A stretch of DNA of 57,883 bases, from IMG/VR virus record IMGVR_UViG_3300048631_000350, positions 1 to 57,883 of that record. The stretch is one strand, 5' to 3'. A program made the position numbers and the translations under genes. This stretch comes from a virus. Its lineage: Duplodnaviria; Caudoviricetes. The first letter of the stretch is position 1. Each line of letters starts with the position of its first letter. Positions 1 to 57,883 of this stretch are shown in pieces. The notes beneath the pieces are model-generated. The model saw only the letters and a list, made by a program, of their open reading frames with translations. It was not told the DNA's origin and did no database searches.

Positions 1-93
1 ACACCTCCGGACCATGGTACCATCGCGGGTTTTGGTATCCCGAACGGCGTGCCACCACCCTTGCCGATGTTTACCCGGAAGAATTGAGGAACT

Positions 94-132
94 ATGACGG
101 ACCTGTCCAAGCACACCCCGATGATGCGGTGA
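94..132 (+). pseudogene. mutS: Native mutS 5' stub ([12 protein letters not shown]) cut off by the prophage
   Basis: GAGGA RBS at 86-90, ATG at 94, DLSKHTPMM matches the MutS N-terminus, TGA just after the att core. Confidence 0.9.
106..127 (+). repeat. attL core TCCAAGCACACCCCGATGATGC
   Basis: Exact copy at 57762-57783; encodes SKHTPMM of MutS. Confidence 0.95.
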
Positions 133-241
133 TAATGTACGGATATACAGCGGAAAGCCTTGCAGGGCGCGTGGTTGAGAGATTTGGCAAAAGTGTTACT
201 TTATTTCAAAACACGCATACACACGGTATAACACGGGGGTG

Positions 242-264
242 TTTGCCCCAAAATTGCCCCAAGC
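242..264 (+). repeat. Putative integrase arm-type site (tandem TTGCCCCA), left arm
   Basis: TTTGCCCCAAAATTGCCCCAAGC matches 57688-57710 at 21/23. Confidence 0.75.
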
Positions 265-267
265 AGG

Positions 268-293
268 ATAAGGCCCCGAGGGGCCTATTTTAT
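268..293. terminator. Intrinsic terminator, possibly bidirectional
   Basis: AGGCCCC-GA-GGGGCCT hairpin with AT-rich flanks at the end of the leftmost gene. Confidence 0.6.
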
Positions 294-751
294 GCGTGCC
301 GGTAAAGATCTTCCCCCTTCGCCAGTGCTCGCATGCCCACGATAGCCAGTGCCGCAATCGAATCAAGGAACCCACTTTCGACACCGCTCCCACCTGTCCG
401 CCAGTTCGGACTACTGGCCGCGAACTTCATTGCTTCAAACGCTGCTGCTTCATTTGTCGCCTGAAGGGCCATAACCTCCTCGATCATGGACTTTCCGTTA
501 ATGTACTCAAGAGCCCACTGCCTGACCTGTGGGGGCAGTCTGGCTGGAAGCCAGTTATCCATCACCTGGAACTCTTCCCGGAAGATCCATCCAGTAAAGC
601 TCAGATCCTCCCTTTCGTGAATCGGACGGGCTACCGGCTTCAGATCAAAGGCCAGCGTGTCCCAATTCTGGTTGTGCTGACCGCGCGAAACCTCCCTTTT
701 TGGGGAATGGTTGCGGGACACGGTTGTGCTATCCTGTAGTTGCGTTTCCAT
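290..751 (-). CDS. Hypothetical phage protein
   Basis: Long ORF; GGAG RBS precedes METQ at 751 (track start 832 is an alternative). Confidence 0.6.
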   Translation of the reverse strand: METQLQDSTTVSRNHSPKREVSRGQHNQNWDTLAFDLKPVARPIHEREDLSFTGWIFREEFQVMDNWLPARLPPQVRQWALEYINGKSMIEEVMALQATNEAAAFEAMKFAASSPNWRTGGSGVESGFLDSIAALAIVGMRALAKGEDLYRHA

Positions 752-872
752 GACGTGCTCCATTTGCCTGTTGGCGCAGGCTTTTGGGTTAATCGTGGCC
801 ACCGACAAGTGTGCGGTGGTCACGGTTTTCACTCTCTATTGATAGTGCGCTTTTCTGGATTTGTTAACAGGA

Positions 873-1673
873 TCAGGCTGCCTCCCCTTCAAACTTCAGA
901 TGCACGTACTCGCCATCCCAGGTTTTCTTCATTGGTAGCTTACCCTGCAGATAGAGGTCGTACAGCTTCTGAGCGCCCTTCTTCAGCAATTTTGCCTCGT
1001 ACCGAATCAGGCTGTCCGATCCGTGTACGCCAATCTCTCGGCTGGTTTCGGTGAGGTACTTATCCCGGGCCTTGTGGTACACCCGCAAGCGCCGGTTGTT
1101 GCCTGATCGGCTTTCGTTATACAGCCAGCCCAGTTCGTCCATGACGAAGTTGCTCAGCTCGTGACAGTTCACGCCGTTCAGCATCTTCCCGAACGCAGCC
1201 AAAGTCATACCCTGTTGGAAAAAGTTTTCGAGCTTCTCGATTCGGTCTGACTGCTTCTCGATCTGCTCAGCTTGATCGGCGGCCAATCGCAGCGCCTCGG
1301 AAAGAGAGCCCGGTATTTTGACTGGCGAGAGATTGCCGGTGCGGTAATCCATGAACACCTGGTTCACCTTCAGCTGGAAAGAGGGGCTGATCCATCCGGC
1401 GTAGGAGATGGCTAGCAGTTCATGGGCAAAGGTTCCGGTCTTCCCTCTCCCTTTCACTGTCTCCAGAATTTTAATACCGGGAATCTCCGGTTCTAACTCT
1501 GCAGCCAAGTCTCGGGCCTGTTTTGTCCTTAGCCATTCATTTGGCTGCTTTGACTTTCCGGCACCACTGGCTGCGTGAATCGCATTCAGGTTAAACCTGC
1601 CCTGCTCATCCACAGCGATCTCAACGCCGGCCACCACCGGCAAGCCTGTTCTGATATCGGTCACGTTGTTCAT
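873..1673 (-). CDS. KilA-N domain antirepressor-like protein
   Basis: N-terminal DEQGRFNLNAIH...PNEWL...GTFAHELLAISYAGWISPSFQLKV is KilA-N; PGSLSEALRLAADQAE linker is typical of Ant proteins. Confidence 0.85.
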   Translation of the reverse strand: MNNVTDIRTGLPVVAGVEIAVDEQGRFNLNAIHAASGAGKSKQPNEWLRTKQARDLAAELEPEIPGIKILETVKGRGKTGTFAHELLAISYAGWISPSFQLKVNQVFMDYRTGNLSPVKIPGSLSEALRLAADQAEQIEKQSDRIEKLENFFQQGMTLAAFGKMLNGVNCHELSNFVMDELGWLYNESRSGNNRRLRVYHKARDKYLTETSREIGVHGSDSLIRYEAKLLKKGAQKLYDLYLQGKLPMKKTWDGEYVHLKFEGEAA

Positions 1674-1834
1674 GCGGCTTTCTCCTGCTCTTTGTAGCGC
1701 TCGAGCTTTTCCTCGACTGCAATCTGCAGCCAGGCGTTCAGGGACCGGCGCTCTGCTTTGGCGTGTTTTACAGCCTGCTCACGCAAATCAGATTCCAGTC
1801 GCAGCGGGTATGGCGTGCTTCGCCTATTCGTCAT
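1670..1834 (-). CDS. Arc-like ribbon-helix-helix repressor (54 aa, not in the ORF track)
   Basis: MTNRRSTPYPLRLESDLREQAVKHAKAERRSLNAWLQIAVEEKL...; AAGGAG RBS; ATGA overlap with the KilA-N gene. Confidence 0.8.
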   Translation of the reverse strand: MTNRRSTPYPLRLESDLREQAVKHAKAERRSLNAWLQIAVEEKLERYKEQEKAA

Positions 1835-1850
1835 GTCATGGCTCCTTATA

Positions 1851-1925
1851 GCGACTCGACACCATCAATCTAATATCACTAGGCAATGATGTCAACTCGA
1901 CACCATCGAATTTATGTCGAGTCGC
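1851..1925. promoter_or_regulatory. Divergent promoter/operator region of the arc/mnt-like pair
   Basis: Direct repeat ACTCGACACCATC (1854-1866, 1895-1907) and inverted repeat GCGACTCGACA/TGTCGAGTCGC (1851-1861, 1915-1925). Confidence 0.7.
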
Positions 1926-1940
1926 TGCTATCTTTATGAA

Positions 1941-2261
1941 ATGGCCGAAAAACAGTATCCAAGTGACAAGCAAGACAAGTTCATGCTCCGGTTTCCGGAG
2001 GGCATGCGCGAACGCATTCGCATTGCTGCCGAAAAAAATGGGCGCTCCATGAATGCGGAAATTGTGTCGAGGCTTGAGGAGAGTTTTCAGTCGGAGCAAA
2101 CACTTCAGCGCTACAATATGATGTCGGTTACTCTCGACGAGAAGCTGGAGAAGGTCAGGGAAGAAATTGATCAGATGGAAAGATCCAAGTCTGAGGCGTC
2201 AGAGCTTATCGAACAACTGCAAGCTATGACGACTAGAAAGGAAAGTCAGGAACAGTCATGA
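1941..2261 (+). CDS. Arc/Mnt-family DNA-binding protein with C-terminal coiled coil
   Basis: DKFMLRFPEGMRERIRIAAEKNGRSMNAEIVSRLE is the Arc signature. Confidence 0.9.
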   Translation: MAEKQYPSDKQDKFMLRFPEGMRERIRIAAEKNGRSMNAEIVSRLEESFQSEQTLQRYNMMSVTLDEKLEKVREEIDQMERSKSEASELIEQLQAMTTRKESQEQS

Positions 2262-2413
2262 GTTACAAGATTGCGCTTCTTTTGTCGGCTCTCCTGCTGT
2301 CACTCGCCGTTGTTGGGTATCAGTATTTGTCCCCCTACAACTCATGTGTGCGAGGGCTTATCAAAACAGATGTTCCCGAGCGTATTGCTTTGCTCAGATG
2401 TAAAGGGGCGTAA
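2258..2413 (+). CDS. Small membrane-anchored protein (51 aa, not in the ORF track)
   Basis: MSYKIALLLSALLLSLAVVGYQYLSPYNSC...; ATGA overlap with the upstream gene. Confidence 0.6.
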   Translation: MSYKIALLLSALLLSLAVVGYQYLSPYNSCVRGLIKTDVPERIALLRCKGA

Positions 2414-2461
2414 CCCCTTAGCACAGCATCCGGCGCGCTGGATGGTTCCGGATGCGCGGAT

Positions 2462-3013
2462 CTAGTACTTACTGGTTCGACACCGAACTGTGCCATAGAC
2501 AGTGTCCTGGCAAGTTGTGGTTGTGGTTCTGGACTCTTTGATGCTTTCGGTTATTTCATCAAATACTTCTGTAACTCGACTCTTTTCTCTCGTACCTCCA
2601 GACGGGGCAGCCAGAGACTTCTGGACATAGTCAGCCGTATAGCAATCAATCCCCCTCTCTTGAAGGCCCTGCTGCAGTATGGATCGAGAGATCTCCGCCG
2701 CAAAACCAACGCGTCCTGCTGGCTTTCCGTCGCGAACAGCGCGGTTATACCCGTCGCAGAATCCGGTCACACCATATTCTGAAAGAAGCACGTCAAAGCA
2801 TTCATTGCCGGCAAGCCACCGTCTATCCATTTCTCCCGGGATTGCTAAATCATTTAACCGGTCAATAGTGATATCAAAATCCCAGTACGTCCGGCAAAGC
2901 TCAACATCTGACAGCTCTCGCGCCTCATCAGCATCAAGTCGGATGGCCTGCTGCGGCATTGTACTGCACGCCGAAATCAATAGAGCCTAAACCCCCAAAC
3001 CTAACTTTCGCAT
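2462..3013 (-). pseudogene. Lipoprotein gene with an in-frame TAG in its signal peptide
   Basis: GAAGGGA RBS, then MRKLGLGV*ALLISAC-STM...; stop at codon 9 (2987-2989); the remaining 172 codons are open. Confidence 0.7.
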
Positions 3014-3146
3014 CGCTTAATCCCTTCTGCGTTAACGAGATGCAACAAATAGCACAAAAGGAGCTCGGAATCATACCCCGTTTCAGGGGATGCTTAGTCT
3101 GTCGCAAGGTGGTATGTTCGGGAAATATTATCGGTGAGGCGCCCTT

Positions 3147-3458
3147 ATGGAAGAATCTTTGAACCCGGACTTCTGGTGGAGTATTGGGCTTTCCGTAACG
3201 GTTGCTGTCGCGGCCGCTGCAAGAAAAAAGGTAAAGCACCCGGACGAATTCAGGCAGATGAGCTGGATGGATTGGTGTGGGCATTTCGCCCTGGCCGGGA
3301 TAGGCGTCATCTTCTTGGGCGGGTTTATCGGTATTGAGATGGTGATGGCAGCTGGCGTTTTCCTCGTCTGCGCCCTCTACCCGATAGCCATCCTTGGCCT
3401 CATCGGGCGCCTTGATCAGTTTATCGTCGAGGCCGCCAGGCTTTTCCGAAAGCGCTAA
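3147..3458 (+). CDS. Small multi-pass membrane protein (moron)
   Basis: Three hydrophobic segments; GAGG RBS; convergent with the late operon. Confidence 0.7.
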   Translation: MEESLNPDFWWSIGLSVTVAVAAAARKKVKHPDEFRQMSWMDWCGHFALAGIGVIFLGGFIGIEMVMAAGVFLVCALYPIAILGLIGRLDQFIVEAARLFRKR

Positions 3459-6400
3459 TCCTCACTCTCGTTATACCGTTTATTGAACTGGTCAATGGCC
3501 CGCTTCATCTGTTTCTCAATGTGCTGCAGGCGCTTGTCCGTTTCGGCGGCTGAAAGATCCATAGCCTCAACCCGGTCACGCTGGGCGCGCAGGAGCTTCA
3601 ATCGCTTCTCTACCGATTCCATGGTCCCTTTCAGGCGAATCTTGTCGCGGTACTCTTTGACGAATTCAACCCTCTCACGGCCGCGCAGATTATCGCGCTC
3701 GTCCGCCAGTTGGTTGATTTCGTCCCGGCGGTCATAGAACTTCGATTCATCATCAAAGCGCAACACCTTTCCGTGCAACTTCCGGTAGAACGGAATTTCC
3801 CGGTCCTCGAGCTCGACGCCTTGCGCCCATTTCAGTGCAGCGTTCGGGGCTCTGCTTGTAAAGAAGTTGTACGCACCGCCTCCGTAATAACCAACCAAAA
3901 AATGCATAACATCCGGGCTGAAGTCCATTGCTCCGCTGCGAAATGCGCTCCCGCCTGTCGCCTCGTTGATCGTCTCTGCCAGCGATTTGTACACTTCTGG
4001 CGTGCTGCGGAACGACAGCGCGCTGTCTGGTTTTGGAGTGGAGTAAGCCGGACTCCTTCGGTAAATTGGCCCTCCCATAAAGTTCTCGTTCATCATGATA
4101 CTCGCGCCAGGGCGCAAGATCGTAGGGGTGATGTTTTTGAAAAGGATGCCGTAGACTTCCTCGGATTGCTCGAAACCAATCGGCGAGAAGCTGCCCAGGC
4201 CTGCCAACACAATATTGCTGGCGATGTCGCCCGCCGGCTTATCGCTGGCCAGCATATGCTCCATGCCAGTACCGATCACCGGGAAAATGTTGTACCCATA
4301 CGGCAGCGGGATCGTCCAGTATTCCCCGGGCTCGCCGCCAACCAGGGATTTCATAATGACGATGTTCCGCTCTTTGACGTAATCGGGCACCTTGTCCCAC
4401 CAGTTCACGCCATCGTCATCATCGCCGGCCACCAGGCGATTCAGGGCTGACAGCATGAAGCCGCCAACCGCCATGCCGGCGGCAATCTTCTGAGCGGTGT
4501 TAAGGCGACGCCAGACCGGATCACCCTTCACGCCGTTCAGTCGGCCCAGAGTGCGCACGAAGTTGGCCGTACCCTGCACCGATGCGTTGGCGAACATATA
4601 CAGGGCGTTCATCATCGTGCCCAGCTCGCCCTTGCGGTTGAAGTTTACGGTCATGTTCTTGGCGAGGGAGGCGGCCTTGGCCCGGGGAATGCCAGCCTCG
4701 ATCGCATTCACGTAAGCGGACAGGCGAACGCCGTTCTCGATGGCCGAGTTGGTGTTTTCAACCCAGTCGGTAATGGCGTTGAAGCCGCGGCGCAGACCTC
4801 GCAGACTGAGCGTGCGCCCGCCCGCCATGGAAATCATGGTCTCCAGATCCTTCATCTGGCCATCCACGTCTTTCATGTCGAACCAGCCGGTCTTCGCACC
4901 ATCCTTCCTGAATTGGTCGAAATGCCGCTGCCAATCGCCAGCCCTTCCGTTCAGGGGCTTACCTTTCAGGCTGGCATTGATTGCCCGGATGGCTGTCGGC
5001 ACTGACTTCAGGGTTTTGGCGGCAATGCGCTCACCGCGAACCTTGCCATCGTCAGCAGACTGCTCGGAGGTCAGGTTGAGCAGCGCGGTCTGAATGTCCC
5101 GCGAGAAGTTAGAAATCACGAACTCGGGGTTATAGCTGGTGTTCAGCGAGGACATCAGCCGGGTAACCATGCTCAGCGAGCGCACCAACAGGCCGTTATT
5201 CTCAGGGCCGATGTTACGCATGGCATTCATCAACCGCTGATCCTGCAGTTTGATGTAGTAGGTTTCGCCGTTCACCTTCGTGGTGAAATACCGGTCACTC
5301 ATCATGGCCATGGGCACGGTCTGTTCTTCCACGCGCACCACGGTTTTCCCGGTCGTCGGATCAACCCGCTTGACCGCCTTGCGCTCTACCTCGGGATTTT
5401 CGGCCGTATAGACGCGCCAGTATCCATCGTTCGGATACGACTGCACCAGGCTCAGGAATGCATTGCCCACTTCGTTCTTACGCTGGCGCAGCACCGCCTC
5501 TGACAGATCGCTGATCGCGTTGGCGACGGGGGATGATGCCTTGCTCTTGCGGCCACCGGCCATCTGAGACTCTTTGCCAGCGATGGCGAAGCCCTTGCCG
5601 ATTTTTGGCATGGCCTCCTGCTTTTCGTCGGCAGCCCAGCCTTTGAGTGGCACGTAATGACGGTACGATGCTTCCCAGGCGCCCAGCGTTTCTTCGTCCA
5701 GTAGACCGGCGTCCTTCAGGATTTTCCGGCGACGCTCGAGCATTTGATAGACGGAATCCGCCAACTCCTGGAACTGGTCGAGCTTGCCAGACTTCTCAAC
5801 CTGATCGATAACCGCGGCTGCCTCGGCATTGGTCATGCCTGAGCCGCCATCCGGGAACTGATCGTTACGCTGGGCGATAACCCGGTTTCGCTCAGGAGCG
5901 TGCTTGGCGTACAGGAACTCGTCGAGCTGGGCCAGAGAAACGTCATATTCCGACATCTTCTCGGCCAGCGGCTGAATCATGTTTTCCTGAATCAGCCGAA
6001 TGTCGTTCTCCACTTTCCCGTGGAACAATTCTTCAGCCAGATAGGCATCGGCATCTTCTTGGATTTCGCCGAACCGGTCTGTGATGTTTTGCTGAACGCC
6101 TTTGAGGACGGTGAACTTGTCGGCAATCTTGCTGATCATCTTCCGCAGCAGCGTATCGCTGGGAGCGCCAAATGGTTCAGGGTCAAGATCAGGGACATCG
6201 TCGCGACTGAAGCGTGCGCCGGGAGGGACTACGCCTTGGCTGTCTTCCTGGCCATCATTTTGCTGATCATTGTCCGCGACGCTTGCCGCAGTGATCCGAT
6301 CTCGGATGGCGTCAAGTGATACGGCTTTTCTGAAATGCCCCGCTTCGCCTTGGGTGAGCGAGTCGATGCCGTAGCCGAATTCTTGGTGGAGGTATTCATC

Positions 6401-9400
6401 AAGCGGTTCTCCGTGTTTACGCCACAAATCCTGACGCATTTTCTCGGTAAGCGCAAGCTGTCCCTCTTTCTGGAATCCGGTCAGAGTCGTGGCGCCTACC
6501 ACGCTGCCGCCATTGGCCTCGATATGACCTCTCAAGCCGGCAAGAGTCCCGCCCATAGTCATGGTGTCGTCTACGACCAGGTAATCTTTACCGGCCTCAA
6601 CCGGGCCATCAAAAGCGGAATGGTTCGCCAAACGGTAGTCTGCGCCAGTTCCGGTTCGCTTCGCCCGAACCGATTGAACAATATCGCCGTAAACCTCAAG
6701 CCCAAGTTCATGGGCGATTTTTACAGCATAGGCTGCAGGAATCGCGTTGTGCCCGCTGGCTTCTTCGGCCATCACCGGCACAAGTGCTGGCTTGCGATCC
6801 CCGATCATTGCACGGATCCGCCCGATGGCTTCATCTGTCACCAGATCATCCACCAAATCCATTGCCGCATCGGCATCACCGGACTTTGCAGCCTTGTACT
6901 GAGGGTGCTTCTCAGCTGAACCAAGCGCAGAGGCAAAAGGCACCTTCGGGAAATCGGCAGGCCATGGCGCCCGATCACTGCCGGCCTTTCCGGCTTTGGA
7001 GAATTTTGACGCGACCACGGGCGCCCCCTCGGCGCTTGAATCTGTTTCGAATCCCCCATTCTCTACAGTGCGCCTGGCTCGACGCAACAGGTCCACAATA
7101 TCCTCGACCGTAAATTCAATGGTAAACCCGAGCTTGCGCAGCCCTCTGCGGATAATGGCAACAGCTCGCTCAACCAGTGTCTGCCCCCGGTTCTGTTCGG
7201 CCAGATGGGCAATCAGTTCCTCGGCGATTTCGTGGCGATGCTCTTTGTTGTTGGCATCAAAGGACCCATCCGGGAAGTACCGGCGGATAATGAAATCAGC
7301 GCGGGTTTTGCCGCCATGGGCAGCCCAGATCTGATTCAGTACTGGTTCCAGATCCTTACCAAGCATCTTGCGCAGGCCGTAATGGCCGACCACCTCATGC
7401 AGTAACACCTGCTCCATGCGCATCCGATCAGGAATGCGAGAGGCCAGGAGATACGCGGTGTCATTCCAGAAGACGCCGCGCATATTGTGCTCGGCGCCTT
7501 TGGCCAGAATGATTGCTTGCAGCGCTGGAGGAAACTGGCCGATGTCATTTCGAATAATTACATCTGGCGCGCCCTTCCAGCCCTTCATCAACTGGCCGCT
7601 GATCTGCCTGGCCTCATCAACCGTCAGGGCGTCGTCCATGAACCCTGGCGTTCGGCGGTAGCTTTCGCGGGATAGCATCGCCTGTTTCCCGGACTCATCG
7701 GTGCCTTGATCGTTGGCCGCAGAATCCTGCGCAACCGCCTTGCCCTTGGCCTCGGTAAGCGTCTCCCCGGATGCGTAATTATCGCCCTTGTCTCGGGCTG
7801 CATCATTGGCGAACACGGCGAACAACTTGGTTCTGATGCCGCCATTGGTAAACGACAGGTCGGCAATGATCTGGCCGTCATCAGAGCGCCATAACCGCTT
7901 GCCATCTTTCTTCCAGCTTAGGGATGGTGCGTCAGAGTTCTCGGTTTGCTCTGAGGCACGCCCTTCGCCCTGTCCCTCTCTGAACGCCGCTTCTCGGTCG
8001 GATTGCGGGAAGATGGCCTTCATTTCCGGGCCGTAAATCTCGCGTCCGGTCGCTTCTTTTACCCGTTTCATAACGCCAAGGTTGCGATTCCCTACGGCGC
8101 CATAGTCCACATCCGGATACTCTCGGCCAATCTGGCGCCACACTTCAGCAAGCGCTTTCCGGTCTTCGGTGGCGGCGCCCTGGTTAACGGGTGCGTTATC
8201 TGGCACTTTGGCGGCTGCTTTCTTCCGCGCCTTCGTGGCCGGGATCGCCTTCGCCTTCTCGGGCTGCAACGGCTTTTTCGTATCACCGTTTTTCAGCCAG
8301 TCTTTGAACTCGTCCATGGAAAGGCGTTTGACGGGGCCGACTTTCCAGCCCTTGTCGTAATTGTCGCGATACCCTTTCCTGGCCTCTGCCTGATTCTTGA
8401 AGCCAAGCAGCACCTTGTGTTCGTCAAAGGTGCCGTCAGCGTTCTGCTGATCAACAACGAACACCCGGTCACTTTCTGGGTCGGGGCCAATGAACACGTC
8501 CACGTGATCGCCATCTGCACCCTCGGTTCGGTTCAGGTAACCATAATGGTGGGCCATGGTGTTTTCCCACCGATTGCCATTCGGGTCAGTTCCGGACCGC
8601 GTGGAGCCTTTCGGGTTCTCAATGGCAATATCAAGCCCATGGACTTTAACGCGCCCCTTCTTGTAGTTCCCCGCCTCTTTCTGCGCCTCGGTTGGCTCAA
8701 TATTGGTATCAGACGCCGCCACATCCACCGCCTCGGCAGGAGTCAGTTCTTGCGGCTGCACAGCCTCCGGAGTTGCGACAACGGGCGCGGCCTCAGTCTG
8801 CATCTGGGGGGTAGATTCTGCGGTTTGCTGATTGATGCTGGCAAGATGCTCCGAGATCGGTACCGCCTCGTACTTCGACTCATTCAGGGCTGCAACCGTA
8901 TTCCGCTCAAATGTCTCAGCGATTACTTCCCCGGTTTCCTTATTCCGGATAACCCAGCTGGCCTGCTTTCCTGTCGCATCTGTGGATTCTGGAACAGCGG
9001 GCTCCTGAGCAGGCTCCGGCGCCACGCTCTCGTCAGCAACTACTTCCTCTGCAGTCGGGGCCGGCTCCGAAAGGAAATCCTCGGCACTTTGCACGACCTG
9101 AGAATCTGAGCCTTGCGCTTCCGGGGCTGTCGATTCCTGTTCGACAATCTCACCTTCCGGGCGCGTGCCATCCCTAAAGATATTGGTTTGATTATCGGCC
9201 CACTCAGGGCGCCCCGGGTAATCCGTCGAGGGAGCGTTGTCGTCAGATGGCAGTACATCACCTTCTGACTCGGATGCTGCAGCTGGCTCGTCTACCACCT
9301 CATCATTGAGGATGGGCGGCGCGACTTCATCCGGAGCGGCCTCACCCTGGCGACGATTACGGACCTCGTTCACGGCTGCACCAGCCGTGCCGGCGGTTGT

Positions 9401-10294
9401 GCCGTATACGCCACCGGCTACGGCGCCAGCAGCGCCACGGTCCAGCGCTTCCCATACCGACATAGCGGCATCGGTGCCCAGCTTTTCGCCCAGATATTCA
9501 ATGATGCCTTCTTGCAGAAATTCGGTGCCAGCCTCTTTCGCCCCAGCCTTCGCGCCCTCTTTGGCCATTTTACCAATGCCGGCTTTGAGCGCTTCCTTGC
9601 CCAGCGTTTCGGCGCCGGCCTGAGTAATCCCAGATGCACCCATTCGCTCCAGAATGGCAGAACCCAGCGCGAACGGAGCAGCCTCGGCCACATCCACCAG
9701 CTCGGCGCCTTCCTTGCCCTTATTGCGGGCGCGTTCCTCGCCGATCTCCCCGGACCGGGCCATGACATACCCGGGCAGGTTCGCCATGGCGGCAAACATA
9801 TCCGGGATGGACTTCACGCCCTGTTCGGCGCCATATGCCAGAACCTCGCCCCACGCACTACCGCTGAGCGCGCCACCTTCGCCGAACTCCTGCTTGACGC
9901 TTTCCCAGGTGTGTTCGGGCACGTACCCGGCGTCGAAGTTAGCCCAGTAATCGGCAGCGGCTTTCAGGGGCTCGTCGCCACCTTGCTCGGCTCGCCACCG
10001 CTGGTATTCCTTGGGGTTCTTGTAATCCGGGATCAAGCCATCTTCCCAGACCAGACCACCCAACGGGTATTCCTGTTCCGCCTGCTCTGCCATGGCATTA
10101 CCGGCTGTGAACAACCCGCCCAGCAGCTGGCCACCACGCTCAACCGCACCGCGCCCCATGTTCATGGATGGTGCAGGCTCTGTGGATGTGGTGGCAGGCT
10201 CAGGGTCTGACGCCGTCAAAAAGGCCTCGGCAGATCCGAGCTTTTGCACCGGCTCGTTATCCGTGGATTCTTCCAGGAAGGCTTCTGCGCGCAT
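3455..10294 (-). CDS. Large polyvalent virion/ejection protein (PPase-like, zincin metallopeptidase, PRTase and LPD38-like domains)
   Basis: GNYKKG...IENPKGS...HYGY...GADGDHVDVF (PPase-like); HEVVGHYG (zincin); VVDDTMTMGGTL (PRPP-binding loop); C-terminal IPLPYGYN...NENFMGGPI...SPDVMHFLV (LPD38-like); last gene of the late operon. Confidence 0.85.
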   Translation of the reverse strand: MRAEAFLEESTDNEPVQKLGSAEAFLTASDPEPATTSTEPAPSMNMGRGAVERGGQLLGGLFTAGNAMAEQAEQEYPLGGLVWEDGLIPDYKNPKEYQRWRAEQGGDEPLKAAADYWANFDAGYVPEHTWESVKQEFGEGGALSGSAWGEVLAYGAEQGVKSIPDMFAAMANLPGYVMARSGEIGEERARNKGKEGAELVDVAEAAPFALGSAILERMGASGITQAGAETLGKEALKAGIGKMAKEGAKAGAKEAGTEFLQEGIIEYLGEKLGTDAAMSVWEALDRGAAGAVAGGVYGTTAGTAGAAVNEVRNRRQGEAAPDEVAPPILNDEVVDEPAAASESEGDVLPSDDNAPSTDYPGRPEWADNQTNIFRDGTRPEGEIVEQESTAPEAQGSDSQVVQSAEDFLSEPAPTAEEVVADESVAPEPAQEPAVPESTDATGKQASWVIRNKETGEVIAETFERNTVAALNESKYEAVPISEHLASINQQTAESTPQMQTEAAPVVATPEAVQPQELTPAEAVDVAASDTNIEPTEAQKEAGNYKKGRVKVHGLDIAIENPKGSTRSGTDPNGNRWENTMAHHYGYLNRTEGADGDHVDVFIGPDPESDRVFVVDQQNADGTFDEHKVLLGFKNQAEARKGYRDNYDKGWKVGPVKRLSMDEFKDWLKNGDTKKPLQPEKAKAIPATKARKKAAAKVPDNAPVNQGAATEDRKALAEVWRQIGREYPDVDYGAVGNRNLGVMKRVKEATGREIYGPEMKAIFPQSDREAAFREGQGEGRASEQTENSDAPSLSWKKDGKRLWRSDDGQIIADLSFTNGGIRTKLFAVFANDAARDKGDNYASGETLTEAKGKAVAQDSAANDQGTDESGKQAMLSRESYRRTPGFMDDALTVDEARQISGQLMKGWKGAPDVIIRNDIGQFPPALQAIILAKGAEHNMRGVFWNDTAYLLASRIPDRMRMEQVLLHEVVGHYGLRKMLGKDLEPVLNQIWAAHGGKTRADFIIRRYFPDGSFDANNKEHRHEIAEELIAHLAEQNRGQTLVERAVAIIRRGLRKLGFTIEFTVEDIVDLLRRARRTVENGGFETDSSAEGAPVVASKFSKAGKAGSDRAPWPADFPKVPFASALGSAEKHPQYKAAKSGDADAAMDLVDDLVTDEAIGRIRAMIGDRKPALVPVMAEEASGHNAIPAAYAVKIAHELGLEVYGDIVQSVRAKRTGTGADYRLANHSAFDGPVEAGKDYLVVDDTMTMGGTLAGLRGHIEANGGSVVGATTLTGFQKEGQLALTEKMRQDLWRKHGEPLDEYLHQEFGYGIDSLTQGEAGHFRKAVSLDAIRDRITAASVADNDQQNDGQEDSQGVVPPGARFSRDDVPDLDPEPFGAPSDTLLRKMISKIADKFTVLKGVQQNITDRFGEIQEDADAYLAEELFHGKVENDIRLIQENMIQPLAEKMSEYDVSLAQLDEFLYAKHAPERNRVIAQRNDQFPDGGSGMTNAEAAAVIDQVEKSGKLDQFQELADSVYQMLERRRKILKDAGLLDEETLGAWEASYRHYVPLKGWAADEKQEAMPKIGKGFAIAGKESQMAGGRKSKASSPVANAISDLSEAVLRQRKNEVGNAFLSLVQSYPNDGYWRVYTAENPEVERKAVKRVDPTTGKTVVRVEEQTVPMAMMSDRYFTTKVNGETYYIKLQDQRLMNAMRNIGPENNGLLVRSLSMVTRLMSSLNTSYNPEFVISNFSRDIQTALLNLTSEQSADDGKVRGERIAAKTLKSVPTAIRAINASLKGKPLNGRAGDWQRHFDQFRKDGAKTGWFDMKDVDGQMKDLETMISMAGGRTLSLRGLRRGFNAITDWVENTNSAIENGVRLSAYVNAIEAGIPRAKAASLAKNMTVNFNRKGELGTMMNALYMFANASVQGTANFVRTLGRLNGVKGDPVWRRLNTAQKIAAGMAVGGFMLSALNRLVAGDDDDGVNWWDKVPDYVKERNIVIMKSLVGGEPGEYWTIPLPYGYNIFPVIGTGMEHMLASDKPAGDIASNIVLAGLGSFSPIGFEQSEEVYGILFKNITPTILRPGASIMMNENFMGGPIYRRSPAYSTPKPDSALSFRSTPEVYKSLAETINEATGGSAFRSGAMDFSPDVMHFLVGYYGGGAYNFFTSRAPNAALKWAQGVELEDREIPFYRKLHGKVLRFDDESKFYDRRDEINQLADERDNLRGRERVEFVKEYRDKIRLKGTMESVEKRLKLLRAQRDRVEAMDLSAAETDKRLQHIEKQMKRAIDQFNKRYNESED

Positions 10295-11601
10295 TATTCA
10301 AACCCCAGGTTCTGGAGAGCGGAAACGGCTTGTTCCTTGCTGATCTTGCCTGCACGGAAATCAGCCCGGATCTGTTCAGCGTTTTTCGTCACCGTTTGCG
10401 CCTTGGCCTCGGTCGGCGGCGTACCATCACGGTTCACGCGCCCCGCGTAGCTGCCATCCTCGCGGGCAACAGCGGAGCCATCAGGCGGCAGCACTTCGGA
10501 TTCAGCGCCGGTAAGCTCGAGTCCTCGGGCCTGATCTTGTTGTTGCGGCTGATCGCCGGTACCGCGAGTGCGGGCCTTGATCATGGCCAGGGTGTCGATG
10601 GCTTGCTCTCGCAACTGGTCTGGCGAACGGTAGCCCTCATCACCCGGGAAGATGCCCGAGGATTCCTGGAACTTCATTTCTTGCGTCACAAAATCATTCA
10701 CGAAGCGGGCCGGGTCGGTCCGGCTCTCGTTTACGCGATTGAATGCAACGTCAAGATTCGGAGCCAGCCCGTTCTCAACCATCCATTCAGCGGTCTGCAC
10801 ATCGGCAGGCGCTTTTCCTGATCCTCGCCCGCCACGCTGTTCAGGCGTTCGGAAGTCACCCATGGCCTCGCCAGTTTCTGGGTTGACCAACTGGCCATTG
10901 ATGTTGATGCCCTTGGTTTTCGTCGGCGTCTTGCCCGTCAGAGCGGACAATACCTTGGTCGCGGTCGCCTGCGCTTCGGGCGTGCGGAAGGCATTACGCA
11001 GCATCCGGTACCCCTGAACCTGATTTACCAGGGCCTCGACCGGCGTTTGCAGAACCTCGTCGTCACCTTCAACGCCCCGGTTTTTGGTCATGGGTGCGCT
11101 GTACTTGGTGCCGTCTTCCTTCTCGATTTCCAGATCCAGCGCAACGGTGCCCCGCTCCTGACCGGGATACAGGCCGGCAATGCGCTTACGGCCGCCCTCA
11201 CCCCGGTTAATGCGATGACTCCACAACTGGTTCATAGCCTCGATCGCTTCCGGGTCATTCGGCCCCATCGGGCTCTCTGGATCGATCACCGACTGCGCCA
11301 CTTCAATGGATTTATCCGTGCGGGGGTCCAGGGCTGGCCAGAACTGCGGGTGCTCTTTCAGCCAGCCGAATTCATCCTCGGTCGGCTCAACGCCTTGCGC
11401 AATCTTGCCAAGCACAAAGGTGGCTTTCTCTTTGGCTTGTTCTGCGCCATACCGCTCCTTCTGCATGTCAAAGGCTTCTTCCTGAAGCCCCAGCCGCTTG
11501 TCCGCCCGTTCGTTCTGAGCCTGCCGGTTGTAATAGGTGTCCATGAGGCCGAAGCCCTGCATGGCACCATCCACAAATCCGCGTGTATCCAGTCCAGCCA
11601 T
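10294..11601 (-). CDS. Putative internal virion (ejection) protein
   Basis: 435-aa ORF coupled to the giant protein; position in a podoviral gene order. Confidence 0.65.
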   Translation of the reverse strand: MAGLDTRGFVDGAMQGFGLMDTYYNRQAQNERADKRLGLQEEAFDMQKERYGAEQAKEKATFVLGKIAQGVEPTEDEFGWLKEHPQFWPALDPRTDKSIEVAQSVIDPESPMGPNDPEAIEAMNQLWSHRINRGEGGRKRIAGLYPGQERGTVALDLEIEKEDGTKYSAPMTKNRGVEGDDEVLQTPVEALVNQVQGYRMLRNAFRTPEAQATATKVLSALTGKTPTKTKGININGQLVNPETGEAMGDFRTPEQRGGRGSGKAPADVQTAEWMVENGLAPNLDVAFNRVNESRTDPARFVNDFVTQEMKFQESSGIFPGDEGYRSPDQLREQAIDTLAMIKARTRGTGDQPQQQDQARGLELTGAESEVLPPDGSAVAREDGSYAGRVNRDGTPPTEAKAQTVTKNAEQIRADFRAGKISKEQAVSALQNLGFE

Positions 11602-11610
11602 GAGGCCCCC

Positions 11611-11850
11611 TTAAAAAATCTCAGAAAGAACGTAACCGGCACCGGCGCCAATGAATGCGCCCACCGGGCCACCGGCCATCATGCCGATAGCTGCCCCGGC
11701 GCCAATACCGCTCATGGTCTGCTGACGGTCGGCCTGCTTCATAGCTTCCTCGGCGCGCCTCTGCTGGCGCTGCTGTCCTGCCAGGTCGCCCAGCCCCTGC
11801 ATAGCCTCGCCTTCCATTTGCTTGCCAAGCTGTAGAAGTCCGTAGCTCAT
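11611..11850 (-). CDS. Small glycine-zipper virion/pilot protein
   Basis: GIGAGAAIGMMAGGPVGAFIGAGAG. Confidence 0.65.
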   Translation of the reverse strand: MSYGLLQLGKQMEGEAMQGLGDLAGQQRQQRRAEEAMKQADRQQTMSGIGAGAAIGMMAGGPVGAFIGAGAGYVLSEIF

Positions 11851-12266
11851 TGGTTCATCACTCTGTCAGGAATATTGGAGAGCCCCATGCCGCCAGCCAG
11901 GATGGCCTGCTGACGATCCAGTGCGGAAATTCGTGCCTCATTACCAGCGCTGACCGTGGCTGCGCTGCGCCCGATCTTCATGGCGCGGTCCTGGGCTTCA
12001 AGTTGCGCGGGTGTTAGAGCCACGCCATACCGCTGCCGGTTCTGGTTGTTGACCGTCTCGGCGGAATCAAAAGCCAGGCCCACCGCATCCTTTGCTTGGG
12101 TGGCGGCATTGAGCGCTGCATTCGGGTCAGTGGCCTCGGCAGCCAGTTGCTCAACGCGCGGGAGATACCGCGCTTTCCAGTCTTCCCATTGCGCCCGGCT
12201 CAGTTGGCCGAGCAGTGTTGAGGCGCCCTGCTTGCCAGAGAACGCCTGCCCCGGATCGACAAGCAT
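11847..12266 (-). CDS. Putative internal virion protein
   Basis: Ala/Gln-rich helical ORF with overlapping start/stop coupling. Confidence 0.6.
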   Translation of the reverse strand: MLVDPGQAFSGKQGASTLLGQLSRAQWEDWKARYLPRVEQLAAEATDPNAALNAATQAKDAVGLAFDSAETVNNQNRQRYGVALTPAQLEAQDRAMKIGRSAATVSAGNEARISALDRQQAILAGGMGLSNIPDRVMNQ

Positions 12267-12949
12267 CAGTAACCTCCTGCGTAGTCGTAGAACCCGCCGG
12301 CACTGTCATCCAGACCGAAGTTATTGGGTGAGGTATCAAGCCCGGTAGGCGCCTTATAGCCGGCATCTGCAGCGGGCTTGAACCAGTCATTCTGCATACC
12401 GTACCGCGCCCCTGCCCCGGCCACCGTGCCAATCAGCTGCAGGTTGGCTGAGCGACGATTGAATTTCTGTGTCGCCTCGCTGATGGCATCCGAAGCCGAT
12501 TCTTGCGCAAGGCCAGAGAGTCCTGCCTGTGCGCGGCCAGATTGCCCTTGGCCAATGGCGACCACGTTCTGCAGGCCGAGAATCTTCTGGTTGTCCTGCT
12601 CAAACTGCGCCCGGCCCAGCGTCTCGCCGCCGCTGTCCGCCACATCCAGCGCCAGCCCGGTCATTTCGCCCTGAAAGCGTCCGCTGCTGGGATCAATGCC
12701 AGCCTTCGCCATGCCCTTGGCATATCCGCCCTGAGCATCCCCAAGCGCCTGGGTTTGCGCCTGCATGGTGCGCCCGCGGATATAGGACATGTTCTGTTCG
12801 GAATCCATCTGTTCCACGGAAGCCATGTATTTGTCTTCCAGGGGCGCCAGTTTCTCCTGCGCCAGATTCCATTTCTCGGCCGCCACCTGAGCCAGATATT
12901 TCTGCTCCGGCGTGTCCTTGATGTCGTTGTCGCCGCCGCCTTTGCTCAT
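12266..12949 (-). CDS. Putative internal virion protein
   Basis: MSKGGG start and Ala/Gly/Gln-rich composition typical of ejection proteins. Confidence 0.65.
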   Translation of the reverse strand: MSKGGGDNDIKDTPEQKYLAQVAAEKWNLAQEKLAPLEDKYMASVEQMDSEQNMSYIRGRTMQAQTQALGDAQGGYAKGMAKAGIDPSSGRFQGEMTGLALDVADSGGETLGRAQFEQDNQKILGLQNVVAIGQGQSGRAQAGLSGLAQESASDAISEATQKFNRRSANLQLIGTVAGAGARYGMQNDWFKPAADAGYKAPTGLDTSPNNFGLDDSAGGFYDYAGGY

Positions 12950-13362
12950 GTCAGTCTCCTGATATACCGCTGGCCATTGCGTTGCCAGTCACGAAAAACG
13001 CGCCGGTACCCCGGGCGGTCAGATTCAAATTCAAGATGATGCGCGCCAATGTCCCGGGCCAGTGCCTCGATAGCGGGCAGATACTTCGGGATGGCGTTGC
13101 CGCCTTCGGCGTAGGCGGCCCAGATCAGCACGCGAGGGGTTTGGTCGTGGATGGGTAGAAGGATGAAAAAGCCCACCGGGATAAGGAACAGGAAAGCTTC
13201 ACGGCGCTCAAGGCGAGCGCGCACAAGATCCGGGCTCAGATCGGGCGCCGCCTTTTGTCGGACAATCTCAAGCCCTGGCAGCAGCGATTCCCAGACGCCA
13301 GCAATAGAGGCCGCCGGAATGGGCGTCACGCTCGGGCGTTGTTGGCTTGCGGCTGACTGCAT
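12946..13362 (-). CDS. GNAT-like fold protein preceding the ejection genes
   Basis: VLIWAAY...IEALARDIGAHHLEFESDRPG pattern and podoviral position. Confidence 0.5.
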   Translation of the reverse strand: MQSAASQQRPSVTPIPAASIAGVWESLLPGLEIVRQKAAPDLSPDLVRARLERREAFLFLIPVGFFILLPIHDQTPRVLIWAAYAEGGNAIPKYLPAIEALARDIGAHHLEFESDRPGYRRVFRDWQRNGQRYIRRLT

Positions 13363-13643
13363 TCATCCTGCCCTACAATCGTATTGTCTGACGCAATTCT
13401 ACCATCCTCTGTCTGGGTAAGCACCCAAACTGCATACACCACATCGGACCGGAAACTGGATTTACAGTGGTCGTCCTGCCAGAAGAACAGGCGGTTGATC
13501 GCCTTTCTGGCCGTGCGCCAGCGGGGCAGATCCTGATTAAGATGACACCGGGCCGATACGGTCATATCAGGGTTGCCTTTCAGCAGCCAGCAGTTGAGCC
13601 CCTGAGAAATCCACGTAGCAATACCGCCAAACCAGTCGCGCAT
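13326..13643 (-). CDS. Conserved phage hypothetical protein
   Basis: LN..L.GNPD.TVSAR...IN.LFFWQ.DHC motif seen downstream of tail fibres. Confidence 0.6.
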   Translation of the reverse strand: MRDWFGGIATWISQGLNCWLLKGNPDMTVSARCHLNQDLPRWRTARKAINRLFFWQDDHCKSSFRSDVVYAVWVLTQTEDGRIASDNTIVGQDECSQPQANNARA

Positions 13644-13646
13644 GGT

Positions 13647-14036
13647 TTATTCCTCAAGCCAGAATGAAAGGTCAGCCAGCTGTGCCGGTGTCGGCGCTGG
13701 GCTCATTTGCCGGAACTGCTCGGCTTTCACATGGAGGATGGCGCCACGGGCGGCGCGGTTGGTTTTCACCTCGGCGTACACCTGCTCAAGCTCGACCTTG
13801 GTGAGTTGAATGAATGTGTTGTCTGCCCGCTTCCAGGTAAGCTTCCCTTCCTGCAGCGTGGGCAGGCTGTCAAACAGCTCGATGGAGCCTGCCATTCTGG
13901 CATCGCTGCGCTCGTCGCAATCGAAGTTGCCAAAGGTGGTATCCACCGGCGCGGTTTCGTGGGTATCGCGCCAGTGCTTGATCTGCGCCCACGTTGCCGG
14001 ACGGTTATCCGAATTAAGCTGCAGCAACCGCTTCAA
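13647..14036 (-). CDS. DUF4376-like tail fibre assembly protein
   Basis: IKHWRD...FDCDERS...WKRADN motif; TTG start behind GAGGAGG. Confidence 0.65.
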   Translation of the reverse strand: MKRLLQLNSDNRPATWAQIKHWRDTHETAPVDTTFGNFDCDERSDARMAGSIELFDSLPTLQEGKLTWKRADNTFIQLTKVELEQVYAEVKTNRAARGAILHVKAEQFRQMSPAPTPAQLADLSFWLEE

Positions 14037-14421
14037 TGGCCACCTCCTCATCCAGGTAGGGGATAGCTGAGAATCGTAGGGTGTAGGTGCCTGGCAGGTC
14101 CACGGAAAGCCGCACTTCGCCGTCATTCACTTCATCAGCCTGACCATCCGGCCACTCAACGCTGGTGCCCGTCGGGACGTTGCCGATCACGCACTCGTCT
14201 ACACCGTCGGCGGCAATCTGTGGGTTGGTCATTTGCAGGTTGAACGGTTGCTTCGGCAAAACTTCGCCGGCTGCTATGTAGCTGTTAGAGTCTGTAACAG
14301 TTTCAGGGACTTCGATTGCAGGACGTTCAGTTGTGCCTTGCAGCTTCCCCATGCTTTTAGGGCAAGACACTATTCCTGTTATAAGTCCCCTGGAATCATA
14401 TACCGCAAAATGGCTTATCAT
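14014..14421 (-). CDS. Tail fibre-associated protein
   Basis: 135-aa ORF directly after the tail fibre. Confidence 0.6.
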   Translation of the reverse strand: MISHFAVYDSRGLITGIVSCPKSMGKLQGTTERPAIEVPETVTDSNSYIAAGEVLPKQPFNLQMTNPQIAADGVDECVIGNVPTGTSVEWPDGQADEVNDGEVRLSVDLPGTYTLRFSAIPYLDEEVAIEAVAAA

Positions 14422-17400
14422 CTTTTTGCTCCAATTACAGCAATACTGCCGACAACGCTCATGGACGAGCCGTTTATCTGTCGTGCCTGAATTGCTACAG
14501 AGAAAACGCCTTTAGGCAAAGAAACATAAGCAGATATTGGCGCAATATCTGATGCCTGCATGGTCTCGACAGGAGTACCGTTCACGACGGCGCGAGCTTC
14601 TACTGTTATGGTGGATTGGCCAAAAGCACTAGTTACTCTGACAAACCCCGTAAGAATTCCACCTATTGCGTCATCTGTGTTGTTGTTAAAGTTAAAGGAA
14701 GCCACAGTAGTAAAGGGCGAGCCAATAGCCAGAGGCTGCTGTCTTCGAGCGCCTGCAGGGATTGTCACTGCCTCTCCTTTGATCTGCAGCGTATCGACGT
14801 AAGCATCACCGGTGTAGATCTTGTTGCCGTTGATCAGGGTGGTGCCAGGCCGCACCCAGTCCTTTGCAATCGACCCCACCGAGGCCGTGTATGGGTCTTC
14901 CCCACCGCCACCGGAACCGTATAGCTCCCACTCATACCCATGGTTTCCCGTATTGACCGTGTTCCCGTTCATCCACACTCGGACATAGCGAGCAAACTTG
15001 CCGACAGGAACAATGGTCGGAAACTCGTATCCGGACAGGTAGCCACCTGTCGGAGAGCGCGACCAGACAAACCCAGTCGCATTACCACCGTCAGTGGGTC
15101 CTGATCCAATAACGTATTCCCATGACACCCCGTCTGTAGAAATGGCGATCGCATAACGATACCTTCGACCATCCAAGGCGTAGAAAAACATCCTGTTTTC
15201 ACTTACATACCGCTCAGACCCCAAGTCCGCCTGAAGATACTGGATACCAGCGACAAGCTCCCAATAGTCTCCAGAAATTGATCGAACGCCGTCTGTTAGA
15301 TAGTTCAGGTTCGAAACCGAAGACGACGCGGATATGGCAGCGCCGTTTCGCAGGAAATTGCCTGGACGGAAGTTGCTATACTGAGGGACCCCGCCAATCT
15401 GAACCTGATCGGAAATGTAGCCCGTTTCCATTTCCACGTGGCCGCGAACGGTCACATCGCTGAACTCGGCAGATCCACTCTTGGTGACCCGCCAGCCTCT
15501 CTCGCCAGCCAGGTAGTTTGTGGATCGAATGACATCGGCGATGTTCAGTTCCCAGATATCGGCTATGTCGATCTTGGCACCATTAATGGTGGCATCTTTA
15601 ATCTTGGCGCCCGTAATGACCGCATTCTTGATCATTGCGTTGGTAATCGTGGCGTCGGGAATGTACGCCGGAACGTTGATCGCAAACCGGCGCTGACCTT
15701 CCACGGTCGCGTAACCAAACACAAACTGCGTATTCCGCAGTGCGGCCATGCTGGCGTAATTGGTATTGGGGTTGAATGCGGTAATGGACTGTCCCGGGTC
15801 GATGAAATACACCGAATCCGAAGCCACCACAAAACTGGTCACGCCGTTATTGTTGGCCAGCCCAATGCCGGCCACGCGGCCATTTACGTCCAGCTTGACG
15901 GTGTACTGCGCACTCAGCACCGCCACATCGTCCGCAATGCCCTGCACGGCAGACACTTCCGCCTTGGTCTGAATGGCGGCAGTGTTGCCGTTAACAGTGG
16001 CTTCCAGCTGGGTTAGGTTTTGGGCGGTGGCCGTTACCTCCCCCTCCACGTCTTCCACGCGAGTGGTCAGGCTGTTAATCGCTGCCGCATTGCCATCCAC
16101 ATCCAGGTTCTGCACGTCGTTTTGCAACTGGGTGATGGCGCTGCCTTGGCTGCTGATCGTACCTTCCGCGCTAGTCACCCGGTTATCCAGTAGGCTCAAC
16201 GCACCGGCGTTGGCAGTTACCTCGCCATCCAAAGCGCTCAGGTCGTCCGACAAATTAGTTAGCGCCGTACTTTGTGAGCTAATTGCCCCTTCGGCGCTGG
16301 TCACTCGGGTCTGCAACGAGCTGATCGCGCCGCTGTTCAGGGTAATGTCACCCTCAGCAATCGTCAGACTGTTTTGCAACTGGGTAATGTCGGTCGATTG
16401 CGACGAAACCACGCCATCCAGGTCGCTGACTTCGGTTTGTAGCGAGTTAATAGCGTCGGCGTTGCTCGTTACGTTGCCGTTGGTGGTAGTCAGGCTGTTG
16501 TTCAAAGTCGTAATGTCGCCGGACAAACTGACGATGCCGTTCTCGGTCGCCGTCACTCGGGTGCCCAGCGAGCTGATCGCGTTGGCATTGCCGGTTATAT
16601 TGCCTTCCGCCGTGCTCAAGTCGGACTGCAGCAGCGTAATGTCGCCCGCCTGAGAAATCAGCTCACCTTCGGCGGCGGTTACGCGCACGTCCAGCGAGTT
16701 GACCGCCGAAGCGTTGGCCGACACTGCATCGGCAATGCTCTGGTAATCTGGCTGCGGGCTGTAATAGGTGGCGTTCGGCGGGGTGGCGTTCGGTGGGGTC
16801 TGCGCGGCAATAACCTCATACACCACGCTGTCGTATCGGAACAGGTTGCCCACAGTGTAGCTGGCGTTGGCGTCGAACGGGCCAATGTTAATGTCGTTCA
16901 GGGTGGCTTGCAGGGCGCTGATCTGCCCGGCTTGCGCCGAAATATCGCCCTCGTTCGCCAGCACGCGGGTATCCAGGCCGCTGATCGCATTGGCGTTGGC
17001 GATCAGATCGCCGTTTACTGTTATCAGCGTGGCTTGCAGGCTGGTAATGTCCTGCTCGTGGTCAGCCAGCGTGCCCTCGGCGGTATCAATTCGGGGGCCA
17101 TAGTTATCCAGAATGTCCTGCATGGACGGAATCTGAATGGCGTGATTACCAACGGTATCCTCAAGGGTCGGGATACGGAGGCCGTGATCGTCAATCGTAT
17201 TCTGAATCGTCGGAATTGACTGAATCGGCGTCAGCAGATCGTTGGCCAACTCGCTCTCACTGATCTGCCCTTCAATCTGCTCAATGATGTATTCGGGCGT
17301 GAGAATGGTGGTGACCGACGTGCCGGCGGTGTCGTTTACCGGCCCCTCAACATCGCTCGTTGAGGTGAACGAAATCCAGTAGTAATAGGTTTTCTGGCTG

Positions 17401-17843
17401 GCGTCGGCGCGCACGTTGTCAATGTAAAACATGCCCGGCTCTTGGCCGATGCGCTCAGCGTTAGCGAAGTTGTCCGACTCTGCCCGGTAGATATTGGTCA
17501 GGGCGTGGTTGCTGTAGAGGCGCTGCGGTGTCTCCCAGGTCAGGAACACCTCACCGTCAAAGGCAGCCACCGCCTCAAAGCCCACTGGTTTTGGGGGTGT
17601 GGACAGATCGGGTGCGCCGGTACCGGGTTGCAAAGCGCCAGGGTTTGACGGCGGCAAACCGTTACGCAAACGGCCAATGCCGCTGTCCAGAAGATCCCGC
17701 AGCGTCAGCTTCCGGTCCAGTGGGTCACCGCGAACGCCCTCGCCGGTTTCAATGATCTCGGCAATGGCAGACACCAGCGGGCGCAGTTCGGCCGATACCT
17801 TGGGCGAAACCGGCGGCAGAGTGCGGCGGCGCTTCGTCGTCAT
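14418..17843 (-). CDS. Tail fibre/host-specificity protein (coiled-coil repeats, DUF1983-like and discoidin-like domains)
   Basis: Repeats of ANAISxLxTRVTxAEG; YTVKLDVNGRVAGIGL; LQADLG...YAIAISTDGVSW...ARYVRV. Confidence 0.85.
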   Translation of the reverse strand: MTTKRRRTLPPVSPKVSAELRPLVSAIAEIIETGEGVRGDPLDRKLTLRDLLDSGIGRLRNGLPPSNPGALQPGTGAPDLSTPPKPVGFEAVAAFDGEVFLTWETPQRLYSNHALTNIYRAESDNFANAERIGQEPGMFYIDNVRADASQKTYYYWISFTSTSDVEGPVNDTAGTSVTTILTPEYIIEQIEGQISESELANDLLTPIQSIPTIQNTIDDHGLRIPTLEDTVGNHAIQIPSMQDILDNYGPRIDTAEGTLADHEQDITSLQATLITVNGDLIANANAISGLDTRVLANEGDISAQAGQISALQATLNDINIGPFDANASYTVGNLFRYDSVVYEVIAAQTPPNATPPNATYYSPQPDYQSIADAVSANASAVNSLDVRVTAAEGELISQAGDITLLQSDLSTAEGNITGNANAISSLGTRVTATENGIVSLSGDITTLNNSLTTTNGNVTSNADAINSLQTEVSDLDGVVSSQSTDITQLQNSLTIAEGDITLNSGAISSLQTRVTSAEGAISSQSTALTNLSDDLSALDGEVTANAGALSLLDNRVTSAEGTISSQGSAITQLQNDVQNLDVDGNAAAINSLTTRVEDVEGEVTATAQNLTQLEATVNGNTAAIQTKAEVSAVQGIADDVAVLSAQYTVKLDVNGRVAGIGLANNNGVTSFVVASDSVYFIDPGQSITAFNPNTNYASMAALRNTQFVFGYATVEGQRRFAINVPAYIPDATITNAMIKNAVITGAKIKDATINGAKIDIADIWELNIADVIRSTNYLAGERGWRVTKSGSAEFSDVTVRGHVEMETGYISDQVQIGGVPQYSNFRPGNFLRNGAAISASSSVSNLNYLTDGVRSISGDYWELVAGIQYLQADLGSERYVSENRMFFYALDGRRYRYAIAISTDGVSWEYVIGSGPTDGGNATGFVWSRSPTGGYLSGYEFPTIVPVGKFARYVRVWMNGNTVNTGNHGYEWELYGSGGGGEDPYTASVGSIAKDWVRPGTTLINGNKIYTGDAYVDTLQIKGEAVTIPAGARRQQPLAIGSPFTTVASFNFNNNTDDAIGGILTGFVRVTSAFGQSTITVEARAVVNGTPVETMQASDIAPISAYVSLPKGVFSVAIQARQINGSSMSVVGSIAVIGAKR

Positions 17844-19459
17844 TACACAAGCTCCACGGGGCTGGTGGCTAGTTGCACAGAACGGATTTCAGCGGTGGCC
17901 TGCAACTCGATTTCCCACTCTCGATGCAGCGAGAAACCGGCAGGCATTCGGAACATGGCAGCGGACGGAATGGCGAAATCCAGCACGGTCTGGCTGTCCG
18001 CATACACCAGCAGGCGCACCGGGTAGCTGTCGGCAATGACCTGTCCGCACGTAAAGGCAGCAGAGCCCGGCGGCAACTCATGCACGCGAGAGCGCCAGGT
18101 GTAGGTCAGCGGTGTGCCTTTGTCCCATTGCGCGATATTTGCGCCCTGAATCAGATACAGGATGTCCTCGGCGATGTCGTAATAGCCGCCATCGGCCTGC
18201 ACATCGAAGAACTCAATGCCCACGCCCGGCGTGAATCGGAACGAACCCCCGCTGTAAAAGCCAAGGTACGCCCCGTCATACCGGTAGCCGTGGATGGTTT
18301 CGGGGTTCAGGGCCTGCCACTGATCGCGGGTGAGTGTATTGGCGGTAATCACCTGAGCCTCGGCGCCACCAATGGCTACCAGGCCGTCATAGCCGGCATA
18401 GATGGCGTACCCGCCCATATCCACCATGGAGCGCTTGGCAATGCACGGCTGGTTAACGTCCAGTTCCATCTGTGCCATGGCCTCCGGGGATGAACCGGTT
18501 ACCAGCCAGGGCTGGCCGGTCGTGGTCACCACAAGCCCGCCGCTCACGGCAGCAATGGCAACAATCGGATCTGCAAAAGCGAGTTGGTAGCTGACCGGCC
18601 ATGCGTGCGGCAAGTACGGTTCACTGAAGGCGAGTGTGTTGCCAAAGAAACCGGCGAGGATGCCGCCAGGCAACGCCGTGAGGCCGGTCATGTTCGGGTC
18701 CGGGCCATCCCAGAGCGTGCTGGCCAGTGTGAGGCCCAGCGCTTCAGACAGGACGTTATCGGTGTATGTCGCCGTGGCAGCGGTCAACTCGGCCACCAAC
18801 TGGTACAGGCCGCCGCTTTCCACGCGATACAGACGTTTCTTGGTGATGTTGTAATCGCCCGCCGGTACCGAGGGCAGCGTAATATCCAGGTGACCATTCG
18901 CGGGTGCGCCACTGACAGCATCCCAGCGCAGCGCGGTACCGGACGGATCCGAAGGCGGGCCTTCTTCGCCGTACTCGGTCACCATGGTGACCACGTAACT
19001 GACCTCAACTGCGGTATCAGGTACCTCGGTACGACCAGACGGCACGGCGATGACCGGTGAGGATTGTGGTGCGGGCACGCCCAATTCGTACCAGTCGGAC
19101 GGATATGGGCCTGCCCCGCCGGTTGCAATGGCAATCGTGCTCATCTTCGGGGAGTCCTGCCCGGTCCAGTACACCCGGGCATAGGCATCGTTCGCAACCG
19201 GTGAGCGCACAACGTCAATATCGTACTGACTGCCCCAAGAGAACCAGAAGCCGGCACCGGCGTTACCCTGGTCGTATCGCCACAGATTCGCGGGATTGAT
19301 GGTTGCGGGGAGTTGATCGGCAATCAGGGTGTCGCGCTGGGGGCGAAGGGTGCCGCGCCGCAAATCCAGATTGCGGGCAATCTGCGCGTTGTTTTCCGGC
19401 AATAGCCGGGCATCGAGGATCGGCAGTTCACCTCGGAATGCTGCGTGCTGGAGCTTCAT
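17843..19459 (-). CDS. Tail tube/nozzle protein
   Basis: 538-aa beta-rich ORF after the adaptors; LAFSEPYLPHAWP motif of podoviral tail proteins. Confidence 0.7.
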   Translation of the reverse strand: MKLQHAAFRGELPILDARLLPENNAQIARNLDLRRGTLRPQRDTLIADQLPATINPANLWRYDQGNAGAGFWFSWGSQYDIDVVRSPVANDAYARVYWTGQDSPKMSTIAIATGGAGPYPSDWYELGVPAPQSSPVIAVPSGRTEVPDTAVEVSYVVTMVTEYGEEGPPSDPSGTALRWDAVSGAPANGHLDITLPSVPAGDYNITKKRLYRVESGGLYQLVAELTAATATYTDNVLSEALGLTLASTLWDGPDPNMTGLTALPGGILAGFFGNTLAFSEPYLPHAWPVSYQLAFADPIVAIAAVSGGLVVTTTGQPWLVTGSSPEAMAQMELDVNQPCIAKRSMVDMGGYAIYAGYDGLVAIGGAEAQVITANTLTRDQWQALNPETIHGYRYDGAYLGFYSGGSFRFTPGVGIEFFDVQADGGYYDIAEDILYLIQGANIAQWDKGTPLTYTWRSRVHELPPGSAAFTCGQVIADSYPVRLLVYADSQTVLDFAIPSAAMFRMPAGFSLHREWEIELQATAEIRSVQLATSPVELV

Positions 19460-19471
19460 GCGCGGATCTCG

Positions 19472-20029
19472 TCAGAGAAAGGGGCGGGGTCGAACACGGG
19501 CGCCACCACGGGCGTGACCGTGACTGGCTGCCTGCTTGGCGTCGTGAATGCCGGACAGATATTGCGTGTGGTAGTAGGCCGCCATGCCCGGATCTTTCCA
19601 GGGCTGCGGCATCATCAGCAGGCGCCAGCGGGCGCCGTCACCGATAGGGTCTGCCCAGTTGTTCAGCAGGGCTTCGGCCAGCGGGTCCGTGGTCGTCGGG
19701 CGACAGGCCAGCTCCCCGGTCAGGTTGTCCCGGTCCGGCTTGCGCAGCATTTCAATGCGGCCAGGGTCGGGCTGCACGTAATCCACGCCCAGACGCAGCA
19801 CGCGATCCCCGGCTTTCAGGGAGCGAATGCGCAACGGCTCGGCATCCTCCGGCACGATCAGTTGCGGGTAGTTGCTGCGGGCCGCCACCACCACGTAGCC
19901 GCGGTGAATCCAGGCATCTGCCTCCTGGCAGAATTCCCGGGCCATGCGCTTGATCTGGTCGCGCACGGTCGCTCGGGGCGCTTCCGGAATGTCCAGCAGC
20001 ACCTGATCAATCAGCTCATCCTGCGTCAT
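19472..20029 (-). CDS. Head-tail adaptor-like protein
   Basis: 185-aa ORF between capsid and nozzle genes. Confidence 0.6.
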   Translation of the reverse strand: MTQDELIDQVLLDIPEAPRATVRDQIKRMAREFCQEADAWIHRGYVVVAARSNYPQLIVPEDAEPLRIRSLKAGDRVLRLGVDYVQPDPGRIEMLRKPDRDNLTGELACRPTTTDPLAEALLNNWADPIGDGARWRLLMMPQPWKDPGMAAYYHTQYLSGIHDAKQAASHGHARGGARVRPRPFL

Positions 20030-20718
20030 GCATTACCTCCCGGGGGATTGGCTGAGGTGTCCGGACTGTTGGGCGAGGCCATCTGATCGGATTGCGCCTT
20101 GCCGGTGATCTGGGACAGATACTGATTGAGGTGCAGTTGCGCCCGGTTCAGGTTGGCGCCCGTCTGCGCGTCCTTGCTGAACGCGCGGTACAGCATGTAA
20201 TCCACGGCAGCCGGCACATAGGCCGCATCCAGCCTGAAAGGCTCCTGACCGAACGCGCTGTAATCCTGCGCGACATCGTGCGACTCGGGCACCTTGGCGT
20301 ACAGGATCTCAACCGCCGCACCCACCGCCGCCGGCGGATACACGTAGAAATGGCGCGGGTCCAACTCATCGAACACGAAGCGCTCAATCTCCGTGGTCGC
20401 TTCATCGCTGTGCCAGGTGCGCCGCACGGTATCCAGCTCCCGTCGCGTGGCCACGAACACGGGCGGCATCTTGCCAACGGTGTTGCGGATCACATCCAGC
20501 AGGCGCTCGCCGCCATCTGGAATGGTCTGTTTCGTGCCGGCAACCAGTTGCAGTTCCTCGTTGACCACGGAAACTGAAGGCTTGAGGGCCACCGCTGCCG
20601 CGTAAAACTCGTTGAGCCAGTCGCCCAGCTCTGCATTGGTCCAGCGAATACCCTCTGCGCCAATCTCTTGCAGAATGCGTTTCGCCCGATCAATGGGCGT
20701 TGCAACGGTGACAGCCAT
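20026..20718 (-). CDS. Head-tail adaptor protein
   Basis: RWTNAEL..WLNE...FYVYPP...DYMLYRAFSKD motifs. Confidence 0.7.
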   Translation of the reverse strand: MAVTVATPIDRAKRILQEIGAEGIRWTNAELGDWLNEFYAAAVALKPSVSVVNEELQLVAGTKQTIPDGGERLLDVIRNTVGKMPPVFVATRRELDTVRRTWHSDEATTEIERFVFDELDPRHFYVYPPAAVGAAVEILYAKVPESHDVAQDYSAFGQEPFRLDAAYVPAAVDYMLYRAFSKDAQTGANLNRAQLHLNQYLSQITGKAQSDQMASPNSPDTSANPPGGNA

Positions 20719-20721
20719 GGC

Positions 20722-21156
20722 TTACCCCACTTCTTCCATGTGGCTGTATTTCGCCATTTCCGGCGTCCAGGGAATCAAGCGGCCGGTGCGCTTGTTGCGC
20801 CCCAACTTGCCCTTGTAGCCAGTGGTTTCGGGCTGTTTCACGGGCTGCGGCTCAGGCGCTGGCGCTTGAGGTTCTTGCGGCTCGCTCGCGGGCTCTGGCT
20901 GGGTTTCAGTTTCAGTCTCGGCCTGCGGTTCGCCGGCTGGCTCGCCTGCCACTTCCGGCTCGGATGCAGGTTCGGGCTCGCCACCCTGTTCCTGTGCGTT
21001 CAGGCGATCTTCGGCATAGCCCAGCAACTTGGCACGAATCACCTCCTTGTTTTCGCGCTTGTCCACATTGATATCCAAGTGCTCAATGCCCAGCGCCTCC
21101 AGATCATCCTTGGTCCGGGCCTTGGTGATCTTGTCGATCAGTACCGTCATGTCCAT
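20722..21156 (-). CDS. Hypothetical protein with Pro/Glu-rich linker
   Basis: GGAG RBS; ORF directly after the capsid terminator. Confidence 0.65.
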   Translation of the reverse strand: MDMTVLIDKITKARTKDDLEALGIEHLDINVDKRENKEVIRAKLLGYAEDRLNAQEQGGEPEPASEPEVAGEPAGEPQAETETETQPEPASEPQEPQAPAPEPQPVKQPETTGYKGKLGRNKRTGRLIPWTPEMAKYSHMEEVG

Positions 21157-21173
21157 TGGATTACTCCGTCAGG

Positions 21174-21204
21174 AACAAGAAAACCGCCCCGTAGGGCGGT
21201 TCTC
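21174..21204 (-). terminator. Terminator after the major capsid gene
   Basis: AACCGCCC-TACG-GGGCGGTT followed by a T-rich tail on the minus strand. Confidence 0.75.
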
Positions 21205-21212
21205 AGGTGGGT

Positions 21213-22013
21213 TTAGCCGCGCTCGGCGTACAGGTGGCCGATGGCGTTCGGGTCGATGACTTTGCGGCCATAGACGTTCAGGCCACGGATCAGCTTGCCG
21301 AAGTCTTGCGGGTTCGGCAGCGTTTCCATGTTGGTCATCTGACTGGCGAAGGTCAGCGCCTTCTTGTGACCAAAGATCACGTTGGTGGCCGGACGGGTGG
21401 TGGTGCCATCAACAACTGTGTTCAGGTTGTTGGACACGTACACGGTGAAGCGATCCAGTTCGCCCACCTTGCCATTGCGGTAAACGCTGGTCGCGTCACC
21501 CATGGCGCTGGCGTCGCGCAGATCAGACTTCTTGAGCATGCCGTTCATCCACGCCGGGATGACGATGTACCGCCCGGTGTTCGGGCAGTTCTGCTCGTCC
21601 AGTGCCACGCCGGCATCAACAATCACATCCATGATGTTGGCCTTGGTGACGGCTACCGGCGCGCCGGCTTCGCCCAGGTTGATGGAGCCAGACTGGGCAC
21701 CAGCAGCTGCACCGGCATTCTCCGGGGCCGCCTCGGTGTACGCGTAGGCGTTCACATCGGTGTCGATCTTGATGGACATTTGCTGACCACCATCGTCAGA
21801 CCAGTTGTCCATCAGCTTGATGTCGGACTGGTAGGCGTCCACATCGTTGACCTCAAAGGCAAAGTACTTCGCCTGGTCAATCTGCAGCTCCACCTTGTCG
21901 GAAGTCGGCTTCTCGTAGTTGAGGCCGCCGCCGATCTCGTAGTCACGGATCGTGATGGACGGAGTGGTACGGATCTGCACGCTGTCACCCTGCTGCTTGA
22001 TCTCGCCCTCGTA
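21213..22013 (-). CDS. Major capsid protein, exon 2 (YEGEIKQQGDSVQIR...ERG*)
   Basis: Joins exon 1 in frame to give NTDYEGEI and a 313-aa P22-coat-like capsid protein; RGLNVYGRKV C-terminal motif. Confidence 0.9.
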   Translation of the reverse strand, partial: YEGEIKQQGDSVQIRTTPSITIRDYEIGGGLNYEKPTSDKVELQIDQAKYFAFEVNDVDAYQSDIKLMDNWSDDGGQQMSIKIDTDVNAYAYTEAAPENAGAAAGAQSGSINLGEAGAPVAVTKANIMDVIVDAGVALDEQNCPNTGRYIVIPAWMNGMLKKSDLRDASAMGDATSVYRNGKVGELDRFTVYVSNNLNTVVDGTTTRPATNVIFGHKKALTFASQMTNMETLPNPQDFGKLIRGLNVYGRKVIDPNAIGHLYAERG

Positions 22014-23050
22014 CAGGCGTGTTACCCCAAGGGCTCTTTATCCCCTGGTTCTGCCGGTTCATTTCCCGACAGTTCGGACTATATCATCACCCAGCGCGGG
22101 AGCCGTGAGGCTTCCTTCCATCCGCATGCCGGCGAACATTCCTGTAATACTCTCGCGAGTAACAGGCTGTGCAGAGGCCTCCGCGCCTTTTTTCGTAGAT
22201 CACGGAATTGCATTCTCTGCACTCGCCAACGGGTGTCTGGCACTCGTGGGAACGCATGTCTGATAGGTGGCTCAGTTTGTAGAGCATTGGTTCCGGGATG
22301 TATTCCTCAATTAAGCGACCGAACTTTTTGCTTTCTTCGGTGTTCGCTTCAATGAAGAATTGACTCCCGGGGCTGCAAGTTTTCTTGCAGCGCTTCTTGA
22401 AGGCAATTCCGTGATTTTCAATAAACCACTGTATTACCTGCTCCACCTCTTCTTCTGAGCACATCGTTGCAATGTTGGTAGCGACCGAGGTTACTCGTCC
22501 ATCTTTGTTGGTGTTTCGCCTGGCATGACCATCATCCATGTACCAAATGGCAATGCCTTCAGGTGTAAGCATGTCAAGCACCTGACCAGAAAGGCGCTTT
22601 TGGCCTCCCGGGTACAGCCAGCGCTTGACCTGACCAAAGTACGGATGACTGACTCCGAACTGATACGCACTGTACCTGCCCCCCGGTCCATTCTTAACCT
22701 TGGTGACATTGATCTGCCTTCCGCCTAGCGCCCATCCTAAACGCTTGGCCTTCCACTCAACATAGAGCCTTTGGCTTTCACCGTGCAGAACCCTCATTGT
22801 GCGGGATTCGTAAGGATACTTGCCTTGCCCGAGTCGCTGACGGACCTGGATATGCCCGTCACCAAGCGCCATCCCAATGATGACGCCTCGCTTTTCGCTA
22901 TTCATTGCAGCACCTATTTCGTGGCACTAAGGCCATGAGGTATGAAATGCGTCCCTAGTCTCTGAACCTTCCCAAGTCCGTTTGGGCTTGGCTGCTGATT
23001 CCCGTTTCAGGGTTCCAGCAATTCACCAGATTTTACACCGACCACGATTA
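22014..23050 (-). ncRNA. Self-splicing group I intron (1037 nt, IA-like with P7.1) in the major capsid gene
   Basis: P1 ACACCGAU/GUCGGUGU with a U.G splice pair; P10 UCGUG/UACGA; P (AAUUGCUGGAA), Q (AAUCAGCAG), R (UUCAGAGACUA) and S (GAUAUAGUCC) elements; terminal G. Confidence 0.92.
22087..22905 (-). CDS. Intron-encoded double-motif LAGLIDADG homing endonuclease with C-terminal CxxC-CxxC
   Basis: GVIIGMALGDG and LTPEGIAIWYMDDG motifs; CREC...CTAC tail. Confidence 0.9.
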   Translation of the reverse strand: MNSEKRGVIIGMALGDGHIQVRQRLGQGKYPYESRTMRVLHGESQRLYVEWKAKRLGWALGGRQINVTKVKNGPGGRYSAYQFGVSHPYFGQVKRWLYPGGQKRLSGQVLDMLTPEGIAIWYMDDGHARRNTNKDGRVTSVATNIATMCSEEEVEQVIQWFIENHGIAFKKRCKKTCSPGSQFFIEANTEESKKFGRLIEEYIPEPMLYKLSHLSDMRSHECQTPVGECRECNSVIYEKRRGGLCTACYSREYYRNVRRHADGRKPHGSRAG

Positions 23051-23191
23051 ATCGGTGTTGGCGATTTCGGCGTAGTAGGTGTGGGCGTACAGCTTTTCGA
23101 CCAGCTTTCCGCTCCATACGGAGGGGATAAAGCCGGGGGTGCTGGTGCTGGAGTAATTCGGGTGCCCTGCGGCACGAGTTGGACCTGCCAT
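23051..23191 (-). CDS. Major capsid protein, exon 1 (47 aa, MAGPT...EIANTD)
   Basis: GAGAGG RBS; FIPSVWSGKL capsid N-terminal motif; ends at the intron 5' splice site. Confidence 0.9.
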
Positions 23192-23233
23192 GATAATTAC
23201 CTCTCGGGATCGGGAACCGCGAGAAGGGGGCGG

Positions 23234-24187
23234 TTATCGAACGCGCCCCTCATTCAGTGCGGCAAAAATGTCGGCTTCCAGCCGCTCCCGCTCGCTCGCG
23301 CTGTATTTCCCGGCGGCCGCATCCTTGTAGAACTTCTTGATTTCCCCGTCCGTCCAGACCGTCTGCCCCTGTGGGGTCTCGGTCGCACGGCTGGTTTGGG
23401 GGTCTACTTGGTCGTCGGGAATGCGCGGCTTGGGAGCCGGCTGTTGTTTTTTGAAGTCGTTGAACACGGCGGCTACGCCGTCTGCATCCAGTGCCTGTTG
23501 CGCATCCGCCAGGGTTTGCTGGCGTTGCTTTCCGGTCTGCGAGTCAAACTGGGTCAGGAAGGCGTGGAAGGCCTGATCGGCGTTGATCTGCTTCCAGTCG
23601 GGCACCAATTCTGTCAGCACGGTCCAGAACGTTGCCTGGGCCTTTTGCTGATCACGCTCCTTGATCTCGTTCAGCTGGTCTTCAAGCTGTCGAACCTTGG
23701 AGTCGTCGGTTGCCGGAACGGCCTTGCTGTCGATCATCTTCTGAACGAACAGCACAAAATCCTCGCCAAATTCTTCCTTGCCTTTCTGGATCTGCTCGTC
23801 GGTCAAGCCGCCAGGGTTGTTGGCTGGATTGGATGCCTGCTTCAGCGCATCGATCTCGCGGCCTTTCGCTTCGAGCTGACCTTTCAGTTCGCTGACTTCT
23901 CGACGCAGCGCGGGCACCTCGGCGGCGTACTTCCCACTCATGACGTTGAAGCGGTGTTCCCAGTAGGTCTCGGAACGCTTAGGCTGATCGCCCGGCGTTT
24001 CGTCGCTGCCTTGGGAGTGCTCGTTGTCTTCGGGTTTCGGCTGGGTGTCAGCGGGTTGCGCGGCAGTGTCCGTTGCATCAGGCGTCTTTTCTTCCGCTTC
24101 CGGAGCCGCTGGCGCGGGATTCTGGAGGGCATCAAAGTGCGCTTTCGCCTCATCGGCTTGCTTCTGGACGGAACGGGGTAGTGACAT
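23234..24187 (-). CDS. Capsid scaffolding protein
   Basis: Acidic coiled-coil protein before the capsid gene, ending in EGRVR; AAGGAG RBS before MSLPRS. Confidence 0.75.
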   Translation of the reverse strand: MSLPRSVQKQADEAKAHFDALQNPAPAAPEAEEKTPDATDTAAQPADTQPKPEDNEHSQGSDETPGDQPKRSETYWEHRFNVMSGKYAAEVPALRREVSELKGQLEAKGREIDALKQASNPANNPGGLTDEQIQKGKEEFGEDFVLFVQKMIDSKAVPATDDSKVRQLEDQLNEIKERDQQKAQATFWTVLTELVPDWKQINADQAFHAFLTQFDSQTGKQRQQTLADAQQALDADGVAAVFNDFKKQQPAPKPRIPDDQVDPQTSRATETPQGQTVWTDGEIKKFYKDAAAGKYSASERERLEADIFAALNEGRVR

Positions 24188-24294
24188 TTCAACTCCTTGT
24201 GCGCTTATCTGCGCGGTGAGCCGGCAAGTGCCGGGGTTCACGATTCGGGATCACGGATTCAGCAACCAGTGGCCGCTGGTGCTGAGCGTTCGCC

Positions 24295-24339
24295 CACAAA
24301 AAAGCCGCCTCCCATTGCTGGTGAAGCGGCTTTGTTGTG
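24295..24339 (-). terminator. Intrinsic terminator between the portal and scaffold genes
   Basis: AAAGCCGC...GCGGCTTTTTT on the minus strand. Confidence 0.65.
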
Positions 24340-24359
24340 AGGCCCGTTTCCGGGCGGTG

Positions 24360-24581
24360 TTAGCTAAATCGTGTTTTGACAGTCTCGGGGGCTTTTTCGA
24401 TCAACTCCATCATATCCTTGTAGGCCTTGGCGCCACCCTGCTCGATACCAAAATTGTCAGGGCTGGCTTGCTCAAGACGGTCTCTGCAGACCTCTCTGCG
24501 GCGCCGGAGAATAGCCAGCAGATGCTTGCCATCCGGGGTTGCGGCCAGTCTGGCCAGGGCCTTCCAGTCCTGTTCGTTCAT
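24360..24581 (-). CDS. Small conserved protein after the portal
   Basis: 73-aa ORF in the usual post-portal slot. Confidence 0.6.
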   Translation of the reverse strand: MNEQDWKALARLAATPDGKHLLAILRRRREVCRDRLEQASPDNFGIEQGGAKAYKDMMELIEKAPETVKTRFS

Positions 24582-26688
24582 CGGGTTTCACCATGTTGAG
24601 GATTTCTGCGAGCAACTTACGGGCTTCCAGCGGGGTCAAAGTCTGGGTTCGCTGGGCATCCGCCTGAGTCTCGGCCACTTCGGCCTCACTCTTGGCGGCC
24701 TTGGCCATTTTCTCCTGCGCTTCGGCCTGCTTAATCATTTGCTCGAGCTTCTGCATCATCTGCCCCTGCTCCTGCTGAGAGGCCAGGTTCTCGCGCATCT
24801 TGTCCTCAGAGGGGATCAGGCCGGGCAGGTCCAACTTCTCAGCCACAGCGGCCAGCAGGTCGCGGCGGCCCTCTTGACCGATAATGCCCATATCAATCGG
24901 GTTCGCAGTCATTGCCAAGAACTCGGCGCGCATCTGGTGCGTCTGCTCACGAATCAGCATGGCGCTGGAGCCGCGAGGCACTACCGACACATCGCCCTTG
25001 ATGCTGTTGTCGTCGCTGTACTGCATGTTGTGCAGCCACAGAGCCTCGATCACACGGCGAATCACGCCCCGGTCAATGTGGCGAATGGCGTCCTTGATGC
25101 CCTTGTTGGCACTTTCCATGAGCATGGACAGGCCGCTGGCTGTCTGACCAGCACCGCCCACGCGCTCATTACCGTAGGCGTAGCGGGGAATATTGGTCGC
25201 ATCGTCGGCCCGGCGCTCAAACTGCTCATAAACCGTCAGCAACTCAGCAGCGTTGCTGGTTGGCTGGAAGAATCGCACCGCCGGATTGTTGCCGGTAACG
25301 GCGGAATCCTTCGTGCGCCAGACCTTCCACGGATACATGTTCGTCGGGTCTTCCGTGGCGTCCAGCCGTTCCTCGTACACTTCCACCTGCGGGCCGGAGG
25401 AAATTGCCAAGTTATTCACCAGGCTGCGGGCGGTGGCGTTACACACGTCCTGAACGTCTGCCATTAGCTCGGGAATGCCTTGGCCCCAGAATGAGCCCGG
25501 CACCGGCTGGAAGCTCGCCGTGTGGTACGGGCGGCGCTCCAGGGGATCACGGTTGATCTTCACGCGGATAACGTGACGACCAATCAGCGTGGCTTCCACC
25601 TCGTACTCGGCCAGCGGGTCTTCGATGTCGTCCGGGTTTACGCCCCACTGCAGCAGGCTGATACCTTGCGCGCCGCCGCAGTAGATCAGCGCATCGATAG
25701 TCTGGCCCTTGGTCAGCCATTCATGGCCGCGCCCTTCCAGTTCCGCGCGTTCGCCGTCCGTCCACAACCAATTGCGCAGACCGCTCTGGCCGTGCTCCTG
25801 AAGCACGTTGCGGATGGCTTCTTCGTTGTACCCAGGCGCTCCAATCAGTCTGTTCAACTGGCCCCGGGTAAACCGGCACCGCTCGATGATGTACGCGCCG
25901 TCATCAATGCTGACCGCATCCGGGCTCGGGTACAGGTCAAAGGGGCTTACCCGGTACCAGTCCGGGCGAATTTCTTTTGTCTTGACCGGCTTCCATCCCT
26001 GCATCCACGCCAGTGCGGAAACGTTACGCAGGTTGTGGCCGCGAATAATGGCGTTCGGGTAGGTAGCAAAATCCTCAATGAAGTCTGCCAGTGCGTTATC
26101 CCAGTTACCCTCGCTCAACTGGTCTTCAATCAACTCCTGGTGCCGCTCGGCGGCTTCCTCGGCCATTTCCTGCGCAGCACGGCGCACATGATCCTCGGCG
26201 GCTTTCATCACCGCTTGCGGATCCAGTGGCTGGCCAGTCTGTTCGGCCTGCATGGCGGCTTGCTGAATGAACTGACGGAATACCGGGCGCAAAAACTCAG
26301 GGGGAACGCTGGCGATCGGTGTCGGTTCCAACCCCCACGGGCGCTCGTTGGCGGGCATGAGAATGTCCCGAATCCACGACGAAGCCGCCCGACACTTGGT
26401 GGTGGTCAGCATCATAAAAATGGCGCTGCCGCCTTCTTGCTGAATTGCGGCCAGCTTTTCCGGGGAGTACTCGCCCTTGCGCCGTCTCAGGCAGTCCAGC
26501 AGGCGGCGCTCCACCTCCTGCTTGGCCATCTTGGCTTCTTCCCAGCACCGATGGATGTGCGAGCCCAGAGAACTCTCCAGCAACGCACGGCGGCGCTCCT
26601 GTTCATCCTGTAGCCGTTGTGCTTCTTGCTCATCAACGGCGCGAAGGTCCGCAGCAGATCGATACTGCAGAAGGCCCAAACTAGCCAT
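24472..26688 (-). CDS. Portal protein
   Basis: 738 aa after the terminase; RVSPFDLYP, FWGQGIPE and TASGLSML motifs of P22/933W-like portals. Confidence 0.88.
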   Translation of the reverse strand: MASLGLLQYRSAADLRAVDEQEAQRLQDEQERRRALLESSLGSHIHRCWEEAKMAKQEVERRLLDCLRRRKGEYSPEKLAAIQQEGGSAIFMMLTTTKCRAASSWIRDILMPANERPWGLEPTPIASVPPEFLRPVFRQFIQQAAMQAEQTGQPLDPQAVMKAAEDHVRRAAQEMAEEAAERHQELIEDQLSEGNWDNALADFIEDFATYPNAIIRGHNLRNVSALAWMQGWKPVKTKEIRPDWYRVSPFDLYPSPDAVSIDDGAYIIERCRFTRGQLNRLIGAPGYNEEAIRNVLQEHGQSGLRNWLWTDGERAELEGRGHEWLTKGQTIDALIYCGGAQGISLLQWGVNPDDIEDPLAEYEVEATLIGRHVIRVKINRDPLERRPYHTASFQPVPGSFWGQGIPELMADVQDVCNATARSLVNNLAISSGPQVEVYEERLDATEDPTNMYPWKVWRTKDSAVTGNNPAVRFFQPTSNAAELLTVYEQFERRADDATNIPRYAYGNERVGGAGQTASGLSMLMESANKGIKDAIRHIDRGVIRRVIEALWLHNMQYSDDNSIKGDVSVVPRGSSAMLIREQTHQMRAEFLAMTANPIDMGIIGQEGRRDLLAAVAEKLDLPGLIPSEDKMRENLASQQEQGQMMQKLEQMIKQAEAQEKMAKAAKSEAEVAETQADAQRTQTLTPLEARKLLAEILNMVKPDERTGLEGPGQTGRNPGWQASAGYSPAPQRGLQRPS

Positions 26689-27076
26689 TGGCTGCCGTCT
26701 CCCGGGTCAGAATGTCGTACATGGCCGCATCCAGAAGGCGCTTGTTATGGCGCATCTTCTGGCCGTTGCGCAGCATCGGGTACAGGTGGTCAAACAAGTC
26801 TTTCAGGGTGCCAACAGGATCTTTCTCGAAATCTTCCAGGTTCACGTTGAACGCCACGCCGAACCGGGCTTCGGTCATAAACTGCAAACGAACGCCAGGC
26901 TTGGGCTGCGTTACGCGCTTCTCGATGATGATCGGGTCAATCTGGATGTAATCCACATCGTTGCGGAACTGGCCGTTGGGTACCGGAAGGCCGGTTTTGG
27001 CAATAGCCTTCGCTACCAGTACAGCCACTTCCCGTTGCGTCAAAGTGACCGGCTTGTTCGATTCGAGAATGGCCAT
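26681..27076 (-). CDS. Hypothetical protein
   Basis: GAGG RBS; between terminase and portal. Confidence 0.65.
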   Translation of the reverse strand: MAILESNKPVTLTQREVAVLVAKAIAKTGLPVPNGQFRNDVDYIQIDPIIIEKRVTQPKPGVRLQFMTEARFGVAFNVNLEDFEKDPVGTLKDLFDHLYPMLRNGQKMRHNKRLLDAAMYDILTRETAANG

Positions 27077-27084
27077 GGATACCT

Positions 27085-28686
27085 CTAGGTGTGTGCGGCC
27101 CAGTTTCCGCGACGGGCGGCTGGGCGGCTTTTGGCAAAATCGCTGCGCACGCTGCGCTTGAATATGTCAGCCCGGGCCAGCGTCTCCAGCGCCTTGGCAC
27201 CGTGAGAGGCCCAATCATGGCGGGGCCGGTCTTTATAAACGCCCCGTTTCTCGTCCCATTCCTTGCGGTAGTTGTCGAGGCACAGCACGCCTTGTTCGCA
27301 TGTCTGCTCATTGATCCAGCAGGATGGGAGAAACTGGCGCACGGCCTGCACGCCCTCGGCGTGGTTGCTGATTCTCGGGATGGTTTCAAACCGGATGCCG
27401 AACTGCTTGGCGACATCAGAACGGGAAAGCCCGGTACCGAGCTCTCGCACAGCCAGATCGTGCGGGCCGAAGTGCCCGCCGTAGCGGTAGCCCTTTTTGT
27501 TCAGCTGGTCGGCGTAGTACTCAATGCCTTCGCCTTCGCCTTCCAGGTAATCCACCAGGTGGACTTCCCGGCCGACAAGTTGGGCGAACCAGATGGCCAT
27601 GGTGTCATTCATACCCAGATCCCAGCCGGTAAACACCGGCAGGCTCGGGTTAACCTGCACCTCCGTGGTCAGGCGCTTGTTCTTGCGCAGGAATCGCATC
27701 TGAGTGGCGTAGTACGCACCCTCGACAGACTGAGCGAACGCCTCATCCGGCGTGGATGGATACTCGCGCTGCATGTCGTCCTGCAGAACCTGGGCTTTTT
27801 TCGCATACCAGGCCTGCTGCCCGGGCGTGGTCGTAATGCCGTGCTTGGCTTGCAGATCCTCGAAATACTCCTGCAGCCGAATCGGCACCATGACCGTGGC
27901 CGGGTCCATGGTGTAAGCAGGCTCCTGCCACCACGGGAAGAAATGAAACTGAAAATCCAGATCGGTCAGCGGCCGCTGCAATTCCTGCAGGTGCTGGGCG
28001 TGCTGGCAGTAATCGAAAAAGTACCCTTCCCGGCCCTCGGCGGTAGACTCCAGGGTGATCTGGTTACCCAGACCGACCGCCTCAAAAGCACCGGTGACAA
28101 TCTCTTGAGCCTTGTGCGGGAACTGTTTGCAGATCTTCCCGAACTCCGAGACATGCAGCCGTTGCAAGGTGCCGCCCCGGTAACTGGTGCTGACCTTGAT
28201 ACTGGAGCCGTTGTCGAACACGTAGGCGCCGGATCCGGTCTTGTCGCTGGCCGGTCTCGGCAGGTGCAGGCCAATGCGCTCGAAAATGCCCAGCCACGCC
28301 TCCGGAATGTTCTCGTAAGCAAAGGTGATTTTGTTCCGGAAGATGTCCTGCGCGTCGTCAAGCTTGTGACAGATACAGCCCGCGGCGTAGTTCTCGATGA
28401 ACAGGCAATCATCCAGGGCGTCGATCATTTCAAAGGTGGTAAACCCGAGCTGGCGCGCCTTCAGGATGATGTTTCGGGAATGGCCGTTGATGTACCGGTC
28501 GCGCTGCGCCTGATTCGGGCGAAACTTGATCTTCTTCCCGTGCTTGTCCTTGATGTAGTACAGGGTGTTAATCCTGAACCACTTGATGGCCAGCGCTTCA
28601 ACCAGGTGCGCCTTTTCCGTGAGCTCTCCTTGCTCCAGGGCGATCAGATAGGCTTCCCCCAATCTGACCTCGGCGGCGCGGTTCAT
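27085..28686 (-). CDS. terL: Terminase large subunit
   Basis: ILKARQLGFTT Walker A, LHVSE Walker B, LESTAEG coupling motif, WDLG nuclease motif. Confidence 0.95.
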   Translation of the reverse strand: MNRAAEVRLGEAYLIALEQGELTEKAHLVEALAIKWFRINTLYYIKDKHGKKIKFRPNQAQRDRYINGHSRNIILKARQLGFTTFEMIDALDDCLFIENYAAGCICHKLDDAQDIFRNKITFAYENIPEAWLGIFERIGLHLPRPASDKTGSGAYVFDNGSSIKVSTSYRGGTLQRLHVSEFGKICKQFPHKAQEIVTGAFEAVGLGNQITLESTAEGREGYFFDYCQHAQHLQELQRPLTDLDFQFHFFPWWQEPAYTMDPATVMVPIRLQEYFEDLQAKHGITTTPGQQAWYAKKAQVLQDDMQREYPSTPDEAFAQSVEGAYYATQMRFLRKNKRLTTEVQVNPSLPVFTGWDLGMNDTMAIWFAQLVGREVHLVDYLEGEGEGIEYYADQLNKKGYRYGGHFGPHDLAVRELGTGLSRSDVAKQFGIRFETIPRISNHAEGVQAVRQFLPSCWINEQTCEQGVLCLDNYRKEWDEKRGVYKDRPRHDWASHGAKALETLARADIFKRSVRSDFAKSRPAARRGNWAAHT

Positions 28687-29234
28687 TACTGGCCACGCAC
28701 CTCGGCAATCAATTCTGCGAGGGTCTTGGCCTTCTGGGCGTTATCCTTCTCATACCCGCCCAGATGCTTCATCAGCTTTTCCAGGGCGCTGTTCTTGTCC
28801 GCAATCTTGTACTCGGTAATGGTCGCCAGTTCGCCATCCTCGCCGATGGGTATCTGGCGCACCTTGATACCGGCAATGACGGCGGCCACATCGTCGTCCA
28901 GCTCCTGAATCGGAATCGGAATCCCCTTGTTATTGAACAGGCGACGAGCATCAAACAGGCCAATGCGGGCAATCTCTTTCAGTACCCGGCCCTGCGTGAC
29001 ATCGGCTTCTTCGGCTACGGCGTCGGTTTTCTCTTGCAGGTAGGCCTTGGTGTACGGGTGATTAAAATACTCGCTACCCATGGCCTCGCACACTTTCTTG
29101 CTGGCGCGCGGGTGCAGTGCGCCGTAACACTTGGCAGCATCCCCGCGCACTTCATCCGGGCCACCACGGTACAGGTCTGCGAACTCCCGCAGCTTGGCTT
29201 TGGTGGATTCTCTCGGGTTCTCAGCAAGGGCCAT
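28686..29234 (-). CDS. terS: Terminase small subunit
   Basis: RVLKEIARIG...DKNSALEKLMKHLG; directly upstream of terL. Confidence 0.85.
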   Translation of the reverse strand: MALAENPRESTKAKLREFADLYRGGPDEVRGDAAKCYGALHPRASKKVCEAMGSEYFNHPYTKAYLQEKTDAVAEEADVTQGRVLKEIARIGLFDARRLFNNKGIPIPIQELDDDVAAVIAGIKVRQIPIGEDGELATITEYKIADKNSALEKLMKHLGGYEKDNAQKAKTLAELIAEVRGQ

Positions 29235-31240
29235 CAGTGCATCCGGTCAATCAAAATCATCAGAATCTGGAAAACGGCGGTGCGGTAGCCGGTCGTGGTG
29301 ATCTGCAGTTGCAGTGGCACCGCCTCGCCTTCTTCCATCGGGTTGGCGCGCAGCCAGACCTTTACGCGGTCTTGTCCGACAACCTGGCCAATGGCGACCA
29401 CATCCAGAGACTCGGAGCCTTCGGTGGCCACCCAGGAGCCCTGGGCGATGTCGTCACCTTCCAGCGTCAGCCAGTCGGTCAGGTCGAAATCGAAATCCAT
29501 CACCTCGCCCGCTTGCAGCACAAACGTCTTGGCGAAGTCAGATGGCATTGCTGGACGGCGAACCACGGCGGTGCGGCGTACCGGCGCCGGGTTATCGAAC
29601 GGGTAATTGGTGGCGGGCAGAACCGTCACGATTCGGGTGGCGGTACCGGTGTTGCCGGTGCTGTCCGACACCGTGTAAGTGATCGGGTAACTGCCAGCCT
29701 TGGAGGTATCCACGGAGCCTGTTGCCACCACCTGGGCGGTCAGATCGCCATCCACGTTATCCGTGGCGGTGTATCCCGGCTCAGACCAGGTGTCACCAAC
29801 GGTCAGCGTCAGGTTGCCACCGGTCAGCGAGATTACTGGCGCAGTCGTGTCGTCCGGCACAAACTCAACCACCGTCACTGTACGGGTGGTGCTGGTGCTG
29901 TTACCGGCCGCATCCTCGACGTAATAGGTCAGGGTTTGCTCGCCCAACTGGTTCTCGTTGATCGAACCAGTAACCTGCACCTGCAGGGTCAAATCGCCGT
30001 CTGCGTTGTCGCTCGCGGTATAGCCGGGTTCCGAATACGGCGTGCCCTGCACCAGTTCAATATTGCCGCCAATCAGCGAAATGGTCGGCTTGACGGTATC
30101 GGCCAGGGTGGTGGTGCTGAATGCCCCGCTCTGACTATTGCCAGTCGGGCCGAGCGTCAGCGTTGTGGTCTTGGTGGTGCCGTAGGTGCTGGCCGACATG
30201 TGGCGCACGCGGATCTGGTGATTCAGGCGCACATTGCCGGGGTCAGTTGTCCATAGGCCCCAATTTGCACCAGCATCGGTAGACACCGAATATTCGCCGT
30301 TCTCGACGGATACCGGAATATCAATGCCCGCATCCACCTCAGTAACCGTAATCACATTGGAGGCCTGGTACAGATCCCGGGCAACACCGGTCAGCGCATT
30401 GAAGGCGAACGCGGCAGGCTTGGTGTCCTGCGCACCCGCAAGGCCGGTAGTATCAATGGTCAGGTAATAGGTCGTGCCATCCAGGGCCACGAATCGAACC
30501 GGAATCACCGCTTCCAGATCGGTGGCAAAGTTGCCGTACTGGTCAAAGGCGCCAGCGGAACTCTGGGTAATCAACTGCTCCCCGGCCACCGGTTGGCGGC
30601 TCCAGTTCTGGAACAGGTACGGCTCAATGGGCTCAACCAGGGTTGCCAGCGCACGGCTGCTGCCCACAATGTAATTGCCGCTCACGCTCGCCACCTGGCG
30701 CGTAGCCACCGCAGCCGACACCAGTACGTTGGACTGATTGCTGGATGAGTCAACGTGCACGAAATGGACGTAATAGCTGTTACCGAGCGCAAGGCCGGTG
30801 AAGCTGACCGATTGCGTGCCCGTGGCGCTCACCGCCTGGCTGGTGCCGTTAGCAATGATGTCCGGCGCGGTCTCCGTGGCACTCGTTGAAATCAGCACAT
30901 ACAGCGTGCCGTTGGCTTCGTCGGTATCGACCGTGGCATCAATGGCATCGGCTGCGCTGCGGGTGGCGGTCACATTGGACAAAATCGGCGCCACTGCATC
31001 CGGGGAGCCGATCAGGTAACTGACTGCCTCGGTAGAGCCGTTCGCCTGCACATGCCGCAACGTGTAGTTGCCGTCAGCGCCGGTCACCACACCATCATTA
31101 GCAACCGTCAGCGGGTCCGGGTACTCGATCTGATCCCCGGTCACCGGAGTGGTGGCAAACGACGCATCGCCTGCCCAGCCGGTCAGGCTGAGAAACAACC
31201 GACCGCTTACCGGAATGTAGTTACCCGCTGCAATCGCCAT
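29234..31240 (-). CDS. Ig-like (two DUF5011-type) domain virion decoration/fibre protein
   Basis: Two repeats of P.ISL.GGN.....G..(Y/W)SEPGYTA.DN.DGDLT; C-terminal DFDFDLTDWL adaptor-like domain. Confidence 0.75.
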   Translation of the reverse strand: MAIAAGNYIPVSGRLFLSLTGWAGDASFATTPVTGDQIEYPDPLTVANDGVVTGADGNYTLRHVQANGSTEAVSYLIGSPDAVAPILSNVTATRSAADAIDATVDTDEANGTLYVLISTSATETAPDIIANGTSQAVSATGTQSVSFTGLALGNSYYVHFVHVDSSSNQSNVLVSAAVATRQVASVSGNYIVGSSRALATLVEPIEPYLFQNWSRQPVAGEQLITQSSAGAFDQYGNFATDLEAVIPVRFVALDGTTYYLTIDTTGLAGAQDTKPAAFAFNALTGVARDLYQASNVITVTEVDAGIDIPVSVENGEYSVSTDAGANWGLWTTDPGNVRLNHQIRVRHMSASTYGTTKTTTLTLGPTGNSQSGAFSTTTLADTVKPTISLIGGNIELVQGTPYSEPGYTASDNADGDLTLQVQVTGSINENQLGEQTLTYYVEDAAGNSTSTTRTVTVVEFVPDDTTAPVISLTGGNLTLTVGDTWSEPGYTATDNVDGDLTAQVVATGSVDTSKAGSYPITYTVSDSTGNTGTATRIVTVLPATNYPFDNPAPVRRTAVVRRPAMPSDFAKTFVLQAGEVMDFDFDLTDWLTLEGDDIAQGSWVATEGSESLDVVAIGQVVGQDRVKVWLRANPMEEGEAVPLQLQITTTGYRTAVFQILMILIDRMH

Positions 31241-32088
31241 CAGGTGCCCAGCTCCACAGTGACGTTACCGAACAACAGGCCCTGTGCAGTGCCTGAACTT
31301 GGAAGGCTCGGCATGGTGCCGGTTGCGGTACCGGTGCCGTCGCCGTTGTCGTTGATCGTGACCGGCACGGTGATGCTGTTGTTGTTGCTGTCAGTGATGG
31401 TGACCGGGCTCACCGGTACAGCGTCATAATTGCTGTAGTTCAGGGTGAAGCTGGCGCCGGGCTGGAGGTCGTTGGCCAGGGTGACAGCGGGCGGCTGCGC
31501 GCCCCAGGCGACGGCGACATCCGTAAACCCGACCATCGTGCCGTTGTTGCCGAGAGCGCCAGTGTCGTTGATCGCAGTACCAGCGCCCTCGTCAAGCAGG
31601 TAGACGCTTGAGTTGGCCGGGGCGGCGAGATCCGTCAGTTTTACGGAGTGCAAGATGGCGCCAGTAGGCAGAAACTCGGAATTTCCGCCGCGACTACCGA
31701 GGTGCGTTACGGTGAAATCGACGAACTCCTTACCGGCATCGAGGCTCAGCGTCTCACTTGGCGTGACCTCGTCATCATGGTAAATCTCGATGGCTGTACT
31801 GCTAACCACGCGAGCCCGAATCTTCTTGGTAACCTGATAAACGGGCGTGACAGATAGCACCTTGAACTGGACGCTAGAGGATGGGCCTTCGTAGTTAATC
31901 CAATGGTTTCCGTTACCGATTCGGATCGAGCCTTTGTTGTCGTTCTTGCCGATCAGCGAACCAAAGACGTTGTATGCCTGTTCGCCCGGGAACTCGAACT
32001 CAACCTCAACCTCAAAGTTAAACGGATCTGTCGGCGACCATGGCGCCGCAAGGGCGACTGTTCCCGCTCCATCAAAGTGTAGGGACAT
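31240..32088 (-). CDS. Beta-rich (LamG/ConA-like) putative fibre protein
   Basis: MSLHFDG start and YLLDEGAGTAINDT..GNNGT motif. Confidence 0.55.
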   Translation of the reverse strand: MSLHFDGAGTVALAAPWSPTDPFNFEVEVEFEFPGEQAYNVFGSLIGKNDNKGSIRIGNGNHWINYEGPSSSVQFKVLSVTPVYQVTKKIRARVVSSTAIEIYHDDEVTPSETLSLDAGKEFVDFTVTHLGSRGGNSEFLPTGAILHSVKLTDLAAPANSSVYLLDEGAGTAINDTGALGNNGTMVGFTDVAVAWGAQPPAVTLANDLQPGASFTLNYSNYDAVPVSPVTITDSNNNSITVPVTINDNGDGTGTATGTMPSLPSSGTAQGLLFGNVTVELGT

Positions 32089-33251
32089 TAAACAGCCTCC
32101 CGAATCAGGAATCCTTGGGTGTATTGGGTGTCGTCGTTGACTGCGAACGCATAAACCGGATCAGAGGCCTGCAGATTCCCTTCTTCTACCTGAATCTCGA
32201 TGCCGGTACTGGTGCGCGTAACCTGGCGCTGAATGACCAGCTTGGTGCACGCATCCATCGTCGGGGCGTTGCCGAGCTCTACCCGCTCAGGGGTGTCGTT
32301 CACATAGATGCAATCGGCCCAAACCTTCAGATTCGGGATGCCCAACTGGTAAAACGGGAGCGTTGCGTTTAGGAAATCAAAGCGCTCAAGGGCGGCCACA
32401 CCGCCATAAGAGTCTGTATAGGGAATCGTGGCAGGACAGAAGAACGAAAGTATATCTGTCTCAAGGGATGGATCGGTGTAATCCCGGTTCGTAGGGATCT
32501 GCCGGTTCGCCAAGTGGTCGATGATTCGCGCAAACCGCTGGCCATTTGACCCATCGATAGGATCAGGTAGCCGGGCGAACAACATGTGCCGGTTCCACTT
32601 TCTGTCCATTTCATCGCGGACAGAGTTTCGCGCCCAGCCACCACCGTGAACGGGGTCCGGGAATTCTCCCGCGTAATTCCCTCCAAAGCCGTCAATACGG
32701 AATCCTGGATCAACGCCGTTATTGAAGCTGGCCAGTTGATGGACGGCCTCGGGAGCACCTCCGTGGGCGCCCTCTCTACTGAGAAGACGCATGAATTTTA
32801 TCTGGGGGCCTACGTTGGTGTTGTCCCAACTGCTAAGGTCGGCATATATCTCTGCTGACAGAAACAAGGCTTTGGAGCGCTGCGGCAATCTTATGGTGTG
32901 TCGGGTGACTCCAGAATTCCCCGCAAAGTCTGCCAAGAGCGATACGCCGGATTTCCCGAACGACCGAGTGTTGTCGTGGGTGTAGCCGGTACCACTGGTC
33001 TCCCCTGAGAAGCCGACAATCGCATCATCTACCTGGCCGAGTTTGGCGGCATCGCCCGTGATATAGGCGATCTGTCCGTTGCGCTTAGCGCTAAATGAAC
33101 CGGACAGATTAATACTATTGCCCTGGCCAAATGACCCGCTAACAGCCGTGATTGCCGGCACCCCACCAATGATAACGCCGCCGCCACTATCACCCCTTGA
33201 GCCACTCCTGAGATCGGATCGAGTGGCAATCTTCGGGCTTTCGTTCGCCAT
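32088..33251 (-). CDS. Beta-rich putative glycan-binding protein
   Basis: Long ORF coupled to the fibre genes; DCIYVNDTPERVELGNAPT motif; start uncertain (33251 or 33308). Confidence 0.5.
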   Translation of the reverse strand: MANESPKIATRSDLRSGSRGDSGGGVIIGGVPAITAVSGSFGQGNSINLSGSFSAKRNGQIAYITGDAAKLGQVDDAIVGFSGETSGTGYTHDNTRSFGKSGVSLLADFAGNSGVTRHTIRLPQRSKALFLSAEIYADLSSWDNTNVGPQIKFMRLLSREGAHGGAPEAVHQLASFNNGVDPGFRIDGFGGNYAGEFPDPVHGGGWARNSVRDEMDRKWNRHMLFARLPDPIDGSNGQRFARIIDHLANRQIPTNRDYTDPSLETDILSFFCPATIPYTDSYGGVAALERFDFLNATLPFYQLGIPNLKVWADCIYVNDTPERVELGNAPTMDACTKLVIQRQVTRTSTGIEIQVEEGNLQASDPVYAFAVNDDTQYTQGFLIREAV

Positions 33252-33309
33252 TCGCGTCTCAGGCGTTAGATTCGAAATGACGATATTTGCTGGCATTCGC
33301 GGCACCATG

Positions 33310-33393
33310 CGTCAGGTTTCTTAACACTTTCAGCTAAACCAAGCGGATCTAACGTTATCTATCAATTCGTTAGCAAATGGCACGAAAGGTGCT
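33310..33393 (+). promoter_or_regulatory. Sigma54-type promoter with IHF site and candidate enhancer
   Basis: TGGCACGAAAGGTGCT (33378-33393; GG-N10-GC); TATCAATTCGTTA (33360-33372) fits WATCAANNNNTTR; imperfect dyad CGTCAGGTTTCTTAACA (33310-33326). Confidence 0.65.
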
Positions 33394-33427
33394 TCGATTT
33401 TGGTTTTGCTGAAAACGGAGATTCGGG

Positions 33428-34192
33428 ATGATTGGAGCATTTGTTCTCGGCGCACTCTCGCGCGCCCCTGAAGAAGATGACTACAACAAGGCTGTTCCGA
33501 GCCTTGATATCAGCACCGCCCTTTCAACGATGACATCGGAATTCCCGGACCTAGAATCCATCGTAGAAGGCCGCAGCGTGCTCGACTTTGGGTGCGGAGC
33601 CGGACGCCAGTCCGTTGCGCTCGCGAAAAATTTGGGCGCACAGGTGACCGGTGTTGATACAAATAGTCAAATTCTGAAAGATGCGATTGCCCTCGCAAGC
33701 ACTCACAACCTGGCTCTTGATACCTGCCGATTCACCGAAAGCTTGGGCGATTCTCGATACGATGTGATCATTACCCAGAACGCCATGGAGCACTTCCCTA
33801 ACCCGGCAGCCATCCTTCAGACGATGAAGGAGCACCTGAAGCCGGGCGGCCAGATTCTTGTTACCTTTTCCCCGCCCTGGTTCGCTCCATACGGACACCA
33901 CATGCACTTTTTCTGTAAATTGCCGTGGTTGAATCTTATGTTCAGCGAGAAAACCGTAATGAAAGTTCGCGCCAGGTACCGGAGCGATGGGGCTACTCGC
34001 TATACCGAAGTCGAATCCGGACTAAACAAAATGACGCTCGCCAAGTTTGAGCGCCTTGTTCGGGAGTCAGGATTAAAGGTTGCCCGTAAACATTACCGGG
34101 GGGTAAAAGGTCTCGATTTCTTGACCAAGATCCCGGTCATCAGGGAGTTGTTCACAAACCGCGTAACCTGCGTATTACGACTTAAAGCCTAA
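33428..34192 (+). CDS. Class I SAM-dependent methyltransferase (moron)
   Basis: VLDFGCGAG, GVD, YDVII...MEH and LKPGG motifs; antisense to the late operon. Confidence 0.9.
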   Translation: MIGAFVLGALSRAPEEDDYNKAVPSLDISTALSTMTSEFPDLESIVEGRSVLDFGCGAGRQSVALAKNLGAQVTGVDTNSQILKDAIALASTHNLALDTCRFTESLGDSRYDVIITQNAMEHFPNPAAILQTMKEHLKPGGQILVTFSPPWFAPYGHHMHFFCKLPWLNLMFSEKTVMKVRARYRSDGATRYTEVESGLNKMTLAKFERLVRESGLKVARKHYRGVKGLDFLTKIPVIRELFTNRVTCVLRLKA

Positions 34193-34474
34193 CTACTTGG
34201 CGCCGGCGTCTTTCTCGGACTCAAGTTGCATGCGTAGCGTGTGAAACTCTTGGTCTCGACGATCCCGCCGGCGCTGGAAATACAGGCTGGTGAAGTAGGT
34301 GGCGGCGACGAAGATCAAACCGCCGGCCGCCAGGATCTCGTTCTTCGTCCAGGTGCCGCCGAACGCGGCGAGCAACCCGGAGACGTAGGACACGCCGGTA
34401 GAACCGGTCTCGACTTTCAGTTGTGCAGCAGAAACGGGCAGGTTCTCGATTGCGGCTTTCAAATTCACCATCAC
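34193..34474 (-). CDS. Holin (class II-like)
   Basis: Two hydrophobic segments and a basic tail YFQRRRDRR; in the lysis cassette. Confidence 0.7.
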   Translation of the reverse strand: MMVNLKAAIENLPVSAAQLKVETGSTGVSYVSGLLAAFGGTWTKNEILAAGGLIFVAATYFTSLYFQRRRDRRDQEFHTLRMQLESEKDAGAK

Positions 34475-34938
34475 CCCTTATTCACGCTCTGCGTAAAGCG
34501 CCCGGTGACCGCCTTGGCGATGTCACCCATGTGGGGAGCGGCGAAGTAGAAGGCTAGAATCAGCATGACAGCCGGGTTCATATCCACGGCGGCACTGTCG
34601 GCAATCTCGCCTATCGCACGAACCTTCTCGGCTGTGACGGCGCCCGTGTCATTGACGAACAGGGCAACCATGCCAGCAAGCACCGATAGCAGGTACATGC
34701 CGAGCCAGGTGCCAGTAATGGCCAGCGCAATCAGCCGTCGCGCCAGGTTCTGCCCCTGAGTTGAAGCCATCCACTGCACGACCATCTTCCGCGCTTCGGA
34801 GCGATCCGCCGCCGCTTCCTTGGCCCTTTCCTCGTCGGTGTAGATCAGCGCATCAAGGCCGTTGGTCACACCGTCCACGATGCCGCCCAGCGCCTTTTCG
34901 GTGCCGAACAGTTTTCCGAAAAAGCTGCCGATACCCAT
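34471..34938 (-). CDS. 3TM-holin-like membrane protein
   Basis: YTDEER motif, hydrophobic helices, LILAFYF; follows the endolysin. Confidence 0.65.
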   Translation of the reverse strand: MGIGSFFGKLFGTEKALGGIVDGVTNGLDALIYTDEERAKEAAADRSEARKMVVQWMASTQGQNLARRLIALAITGTWLGMYLLSVLAGMVALFVNDTGAVTAEKVRAIGEIADSAAVDMNPAVMLILAFYFAAPHMGDIAKAVTGRFTQSVNKG

Positions 34939-34948
34939 AGGCACTCCG

Positions 34949-35494
34949 TTACAGTCCGACCCGGTGTGAAAACCAGCCGAACACAAAGGATTCATTTCTC
35001 TCGCGGGCTTCCGCGATCTCGATGTAGCGCGCGCCTTGCAGGCAGTTCAGCGCCTTGAGCAATACTCGTTCACCTTCGTGCTGGCGACGGTCGAGGTAAT
35101 CTTTCAGTGCGCCCAGAGTGCCGTTGCCAATCACGCCATCCACCACCAGGTCGCTGTAGTGCGTGCCCTGGCTGTTCAATGCGTTCAGGCTGCGCTGCAG
35201 GAACTTACCTGCCCAGGCAATGCCCATATTGACGCCGGTATCCAGCAGTTCCTCGGCAACCTTCTGGCTCAGCATGGCCACCCGGTCGAAATTCGGAGCG
35301 GTCCAGTACTGATCCTTGTAGATGGCAACGGCGAGCGTCTTCGGCATGTGCGACATAGGGCCGTCGAACTTGTGCAGGCGCGCCACCTTCTCGGTGATGC
35401 CGTACATGGTAGGGCCGCCCTTGTCGTCTGCGTGATCAACATAAGCGCCTTCGCGCTCAATCAAGTCATCGATGATTTGAGTGAGTCGGCGCAT
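34949..35494 (-). CDS. Endolysin, glycoside hydrolase family 108 with PG-binding domain
   Basis: EGAYVDHADDKGGPTMYGIT, DTGVNMG and VDGVIGNGT motifs. Confidence 0.92.
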   Translation of the reverse strand: MRRLTQIIDDLIEREGAYVDHADDKGGPTMYGITEKVARLHKFDGPMSHMPKTLAVAIYKDQYWTAPNFDRVAMLSQKVAEELLDTGVNMGIAWAGKFLQRSLNALNSQGTHYSDLVVDGVIGNGTLGALKDYLDRRQHEGERVLLKALNCLQGARYIEIAEARERNESFVFGWFSHRVGL

Positions 35495-35512
35495 GGGCTG
35501 GCCTCCAGAAAT

Positions 35513-35536
35513 AAAAAAAGCCACCGCAAGGGTGGC
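35513..35536 (-). terminator. Intrinsic terminator before the endolysin
   Basis: GCCACC-CTTGC-GGTGGC followed by T7. Confidence 0.75.
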
Positions 35537-35568
35537 AGGGGTCTGCTGGCGCGCAGATCGTCAGGTAT

Positions 35569-35784
35569 TCAGGCTTTCGTGAAATCCACGTAGAACTCAG
35601 TGCCAGGAACAAACTGCTTGGCAGCTTCCTCGTTAATCGTCCCGATCTCGATCGCCCCGAAAGGCGTGTAATGGAAAAAGCTGTCGTTTTCCTTGCTGCC
35701 CGCTGTGACAGGACTCAGCTTTACGCTGTTGCCATGCTCAAACTTAGTAACACTCTCAACTCGGAACTTTGCGCGGACGGACAT
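35569..35784 (-). CDS. Conserved 71-aa phage protein
   Basis: VRAKF...EN..F...TP.G.I...N...F.PG.EFYVDF pattern; GAGG RBS. Confidence 0.75.
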   Translation of the reverse strand: MSVRAKFRVESVTKFEHGNSVKLSPVTAGSKENDSFFHYTPFGAIEIGTINEEAAKQFVPGTEFYVDFTKA

Positions 35785-35812
35785 TGGCGGGCCTCACTTT
35801 GATTTCGGGCAC

Positions 35813-35845
35813 AAAAAAACCGCCAGCTCTTTCGAGGGCGGTTTC
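35813..35845 (-). terminator. tR'-like terminator
   Basis: AACCGCC...GGCGGTTTTTTT just downstream of the late promoter. Confidence 0.75.
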
Positions 35846-35873
35846 TCTGGGGGAACTCTTGGATTCTGGGAAA

Positions 35874-35902
35874 ATTAAAGCATTAACCGCGCAATGAGTC
35901 AA
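35874..35902 (-). promoter_or_regulatory. Late promoter pR'
   Basis: TTGACT-17 bp-TTTAAT upstream of a terminator and the lysis genes, downstream of Q. Confidence 0.7.
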
Positions 35903-36504
35903 ACATTCAGTTTGTCTGACAAGCAGGAAGCGTCCGCGTGCATTAGCACAGATTCAGCCATACCCTTCAGGGCCCGCTCAACTCGCTCTTTGTGAGACGG
36001 CACATAACCCTCTGGCACGTACTTGGCAAAGTCCTGCGCTTTAATATCGTCGATGCACTGATTGATTTCGCTCGAGAGCTTGAACCATTCTCCGTGCATG
36101 CGGTCTTCCGCAAACCTTTCATGTAAGACTGTTTCGATTTCAGGGCGACCAAAGACCACCGCAAACAGCTTAACCGGCACTGGGGCTCCATTCCTCAACG
36201 ACATCATTCGATGTTTGAGGCGGCACGTTCTCCCAATCTTTATGACGCCATGTTCCCGGCTGCCCACAAAATAGATCCACGTCCATTCCGGGAATGTGTG
36301 CACGTCATGCTTCATATGGAATAGCGGATCTAGTCCTATTTGCGCATAGAAATCACGTTCAGCCTTCTGCTTGTGACGCTCGCAGACCACAAGGCCATCC
36401 ACCTGTTTCCCTTTGCACCCAGGCAATTTGCAAATGCCGTCATAATGCTCGCGCTTTGGGCCCAACATTGCTTCTATCGGATTCACGCGTTGCGCCTTAC
36501 CCAT
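35899..36504 (-). CDS. GIY-YIG-like (T5orf172/MUG113) domain protein
   Basis: WIYFV...IKIGRT...E..LH.RF...R..GEWF. Confidence 0.8.
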   Translation of the reverse strand: MGKAQRVNPIEAMLGPKREHYDGICKLPGCKGKQVDGLVVCERHKQKAERDFYAQIGLDPLFHMKHDVHTFPEWTWIYFVGSREHGVIKIGRTCRLKHRMMSLRNGAPVPVKLFAVVFGRPEIETVLHERFAEDRMHGEWFKLSSEINQCIDDIKAQDFAKYVPEGYVPSHKERVERALKGMAESVLMHADASCLSDKLNV

Positions 36505-36515
36505 AAAACCCCCTG

Positions 36516-37061
36516 TTACGATGCTTTTCGGCAAACACTTTCCAGAGCATTGATCTCGACTTCGTTCAAGTATCGAATCATATCCTGGAACGATTCATTC
36601 AAACGCTGGTGTCGGAACGTTGACTCAGCCATGCCGCATGCGGCCGCCCTTGCTGTCGCTGAAATCGTCTTGAAGCCGGTAGCCTGGCACGGAGTACAGT
36701 CTACCACTCGAGTATCCTCCGTAACCTGCCCCGTACCCTTGCACCGCGGGCATTTTCTGGCGCTCACAAATTCCTCGATAAGCGCGCACGCCACAGCCAT
36801 TCTGCGCGCAGGCTCCATATCGGCCCACACCGCAGACCTTGCGCTCATAACGTCCTGCAACTCCCCTACCGCATGAAGCGCCGACTTCACATCGTCACAG
36901 TATTTGGCCATCACCAGATGAAATGACAGCGAATCCAGCCGAGTACAGGCTGCCGCTATATCCATGCGATCAAGTATTGCCTTGCCGCCAAAAACAGCCC
37001 CAGGCTGCAAGCCCTTCGTTGTCAGTCGTGCCATCAAATACGCGCCCCTGTTCATGCTCAT
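36516..37061 (-). CDS. Late antiterminator Q (lambda type)
   Basis: DIAAA...KY; CPRCKGTG...CTPCQATG zinc finger plus HTH; upstream of pR'. Confidence 0.8.
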   Translation of the reverse strand: MSMNRGAYLMARLTTKGLQPGAVFGGKAILDRMDIAAACTRLDSLSFHLVMAKYCDDVKSALHAVGELQDVMSARSAVWADMEPARRMAVACALIEEFVSARKCPRCKGTGQVTEDTRVVDCTPCQATGFKTISATARAAACGMAESTFRHQRLNESFQDMIRYLNEVEINALESVCRKAS

Positions 37062-37333
37062 CACCCGCCCCTCATGCTGTTGTACATCGCCCGAATCTGC
37101 TTCTCGTCTTCCGCCGTTTGTTCTTTCAGCCAGGCTTCCAATTCCTCCCGGGTAATGCGCTTCTCCCGGTATTCGCTCCACTTCATGCGCGCCTGGGCCT
37201 CGATGGGCGCAGGTTCAAATCCTTCAAACCGTTCACCGAACCGATCCCGGCAGCTGCGTGCGGCTTCTTCCAGGCTTTCACCTGTGAGCATGGTGCAGCG
37301 TTTGCCGGCTACGATGGCGGTTAGTTGGTTCAT
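37061..37333 (-). CDS. Hypothetical protein
   Basis: Translationally coupled ORF (start approximate). Confidence 0.5.
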   Translation of the reverse strand: MNQLTAIVAGKRCTMLTGESLEEAARSCRDRFGERFEGFEPAPIEAQARMKWSEYREKRITREELEAWLKEQTAEDEKQIRAMYNSMRGG

Positions 37334-37611
37334 GCATTGCACCAATCCAGAGACAGCTCTCCGCAGCTGCGGCATTGATGCCCGTCAGGCGTCAGATAAA
37401 ACAGGTTGCTGCCGCAATTGCAGCGCCACATCGTTTCTGGCACTTGAGGCCCACGAAAAACGCCGTAAAACTTTCGGCAGCTCGGGCACTCCAGCAGCTC
37501 CGCGTCGCGCTCTTTCACCATTACCGCCCGCCACTCGTGTTCGCACTCCGTGCAGATTGCCGGGCCGGACAGGTGTGGCTTCATGCTGTCGATATCGATT
37601 ACATTGCTCAT
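37330..37611 (-). CDS. Cys-rich zinc-ribbon hypothetical protein
   Basis: MSNVIDI start with several CxxC pairs. Confidence 0.6.
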   Translation of the reverse strand: MSNVIDIDSMKPHLSGPAICTECEHEWRAVMVKERDAELLECPSCRKFYGVFRGPQVPETMWRCNCGSNLFYLTPDGHQCRSCGELSLDWCNA

Positions 37612-38216
37612 GCCGCCAATCTCCCTCGCTCCAATTCCCGTATCCGCTGATTCCACTGCTTGCGCAGCGCTTCCAGTTCCTGCCAGTCCCAATTCGCTGG
37701 CGCTGTGTTCGATTCGCAGTAGTCGATGATGCGTCTGGCTTCTTCCTCGCCGAATCGCCCAACCAGGCCGCGCTTGTAGCCTCGGGTGTTCTTGTTGCCC
37801 TCGATGTTTCCGCTCAGGGATTCATTGCAGGCCTTGTTGCACTGGAGGTACGTGTTCGTGCGGTCATAGCGCAAGTTCGACTGTGCGCCTCGCGTCTTGA
37901 AATGCCCGCAGCACCAATCCATGTGGGTCTTGCCGCAGGAAATACACTCGGGCTCCATGCCGCGCTCCCGAAACCACTCCATTTCCTCCAGCACGCGCAT
38001 CCGGTTGAACACTCGCTGGCATTGCTTGTGCTGCCACCGAAGATCCCGGCGGTTGAACTCCCGGCGCTCTGCCCTGGCCTGCTTAGCCTGCCGCTCTGCC
38101 TTCTTGGCCGCTTCTTTCTTCCCGATAGCCAGCGCACACCTTGGGCTGCATGCCACCTGCAGGGTGTTATAGGGCTTGAAGGGCTTTCGGCATTCGCGGC
38201 ATTTTTTCTGCTTCAC
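37608..38216 (-). CDS. ninG: NinG/Rap recombination endonuclease
   Basis: KKCREC...QVACSPRCA; CISCG...CGHFKTRGA...QC...CN...GN. Confidence 0.88.
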   Translation of the reverse strand: MKQKKCRECRKPFKPYNTLQVACSPRCALAIGKKEAAKKAERQAKQARAERREFNRRDLRWQHKQCQRVFNRMRVLEEMEWFRERGMEPECISCGKTHMDWCCGHFKTRGAQSNLRYDRTNTYLQCNKACNESLSGNIEGNKNTRGYKRGLVGRFGEEEARRIIDYCESNTAPANWDWQELEALRKQWNQRIRELERGRLAA

Positions 38217-38413
38217 AAGTAGTCCGCCTGTACGCCAATCCAGAGCCAATACACCATCGAACCGAAGCAAAGCAGGCGCCACGGACCGCCCCACTCAGAA
38301 ACGCGAAACGCTTGAACATCCCAATGGATAAAGCCGGAGCCGATGGAGAAGATAACCACTATGGCAACCCAGCCAATCAGTAGGCACCGCAGAAAGCTCA
38401 GAAACTTCTTCAC
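38213..38413 (-). CDS. Small membrane protein
   Basis: Two hydrophobic segments; coupled ORF. Confidence 0.55.
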   Translation of the reverse strand: MKKFLSFLRCLLIGWVAIVVIFSIGSGFIHWDVQAFRVSEWGGPWRLLCFGSMVYWLWIGVQADYL

Positions 38414-38637
38414 ACCTCACCCCGCTCATCAAAAGCCGCTGCAGCATAGGCGCGCCACGTTGGCTGGAATTCGGTTTCGCGATTCTCGATCTGCTGAATC
38501 TGCCCGCCGTTGGCCAGAAAATCCCGGGTCAACCGCTCAATCTCCGCGCTGTCGGCCTGCTTGTCGCGCTTGCGGGTCTGGCCTGTGCCGATGTGTACGC
38601 TTGCCTTCAGGTGGCGCTTGAATTCATCCCTGGTCAT
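38410..38637 (-). CDS. SutA-like RNA polymerase-binding domain protein
   Basis: KQADSAEIERLTRDFLANGGQIQQIE resembles the SutA core (FL.RGG.VQEIE). Confidence 0.6.
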   Translation of the reverse strand: MTRDEFKRHLKASVHIGTGQTRKRDKQADSAEIERLTRDFLANGGQIQQIENRETEFQPTWRAYAAAAFDERGEV

Positions 38638-39106
38638 TTACCATCACTCCTGCCATTTCTTCGATCTGCTCCGGCTCCAGCGAGGGCCAGTATTGCTTTG
38701 CGATGTGCCGGCAAAATCCGGCGATAACCTCTCGGAACGACCCCTCGTCCATCGACTCGAACGACAAGCTTTGCGGGATCAAGTGCAGACACTTGCCAAC
38801 ACCTGGAACCACGATGGCCATTTCCTCGCAGCCGATTTGCGTCTCAATCTGCAGGCGCTTCAATACGCGATGCGGGTCCATGCTCTCGAATTGCTCGATA
38901 TTCTCCGCGCACAACTGGCCCAGGGCGTGAGCCAGCCGGTGAAACTTAGGGTTGCGGGGCTTCCGGAACTCTACAAACACCAGGTCACCAGTCTTGAATC
39001 CCTTGTCCCGAAGTCGGGCCTGGCAACTGAGGTCTGCCGGCTGGAATGCGCCTTTCACGACTCGCAGCGGGAAGCGCTCTGGTTTTCGTTTTGCTGCCCG
39101 GCTCAT
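38624..39106 (-). CDS. NinB/DUF1367-like protein
   Basis: KPRNPKFHR and PQSLSFESMDEGSF motifs. Confidence 0.7.
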   Translation of the reverse strand: MSRAAKRKPERFPLRVVKGAFQPADLSCQARLRDKGFKTGDLVFVEFRKPRNPKFHRLAHALGQLCAENIEQFESMDPHRVLKRLQIETQIGCEEMAIVVPGVGKCLHLIPQSLSFESMDEGSFREVIAGFCRHIAKQYWPSLEPEQIEEMAGVMVNDQG

Positions 39107-40056
39107 GCCGCACCTCCCGGCCACCCATCAGGACAATAACCGCCGTGAGCCCGCTCATACTTGCCGTAACCGTCCACGCGGATCTCCCCTGCCTCTCTCA
39201 TCCGCTTGAGGATGCCCATGGTTCTCAGGTCGTCCATGCCGATGATCTTGGCCAGCTCTTTGCGGTACAGCGCCTTGACCGACAGCGCCGTTAGAATTTT
39301 TTCTTCAGGTGTCATCACTGATTCCTCCACTTACATCCAGCGCACCCCTCGTCAGACGCCCTCTCGCTGTATCCACAGCCCATCTTTTTCCAGGGGGTCT
39401 GCACCATAACCATCCTCGGCTTGCCGTCCTCCCAGCCGTCCTGCGCAGGGTATGAGCCAAACTTATCGGTAGCGGGTCGGTTTATGCAGTCGTGCTTATG
39501 ATCTACTGCGTTCATTGGCCACCCCCACAAACAAACGGCGCACTCTGAGTCACACGCTTCTCTGGCTGGTGCCAGGTGTCCCGGCTCTTGGGCTCAAGCT
39601 CAAGGCGATAGCGGCCAGAGGTGCAGGCAAAGGCGCCACCCTGGTCCCGGTGGAGCTTGCTGCCGAATTGGCTGGTTTCGATGGGCAGGCCGCGCTGGCA
39701 TCCGTCGCATTGGTTGGTCACCACCGATCCTCCTCCTCGCTTTCTTTCTCTCCCGGCGGCTCTCGCAGCATCCCCAGATCAAACAAGATCCCGAACACGT
39801 CACGAGCCTTGTAGCTGCCATCAAACTTTTGGGTAAGCTGGTCAGCCATATCAACCAGCCGTTCCCGCTCTTTATGGTTGAATGGCTTGAGGTAGCCGGG
39901 CTGAACGCCGGTGTATTGCGGGGCTGCATCGTGCTGCTCAACAACAATTTCATCGTTGTAGTAAGCAACCACGGTGACCTTGTACGCGTCCTCGCCTATG
40001 ACGTAGTCGCACACTGTCCCTACTGGCGGGTTTCCGTTGCCATACCAAGGCTTCAT
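39103..40056 (-). CDS. Cluster of four small coupled hypothetical ORFs (about 39103-39315, 39315-39515, 39512-39724, 39718-40056)
   Basis: Tightly overlapping minus-strand ORFs of the nin region; individual starts approximate. Confidence 0.5.
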
Positions 40057-40361
40057 AGCGATATCTCCATCTGTGATTCGGATTTCCTCGCAGCTGCATT
40101 AGCTCTGCGCATCTTGGCGTCATGGCGGTTATGGCACCGCTGGCATAGAGCGGCGAGATTCAACAGGCTTGCCGCTTCCGGCCGATGGTCGAACACATGC
40201 GCTGTCGTTAGCACCACCTTGCTCCCGGTTACAGGGTGCGGCTCATGGTTCTTTGCGCCGCACCATTCGCAACGGTTCCGGGCACGGAAGAAGCGCACGA
40301 ACCGACTCCGCAACTTCCAGTCCTTGGGGTATCTGGCTTTCATCTCTGGTCGAATAGGCAT
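40053..40361 (-). CDS. HNH-like protein
   Basis: RCEWCG...LTTAH..DH...NLAALCQRCH. Confidence 0.75.
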   Translation of the reverse strand: MPIRPEMKARYPKDWKLRSRFVRFFRARNRCEWCGAKNHEPHPVTGSKVVLTTAHVFDHRPEAASLLNLAALCQRCHNRHDAKMRRANAAARKSESQMEISL

Positions 40362-40660
40362 TACGCCGCCACCCCGCTCATCCATCCGTTCAACCGCTCT
40401 CTATTCAGCTCCACGCGAATCCACACCGGCACCCGCTTCAGCTCATACTTGTAGATGGTCGAGCCATCCAGTTGCTTGATGGGCTTGGCCGGTGGAATCT
40501 CGCAGTGGTAGTCGTTGCGCAGCTCCCGGATTCGGGCGGTGACGGCGGTATCTGATGCCAGACCGGCCTTTCGGCGGATTTCGCCAGCGGTCATGGGGCC
40601 AGCCTTGTGCATGGCGCGCAGGACTTTTCCGAGCTTGGTTTCTTTGCTTGGGACTCTCAT
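40361..40660 (-). CDS. Winged-HTH protein
   Basis: MTAGEI...AVTARIRELR. Confidence 0.6.
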   Translation of the reverse strand: MRVPSKETKLGKVLRAMHKAGPMTAGEIRRKAGLASDTAVTARIRELRNDYHCEIPPAKPIKQLDGSTIYKYELKRVPVWIRVELNRERLNGWMSGVAA

Positions 40661-40839
40661 GCTGCAACCTCCTGCGCAAACCAGACAGTTGAATCAACTT
40701 CCAAATACACCTGGTGCGTCAGGATCAGGAACGCCAGGCATTCGCACAGCAGATCAAGATCACAGAGGATGATCGCGTGCAGTTGATCGATTGAACGCGG
40801 GCCTTGTTCGTGCAGGATGCAAAGGATTTCTTCGTTCAT
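40657..40839 (-). CDS. Hypothetical protein
   Basis: ATGA-coupled 60-aa ORF. Confidence 0.45.
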   Translation of the reverse strand: MNEEILCILHEQGPRSIDQLHAIILCDLDLLCECLAFLILTHQVYLEVDSTVWFAQEVAA

Positions 40840-41786
40840 GCTGCCGCCCTCCGAGACTTGATCAGGCAGTCGAGGTAGTCATCGCCGACCTGGCCACTGA
40901 CGTACACTGATACCTTGAAGCCTTCTCGGTGTAGCCGCTTGGCCAGCGCATAAGCCGCGGCCTGACCGGTAAAGCTGGCGTCGTTGTCGGCATAGATCGT
41001 TACCTGCTTAATACCCTCGGGCGGCTCGAACGTCTCGATACCGTGCGCACTGACGCAGGCCCAGCAGGGCAAGCCCTCCCCTTCCATGACAGCAAGCGCG
41101 TTTTCGATGCCCTCAGTTACGGCAATGTGCTCAGCCGCCGGAGCCAACCGGATTGCGCAGCCGTTGATGCTGCTGATGGGTGTCAGGATTTTCTTGCTGG
41201 CCCGAACGTCTGCTTTTTTGCCTTCAGGCGTCAGGTAGGTAATGTGGAACGATTCGGTTTTGCCTTCGGCGTTTTCAATCTTGGCAACCATCGCCGGAAA
41301 CTGTCCGATCAGGCGGGGCTCGTTGAACTCGTCGCGCTCGTAATACCCCAGGCTCGGGTGGAGTCGCAGCGCATAACCGGCAATGCCCTGAATGCCACGG
41401 CCTTTCAGGTACATGGTGACCGGATCGTGTTGCCCGATACGCTGCAAACGCTTGCCGACATTCTTCAGGGCGTTGCGCGGGTCTTTCCGGCGCTTTGGCT
41501 GCTCAGCCTGTATGTCAGTGTTCTGGCAGATTTCGTCGATGCGCTTGGCGATCTCCGAGAACTCTTGACCTGTCACCGCCTCGATCAGCTTGAAACCATC
41601 GCCGGAACCGCACTGGCCGCAGATATAGGAGCCGGTGCCTTCTTTGTTATCGAATCGGAACCTGTCGTTACCGCCGCAGGATGGGCACGGGCCGTGCTTG
41701 TTCACCAGGTGGCGAGCGTCAATACCGAACTCCGGCAGGATGGCGTGCCACTTTCCTTTTGCGACTTCGCGAGTGGGCAGCTTCAT
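40836..41786 (-). CDS. DNA primase (zinc ribbon plus TOPRIM)
   Basis: HGPCPSCGGNDRFRFD, EGIENAL and YADND motifs. Confidence 0.9.
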   Translation of the reverse strand: MKLPTREVAKGKWHAILPEFGIDARHLVNKHGPCPSCGGNDRFRFDNKEGTGSYICGQCGSGDGFKLIEAVTGQEFSEIAKRIDEICQNTDIQAEQPKRRKDPRNALKNVGKRLQRIGQHDPVTMYLKGRGIQGIAGYALRLHPSLGYYERDEFNEPRLIGQFPAMVAKIENAEGKTESFHITYLTPEGKKADVRASKKILTPISSINGCAIRLAPAAEHIAVTEGIENALAVMEGEGLPCWACVSAHGIETFEPPEGIKQVTIYADNDASFTGQAAAYALAKRLHREGFKVSVYVSGQVGDDYLDCLIKSRRAAA

Positions 41787-43285
41787 GCGGCAGCCCTCCC
41801 TGCTTCACGGCGTTTGGCTGCCTTGATGTTCAGATGCTTCACCACGTTCAGCGTGTTCTGTGATGGTTTTGCGGGCTCAATTTGTTTGGTATTCCGTGGC
41901 GCCTTTCCGGCGTACTCCTTGCACTTATGAAAGGCCCAGCCCTGGTTGTAGCCCTTGCTCAAGGCGTAACCCTTCAGCTCGGCATACAGGCTGGCCAATT
42001 CCTCCGTGCTCCACTTCTCTTTCGGCGCGTTGTCCTTGGTGATTTCGTACAACTCTCCTTCGACAACCTCGACGTCCTGACGAACTTCAGGCTTGAACCC
42101 GCAGGCCGGGCAAACGTGTTTCGTGCTCACGTGGCCGCAGCTGGCGCACGGCTTTTCAACAGGGTCTTTCTTGTCCCGCTCTTTACGGTCAAGGTTGCGA
42201 CTGCTTTCGCCGTCGTGCAGCTCCTGGGGCAGCGGGGAATCTGGCAGGCCGTTGCGCAGGCAGTTGCCGGCGTGGTCAATGATGATGCAGTCGCTTTTGC
42301 CTTCAGCGGTGCGTAGGCCGCGGCCAATCATCTGAATGTGAAGCATCAGCGATTTGGTCGGCCTGGCCAGAACAACGCAAGCGGTTTCCGGTGCATCAAA
42401 GCCTTTGGTCAGTACCGCTACATTGCACAGAACCTTGATCTCGCCGCGACGGAAGGCGTTGATAGTTTCTGTGCGCCCTTCCTTGTCGGTGTCGTAGCCG
42501 TCGATGTGCGCGGCGGCAATACCCACCTGGCGGAACCGGTCACACAAGGCGCGGGAGTGCGCTACATTGGCCCCGAAGACGATGGTTTGACGACCTTCTG
42601 CAAGCTTGAGCCACTGCTCAATTACGTCGCCCATCAGTCCGTTTTCGCCCATGACATCTGCAACCGCGTCCGCATCCCAGTCGCCGGATGAATTGGTTTT
42701 CACGCCCTTCAGCTCTGGAATGTTTGGCGCGTAGCAGCGGGCCCGGCAAAGGTAGCCGGCGTCCATCAGGTCTCCCGTGGTGATGGTGACAACCAGGCGG
42801 TCAAAGATTTTGCCGAGACCCTTGCGGAAAGGCGTGGCACTGAGGCCGATCACTGGCACCCGCTTCTCCTTACACCACTGAATAATGTCCTCGTGCGCCT
42901 GATGCAGAACGTGTGCCTCGTCGATGATCAGCAGGTCGGGGCGAATTTCGTCCGGCATCTGACGCCAGCGCCGGCCTAGTGTCTGAATCGTGGCCACCTG
43001 AACCGGGGCTGCGTAGTTGGTCATGATGTGGTCGCCCTGGATAACGCCTACCCACATGCCGTCATCCATGAACCGCTTGGCGGCCTGATCAACCAGCTCC
43101 AGCGAATCCACAATGAAGAATGCCTTTTTGCCCTTGGCGCATGCGCCCTGCTTGATAGCCGAAGCGATTGTGGTCTTGCCCGATCCGGTGGGAGCCATAA
43201 GCATTTGAGCCATTGCGCCTGAACGTATGCCCTGGCGTAGCTCGCTCAAGGCTTGTGCTTGGTACTGTCGTAGCTGCTGTGCCAT
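41783..43285 (-). CDS. Superfamily 2 DEAH helicase with C-terminal zinc finger
   Basis: LRQYQ, PTGSGKT, DEAH, SATP and QMIGRGLR motifs. Confidence 0.93.
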   Translation of the reverse strand: MAQQLRQYQAQALSELRQGIRSGAMAQMLMAPTGSGKTTIASAIKQGACAKGKKAFFIVDSLELVDQAAKRFMDDGMWVGVIQGDHIMTNYAAPVQVATIQTLGRRWRQMPDEIRPDLLIIDEAHVLHQAHEDIIQWCKEKRVPVIGLSATPFRKGLGKIFDRLVVTITTGDLMDAGYLCRARCYAPNIPELKGVKTNSSGDWDADAVADVMGENGLMGDVIEQWLKLAEGRQTIVFGANVAHSRALCDRFRQVGIAAAHIDGYDTDKEGRTETINAFRRGEIKVLCNVAVLTKGFDAPETACVVLARPTKSLMLHIQMIGRGLRTAEGKSDCIIIDHAGNCLRNGLPDSPLPQELHDGESSRNLDRKERDKKDPVEKPCASCGHVSTKHVCPACGFKPEVRQDVEVVEGELYEITKDNAPKEKWSTEELASLYAELKGYALSKGYNQGWAFHKCKEYAGKAPRNTKQIEPAKPSQNTLNVVKHLNIKAAKRREAGRAAA

Positions 43286-44149
43286 AATTACCTCGTCACT
43301 TGGAGCCCGATCTGTTGCCTCGCCAAAGGTGGATCGGGCTTTTTTGTGTCTGGCGATCACTGGTCGTCGGTCGGCAAACTCTCGATCAGTGGTCGCCCCT
43401 TCCAGGTCAGAGGGCTCGCGTGTGCGGTTGTACCCTCTAACTCTGAGTTACCTTCTGCACTCCCTGACCATCTACTTCCTGGTAGGGGCGGATACATCTT
43501 CCCTATGCCCATGCGCTACGCAGGGTTGAGAATTTTCACCAGAGCGCCTTGCCGGCGGTGATGGCTCAGGTTTAACGCAGTTCCTGAACTTGGCAGGGAT
43601 TCACCAGATGCGCCTGGTATCCGCCGGGGCCTGCCAACAGCGTGTATCCGCGCTGCCCTCCCTCCCCTGCCGCTTCGCGGTTCTTCTAGCGGCTTAACTG
43701 TCATGACACTGGCCGAACAGAGTAATCGACCGATAAACCAGTGCCGGCGCTTGCGGCGGTTGCTCGGAGTAACCGCAGGCCCTCTCTAGCTTCGGGCGCA
43801 AGCTGTGTTCGTCAGGCCAGTTTTCCGCCAATGGCCCAGGGCGACTGCAATTGTCATTGCTTGATGGGTGGACGGAATCAAACCGCCTCTACCGCATCTG
43901 AAAACGCTCTGCCCGGTAGCTAACCGGTCTGCTGCGCGCTTACTCCACCATGAAGCAGTCAGAGCGCTTTCAGATGAGCTACTTGCGGTAGCTACTCAGC
44001 ACAACCCCCGGGGCGGTGGATATCGCTGTCAAGACCTTCGGTGTTGTGCTGCTGTCGTTATCTATGGGCCGGACCCGAACCCGGCTTGCATTACACTCGA
44101 CACTACAAGCTGGCCGATGCCTTCCACTAATCGCGCCTCCGGCTGGCGC
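43286..44149 (-). ncRNA. Long structured non-coding region (candidate ncRNA or origin)
   Basis: No convincing coupled ORF; ten or more stems, including a 17-bp stem (43895-43911/43960-43976) that is complete only on the minus strand through a G.U pair. Confidence 0.5.
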
Positions 44150-44338
44150 TCAGTCCCGATTAGTCCCTCTTAGGGACGCAACCGCCTTACGGATAGCCTC
44201 TGCTGGATTAACCCCCTCGTTCTGGCACTGCTGGATAAATTGCGCGGCTAGTCGCTCTTCAATGTCTTCCAGGGACTCACCGTCCCTATGAGCCTCTACC
44301 AGCTCCCGCACCTCTTCGTTGGTGTACGAAACGTTCAT
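44150..44338 (-). CDS. Hypothetical protein
   Basis: 62-aa ORF in the pR operon. Confidence 0.55.
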   Translation of the reverse strand: MNVSYTNEEVRELVEAHRDGESLEDIEERLAAQFIQQCQNEGVNPAEAIRKAVASLRGTNRD

Positions 44339-44367
44339 TCACCCACCTTCAGGGACGATTCGGCTCT

Positions 44368-44604
44368 TCAGTTCTGGCTCTGGAGGCGAATAATGGATTT
44401 GATGACGGTCTCGCGGCCCTCATCGCGCATGCGCTCAAGTTGCAGCTTGGTCAGCAGCCGCAGGAGCACGTTGGGCTTCATGTCCATTTCCTTGGCGAGA
44501 TTCAGGATCTGGATATAAGTGTCTGCGTCATAGCGCGGGCGCATGTCGTACTCATGGCCGCCGGGCAGAATGCCAACCGCTTCTTTGATCAGGGCTTTAC
44601 TCAT
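44368..44604 (-). CDS. CII-position transcriptional regulator
   Basis: GGAGG RBS; directly after cro; RHH-like pattern. Confidence 0.5.
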   Translation of the reverse strand: MSKALIKEAVGILPGGHEYDMRPRYDADTYIQILNLAKEMDMKPNVLLRLLTKLQLERMRDEGRETVIKSIIRLQSQN

Positions 44605-44632
44605 GATTGAGCCTCCAACTTTTTCAACTGCA

Positions 44633-44815
44633 TCAGGCAGCCTTTACTTGCTTGGGCTCGGCTGTCAGAGCCCCGTCCGTGATCTTTTCAAGCTGAAGCT
44701 GTCGCAGCTCGGGAACTTGGTCGCCCCAGTCGTAAACCGCCTGAGTGCTGATACCGAGAACCCGGGCCAGCGCAGCAACAGATTTGAAGTGAGAGATTGC
44801 TTGTTGCTTGGTCAT
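44633..44815 (-). CDS. cro: Cro repressor
   Basis: MTKQQAISHF...LARVLGISTQAVYDWG..VP..RQ; divergent from cI. Confidence 0.88.
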   Translation of the reverse strand: MTKQQAISHFKSVAALARVLGISTQAVYDWGDQVPELRQLQLEKITDGALTAEPKQVKAA

Positions 44816-44840
44816 AACGGCCTCCGTTCTATATGCGCTA

Positions 44841-44892
44841 TACAAGCACACTTGTATTGCGAAGGCAAGCAAGGTTTCAAAGCAAACTTGTA
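44841..44892. promoter_or_regulatory. OR operators (CAAG-N4-CTTG)
   Basis: TACAAGCACACTTGTA (44841-44856) and AAAGCAAACTTG (44879-44890). Confidence 0.75.
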
Positions 44893-44903
44893 AAATTTCA
44901 CCT

Positions 44904-45605
44904 ATGACTACACAAGCCGCACGACTCAAACGATTAATGAACGCCAGGAACGTCCCCGAGCGACAGCAGCGGAGACAACTGGAGAAAGTCACCGGGGCAA
45001 CTTATGAGGCCGTCCGACAATGGTTCGCTAATGACGCCGACAACATTAAGTCCGAATACCTGAACAAGATTGCTAAGACCTACAGCTGCCAGCTTGAGTG
45101 GCTTGTAAGCGGATCGGGGCGAATGGATAGTGGTGATCGGTACGGCAATGGAAGAGAGGTCAACCCCGATTCTCGCAAACTACCCGTGTTAGACTACATA
45201 CAGGCTGGCAACCCAAAACCAGTGGTAGAGAGCTACCAACCTGGCGCGGGTATGTCTGAAATATCTGTGGATAGTGAGCTGGAGCAGGAGTTAAGCATGG
45301 AGTCGTTTGCCCTTGTTGTGAAGGGTAATTCCATGGCGCCAGAGTACAAGGAAGGCGACATTGTTGTTGTAGATCCGAGCGTTAAGCCGTGGCCAGGGGA
45401 TGTGGTGGTTGCAATGCTCGACTCGGAACATGAGGCGACAATAAAAAAATATCGGTCACGAGGGAATGACGAGACCGGGCACCATGTTTTTGAGTTGGTA
45501 CCACTGAACGAGGACTATCACGTAATAACGGTTTCTTCGAGCAACCCCGGGCACATAGTCGGCACGGTGGTTGAGCACAGAAGGAATCTCCGCCGAAGGC
45601 GATAA
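44904..45605 (+). CDS. cI: CI-like repressor with S24 autopeptidase domain
   Basis: N-terminal HTH; QAG cleavage site; GNSM serine and TIKK lysine. Confidence 0.92.
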   Translation: MTTQAARLKRLMNARNVPERQQRRQLEKVTGATYEAVRQWFANDADNIKSEYLNKIAKTYSCQLEWLVSGSGRMDSGDRYGNGREVNPDSRKLPVLDYIQAGNPKPVVESYQPGAGMSEISVDSELEQELSMESFALVVKGNSMAPEYKEGDIVVVDPSVKPWPGDVVVAMLDSEHEATIKKYRSRGNDETGHHVFELVPLNEDYHVITVSSSNPGHIVGTVVEHRRNLRRRR

Positions 45606-45620
45606 CAAGAGCGATCCAAG

Positions 45621-45645
45621 AGGCCCGCACCCGCGGGCTTTTTTA
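45621..45645 (+). terminator. Terminator after cI
   Basis: GCCCGC-ACCC-GCGGGC followed by T6. Confidence 0.8.
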
Positions 45646-45661
45646 TTGCCTGCAACTTTTT

Positions 45662-45720
45662 TGCAAGTTTGCTTGCATATCAAAAACAACCGTGCTTGAA
45701 TAAGTGCAAGTCAACTTGTG
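45662..45720. promoter_or_regulatory. OL operators and pL
   Basis: TGCAAGTTTGCTTGCA (45662-45677), CAACCGTGCTTG (45687-45698), TGCAAGTCAACTTGTG (45705-45720); same consensus as OR. Confidence 0.78.
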
Positions 45721-45735
45721 TTTAGAGGCAACAGC

Positions 45736-47335
45736 ATGACCACCCTGACCAACAAAACCCGCACCACCAACCCAAGCTCAGACCGCCCAGCCATCGAACT
45801 GACTGGCCTGAACCCAAAAAGCAATTCCCAGCGCTTGGCCGATTACTGGCAGAAGCGCCGTAACAACAGCCAGGCCCGCGAGTTTGAGCGGTTCTTCGGG
45901 ATCATCAATTGCATCAACGACCACTTTGCCGCTGAGGCTGAGGCCGCCATTGATTGGAAGGCGCGCCTGCTGACTGTGACGGTCACCCAGGGCCGCGAAA
46001 CCGTCTACTCGGCAACCGCTGAGATGGGCAGCCCGGCCATCGAGGCCAAGATCCGCCTGATTCGGCATGAGCTTGAACAGATGAAAGTTGCGGCCCTGGC
46101 TGGGCTCAAGGGGGCGGCATGAGAATCAATCTTCACGGCACGCAGGCTGCCAGCACCGCGCACGAAGGCGAGATGATTGGCGCCGAAGTGCAAGACCGCG
46201 AGGGCAACAGCGTGAACCTGTTTTTCGATTGCGTCGATGACGTTGAGCGACTGGCCGAAGAACTGGCCATTCTGGCGCGGGGAATCCGAGAGCAGGAGCC
46301 GAAAGACTTTTGCGCAGAGACTGGGGAGACACTGGCATGAGAATCGACGACCGCTGGAGCATTGAACAAGGCAACGACTGTTTTGTTGTGGTTGAGCGCC
46401 GTAATGGCCGCAACCCGAAGACCGGCGAAGCCACGCAAACCGAGTCGAGGACTTATCACCCGACCCTTGGTCAATGCGTGAAGAAGATCGTCAGAACGCA
46501 CACCTTGGATGCGGTAGAGGAAGAGAACCTGTGGGATGCGCTAATGCAAATTCAGGCAGGCACTGACCGGCTGATTCACAAGCTGGAAGAAATGCATCAA
46601 GAGGCGCTGGGTGAGCGCCGGGAGGTTGTGGCGTGAGTCTCGCAAAGTTGCAGATATTGAACAGTGAGGCGGAGGACGAAGAGCGCAAGTCCAGAAACTG
46701 CGAACTTGCCAAGGATCTTCTGGCAGATATGCGCAAAGGCCCGCACTCACTGAGTGACGCCCTCGACAAAGTGGTGGGGCGCTGGAATTACGGCTCGGAC
46801 GAAGTGGCGAAGAATGAGTTGCACGCCGTGCTTAACGAGATGGCGGCGGACATTTACCGGATCGCTGAAATGCGACTTGCGGCCAAAGCCAGGTTCCACA
46901 AAACGCAGGCGGCACAGAAAAGCGCAATCGTTACTGCGTCGATTCTGCCGCTGCCAGAAACGGAGGCCGACCATGCCTAAGTCACACATGCAACACCAGC
47001 GCGAAATAGACCGCGCCTCAGACATCGAACTGGACATGGAGCGCATTGAACAGGATATGCGCGAGATTCTGTTGAGCGGTGATGAGTTCCCGCTGACCTA
47101 TCGCAACCAGTCCGGCATCCGGTGCTGTGCCATCTACGACCGTGACGATGTGATCAACGCCATGATCGAGCTGGACGCGGACACCCACAACCGGGCGGTG
47201 ATGATGACCCGCACTGACCCGATTGAAGCGGCAAAGATTCTTACACAACTCATGGCAAGAGCCGTGGAACAAATCATCGGCCTGGCCCCGATTCGGGAAG
47301 CGGCTGAATTCACAGAAATGGAGAACGCAGCATGA
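45736..47335 (+). CDS. Five coupled early hypothetical ORFs (45736-46122, 46119-46340, 46337-46636, 46633-46980, 46973-47335)
   Basis: Overlapping start/stop codons, mostly ATGA/GTGA, with RBSs in the pL operon. Confidence 0.6.
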
Positions 47336-48117
47336 GCGGCTTGAGCAAACTGACCTCTACCCTGGCTGAAAAGCTGGGTATGTCTGACCAGAACGGGCAG
47401 GAGTTGATTCAGACCCTGAAAGCCACGGCATTCAAGGGCGACGTGTCAGACGCGCAGATGACTGCCCTGCTGGTGGTGGCTAATCAATACGGCCTGAACC
47501 CCTGGACCAAAGAAATCTACGCCTTCCCGGATCGCCAGAATGGCATCGTGCCAGTGGTCGGTGTCGATGGCTGGAGCCGGATCATCAACCAGAACCCGCA
47601 GTTCAACGGTATGGAGTTCCGGGCATCGGAAACCATGGTGGAAATGAATGGCGCCCGCCCCGCTCCCGAGTGGATGGAGTGCGTCATTTACCGTAAAGAC
47701 CGGGATCACCCGGTTGTCATTCGCGAGTACCTGGACGAAGTGTATCGCGAGCCGTTCAAACCTGGCATGAAAGGCCCCTGGCAAACCCACACCAAGCGGT
47801 TCTTCCGGCACAAAGCCATGATCCAGTGTTCGCGCCTGGCCTTCGGTTATGTGGGCATCTACGACCAGGACGAAGCGGAGCGTGTGGTGGATATGGGCAC
47901 CGTGCAGAGAGCCCCGGAGCAAGAGGCAGCGCGCCCCGCTCTGGAGTACTACCCGGCGGACAAGTTCGACGCCAATTTCCCGAAGTGGCAAGCCATCATC
48001 GAAGGCGGCAAGAAAACCCCGCAACAGGTGATCGACACCGTAGAAAGCAACGCCATTCTGACTGACGAGCAGCGCCTGCAGATCATTGCGCTGGCAGCAC
48101 AAGGAGAAGAAGCATGA
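47332..48117 (+). CDS. bet: Single-strand annealing protein Bet
   Basis: LLVVANQYGLNPWTKEIYAFP...VVGVDGWSRIIN...RHKAMIQCSRLAFG..GIYD.DE. Confidence 0.95.
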   Translation: MSGLSKLTSTLAEKLGMSDQNGQELIQTLKATAFKGDVSDAQMTALLVVANQYGLNPWTKEIYAFPDRQNGIVPVVGVDGWSRIINQNPQFNGMEFRASETMVEMNGARPAPEWMECVIYRKDRDHPVVIREYLDEVYREPFKPGMKGPWQTHTKRFFRHKAMIQCSRLAFGYVGIYDQDEAERVVDMGTVQRAPEQEAARPALEYYPADKFDANFPKWQAIIEGGKKTPQQVIDTVESNAILTDEQRLQIIALAAQGEEA

Positions 48118-49721
48118 AGATCCTGAACCTGATTCAAGGTAGCCCGGAGTGGCACGCAACCCGCGCAACCCGACTCACGGCCAGCGAAGCCCCGGCCATG
48201 ATGGGTGTCAGCAAATACCAGACCCGCACACAGTTGTTGGATCAGAAGGCTACCGGCTTGGTTCCGGAGGTGGACGAATACCAGCAGCGGATCTTCGATA
48301 AAGGGCACGCAGCAGAAGCAGATGCCCGCCCCATTGCTGAGCGCATCATTTCCGAGGAACTGTACCCGGTCACCTGCGAGGACGATGAAGGGCGCCTGCT
48401 GGCGTCCATGGATGGCCTGACGATGCTGGAAGATATCGGCTTCGAACACAAGCTCTGGAACGAGAAGCTGGCCGAGCAGGTAAAGGCTGGCGAACTGGAG
48501 CCGCATTACACCGTACAGATGGATCAGCAGATGCTGGTGTCCGGTGCCGAGAAGATCCTGTTTATGTGCAGCGACGGCAGCGAGGAAAACTGCGCTTGGA
48601 TGTGGTACGAGCGCAACGAGAAAGCCATCAAGGCCCTGATTGCTGGCTGGGCTCAGTTTGAGCAAGACCTGGCCAACCATAAGCCGGCGGAACCCGAAGC
48701 GCCAAAGGCCGAAGGCAAAGCCCCTGAGGCCCTACCTGCCCTGTCTGTCCAGGTGCAAGGCATGGTCACCGCCTCCAACCTGAAAGAGTTTGAGGCAAGC
48801 GCACGAGCCACTCTGGCCAGCATCAACACCGATCTGCAAACCGATGAAGATTTCGTTTCAGCCGAGAAGGCCGTGAAGTTCTGCAAAGACGTGGAAAAGC
48901 GCCTGGCCGGCGCTAAGGAAAACGTGCTGGGCCAGATGCAGACCGTGGACGAAGTAGTGAAGACCATCGACCGGATCAGCGAGGAAACCAGGCAGCTGCG
49001 GCTGAAGCTGGATAAGGCGGTGAAGGAGCAGAAGGAAACCCGCAAGCTGCAAATCCTGAACGATGCACGCGCCAAGTGGGACGCCTTTATGAGCAGCTTG
49101 CACGGCTCTCTGTCGAAGGAAGCGGACGGCCTGCCGGTAGCCCTGAACTGCAGCAACGCCGACTTTGCGGGCGCCATGAAGGGTAAGAAGACGATCAGCA
49201 GCCTGCAGTCTGCGTGTGACGACGAGTTGGCCCGCGTCAAGATCGAAGCCAACGAAACCGCCGAGCTGGTTCGGGGCAACATCCAGCAGCTGAGCGAGCA
49301 CGCTGCCGATTACAAATTCCTGTTCCGTGACTTTGGCCAAATCTGCATGAAGCCCGCCGATGACTTTGCCGCGGTGGTGAAGGTGCGCATTGCCGACTAC
49401 CGGGCAGAACAGGAAGCGAAGGCCAAGCGCGAAGCCGAGGAAGCGGCACGGCGCGAGGCTGAGCAGAAGGCGCATCAGGAAGTTGCCGCCCAGGTGCAAA
49501 CCGATACTGTGGCTGACCCCGCCACCACCGAAAAGAAGCCGGCTTACCAGATGCCGCCACTCAACTTTGCCGAGCCCAAGCCCGAGCAGGTCACTATCAG
49601 CGCCGAGGAATACGCGCAACTGGTGCACAACAGCAAGATGTATCTGGCCCTGGCTGCCGCTGGCGTGGACAACTGGGACGGCTACGACATGGCCATGGAA
49701 ATCATGCAGGAGGCCGCGTAA
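48114..49721 (+). CDS. exo: YqaJ/lambda-type exonuclease with long C-terminal extension
   Basis: QGSPEWH..R...TASEA, GH..E, ASMDG, EHK and Y..Q...QM motifs. Confidence 0.88.
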   Translation: MKILNLIQGSPEWHATRATRLTASEAPAMMGVSKYQTRTQLLDQKATGLVPEVDEYQQRIFDKGHAAEADARPIAERIISEELYPVTCEDDEGRLLASMDGLTMLEDIGFEHKLWNEKLAEQVKAGELEPHYTVQMDQQMLVSGAEKILFMCSDGSEENCAWMWYERNEKAIKALIAGWAQFEQDLANHKPAEPEAPKAEGKAPEALPALSVQVQGMVTASNLKEFEASARATLASINTDLQTDEDFVSAEKAVKFCKDVEKRLAGAKENVLGQMQTVDEVVKTIDRISEETRQLRLKLDKAVKEQKETRKLQILNDARAKWDAFMSSLHGSLSKEADGLPVALNCSNADFAGAMKGKKTISSLQSACDDELARVKIEANETAELVRGNIQQLSEHAADYKFLFRDFGQICMKPADDFAAVVKVRIADYRAEQEAKAKREAEEAARREAEQKAHQEVAAQVQTDTVADPATTEKKPAYQMPPLNFAEPKPEQVTISAEEYAQLVHNSKMYLALAAAGVDNWDGYDMAMEIMQEAA

Positions 49722-50056
49722 TGGCCAAACCCCGAGTAATCCTGACCCCCAGCCAGATTGACCGGGTGAAAGCCATGGCAGCCGTTGAGCTGCCGTTGGA
49801 GACCGTCGCCCGCCAGCTGGGCATGGCCCGCGAAACCCTGGCAAACGCCCTGACTCGTCAGGGCCTGGGCGAGTGGATGGAAGAAGCGTTCCCGTGTCGC
49901 CGAGGTGTCGGCAGCGGCGGCGCCCGGAAAGGCGTAGAGCGCAAGCCGAAATCCAGTGGCGAAATGCGCAAGCTCAAGCCCGAGCAGATTGTTGTGCCGC
50001 TGAAGGTGCCGGAGAGTTTGCAGGCGAAGTGGTTGATGGGGAGATCCGTAGCGTGA
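49721..50056 (+). CDS. HTH-containing hypothetical protein
   Basis: LETVARQLGMARETL. Confidence 0.55.
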   Translation: MAKPRVILTPSQIDRVKAMAAVELPLETVARQLGMARETLANALTRQGLGEWMEEAFPCRRGVGSGGARKGVERKPKSSGEMRKLKPEQIVVPLKVPESLQAKWLMGRSVA

Positions 50057-50943
50057 ACGCCAGCCAGATCACACTGAACAGCTACTTCTCTGGTGCCGGC
50101 CTGATGGATATCGGGCTGATCGAAGCAGGCCTGCGAGTGAACCAGTCGTTTGAGCTGGACAGCTCCGCTTGCCGGGTGCAGCGCGAAAACCTCAAGCATG
50201 AGGTGGTCGAGTGCGACATCAGCCAGAAGCTGGCCCTGGATGAGCAGGACTGCGACTGGATGGTGTTCACCTACCCTTGCACCAAGTACAGCACCATTGG
50301 CGACATTCACGGCGTCCGCACCGGTGACGAACTGTTCCTGCACAGCCTTCGGCACATGGCCATAAAGAAGCCAGAGGGCTACGTGGTCGAGAATGTGCCC
50401 GGCATGCGCGCCTTCCCGGTGGTGATGGAAGCGATGACCAGGCTGCCGGATTACTACGTGCAGACCTTCTGTCCGGTGCAGTCAAATCTGTGGCTGCCCC
50501 AGCGCCGGGACCGCCTGATCATCATTGGCAGCAAGCGCCCGTTTGCATGGCGGCCGCCTGAGCACAACCGCCCTATCCGGCTGCGGGATATTGTCGAGGC
50601 TGAGCCGCGCATCACGATTCCCAAGTCGGTGGCTAACCGGATGAACGGAAAGTACCGGGATCTGCCGATTATCTCAGACCCTGAGCGCGACGATGTGGCG
50701 CCCACCTGTGTGGCGCACTACGCGAAGGACAAATCCACCCGAGTGCTGGCTGACAAGCGGTTTCCGATGGGCGTGCGCCCTTACTCCGTGCGGGAGTATG
50801 CGCGGCTCCAGGGTGTGCCCGACTGGTTCCAGTTCAACTGCTCCGATACCGAGGCCTATCGCATGGTGGGCAACGGAGTGAGCGTGCCGGTTGCGCGCTG
50901 GATCGGAAACGAGATCAAGCGATATCACGGAGTTGCAGCATGA
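50053..50943 (+). CDS. C5 cytosine DNA methyltransferase (orphan)
   Basis: FSGAG (I), YPC (IV), ENV (VI), QRRDR (VIII), REYARLQG (IX) and GNGV (X) motifs. Confidence 0.9.
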   Translation: MNASQITLNSYFSGAGLMDIGLIEAGLRVNQSFELDSSACRVQRENLKHEVVECDISQKLALDEQDCDWMVFTYPCTKYSTIGDIHGVRTGDELFLHSLRHMAIKKPEGYVVENVPGMRAFPVVMEAMTRLPDYYVQTFCPVQSNLWLPQRRDRLIIIGSKRPFAWRPPEHNRPIRLRDIVEAEPRITIPKSVANRMNGKYRDLPIISDPERDDVAPTCVAHYAKDKSTRVLADKRFPMGVRPYSVREYARLQGVPDWFQFNCSDTEAYRMVGNGVSVPVARWIGNEIKRYHGVAA

Positions 50944-53056
50944 ACCCCCACAACAAAGACGAGTTCGCTGCCGCCTGGGTAGAACTGGATGACCCGGCAG
51001 AAGTCCGGGCGGCGTTTGAGCGAGACGATAACCCGGAGCCGAAGCCGGCGAAGTATCCCTACAAGCTGATTAACGGCGAATTGGTGAAAGACGATGGAAC
51101 AGATCCGAAAAAGACACCACCTCAAAGCGCATGAGCGGGCGGCTGTTGACGCTGATCTGATCAAGCGCAAAGAGCTGCGCCGGCGCATGGCTGAGAACGC
51201 CGCAGAGATCGTCACTCTGGAAGTAGGTGTTTCGGCTCGAACCATCCAGAAGGTGGATCGTCTGCGCAAAGTCTGCCCTGCGCTATTCCCGCGAATCGAC
51301 CAGGGGAAGCTGGAAGAAGCGTTCAGGCGTCGGCGGATCTACTGGCTGGCTCGTGAGGAATTTCAGAGCCGGTACAGCGATCAGGCCATGATGGCTCGGC
51401 ACAACATTTCCAAGACCACGCTGGTGCGCCGGCAGAAGCAGGTTTACCAGCAGCAGGCAGAGCAAATTCGGAGGGCGGCATGAACATTCGCGACCTTTCA
51501 CCAGACCACCCGCTTCGCACCGACCCGTCACGACCATGGCCCTACAAGGTGCTGGTGGGCTACCGGGCTCAGGGCAACCGCAAGATCGTGGCCACCCGCT
51601 CGGTCTATGTCCGGGCCACCAGCGAGGACCAGGCAGAGCAAGCGGGCTTCCGTGAAGCCAGAGCCATGATCCCGATGGTAGTCGATGGCCGCCGTCTGAA
51701 GGCAAGCCGGATCGTGAGCAGTCGGCCGCTGGATAAGCAGGATGCGATCGGGGGGCGCGGCATGAGCCAGCAAGAGCTGATCGAAAAGCCCCTGTCCCCG
51801 GACGTGTTCACGCTGCTGCGGCTGTTTGAGAACCACCGGGGCATCGACCGGCCGCAAGACTGGTACGACCTGAAACAGAACTATCACGGCCAACTGGATG
51901 ATCCCGCCAGCCGGGAATGCTGGTCATCAGCACGGCTCAGCAAGGCGCTGGATGCGGCAGAAGCAGCCGGGTATGTCGTGCACCGGAAGAAATGGGAAAT
52001 CACCAGCCAGGGGCTTGAGGCCCGGAAAGCAGAGACGGCGCGGAGGATGAAAGGGTGACCTGCGACAAATGCAGCGCCCTACTGGAGCGCCTGAACAAAC
52101 TCCGTGACCGGAAAGACTACTACGTGCGCGAGAACAAAAGGCTTCGGGCGCAGGTCCGGAATCAGCGCAAGAAGCTGAGCGAATGGGAGAAGAAGCATGG
52201 CAACAACTGAACGAGAAGACGCACTGGACCGCAAGCTGAGCGGCCAGAGCAAGACTGACCGGCTGATTGATGGCGCTGCTGCCCTCATTGCCGGCCAGGC
52301 CTATGAGCTGATGCTCTCGCACTCGATTGAGGGCGAGTGGCCAGAATCCGAGGCGCACGTAAAAGCTGAGCACGACATGTTGCTGGAAATGGTTGGTGAG
52401 CTAAGGAAGCTGAAAGGCAACCCACAAGGAATCCTTGACGGTTCAGACCATATTGCTGACGACCGCAAAATGGTTGAGGGCAACGTGGCTCTGGCTGGCG
52501 ATATAACCGACCAGGATGGCACGACGTTTTATCGGTCTCTGCTTGTCCAGTTTACAGATGATTCCAGTCTTCGGGCTGCAGTGGATTCGGGCCAGTGCCG
52601 GTTTACGGTGTTTGGGGGTGAGGTGTGAAGGCCGAGCCGAAATCTTACAGGGGCTGGCCTCTACTGGATACGCTGCCAGAAGGCTGGGCAATAGACAGGA
52701 CGGCAGGCTCCCCGGTGTGTGGATATGAGTTCTGCACCAACGGGCAGGGCGTGCTTTCCGGACGGCAAGAAAGGGCTCTAGTTCGCTCGGGCCAGACTGA
52801 AACACCGAAACCCGCCGCCAAGCTACGGGCATTGAGCCCAAAGCCAAGCCGGAGCATCGAGAAATGCAAGGGGCAAGCTGCCGGCGAATACCCGGCCAAA
52901 ACAGTTAACCAACTTGCTCGCGAGAAATTTAAGGCGCGCCTGCTCAGCGACATCCTTATAGATTTGAAGGTTTGCGAGATCGAAGGGTGGAGCAAGGCCG
53001 AATACATAGGCGAGCTCCGTAAGCTGATAAATGGAATAGGGGCATGCAATGACTGA
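50940..53056 (+). CDS. Cluster of small hypothetical ORFs (50940-51134, 51094-51483, 51480-52058, 52055-52210, 52197-52628, 52625-53056)
   Basis: Contiguous overlapping plus-strand ORFs. Confidence 0.55.
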
Positions 53057-53708
53057 CTTTTGCAGCGTGGGCCGGCGCTCTACCGAGAACTACCGCTGGT
53101 GGACGGCAGCCGATGACGACCAACTGACTGAGTTGTACGCCACCCACAAACTCAAGGACATTGCCGAGATCATGGGCCGGAGCATCAGCTCAGTGGCAAA
53201 CCGGCGCGTGAAGCTCGGGCTGAAAAGAACGCCAGAGCAGCAGGCGCGTATCGGTAACGGCTGCTTTAAGCCGGGCCAGAAGCCGTGGAACGCCGGCAAG
53301 AAAGGTTGGAACGCAGGTGGACGCAGCGCTGAGACCAGATTCAAGAAGGGCGAAAAGCCTTCAAACACCTGGCGGCCCATTGGTGCCGAGCGGATCTCGA
53401 AAGACGGCCTTTTGCAGCGCAAGGTTTCGGACACTGGCGACAAGCGTAAAGACTGGCGCCCCGTCCATGTGATGATCTGGGAGGCCGAAAACGGGCCGGT
53501 GCCCGAGGGTCATATCGTGATCTTCAAAGACCGGGATCAGCGCAACCTGTCGCCGGACAACCTCGAAGCCATCACGCGGGCAGAGAACATGCGCCGGAAC
53601 TCGATAGATCGATACCCGCCAGAGTACCGCCAAGCGGCCATTACCCTCGGATGGTTTAAGCGTCGAATCAACAAAATGGAGCGAGAGCAGCATGAAAACA
53701 ATCGGTGA
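53049..53708 (+). CDS. HNH endonuclease-domain protein with N-terminal HTH
   Basis: HVMIWE..NGPVP.GHIV.F.D....N...DNL....RAENM..N. Confidence 0.85.
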   Translation: MTDFCSVGRRSTENYRWWTAADDDQLTELYATHKLKDIAEIMGRSISSVANRRVKLGLKRTPEQQARIGNGCFKPGQKPWNAGKKGWNAGGRSAETRFKKGEKPSNTWRPIGAERISKDGLLQRKVSDTGDKRKDWRPVHVMIWEAENGPVPEGHIVIFKDRDQRNLSPDNLEAITRAENMRRNSIDRYPPEYRQAAITLGWFKRRINKMEREQHENNR

Positions 53709-56278
53709 TCTTAGGGATGTGCTGGGCAGAACGATGGAAGGTGTGCTGGATGGCAAGTATACCGTCGAGCAGGCCCGCGCAGTGGCTCAGGTGGCGCAGG
53801 AAGTGAATGCCACGGCAAAGCTGGAAATTGACATGGCGCGGGCCACAGATGGCGACTTCAAGGGGTCCGGATTTATCGACGTTGATCCTGGGCACGGAAT
53901 CCAGCAGCGGAAACTTGAAGGTCGGAAGGGCGTATGAACATTGAACTAAAACCAATCGCAGAATCCAAAGTCCGCCAGTTGGGCGGCGATGTTTGCGGGG
54001 TGCTGGTGCGTAAGGACGGCAAGCTGGCTGCTGTGGATGAGCATGGGCGGGTGCAGTGGTTGCAAAGTGAGCGAGGTTCGGAGCCGGTGGCGTGGTCTTG
54101 GGAATACCGAGGACTGCACGTAAGCGCAGATAAAGCCTTTATCGAAAAGATTGCCGCCGACGGCTTTGCTGTACGCCCGCTGGTATTCGCTGACACCCAG
54201 CCCGCCCGCGCTCAGGGTGGCCAGGGTACGGAAGTTGTGGCGTGGGCCAGCCCCTTGCCTGACGGTACGGAACAGGTCACGAAAGAGTTGCCAGAGAGAA
54301 TCTACGGCGTGGTGCCTAAAGACTATCAGTGGTATGTGCGCCCTCTCGTATACGCCGATACCCGGCCCCAGCCCGCCGTGCCGGATGATCTGCGGAAACA
54401 CATCGAAAGAATGCTTGAGCTTCACGAAAAACGCGGCGTTGTGCTGTCGGTTCACATGCAAGAGCTTGAAGAACTTATCACCACCCCCACCACACCCCAG
54501 GCTGATGGGTGGAAGGTTAAATTCATGCAGATAATGAGCGAGATCTACTCTGATCTGGATGACGAGCACGAAGATCCAATCCCTTCGGATCTATGGGATT
54601 TGTGGCGAGATTTGCGCGCAGCAACACAACCACCAGCCGAACAGGAGAGCGAAGGCGATGAGTGATCTTCTTCGGTACAGAGTGACCTCACAAGACGGCG
54701 CTCCAGCAAGATTTGACGAGTCGGAAACAGGCTACTGGACGCCATGGTATATCGCAGAGCGACGCTGCAATGACCTCCGCGCCAAGCTGGAACAGGCCGA
54801 GGCGCGGATGGCGGAGTTGACACATAGCTGCCAAATAGAAAAAACCTCCATGCTTATGCGCGTTTCTCGATTGTCTGAAACTCTGGAAGCAATCCGCAGC
54901 GGAGAGTTTTCGCTGCCAAAATGCCAGCAACTGGCAGACAGAGCTTTGGGCTCTCCTGTTTCCGAGGCTGCTATTCTGCGATTGCAGGCCGAGGCGGTGG
55001 AGCAATGCTATAGCGATATCGGAGAGATGGTGTTTTCGCCGGAGGTTCGGACACCGCAAGGCGCGCTGAATAAAGCAGCGGGGCATTGCGCAGACTACGT
55101 TCAACGCTTGCGCCAACAAGCCGACGAAGCCGAGCGGGCGGGAGGTGAGATGTGAGCTGTGAATACGTTCAGCAGTATTACAAAGTCCCAGCGGTGATTG
55201 GCCGTCGAGTCGTAGTGAATGGTCGAGCTGGAATCATTGCCGAGGACTGCGGCCATCATATTGGCGTCAATTTCGACGACGACAAGCCCGGCAGCATTTC
55301 GCACTGCCACCCGACTTGGGAGGTTGAATATCTCGGGATGGGCAAAGTGCGACAGATGACGCGCAGCCAGAAACGCTACCGCCGGTTCCGTGAGTATGGC
55401 GATATGTTCGATAGCTTCATTGATTTCTGCCGCTGGCACGACTCGCCAGAGCGTTCGTGGAATGGAGGTGCGCAGTGAACGATACACCAGAGACCATCTA
55501 TTTGATCCCCGGCGAGGACGTAGACGGAGCGCCCTGCATGGTCTGGTGCGATGATCCAGCGCCCGGCGAAGGCATGGACCCCGCAGAGGCGGTGAAGTAT
55601 GTCCGGGCCGGATCAGCGAGTGCCTTTGAGCGTGATGTGGCTTTCCGCCAGCGTGACCTTGCCTATAAGCAGCGCAATAAGGCGGAGCTAAAGTGGTCCC
55701 AGGCCCGGCAGGAAAACCGAGACCTCCACGAACGGATCGGGGAACTGGAAACCATGGTCAAGGTATTCCGGGGCTGTATCGAAACAGGTCTGATGCCGGA
55801 GCCTGGCAGTCCTTGCCAGCGAAAAGTATTTGATCTTGTTGGGGAGCCTGGCGATGACTGACTACAAAACCAGAACAACCCAGATCATGGTGCACCCGGC
55901 TGATAGCCAAACCATCCTGAGCGAGATGGTAACGACGGTCAGCATCGATGACGAAGGCGGCGGCGAGTTTGTAAAAGCCGAGCAGGTGAATACCGGCGCA
56001 ATCTTGATTAACCCGGACGAGTGGCCGGAGTTGCGGGCGGCGATTGATCGGATGATTTCGGAGTGCGAGGGAGGTGAGCGGTGAACAACTCAACCGCAAA
56101 AACCTGCAAAAACTGCCAGTGGTGGGATCCGATTAATAGCGTAATCGGGGAATGCCGAAGAATGCCGCCTCATCCAGCTGACAATGTAGCCGACCCGCGA
56201 TGGTGGCCCGGGACAAAGAGAGATGACTGGTGCGGCGAGTTTGCAGAATACAAAGACAAGGGGAGCGGGAAGGCATGA
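53692..56278 (+). CDS. Cluster of small hypothetical ORFs (53692-53937, 53934-54665, 54658-55155, 55152-55478, 55475-55861, 55854-56084, 56081-56278)
   Basis: Contiguous coupled ORFs with RBSs. Confidence 0.55.
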
Positions 56279-56463
56279 GCCAACAACCAAAATGGGTGCT
56301 TGAAAAGCGCCTCCGAGAACTGACCGGCCTGAGCCATGAGCAGGTGCGCCTGCGCCGGGGGCAATGGGTGGAGGGTCGCCAGTGGAAGTACGGCCCAGAC
56401 AAAACCATCTGGTACAACCTGGAGGAAATCGAACGGTGGGTCGAAAACGGAATCGCGGCCTAA
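56275..56463 (+). CDS. xis: Excisionase
   Basis: KWV....L.ELTGL...W.EG..W...PD..IWYN.EEI.RW; overlaps the int start. Confidence 0.85.
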   Translation: MSQQPKWVLEKRLRELTGLSHEQVRLRRGQWVEGRQWKYGPDKTIWYNLEEIERWVENGIAA

Positions 56464-57716
56464 GCCCCCAGGAAGAACGGGAGGCCATCGAGCAGTTGGT
56501 GGCCAATTCCCCGGGCATTGAGTTGCGCGGCGAGGCCGTCCGGATTGATTTCATGTACCAGGGCAAGCGGTGCCGGGAGACGCTGAAAATCCCGCTGACG
56601 TTTGCCAACGTGGAATATGCGGTCAACAAGCGGAAGTCGATTCAGCTGGAAATCCGCCAGGGTGCGTTCGATTACGCGGTGCATTTCCCGGAATCGACCA
56701 GGGCCCGGAATACCAAAGCCAGCCGGTCAATCGATCTTGAGTCTCTGTATCGGCGCTATCTGCCGGTCATGGCCATGGACATTACGACCGAGACCGAACG
56801 GCGGTACAAGGTGGCTCTGGACGTGTGCTGTGAGATTGTCGGCTGGTCCGTGCCAGTGGACACGCTCATGCCTGAAGATGTGGACAGGCTGCGCTCCGGC
56901 CTCATTGCCACGCGCAAACCGTCCACAGCGAATCACTATGTCAGCGTCTGGAACGGAATGTTGAGCTGGGCCAAGGCCAATGAATACACCTCTCGTGATC
57001 TGAGTGCGTCAAAGTTCAAGGGTGTGGCCGATGATCCGGACCCGCTGACTTTGGACGAGTACAGGGAAGTGATCGAGAATGGCTGCCTGCACCCCCAGGA
57101 CAAGGCGCTGGTCACGCTTGCAGTTTACACCGGGCTTCGGCCTGGCGAACTGTGCGCCCTGGCCAGAGAGGATATTGAGGGCAACCTGATACACGTTCGG
57201 CGATCAGTGACAGCAGCCAAGGTGCTGAAGGTGCCAAAGACCGAGAACGCGAGAAAGGTTTGGCTGGTACCGCCAGCACAGGAAGCGGTCAGGGCGCTAC
57301 TGGAAATGACCAGGGACGCCAAACCCGTCGAGGAAGCCGTGGAGATCAGCCGACACCAGTCGCGCAAGGAAACGATTACGCCACTGGTGACGCCGTTGCA
57401 GGCGAGGAACAAGAGCATTTCCACCAACCGCATGCAGGTCGGTTCGTGGGCGACGAAGTGGGAGAAGCTGCTGACCAGGGCAAAGGTCCGGCGCCGGGTT
57501 GCCTATCAAACTCGTCACACTTATGCCTGCTGGTCACTGACGGCACATGGTAACATTGCGTTCATTGCAAAGCAGATGGGCCACAAAGACTATTCCATGC
57601 TGGTGAAAGTCTATGGCCGGTGGATGGATTCGGAGTCTGAGAACGAGGCGGAATTCATCTGGCAGGAATTGCAGAAAAGCGGTGCATTTTGCCCCACGAT
57701 TGCCCCAAGCGAATGA
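56436..57716 (+). CDS. int: Tyrosine integrase with DUF3596-type arm-binding domain
   Basis: IDFMYQGKRCRETL...FDY..HFP.S; TGLRPGE, PKT, YQTRHT, QMGH and Y catalytic motifs; GTG start behind GGAGG. Confidence 0.95.
   Translation: MGRKRNRGLSPQEEREAIEQLVANSPGIELRGEAVRIDFMYQGKRCRETLKIPLTFANVEYAVNKRKSIQLEIRQGAFDYAVHFPESTRARNTKASRSIDLESLYRRYLPVMAMDITTETERRYKVALDVCCEIVGWSVPVDTLMPEDVDRLRSGLIATRKPSTANHYVSVWNGMLSWAKANEYTSRDLSASKFKGVADDPDPLTLDEYREVIENGCLHPQDKALVTLAVYTGLRPGELCALAREDIEGNLIHVRRSVTAAKVLKVPKTENARKVWLVPPAQEAVRALLEMTRDAKPVEEAVEISRHQSRKETITPLVTPLQARNKSISTNRMQVGSWATKWEKLLTRAKVRRRVAYQTRHTYACWSLTAHGNIAFIAKQMGHKDYSMLVKVYGRWMDSESENEAEFIWQELQKSGAFCPTIAPSE
57688..57710 (+). repeat. Putative integrase arm-type site (tandem TTGCCCCA), right arm, inside the int 3' end
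   Basis: TTTGCCCCACGATTGCCCCAAGC; partner at 242-264. Confidence 0.75.
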
Positions 57717-57722
57717 GGAAGT

Positions 57723-57883: not shown

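What the first reader, a model, noticed from the sequence alone, without database searches (positions are those of the whole stretch)
21213..23191. Major capsid gene interrupted by a group I intron: virion assembly depends on splicing
Seen: exon 1 ends ...ANTD and is followed immediately by TAA. Removing 22014-23050 restores NTD|YEGEI and a 313-aa capsid protein. P1, P10 and the terminal G all fit this junction. Known: phage group I introns are mostly described in DNA-metabolism genes of lytic phages and usually carry GIY-YIG or HNH enzymes. A LAGLIDADG intron in the capsid gene of a temperate proteobacterial phage is unusual, and automated annotation would truncate the gene.
Basis: partly seen in the sequence, partly recalled or inferred. 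Interest (0 to 1): 0.8.

Follow-up and report, generated by a model that had tools for sequence, protein, structure and literature searches.

The report
Self-splicing intron splits phage capsid gene
The major capsid gene of this temperate phage is cut in two by a mobile group I intron that carries its own homing endonuclease, so the coat protein can only be made after RNA splicing; this kind of element is already known in a few other phages, but here it belongs to a large intron family that targets capsid genes.

Summary
On the minus strand, exon 1 (23191..23051, 47 aa, ending IANTD) is followed by TAA. Exon 2 (22013..21216, 266 aa) starts YEGEIK. The two abut without gap or overlap against uninterrupted 313-aa homologues up to 96% identical.

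The 1037-nt insert (23050..22014) is a group I intron. It has:
- P1 with a U·G pair at the 5' splice site, P10 and a terminal G.
- A P3–P9 core with the P3/P7 pseudoknot.

In 11 related introns, 92.7% of cells are paired against 33–46% in slid controls, and 38 of 75 pairs show compensatory changes. Rfam scores it 38.6 bits, below the 50-bit cut-off. Compact relatives with the same core score 50–84 bits.

The 272-aa ORF is an I-SceI-like LAGLIDADG endonuclease. It reads through the P7.1', P3' and P8 strands of the ribozyme.

The intron is identical in phages whose exons differ by 1.5–4%, which suggests recent homing. Splicing itself was not observed.

Precedents exist in LittleE and Tuc2009 (PMC3706429), so this is a new member of a known kind. 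This capsid family carries introns at about nine sites.

The parts
23051..23191 (-). Capsid exon 1 (47 codons, MAGPTR...IANTD); Shine-Dalgarno GAGAGG at 23205..23200
   Evidence: aligns to residues 1-47 of uninterrupted 313-aa homologues
22014..23050 (-). Group I intron, 1037 nt
   Evidence: RF00028 at 38.6 bits (E 6e-8); 13 helices supported by covariation
21213..22013 (-). Capsid exon 2 (266 codons YEGEIK...YAERG plus stop)
   Evidence: phrog_267 major head protein 5.3e-52; aligns to residues 48-313
23048..23050 (-). In-frame UAA, the first intron codon; halts ribosomes coming from exon 1
   Evidence: a stop lies within the first two intron codons in 11 of 11 aligned introns
23036..23057 (-). 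P1: exon 23057..23051 (CACCGAU) pairs with internal guide 23042..23036 (GUCGGUG), U·G at the splice site. The loop holds the P10 guide 23047..23043 (UCGUG), which pairs with exon 2 at 22013..22009 (UACGA)
   Evidence: the guide covaries with the exon sequence (for example UAUGA/UCAUG, GAAGG/CCUUU)
23024..23030 (-). P3 5' strand (UCUGGUG); its partner is 22242..22236 (UGCCAGA), inside the endonuclease ORF
   Evidence: 98.7% of cells paired, 3 of 7 pairs with double changes
22966..23020 (-). P4-P5-P6-P6a domain
   Evidence: matches the RF00028 consensus; P4 changes U-A to G-C in 3 sequences
22956..22960 (-). P7 5' strand (GACUA); its partner is 22081..22077 (UAGUC)
   Evidence: invariant in 11 of 11, so it says nothing for or against by covariation; forms a pseudoknot with P3
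22949..22955 (-). P7.1-like helix, 5' strand (GGGACGC); its partner 22255..22249 (GCGUUCC) closes the roughly 690-nt insert that holds most of the ORF
   Evidence: 7 of 7 pairs with double changes, 98.7% paired. ORF-less relatives have a short hairpin here
22911..22942 (-). Stem-loop that pairs the endonuclease Shine-Dalgarno (AGGUG, 22915..22911) with UACCU (22942..22938)
   Evidence: the conserved two-tier stem is the minimum-energy fold in 9 of 10 relatives, but not in the window's own sequence. MAFFT mis-registers it, so it scores poorly
22087..22905 (-). LAGLIDADG homing endonuclease ORF, 272 aa, with a C-terminal CxxC...CxxC tail
22088..22235 (-). P8: 22235..22231 (CACCC) pairs with 22092..22088 (GGGUG). 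Its loop encodes the four-cysteine tail; the stop codon 22089..22087 straddles P8 and J8/7
   Evidence: 100% paired, 4 of 5 pairs with double changes. L012 and L084 have a minimal P8 hairpin and no cysteine tail
22027..22072 (-). P9 (22072..22066 with 22057..22051) and P9.1 (22048..22042 with 22033..22027)
   Evidence: 5 of 7 and 7 of 7 pairs with double changes
22014..22014 (-). Terminal G (omega G)
   Evidence: G in all 12 related loci read
23234..28686 (-). Upstream head-gene context: 335-aa ORF (scaffold position, not tested), portal-like 24472..26688, large terminase 27085..28686
56364..57716 (+). Integrase
   Evidence: phrog_1, 1.4e-51

Best explanation
The major capsid gene of a complete, integrase-bearing phage genome is interrupted after codon 47 by a mobile group I intron.

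Inferred from the anatomy:
1. The late head-gene transcript contains the intron.
2. Ribosomes reading exon 1 stop at the UAA that is the first intron codon.
3. The RNA folds into P1 (the last 7 exon bases paired to the internal guide, with U·G at the cleavage site) and the P3-P9 core.
4. A free guanosine attacks after U23051.
5. P10 brings in the first 5 bases of exon 2, the terminal G (22014) enters the G site in P7, and the exons are joined.
6. The joined mRNA encodes the 313-aa coat protein with ...IANTD joined to YEGEIK....

The intron also encodes an I-SceI-like, single-chain LAGLIDADG endonuclease.
- Its ribosome-binding site can be locked in a stem.
- Its reading frame runs through the 3' strands of P7.1 and P3 and both strands of P8. 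Translating it and folding the ribozyme should therefore exclude each other on one RNA molecule.
- The enzyme most likely cuts intron-less capsid alleles at the conserved NTD/YEGE-coding site. Repair from an intron-bearing genome then copies the intron in (homing).

Shown here: the gene split, the helices and their covariation, the endonuclease family and fold, and an intron identical across diverged exons. Inferred: splicing, the timing of endonuclease expression, cleavage and homing.
For: Split gene:
- The exons abut exactly on uninterrupted 313-aa homologues.
- In 80 related IMG/VR capsid loci, 64 are uninterrupted.
- The intron-less site reads AACACCGAY|TAYGARGG in those that keep Asp at the site.

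Ribozyme:
- RF00028 scores 38.6 bits, E 6e-8 in 1.5 kb and 2.3e-6 window-wide.
- On 11 introns at this site (A2), 92.7% of 812 cells form standard pairs against 33-46% when partners are slid.
- 38 of 75 pairs change on both sides, and 0 of 500 shuffles reach any measure.
- P3, P7.1, P8, P9 and P9.1 are each 97-100% paired.
- The P1 and P10 guide sequences change together with the exon codons.
- ORF-less relatives sharing the core reach the Rfam cut-off: 5 matches of 50.5-84.2 bits in 8 loci.

Gene still in use:
- dN/dS between intron-bearing alleles is 0.06-0.31 for the four exon comparisons that differ (window against L003, L004, L005). Exon 1 of L004 is identical to the window.
- dN/dS is 0.089 for the endonuclease.
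- The record is rated 100% complete.

Endonuclease:
- LAGLIDADG_2 at 84.1 bits.
- Both motif aspartates (D16, D124/D125) are invariant in 10 of 10 relatives.
- The model has pLDDT 84 and matches I-WcaI and I-SceI at TM 0.69, E about 1e-11.

Mobility:
- The intron is 1037/1037 and 1036/1037 identical to L003 and L004, whose exon 2 is 98.5% and 96.1% identical.
- A DNA run of a coded organism shows 36 differences in the 2.5 kb laid. None is in the intron; the nearest are 6 nt and 81 nt from the splice sites.
- Intron G+C is 46-55% against 57-64% in the flanks.
Against: - No RNA evidence of splicing. The three RNA runs laid gave contigs only inside the intron or inside exon 2, and none bridges a splice site.
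- The Rfam score is below the gathering cut-off, and nothing is found at gathering threshold.
- cmscan's own alignment misplaces P1/P2 in exon 1 and P3' inside the ORF.
- There is no P2, and P5 is only 3 bp.
- P7 never varies, so covariation says nothing about it.
- The ribosome-binding-site stem is not the minimum-energy fold of the window's own sequence.
- The 11 sequences are related. The shuffle control can therefore overstate support; the slid control is the fairer one.
- An 820-nt ORF threaded through P3' and P8 could make folding depend on a protein helper rather than being strictly self-splicing.
Confidence: 0.9

Rival explanations
1. It is a true group I intron, but it needs a protein helper to splice. 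The helper would be its own LAGLIDADG protein acting as a maturase, or a host RNA chaperone.
For: The core is weak in places: no P2, a 3-bp P5, and a roughly 690-nt insert between P7 and P3' plus a roughly 135-nt L8. The ORF is under strong purifying selection (dN/dS 0.089). LAGLIDADG maturase activity in a bacterial intron (Thermotoga) and StpA help for T4 introns are described in PMC3984707 (passages read). The bI3 maturase is among the structural matches (rank 25).
Against: Both catalytic aspartates are kept in 10 of 10 relatives, which points to an active nuclease. An identical intron in diverged exons argues for ongoing homing. ORF-less relatives of the same core exist, so that core can persist without an encoded protein.
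Confidence: 0.15
2. The insert is a decayed, non-splicing relic. The capsid gene is dead, or coat protein is made from an internal start in exon 2 (GTG at 21980, 255 aa).
For: No spliced RNA was seen. The Rfam score is sub-threshold. A 255-aa ORF exists, and gene callers report such proteins.
Against: Exon 1 keeps its start codon, ribosome-binding site and conserved sequence. Both exons evolve under purifying selection among intron-bearing alleles. All helices are kept by compensatory change across relatives down to 40% capsid identity. The genome is rated complete. In uninterrupted homologues the GTG is simply an internal Val codon of GDSVQIRT.
Confidence: 0.04
3. The insert is another kind of element: an intein, an insertion sequence, a group II intron, or a free-standing endonuclease gene that splits the capsid gene into two separately translated polypeptides.
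For: LAGLIDADG enzymes also occur in inteins. Split phage genes with inserted endonuclease genes are known (recalled, not checked here).
Against: A stop codon follows exon 1 at once, and the ORF starts 146 nt later, out of frame with exon 1, so it is not an intein. There are no transposase or reverse-transcriptase hits. The group I helices and guide pairings to both exons are conserved. Exon 2 has no start codon or ribosome-binding site at its first codon.
Confidence: 0.01

Closest known systems
Mycobacteriophage LittleE capsid-gene intron (Pope et al. 2013, PMC3706429; passages read)
   Same: A temperate phage whose major capsid gene is split by an endonuclease-bearing intervening sequence. 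U ends exon 1 and G ends the intron. The encoded protein is LAGLIDADG-like. In LittleE, splicing was shown by RT-PCR and by N-terminal sequencing across the junction.
   Different: LittleE infects an actinobacterium. Its intron is 819 bp and its endonuclease gene lies on the opposite strand; the protein is 177 aa and I-CreI-like. That capsid fold family and insertion site are unrelated to this one. No splicing is shown here. Here the ORF is on the same strand and threads through the ribozyme core.
Lactococcal phage Tuc2009 capsid subunit gene intron (known to me only as cited in PMC3706429)
   Same: A group I intron in the capsid gene of a temperate phage.
   Different: A Gram-positive host. 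I did not see the original paper, so no further comparison was made.
Subgroup IA2 phage introns, for example the Pf-WMP3 DNA polymerase intron (PMC3428280, passages read)
   Same: No P2. Extra helix or helices right after P7. The endonuclease ORF overlaps core helices. U·G at P1 and a short P10.
   Different: Pf-WMP3 has two hairpins, P7.1 and P7.2, joined by G-U-A, and an HNH nickase starting in P6a. Here one long-range helix encloses the ORF, and the enzyme is LAGLIDADG. Subgroup membership was not established.
S-PM2 psbA group I intron, and the sequence splitting terL in Streptococcus thermophilus Brussowvirus phages
   Same: blastn similarity of about 77% to the 5' core (intron positions 18-95) and to the 3' part with P7', P9 and P9.1 (positions 960-1031). 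The matches lie in a joined psbA CDS and between two 'terminase large subunit' CDS.
   Different: Different host genes, no shared ORF, and only 70-80 nt of similarity.
I-SceI / I-WcaI (monomeric double-motif LAGLIDADG homing endonucleases)
   Same: Sequence match to I-SceI at E 6.6e-5. Fold match at TM 0.69. Two LAGLIDADG motifs, each with its acidic residue.
   Different: 18-21% identity. A phage intron rather than a mitochondrial rRNA intron. An extra C-terminal CxxC-x12/13-CxxC tail in 8 of 10 relatives, modelled with only moderate confidence (pLDDT 67-79).

Membership tests
Group I intron (Rfam RF00028) | Covariance-model score at or above the curated gathering score (50 bits) | tested here: not met
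   38.6 bits, E 6e-8; nothing at gathering threshold. Relatives with the same core score 50.5-84.2 bits and 64-68 bits. The shortfall is explained by the ORF inserted in the core.
Group I intron (Rfam RF00028) | P1 formed by the exon-1 end and an internal guide, with U·G at the 5' splice site | tested here: met
   7 of 7 pairs in the window. U precedes the splice site in all 12 related loci read. The guide covaries with the exon.
Group I intron (Rfam RF00028) | Terminal G, and P10 pairing to the start of exon 2 | tested here: met
   G at 22014. P10 is 5 of 5 in the window, with 4 of 5 pairs showing double changes across relatives.
Group I intron (Rfam RF00028) | Conserved core P3-P8 with the P3/P7 pseudoknot, kept by compensatory change | tested here: met
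   92.7% paired against 33-46% when slid; P3, P4/5 and P8 show double changes. P6 and P7 are invariant and so uninformative.
Group I intron (Rfam RF00028) | Guanosine-dependent self-splicing | not testable with these tools
   RNA contigs of three runs do not reach a splice site.
Subgroup IA2 | P7.1 and P7.2 hairpins after P7 (linked by G-U-A); P2 may be absent | tested here: inconclusive
   P2 is absent in 10 of 11 (L084 has one), and there is a helix directly after P7. Its topology is one long-range helix with inner stems, not two hairpins. No subgroup models were available.
LAGLIDADG homing endonuclease, monomeric I-SceI type | Pfam LAGLIDADG_2 above cut-off | tested here: met
   84.1 bits against 25; phrog_11023 at 3e-19.
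LAGLIDADG homing endonuclease, monomeric I-SceI type | Two LAGLIDADG motifs, each ending in a catalytic acidic residue | tested here: met
   GMALGDG (D16) and WYMDDG (D124, D125), invariant in 10 of 10. Which residue is catalytic is judged by analogy with I-SceI (recalled).
LAGLIDADG homing endonuclease, monomeric I-SceI type | Double alpha-beta-beta-alpha-beta-beta-alpha fold | tested here: met
   Model pLDDT 84.2, pTM 0.74. Best matches are I-WcaI and I-SceI, TM 0.69, E about 1e-11.
LAGLIDADG homing endonuclease, monomeric I-SceI type | Site-specific cleavage of the intron-less allele | not testable with these tools
   Supported only indirectly, by the intron being identical across diverged exons.
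P22-coat-like major capsid protein | Family profile match over the full length | tested here: met
   phrog_267 at 5.3e-52 for exon 2. Homologues carry precomputed PF25209 and the names 'P22 phage major capsid protein family'. My own Pfam scan of the 255-aa ORF did not return PF25209.
Intein | Insert in frame with the host protein, with no stop codons | tested here: not met
   TAA follows exon 1 directly, and the ORF is in another frame.

The most novel reading that the evidence does not exclude
The short, highly conserved segment of P22-like coat genes that encodes IANTDYEGEIK may be a contested landing site for several lineages of endonuclease-bearing group I introns.

- Relatives carry introns at 44/45, 47/48, 48/49 and 50/51, all within 18 nt, and at about five further sites.
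- One capsid gene (L084) carries three LAGLIDADG-bearing inserts.
- On the endonuclease tree, the one-codon shift between 47/48 and 48/49 happened at least twice. Each time the guide sequence was re-fitted.
- The window's copy is identical in phages whose exons differ by up to 4%, so it has moved recently.

Its endonuclease may therefore act as a weapon between related temperate phages, by cutting the capsid gene of intron-less rivals or resident prophages during co-infection. This would resemble what was reported for the PhiPA3 intron endonuclease (PMC11620839; abstract seen in the listing only).
Probability: 0.3. Interest if true: 0.7.

Novelty: new member of a known kind. Interest (0 to 1): 0.5.

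Why it matters
- Annotation. Gene callers will report a truncated 255-aa 'capsid' and miss exon 1. Six such 255-256-aa proteins, and eight of 280-281 aa that fit a second intron site, are already in the databases for Halomonas, Marinobacter and Chromohalobacter genomes. Capsid-based phage classification and completeness estimates can be affected.
- Biology. An essential late structural gene depends on RNA catalysis. The intron-encoded endonuclease competes with the ribozyme for the same RNA, giving a compact system for studying the interplay of translation and splicing.
- Evolution. The family offers a natural series: the same site, two registers, with or without the cysteine tail, with or without the ORF, and one to three introns per gene. 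This suits the study of how homing endonucleases and ribozymes re-target.
- Tools. The I-SceI-like enzymes recognise a conserved roughly 20-bp coding site and could be a source of new meganuclease specificities.

Tried and rejected
- Rfam at gathering threshold on the whole window found nothing. The intron appears only in E-value mode.
- cmscan's own alignment puts P1/P2 inside exon 1 and P3' at a site inside the ORF. Covariation does not support that, and I replaced it.
- My first hand-reading was wrong. It took the ribosome-binding-site stem or a 4-bp long-range pairing as P8, and an A/U-rich pairing right after P7 as P3. ORF-less relatives showed the order P7, P7.1, CACGAG, P3', P8, J8/7, P7', which then passed the pair count.
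- RNA evidence: three metatranscriptome runs (X15-X17) hold only 151-258-nt contigs inside the intron/ORF or inside exon 2. There are no joints and no bridging contig, so nothing can be said about splicing or expression.
- The five intron-sized inserts at 36/37 and 44/45 (L232, L247, L242, L235) and 123/124 (L084) got no Rfam match at E <= 0.001. I call them group-I-like only from their ends and LAGLIDADG ORFs.
- Pfam did not name the capsid fragment.
- Intein, insertion-sequence and group II readings are rejected (see rivals).
- I did not check at DNA level that the 255/256-aa and 280/281-aa database proteins come from interrupted genes.
- Four literature searches and passages of PMC11878797, PMC12880540, PMC11835236, PMC3984707, PMC7344957, PMC2988022, PMC6669764 and PMC3888941 gave no report of introns in this capsid family.
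Full report
**1. The observation**

The feature lies on the minus strand.
- An ORF starts at ATG 23191, with GAGAGG 8 nt upstream. It runs 47 codons (MAGPTR...YYAEIANTD) to base 23051 and meets TAA at 23050..23048.
- Translation from 22013 gives YEGEIKQQGDSVQIRTTPS...YAERG and a stop at 21215..21213, 266 residues.
- Gene finding by ORFs alone sees only a 255-aa frame from GTG 21980.
- Exon 2 matches PHROG 267 'major head protein' at 5.3e-52, beginning at profile position 68 of 410. The start of the protein is therefore missing from it.
- A search of 5.8 billion proteins returned 7056 relatives. Most of the 120 listed are 311-315 aa, and the best is 96% identical and 313 aa long.
- In alignment A1 the two window pieces meet at ...IANTD then YEGEIK... 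without gap or overlap against the six 312-313-aa proteins and a 328-aa Rhizobium phage capsid.

**2. What the insert is**

The 1037 nt between the exons (23050..22014) hold a 272-aa ORF (22905..22087). It matches Pfam LAGLIDADG_2 at 84.1 bits against a cut-off of 25, and PHROG 11023.

Rfam finds nothing at its curated threshold. In E-value mode it reports RF00028, the group I intron model, at 38.6 bits against a gathering score of 50 (E 6e-8 on 1.5 kb, 2.3e-6 on the whole window). It is the only intron-like match in the window.

By sequence, the last seven exon bases CACCGAU pair with GUCGGUG 15 nt into the insert, ending in U·G at the junction (P1). UCGUG in the P1 loop pairs with the first five exon-2 bases UACGA (P10). 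The insert ends in G.

**3. Relatives and the real secondary structure**

I fetched loci encoding relatives of the endonuclease: 80 from IMG/VR and 20 from one-per-species genomes.
- tblastn with an uninterrupted capsid protein hit 12 of these 100 loci: L003-L012, L083 (a Lamprobacter MAG) and L084 (a Smithella MAG).
- These are the 12 whose endonuclease is 43-100% identical to the window's.
- In every one the endonuclease gene sits inside a homologous capsid gene (40-96% identical) at residue 47-49.
- The other 88 loci, with endonuclease identity of 33% or less, had no capsid match.
- I read the junctions in all 12.

Of these, 22 lie in related capsid genes.

Some of the 120 are compact, ORF-less introns. 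They showed that my first hand-reading of P3 and P8 was wrong. The true order is P7, a helix I call P7.1, the hexamer CACGAG, P3', P8, J8/7, then P7'.

**4. Covariation test**

Applied to the window, this gives 13 helices. I counted them on alignment A2: 11 introns with 12 nt of exon on each side. L003 and L008 were left out because their introns duplicate those of the window and L007.

| Measure | Observed | Control |
|---|---|---|
| Cells forming standard pairs (812 cells) | 92.7% | 33-46% with partners slid by 1-3 columns |
| Pairs changed on both sides | 38 of 75 | about 21 in shuffles |
| Shuffles reaching any of the five measures | 0 of 500 | |

- P3 (98.7% paired), P7.1 (7 of 7 pairs with double changes), P8 (100%), P9 (97.4%) and P9.1 (100%, 7 of 7) carry most of the signal.
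- P6 and P7 never vary, so they are uninformative.
- The two small stems upstream of the ORF score poorly (64-66%) because MAFFT mis-registers them.
- The sequences are related, so the slid control is the fairer one. It is decisive.
- Compact relatives with the same core pass the Rfam cut-off: 5 matches of 50.5-84.2 bits in 8 loci.

I therefore accept the insert as a group I intron. The sub-threshold Rfam score is explained by the large ORF threaded through the core.

P2 is absent in 10 of 11 introns. A helix directly follows P7, as in IA-type phage introns (PMC3428280, passages). I could not assign a subgroup.

**5. Anatomy worth noting**

(a) The first intron codon is an in-frame UAA. A stop lies within the first two intron codons in 11 of 11 introns. 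This fits the need to keep exon-1 ribosomes out of the ribozyme, which is established knowledge from T4 td that I recall and did not check here.

(b) The endonuclease start is preceded by AGGUG, which can pair with UACCU in a two-tier stem. That stem is the minimum-energy fold in 9 of 10 relatives, with compensatory changes, but not in the window's own sequence.

(c) The ORF does not sit in a loop. It starts inside the P7.1 insert and reads through P7.1', CACGAG, P3' and the P8 5' strand. The conserved peptide SHEC(Q/R)(T/A)P is encoded by these core strands. The ORF continues through L8, which encodes a CxxC-x12/13-CxxC tail, and stops at a UGA straddling P8 3' and J8/7.

(d) L012 and L084 lack the tail and have a minimal P8 hairpin. 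ORFs that overlap core sequences are a known arrangement (PMC3984707, figure legend read).

**6. The endonuclease**

- It matches I-SceI by sequence at E 6.6e-5.
- An AlphaFold model from a 10-sequence alignment has pLDDT 84.2 and pTM 0.74. It matches I-WcaI and I-SceI best, at TM 0.69 and E about 1e-11.
- Both LAGLIDADG motifs keep their aspartates in 10 of 10 relatives.
- dN/dS between the window and L005 is 0.089.

It is very likely an active, monomeric homing endonuclease. Cleavage was not tested.

**7. Is the capsid gene alive, and does the intron move?**

Between intron-bearing alleles the four exon comparisons that differ give dN/dS of 0.06-0.31; exon 1 of L004 is identical to the window. 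The record is a whole IMG/VR virus rated 100% complete.

The surrounding genes fit a temperate phage:
- a large terminase;
- a portal-like protein;
- a replicative helicase and a primase;
- a RecE-like exonuclease;
- an integrase.

Evidence that the intron moves:
- It is 1037/1037 identical to L003 and 1036/1037 to L004, whose exon 2 is 98.5% and 96.1% identical.
- Against L005 it is 85.5% identical, with exons at 77-80%.
- A DNA run of a coded organism holds the whole 2.5-kb stretch in a 32.8-kb contig with 36 differences. None is in the intron; the nearest lie 6 nt downstream and 81 nt upstream of the splice sites.
- Intron G+C is 46-55% against 57-64% in the flanks.

This is the pattern expected from recent homing with short co-conversion tracts. 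Strong constraint on the intron could contribute.

Intron-less alleles are common. Among the 80 closest capsid loci, 64 are uninterrupted. Those that keep Asp at the site read AACACCGAY|TAYGARGG there.

**8. What was not shown**

No spliced RNA was seen. Three RNA runs gave only short contigs inside the intron or exon 2. 'Virion assembly depends on splicing' therefore remains an inference. It is a strong one, because exon 1 is conserved and no start codon stands at the head of exon 2.

**9. Wider picture (seen in passing, partly followed)**

- This capsid family carries intron-sized inserts at about nine places. Four of them lie within 18 nt of each other in the IANTDYEGEIK-coding segment (44/45, 47/48, 48/49, 50/51).
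- Four of the inserts were confirmed by Rfam at 48-68 bits in one call.
- 13 of the 80 closest loci are interrupted.
- L084 has three inserts, each with a LAGLIDADG ORF.
- Introns at 47/48 and 48/49 are close relatives. On the endonuclease tree, (window, L005) is sister to (L006, L083) with 100/98 support, and L007 lies elsewhere. The one-codon shift therefore needs at least two changes. Each register has its own matching P1 and P10.

**10. Comparison with what is known**

- Capsid-gene introns are documented. LittleE is a temperate mycobacteriophage whose capsid intron has a LAGLIDADG-like ORF on the opposite strand; splicing was shown. That paper also cites Tuc2009 (PMC3706429, passages).
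- Reviews state that phage group I introns mostly carry GIY-YIG, HNH, PD-(D/E)xK or EDxHD enzymes (PMC3984707). A LAGLIDADG enzyme is thus the less common case, though not unique (PMC11878797 lists one).
- The ribozyme shares about 77% identity over 70-80 nt with the S-PM2 psbA intron, and with the sequence splitting terL in Streptococcus thermophilus phages.
- My four literature searches found no description of introns in this capsid family.

**11. Verdict**

The finding is real and correctly interpreted. It is a new member of a known kind, not a new kind. The added interest lies in three things: the ORF-through-core architecture, the evidence for recent mobility, and the intron hot-spot in P22-like coat genes.

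- Confidence that it is a splicing group I intron that restores the 313-aa coat protein: 0.9.
- Interest: 0.5.

Noticed in passing
L084:2100-5000 (Smithella sp. MAG contig): One capsid gene carries three intervening sequences: after ...KFIP, after NTD, and between residues 123 and 124 of the reference. Each holds a LAGLIDADG ORF (172 aa LAGLIDADG_1; 234 aa LAGLIDADG_2; 297 aa LAGLIDADG_1/_3). Rfam detects only the middle one (35.1 bits).
   Followed up: partly
L232, L235, L242, L247, L265, L285, L286, L288, L289, L302, L168, L195: Related capsid genes carry intron-sized inserts at other sites: 36/37, 44/45, 50/51, 98/99, 212/213 and about 246. Rfam confirms group I introns in L288 (68 bits, ORF-less), L265 (67.7), L302 (64.3), L168 (84.2), L285 (47.9) and L195 (38.3). 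The inserts at 36/37 and 44/45 share a different core that Rfam does not detect.
   Followed up: partly
L006, L007, L008, L083 compared with window 23051/22013: Closely related introns sit one codon further on (NTDY|EGE instead of NTD|YEGE), with re-fitted P1 (CGACUAU/GUAGUCG) and P10 (GAAGG/CCUUU). The endonuclease tree needs at least two register changes.
   Followed up: yes
proteins P0003, P0060, P0070, P0086, P0100, P0119 (255-256 aa) and P0028, P0052, P0059, P0061, P0085, P0088, P0089, P0108 (280-281 aa): Database capsid proteins from Halomonas, Marinobacter, Chromohalobacter and Vreelandella genomes and from metagenomes have lengths that fit truncated gene calls downstream of the 47/48 and 36/37 intron sites. 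Their DNA was not examined.
   Followed up: no
L226, L227, L231, L240, L260 (NTY); L234 (NTL); L253, L257 (NTI): Many intron-less alleles have Tyr, Leu or Ile in place of the Asp at the insertion site. These might be variants that the endonuclease or the P1 pairing cannot use; this is speculation.
   Followed up: no
window 43242-43355 (+): Weak match to Rfam RF01719 Pseudomon-1/ErsA sRNA: 32.9 bits against a cut-off of 50, E 0.012. It overlaps the start of the helicase gene on the other strand and is probably chance.
   Followed up: no
window 3455-10294 (-): A 2279-aa ORF lies downstream of the head genes. It was not examined.
   Followed up: no
L303 (Streptococcus phage SW13, record positions 1723-2008): The large terminase is annotated as two CDS separated by about 285 nt. 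That gap matches the 3' part of this intron (P7', P9, P9.1) at 78%. 47 S. thermophilus phage records match this part of the intron; I examined the annotation only in SW13.
   Followed up: partly

Follow-up and report, generated by a model that had tools for sequence, protein, structure and literature searches.

The window (that is, the whole 57,883-nt stretch of marine phage DNA analysed here) carries an early operon on its minus strand that comprises, in order, cro, two small open reading frames (ORFs), a gap at 43286-44149, and the genes for a helicase and a primase (Table 1). The helicase probably starts at the ATG at 43285; the alignment of its relatives begins at about residue 39 of the longer ORF. 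An earlier note on this DNA had recognised neither an initiator nor an N gene, and we likewise recognised no N-like gene among the early ORFs tested and no initiator gene directly upstream of the helicase and primase. The gap forms the untranslated, folded middle of the operon and comprises two structured-RNA modules, here termed A and B, that have been exchanged horizontally and independently of one another.

Table 1. Genes and RNA features at the early operon, from high to low coordinates
Feature	Position	Strand	Basis or remark
CI-like repressor, opposite the Cro-like gene	44808-45605	+	PHROG repressor, 3.6e-41
Cro-like regulator, heads the early operon	44633-44815	-	PHROG transcriptional regulator, 4.2e-19
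62-aa ORF, ends directly before module A	44150-44338	-	ORF list
Module A, 5′ domain	44002-44149	-	Hairpins 44133-44149 and 44068-44085; helix 44043-44051/43997-44005
Module A, hairpin H0	43977-43993	-	Predicted in 16/16 large-form sequences, with at least 8 different stem sequences
Module A, long stem	43895-43976	-	43960-43976 with 43895-43911; RNAalifold, 16 sequences
Module A, connector	43847-43894	-	Short GAUG...CAUC helix around hairpin 43871-43887; small hairpin 43847-43860
Module A, 3′-terminal H-type pseudoknot	43811-43846	-	R1 model, 52.1 bits
Pseudoknot helix P1	43840-43844 with 43825-43829	-	Loop 43830-43839
Pseudoknot helix P2	43832-43837 (loop bases) with 43814-43819	-	Covaries in relaxed scan
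Pseudoknot A-rich linker	43820-43824	-	
Module B, second multi-helix RNA	~43440-43800	-	Conserved in L004, L007 (= L011) and L006
Module B, 3′ extension	43390-43439	-	Stem 43394-43406/43478-43490 reaching back into module B
Hairpin with A6/T6 run, adjoins helicase ribosome-binding site	43305-43346		Terminator-like on plus strand; inverted repeat I16
Promoter-like site facing the hairpin	43259-43288	+	TTGGTA-18-CATAAT with TG; consensus match only
SF2 DNA helicase	41783-43285	-	PHROG DNA helicase, 5.5e-98; ResIII, DEAD and Helicase_C domains
Primase, downstream of helicase	40836-41786	-	Zn-ribbon, DUF7146 and Toprim_3 domains

No credible ORF is present at 43286-44149; the longest minus-strand ORFs lying wholly within the gap encode 62, 51 and 45 amino acids, and the longest plus-strand ORFs that overlap it encode 101 and 100 amino acids (all from the ORF list). 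A conserved, translated reading frame through the gap was not found across relatives, which differ from the window there by indels of 1, 2 and 4 nt together with paired compensatory changes. ARAGORN reported 0 tRNA or tmRNA genes in the whole window and 0 in loci L025-L028 and L030, and with this empty result we dropped the reading of an attP-like tRNA 3′ end. Covariance-model searches against Rfam 15, whose families include riboswitches, C4, GOLLD, ROOL and ribozymes, gave 0 matches at the gathering score in the window, gap included, and 0 in L026-L028; at E ≤ 10 the sole match in the window was Pseudomon-1/ErsA on the plus strand at 43242-43355, with 32.9 bits against a cut-off of 50. Word resemblances to SRP RNA, Y RNA and cobalamin elements, seen by eye, were discarded as Rfam returned no match. 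The entire 864-nt gap had 0 blastn matches among 50,697 GenBank phage records.

Folding energy by itself is not beyond chance, the z-scores being weak and alike on both strands (-2.43 on the plus strand and -1.92 on the minus strand at 43800-44149; -2.31 on the minus strand at 43286-43806); comparison with relatives shows real minus-strand RNA structure, more than expected by chance, in both halves of the gap. The earlier proposal of an undescribed structured RNA is thus borne out by the lack of an Rfam match and by minus-strand covariation in both halves, except that the gap comprises two independently exchanged modules and not one 860-nt RNA. Metatranscriptome contigs from four runs span 42939-43806 and 44195-44619 and none covers 43844-44111, although contigs from such RNA libraries carry no strand or end information and may include DNA carry-over.

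Module A, at approximately 44149-43811 on the minus strand, is a multi-helix RNA of about 330 nt that is common to 15 other phage or prophage loci, and it belongs to a family of phage RNAs of 160-330 nt. The family plan comprises a hairpin; a long, bulged stem whose tip varies; a short helix that encloses another hairpin, also variable; a small hairpin; and, at the end, an H-type pseudoknot of 38 nt. The 5′ domain is shared with L026 and L027, where letters have changed in both of its helices (by eye on the alignment), and is missing from L032 and L276, in which the RNA begins at the next hairpin. This domain holds the CAGCACAAC/GTTGTGCTG stem of the earlier note (44043-44051/43997-44005) and one of the two T-loop-like hairpins listed there (GGTTCGGGTCC, at 44068-44085); the second such hairpin, at 43871-43887, lies inside the connector helix, where the hairpin varies and is T-loop-like in only some of the 16 sequences (by eye), and neither is conserved as such across the family. 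Hairpin H0 is weak in L086 (-2.9 kcal/mol), and only 70% of its cells are paired on MAFFT columns because its loops are misaligned. The long stem, previously described as a 17-bp stem, is indeed present, with one G.U pair read on the minus strand; it encloses variable apical hairpins (43929-43958 and 43913-43927), and in the RNAalifold prediction from 16 sequences 8 of its 16 pairs have changed on both sides and 91.7% of cells are paired. The connector's GAUGCGG...CCGCAUC helix and its small hairpin are found again in the majority of these sequences, 16 in all (by eye, uncounted). A search of viral contigs with the pattern CCTTCRCAGATGCGG gave 115 matches, among which only L276 and L290 are true relatives and the rest are chance. 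The 62-aa ORF, for which Pfam and PHROG gave no match, has a homologue upstream of the large RNA in L032 and in L276/L290; in L007 the homologue is present and other sequence follows it.

The conserved core of module A is the small pseudoknot at its 3′ end, which was missing from the earlier list of structures. In the window, the R1 model finds a single copy at 52.1 bits, the next match scoring 10.6. Both helices covary in sequence comparisons, and the pseudoknot is thereby very well supported. In the 33-sequence alignment, P1 pair 11-24 occurs as UA (15), CG (14), AU (3) and GC (1), with 0 unpaired, and pair 9-26 as AU (13) and CG (13). For P2, a pattern in which three loop and three tail bases were left free gave 95 distinct matches, of which 31 formed both helices, 8 P1 only, 5 P2 only and 51 neither (Fisher p = 1.2e-12; P1 was counted from at least 3 bp and P2 required all three pairs); the 31 comprise 14 loop/tail triplet types and include 11 G.U cells that pair on the sense strand only. 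The first pseudoknot pattern had given 53 distinct matches, 18 of which lacked P1 and were left out of alignment A2 as chance or coding matches; these score at most 33 bits with the R1 model and members at least 45 bits. P2 is a G-run paired with a C-run in many AT-rich variants. A start codon at the invariant AUG in the pseudoknot was considered and rejected; the frames after it are short and unrelated, and the window reads AUUG.

The loop nucleotides of the pseudoknot are invariant, as are C, U and A residues at the helix junction, and, by analogy with known pseudoknot structures, the invariant A-rich linker and the first loop of 1-2 nt suggest a triple-helical, mechanically stable fold. Such features could be those of a ligand sensor, that is, a minimal 38-nt aptamer of the preQ1-I riboswitch fold class for a universal metabolite or ion, with which the H-type topology, the A-rich third loop, the invariant junction nucleotides and the broad host range would agree. 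We regard this as very improbable, given that an expression platform is lacking (P2 has a variable 3′ strand, which overlaps neither a Shine-Dalgarno sequence nor a terminator), that the downstream genes are unrelated, that the helices are only 1 nt apart, and that Rfam 15, riboswitches included, gave 0 matches even at E ≤ 10 when searched with the pseudoknot alone (71-76 nt) from the window and from Rhizobium phage RHph_Y65.

The window contains one pseudoknot, as does every one of the five whole records searched, and each of 62 pattern loci (10 viral and 52 metagenome) holds a single match; L027 has a second, degenerate copy outside the pattern. It occurs in phages of Marinobacter, Rhizobium and Streptomyces and in many uncultured phages, the cultured systems being RHph_Y65, Streptomyces phage BillNye and a 47-kb circular replicon of Marinobacter sp. 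M3C (L448, with the large form). The last is the only true match among plasmids; four matches in sphingomonad plasmids were rejected as lying inside a dioxygenase gene. A pattern search of 401 genomes sampled from the order of G001 gave 0/401, in a sample that left out the three family genomes that carry the motif, and E. coli genomes had no match with one pseudoknot variant as query.

In RHph_Y65 and BillNye, both of which carry the pseudoknot alone, it has the same orientation as the genes on either side, and 44 of the 49 distinct instances have a same-strand ORF that ends upstream of it. Among these 44, P1 starts 3-8 nt past the stop codon in 19 and 11-25 nt past it in 17 more, and the distance from the pseudoknot to the next start is far more variable. 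A recoding pseudoknot was rejected: the stop-to-pseudoknot spacing fits recoding in 19/44 instances, but there is no shared slippery sequence and, by eye, no shared domain-sized frame extension, and of the 36 instances that have a stop codon no more than 25 nt away, most have 0, -1 and +1 frames that end within a few tens of codons. The genes downstream vary (Ant, RusA, FtsK-gamma-like, RdgC-like, small proteins and helicase), and in lytic phages the pseudoknot alone is found behind late genes (for example, a capsid-looking gene, by eye).

This placement raises the possibility that the pseudoknot guards or insulates 3′ ends by blocking 3′-to-5′ exonucleases or by acting as a leaky terminator, thereby stabilizing and insulating the upstream message; it would fold just behind the terminating ribosome and, in the large form, cap a stable processed RNA. 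The closeness of P1 to the stop codon is consistent with such a role, as are the promoter-like sequences found 5-35 nt after the pseudoknot in several AT-rich uncultured phages and the T-runs that also follow it in several AT-rich phages (both by eye), the suggested mechanical stability of a fold with an A-rich linker and a short first loop, and mosaic junctions at its 3′ edge, which are likewise described for the stem-loop cassettes of T4-type phages (PeSLs) in the excerpted text of PMC2839356. We nevertheless consider a guard unlikely: terminators, stabilizers and PeSLs occur many times per genome whereas the pseudoknot is single-copy, a T-run is absent after it in the window and in most GC-rich members, and in L078 and L187 the next Shine-Dalgarno sequence lies 1-2 nt past the pseudoknot, so that transcription must read through.

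Mosaic breakpoints fall at the pseudoknot edge in three comparisons, and divergence begins right at its 3′ edge in L034 (after the motif) and in an RNA-library contig (at 43806). A signal at the DNA level (that is, a single-strand DNA structure or a recombination hot spot that mediates module exchange) would account for these breakpoints and for the single copy, but is highly improbable in view of the constant sense-strand placement relative to flanking genes, of G.U pairs that work on that strand only, of covariation that is hard to explain for duplex DNA, and of the fact that no recombinase travels with the pseudoknot.

In module B, the core domain is closed by pairing between the G-tract already pointed out in the earlier note (43656-43667), which is invariant in 4/4 module B sequences, and a C-rich stretch at 43484-43491. 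Of its 81 predicted pairs, 17 have changed on both sides and 96.2% of cells are paired, compared with 4.3 ± 1.7 compensatory pairs in shuffles (0 of 500) and 1-3 in slid alignments; these statistics come from 4 sequences (effectively 3), the very ones that served to derive the structure. Many of the pairs are G.U and valid on the minus strand only. The stem of the 3′ extension (inverted repeat I5; 13 nt, 92% complementary), listed previously as 43395-43406/43478-43489 and found here as 43394-43406/43478-43490, is kept in L004 and L007 and not in L006, where module B and the helicase are separated by two genes. L011, which is Marinobacter alexandrii LZ-8, contains module B only. The pattern ACCGCCGRCAAGGCGCT gave 105 distinct matches, all of them chance matches in coding sequence except for known contigs, and so yielded no new members. 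Helicases that are 80-90% identical (L005, L008 and L010) occur without module B and with no leader sequence in common with the window.

Given its place directly upstream of the helicase and primase, in an operon without a recognised initiator gene, the gap could also, as the earlier note proposed, harbour an RNA-primed origin of the ColE1 type, in which the transcript would form a persistent R-loop through the G-tract of module B and prime replication. The invariance of the G-tract agrees with this, as does the recurrence of a long non-coding stretch before the helicase family in PS-1 (~610 nt), YA3 (~470 nt), L006, L008 and L010. Several observations make such an origin quite improbable: helicases that are 80-90% identical come with leaders of unrelated sequence, two genes separate module B from the helicase in L006, module A is also carried by a phage-plasmid with an O-type initiator, and the G-tract is predicted to be paired inside the RNA. 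Nor were origin signals found: as the earlier note had stated there are no iterons, the only repeats in the gap being two-copy and 9-19 nt long, no DnaA box (≤1 mismatch) lies inside 43286-44149, and the GC content is 0.57-0.61 throughout, with no AT-rich unwinding stretch. We consider an RNA-primed origin less likely than control in cis of the kind exerted by the put RNA because the leaders of close helicase relatives are unrelated and module A occurs in an O-type replicon; a put-like function is also the better fit to the position of the gap.

We tentatively favour such put-like cis control, the other function suggested in the earlier note, as a possible rather than a probable explanation: by analogy, module A, through its pseudoknot, may be a cis element that works on the elongation complex of the early transcript, and module B a second leader element. 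The reason is that module A is found downstream of cro in three lambdoid contexts, with two small ORFs in between in the window. In L010 it begins about 80 nt past the cro stop, and in the Marinobacter sp. M3C replicon a PR-like site (3264-3292) and a YdaS/Cro gene (3300-3539) precede the RNA (~3600-4035), which starts about 300 nt past the PR-like promoter. Module A would act during transcription, in cis, on the very elongation complex that made it, so that transcription from a PR-type promoter would run on into the replication genes and later early genes without an N-type protein; module B would tune helicase expression. The partner would be some portion of RNA polymerase that all bacteria have conserved, which would account for the presence of the element in phages of both Gram-negative and Gram-positive hosts, and variety among the downstream genes is to be expected if the target is the polymerase and not a single gene. 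Against put-like control, promoter-like sequences after the pseudoknot in several AT-rich phages would place it at the end and not the start of a transcription unit, and the pseudoknot also occurs behind late genes, where antitermination of the host polymerase is unexpected.

Transcription signals around the gap bear on the same question. No intrinsic terminator was found on the minus strand at 43100-45100, and the lack of a convincing one downstream in the window speaks against put-like control; in L448, terminator-like sites (12) are not clearly above shuffles (7.1 ± 2.9). The terminator-like hairpin noted earlier on the plus strand is present (43305-43339, then T6), is the only one with a T-run behind it and is kept in L004 and L007; it is unlisted in a simple terminator scan because its loop is longer than 8. 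Together with the promoter-like site that faces it (1 found compared with 0.6 expected), it could define an antisense RNA of about 50 nt.

Neither module has a promoter or terminator of its own that we could find, which weighs on the view that modules A and B are trans-acting accessory RNAs ('RNA morons'), processed from the early transcript to act on some factor of the host or of a defence system (as a decoy, for instance). We judge this to be rather unlikely, even though modules A and B are mosaic and close relatives can dispense with them, and even though the pseudoknot element is single-copy and spread over unrelated phages and host phyla, with invariant loop nucleotides that suggest a conserved binding partner and a setting among early accessory genes (Ant, RusA and FtsK-gamma-like); a 188-nt RNA-library contig, which covers only 43530-43716 of module B, adds weakly to it. 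A free 38-nt RNA would moreover require processing sites, none of which was identified, and there are no tandem arrays at the 62 pattern loci like those of type III antitoxins, in which a pseudoknot of 34-45 nt is repeated beside an endoRNase toxin gene. A type III antitoxin was itself rejected, given the absence of a tandem array, one match per locus and neighbours that are ordinary phage genes.

More broadly, the pseudoknot is short, covarying, single-copy and present in phages of Proteobacteria and Actinobacteria, and therefore probably addresses something universal in bacterial gene expression. We suggest, with considerable reservation, that it serves as a universal phage RNA device, present in a single copy and recognised by a machinery that all bacteria share (candidates being RNA polymerase, the ribosome or a 3′ exonuclease), and that the modules are exchangeable RNA morons of lambdoid early operons. 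The device could represent either a new, protein-independent class of signal for processive antitermination or the bacterial equivalent of exonuclease-resistant RNAs. Whereas phage early operons are usually seen as strings of small genes, about 860 nt are given over here to two conserved folded RNAs, both absent from the catalogue searched (Rfam 15). If the pseudoknot is indeed a protein-free antiterminator or exonuclease block, it would provide a compact, portable part for the control of expression and a new marker for annotating phage transcription units, and its presence in RHph_Y65, BillNye and the Marinobacter sp. M3C replicon makes it testable at the bench.

Among known systems, EAR (eps-associated RNA) of Bacillales is a processive antitermination RNA with a pseudoknot that is intergenic in its operon and present in a single copy. 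Module A is likewise a single-copy structured RNA with a pseudoknot between operon genes, although its host group and architecture differ from those of EAR, which is presumably an Rfam 15 family and, if so, is not matched by module A. ColE1 has, upstream of its replication region, the RNA II pre-primer, a long and structured transcript that contains a G-run; the window resembles ColE1 in having a G-run in a long structured RNA and a candidate short antisense RNA nearby, but close helicase relatives do not share the leader of the window, and the candidate antisense RNA maps to the helicase 5′ untranslated region and does not face the 5′ end of the structured RNA. The pseudoknots of the T-even gene 32 leader and of luteovirus frameshift sites belong to a compact H-type class, and the module A pseudoknot shares with them a first helix of about 5 bp, a first loop of 1-2 nt, a second helix of 6-8 bp, no more than one base at the junction and a last loop rich in A. 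This likeness is one of shape only, as the module A element has other conserved letters and no link to an SSB gene, no slippery site and no extended frame.

The gene 32 pseudoknot element is mentioned in the excerpted text of PMC10690425, which reports 8,495 candidate structured RNAs (csRNAs) from phage intergenic regions of IMG/VR; the pseudoknot motif described here is frequent in IMG/VR, the collection mined for that catalogue. According to the excerpt of PMC2839356, the PeSLs of T4-type phages are intergenic stem-loops, often with a G-run and a C-run, that lie just past a stop codon, next to an early promoter and at points of modular shuffling; each genome has many of them, their definition includes a sigma-70 promoter, termination of transcription by them was demonstrated, and pseudoknots have 0 occurrences in that text. 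The pseudoknot, read as a guard, resembles the stem-loop half of such a cassette, but is single-copy with invariant loop letters, and only some of the AT-rich members, by eye, have a promoter as partner.

The put RNA of HK022, as portrayed in the excerpt of PMC9378689, is a cis-acting early-operon RNA of a lambdoid phage without an N-type protein, which binds the zinc-binding domain of the polymerase β′ subunit and suppresses termination without protein factors. It measures about 70 nt and has two stem-loops in a V shape, without a pseudoknot (same excerpt), which counts against a put-like role for module A, an RNA of 160-330 nt with at least 5 helices and a terminal H-type pseudoknot and with no evident sequence likeness to put; the pseudoknot alone also occurs behind late genes of lytic phages. 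The likeness extends to a short RNA triplex within put and otherwise lies in placement and number: putR is about 270 nt past the PR start (PMC9378689, excerpt), whereas in the Marinobacter sp. M3C replicon module A lies about 300 nt past a PR-like promoter, and in L010 it comes immediately after cro; both are proximal to an early promoter and on the transcribed strand, and put is present in one or two copies per genome, as the module A pseudoknot is in one.

Upstream of the helicase gene in this 57.9-kb virus record, the early operon holds two conserved, non-coding RNA structures on the sense strand, both of them exchangeable modules (A and B), with a pseudoknot that is widespread and single-copy at the 3′ end of module A. 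The gap that contains them (43286–44149) lies inside an early minus-strand operon, given that a Cro-like regulator and two small open reading frames (ORFs) precede it and a helicase and primase come after it. The host is probably Marinobacter, as Marinobacter prophages encode helicases 88–89% identical to that of the window.

Coordinates of the two RNA modules and of genes in the window
Feature	Position	Strand	Remark
CI-like repressor	44808–45605	+	
Cro-like regulator	44633–44815	-	
Small ORF	44368–44604	-	no recognised family
Small ORF, 62 aa	44150–44338	-	acidic; no Pfam or PHROG family
Module A	~44149–43811	-	ends in the 38-nt pseudoknot
Module B	~43800–43440	-	
SF2 DNA helicase	start probably 43285	-	downstream of the gap
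Zn-ribbon/Toprim primase		-	after the helicase
HNH endonuclease	40053–40385	-	PHROG, 2e-20; just downstream of the primase region
Very long ORF, 2279 aa	3455–10294	-	late region

The earlier note had described the gap as a densely structured leader, and all the features it listed lie at the positions it gave: the stems, the two T-loop-like hairpins, the G-tract, and a plus-strand hairpin followed by a run of T; like the note, the analysis found no iterons in the gap. The longest minus-strand ORFs of the gap measure 62, 51 and 45 aa, and neither tRNA or tmRNA nor DnaA boxes were found there. Folding energy by itself is not persuasive (on the minus strand, z is −1.9 for the first half and −2.3 for the second; on the plus strand, the first half gives −2.4); the case for RNA rests on relatives, in which comparative covariation was found for both modules. 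The Rfam scan that had been proposed placed no family in the gap at gathering score, the sole match at E ≤ 10 being a sub-threshold one to Pseudomon-1/ErsA (43242–43355, plus strand; 32.9 bits, cut-off 50) that mostly covers the hairpin. This hairpin with its T6 run (43305–43346) is faced by a promoter-like site (43259–43288, plus strand), and the two could yield an antisense RNA of ~50 nt opposite the helicase 5′UTR, in the position of lambda OOP. The 22–24 nt flanking the hairpin (43341–43364) recur at 100% identity in two further Marinobacteraceae genomes (L029 1501–1524 and L030 351–372), one copy sitting ~1 kb from a tRNA-Pro gene.

Comparison with related loci shows the gap to be mosaic, with two component modules. 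When helicase-bearing relatives were compared by blastn, 43286 to ~43800 proved common to locus L004 at 94%; the same stretch is matched at ~82%, from 43722, by a Marinobacter alexandrii prophage (L007) and in part (43494–43801, 75%) by L006, and nothing upstream of the helicase is shared with L005, L008 or L010, whose helicases are 80–90% identical. In the M. alexandrii prophage, other sequence replaces 44149 to ~43805, and this segment recurs in Marinobacteraceae genomes and viral contigs beside quite different genes. A metatranscriptome contig tracks the window over 43218–43806 and then departs, and locus L034 is identical up to the end of the pseudoknot and departs just after; as both diverge there, the module border is set at the pseudoknot 3′ edge. 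Two close helicase relatives (L010 2796–3488 and L008 2268–2924) carry, between leader and helicase, an HNH endonuclease gene together with a different 460–970-nt non-coding stretch in place of module B. In L006 (1197–2923), inserted ORFs of 380 and 195 aa separate module B from the helicase, the larger product having, by eye, the look of a ParB-like nuclease domain plus DNA methyltransferase.

Module B was aligned over ~360 nt in four sequences (the window, L004, L006 and the M. alexandrii prophage). From these, effectively three independent sequences that also served to derive the structure, RNAalifold gives 81 pairs with 96.2% of cells paired, and the 17 pairs changed on both sides compare with 4.3 ± 1.7 after shuffling (0/500) and 1–3 in slid controls. 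In L006 the stems of several hairpins are changed throughout, and many G.U pairs exist on the minus strand only. The G-tract, which is among the invariant blocks, is predicted to pair with the C-rich 43484–43491, which would close a multi-branch domain. A translated conserved ORF, which the earlier note had named as speaking against its proposal, is excluded for module B because relatives differ by indels of 1, 2 and 4 nt. RNA-library contigs, unstranded, span module B in one run (43218–43806) and part of it in another (43530–43716).

In 16 sequences, the window included, a larger RNA has the pseudoknot as its 3′ end. This large form of module A begins with a hairpin predicted in 16/16 with many different stems, followed by a long stem (the 17-bp stem of the earlier note; 16 aligned pairs, 8 compensatory, 91.7% of cells paired), a short GAUG...CAUC-type helix enclosing a variable hairpin, a small hairpin and the pseudoknot; covariation over the whole structure scores 0.292, compared with 0.166 ± 0.012 when shuffled (0/500) and ≤0.144 when slid. 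The window, L026 and the replicon of Marinobacter sp. M3C (L027) have an extra 5′ domain of ~140 nt; it contains the second T-loop-like hairpin as well as a CAGCACAAC helix, the letters of both being changed in relatives (by eye). The T-loop-like look that the hairpin inside the short helix has in the window is not conserved. Module A lies ~80 nt after cro in L010; in the cultured, circular 47-kb M3C replicon it follows a YdaS/Cro gene, begins ~300 nt past a PR-like promoter and precedes FtsK-gamma-like, RusA, antirepressor and O-type replication genes. Across large forms, the downstream genes encode Ant anti-repressors (2), RusA (2), FtsK-gamma-like and RdgC-like proteins and four small proteins without family. 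An RNA-primed origin, as the earlier note had suggested, is weakened both by this O-type replicon and by the leader not being conserved among close helicase relatives, and we consider it quite improbable. The same 62-aa ORF precedes module A in the window, L032 and L276. It accompanies the large RNA in L032, L276/L290 and the window, and its product may be a partner protein; that the RNA itself serves in trans as an accessory seems unlikely.

The most conserved piece (43846–43811, minus strand) was used as a search pattern and found matches in 10 viral contigs and 52 metagenome contigs, giving 53 distinct sequences. A complementary first helix (P1, ≥3 bp) surrounds an invariant 9-nt loop in 35 of the 53; the remaining 18, which had the appearance of chance matches in coding sequence, were set aside. 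A covariance model parts the two groups cleanly (members ≥45 bits, rejected matches ≤33 bits). The percentage of P1 paired is circular, since members were chosen for having P1, but this objection does not touch the range of pair types: among 33 distinct members, one P1 pair is UA in 15, CG in 14, AU in 3 and GC in 1, with none unpaired, and another is AU in 13 and CG in 13. For the second helix (P2), viral contigs were scanned with three loop and three tail bases left free, which gave at least 95 distinct matches. Among the 95 listed, P1 and all three free P2 pairs occur together in 31, P1 only in 8, P2 only in 5 and neither in 51 (odds ratio ~40, Fisher p = 1.2e-12); in the 31, among these listed matches, the loop/tail triplets are of 14 kinds, and 11 G.U cells can pair on the sense strand only. 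In Rhizobium phage RHph_Y65, a C-to-U change in the tail preserves a G.U pair, and the pseudoknot of Streptomyces phage BillNye has a U.G pair. Because both pairings are supported across the matches, the comparative evidence identifies the element as an H-type pseudoknot (P1 of 4–6 bp, first loop of 1–2 nt, P2 of 6–8 bp, one junction U) in which the loop pairs with a conserved tail after an A-rich linker.

The pseudoknot occurs once in the window (52.1 bits, next match 10.6 bits in a covariance-model search) and once in each of five whole records searched (RHph_Y65, 206 kb; BillNye, 127 kb; one complete 50-kb contig; two partial contigs). In the M3C replicon, a second, degenerate copy (L027 1679–1722, equal to L448 4144–4187; 34.9 bits) lies ~110–150 nt downstream of the first, immediately ahead of the ribosome-binding site of an 82-aa ORF that includes an arginine-rich stretch. 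The pseudoknot is on the sense strand of neighbouring genes, and an ORF ends upstream of it in 44 of 49 distinct instances, with P1 3–8 nt past the stop in 19 of these, 11–25 nt in 17 and elsewhere in 8; a following start codon is 11–193 nt distant or not found. Two cultured phages have the pseudoknot by itself, between gp110 and gp111 in RHph_Y65 (L093 2501–2531) and 4 nt past the stop of an Lsr2-like gene in BillNye (L447 1500–1531). By eye, the genes upstream encode a variety of products, among them lysin-like lipoproteins, Hsp20-like, capsid-like and SSB-like proteins and large ones of 870–890 aa. A recoding signal was rejected, as frames in most instances end soon past the stop and no extension common to instances was seen. 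The tight spacing behind stop codons would suit a 3′-end guard or insulator, for which PeSL offers a parallel (PMC2839356), but single copy does not fit, and we hold this function to be unlikely.

We infer that module A acts in cis on its transcript, and tentatively rank first a put-like action on elongating polymerase, because its place matches that of HK022 putR (PMC9378689), and because the element is single-copy, is insensitive to which genes adjoin it and has a broad host range. Against a put-like action stand the promoter-like sequences that follow the pseudoknot in several AT-rich phages (by eye), its presence also behind late genes and the failure to find clear terminators downstream. 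That the pseudoknot senses a ligand is very unlikely, and a DNA-level recombination site is the least likely of these functions.

Nothing in Rfam 15 matches the pseudoknot, even at E ≤ 10 with queries of 71–76 nt, and full-text searches of the literature, including on put and antitermination, gave no description of it; the motif is also absent from the available parts of the PeSL and put structure papers (PMC2839356; PMC9378689) and of a 2026 preprint on non-coding mining. The IMG/VR catalogue, which lists 8,495 candidate structured RNAs (PMC10690425), may contain it. Module A differs from put in architecture, which counts against a put-like action; on the basis of the Rfam and literature comparisons, and with the proviso of that catalogue, the element belongs as a new member with the structured RNAs that phage operons carry in leaders or between genes, outside every family tested.
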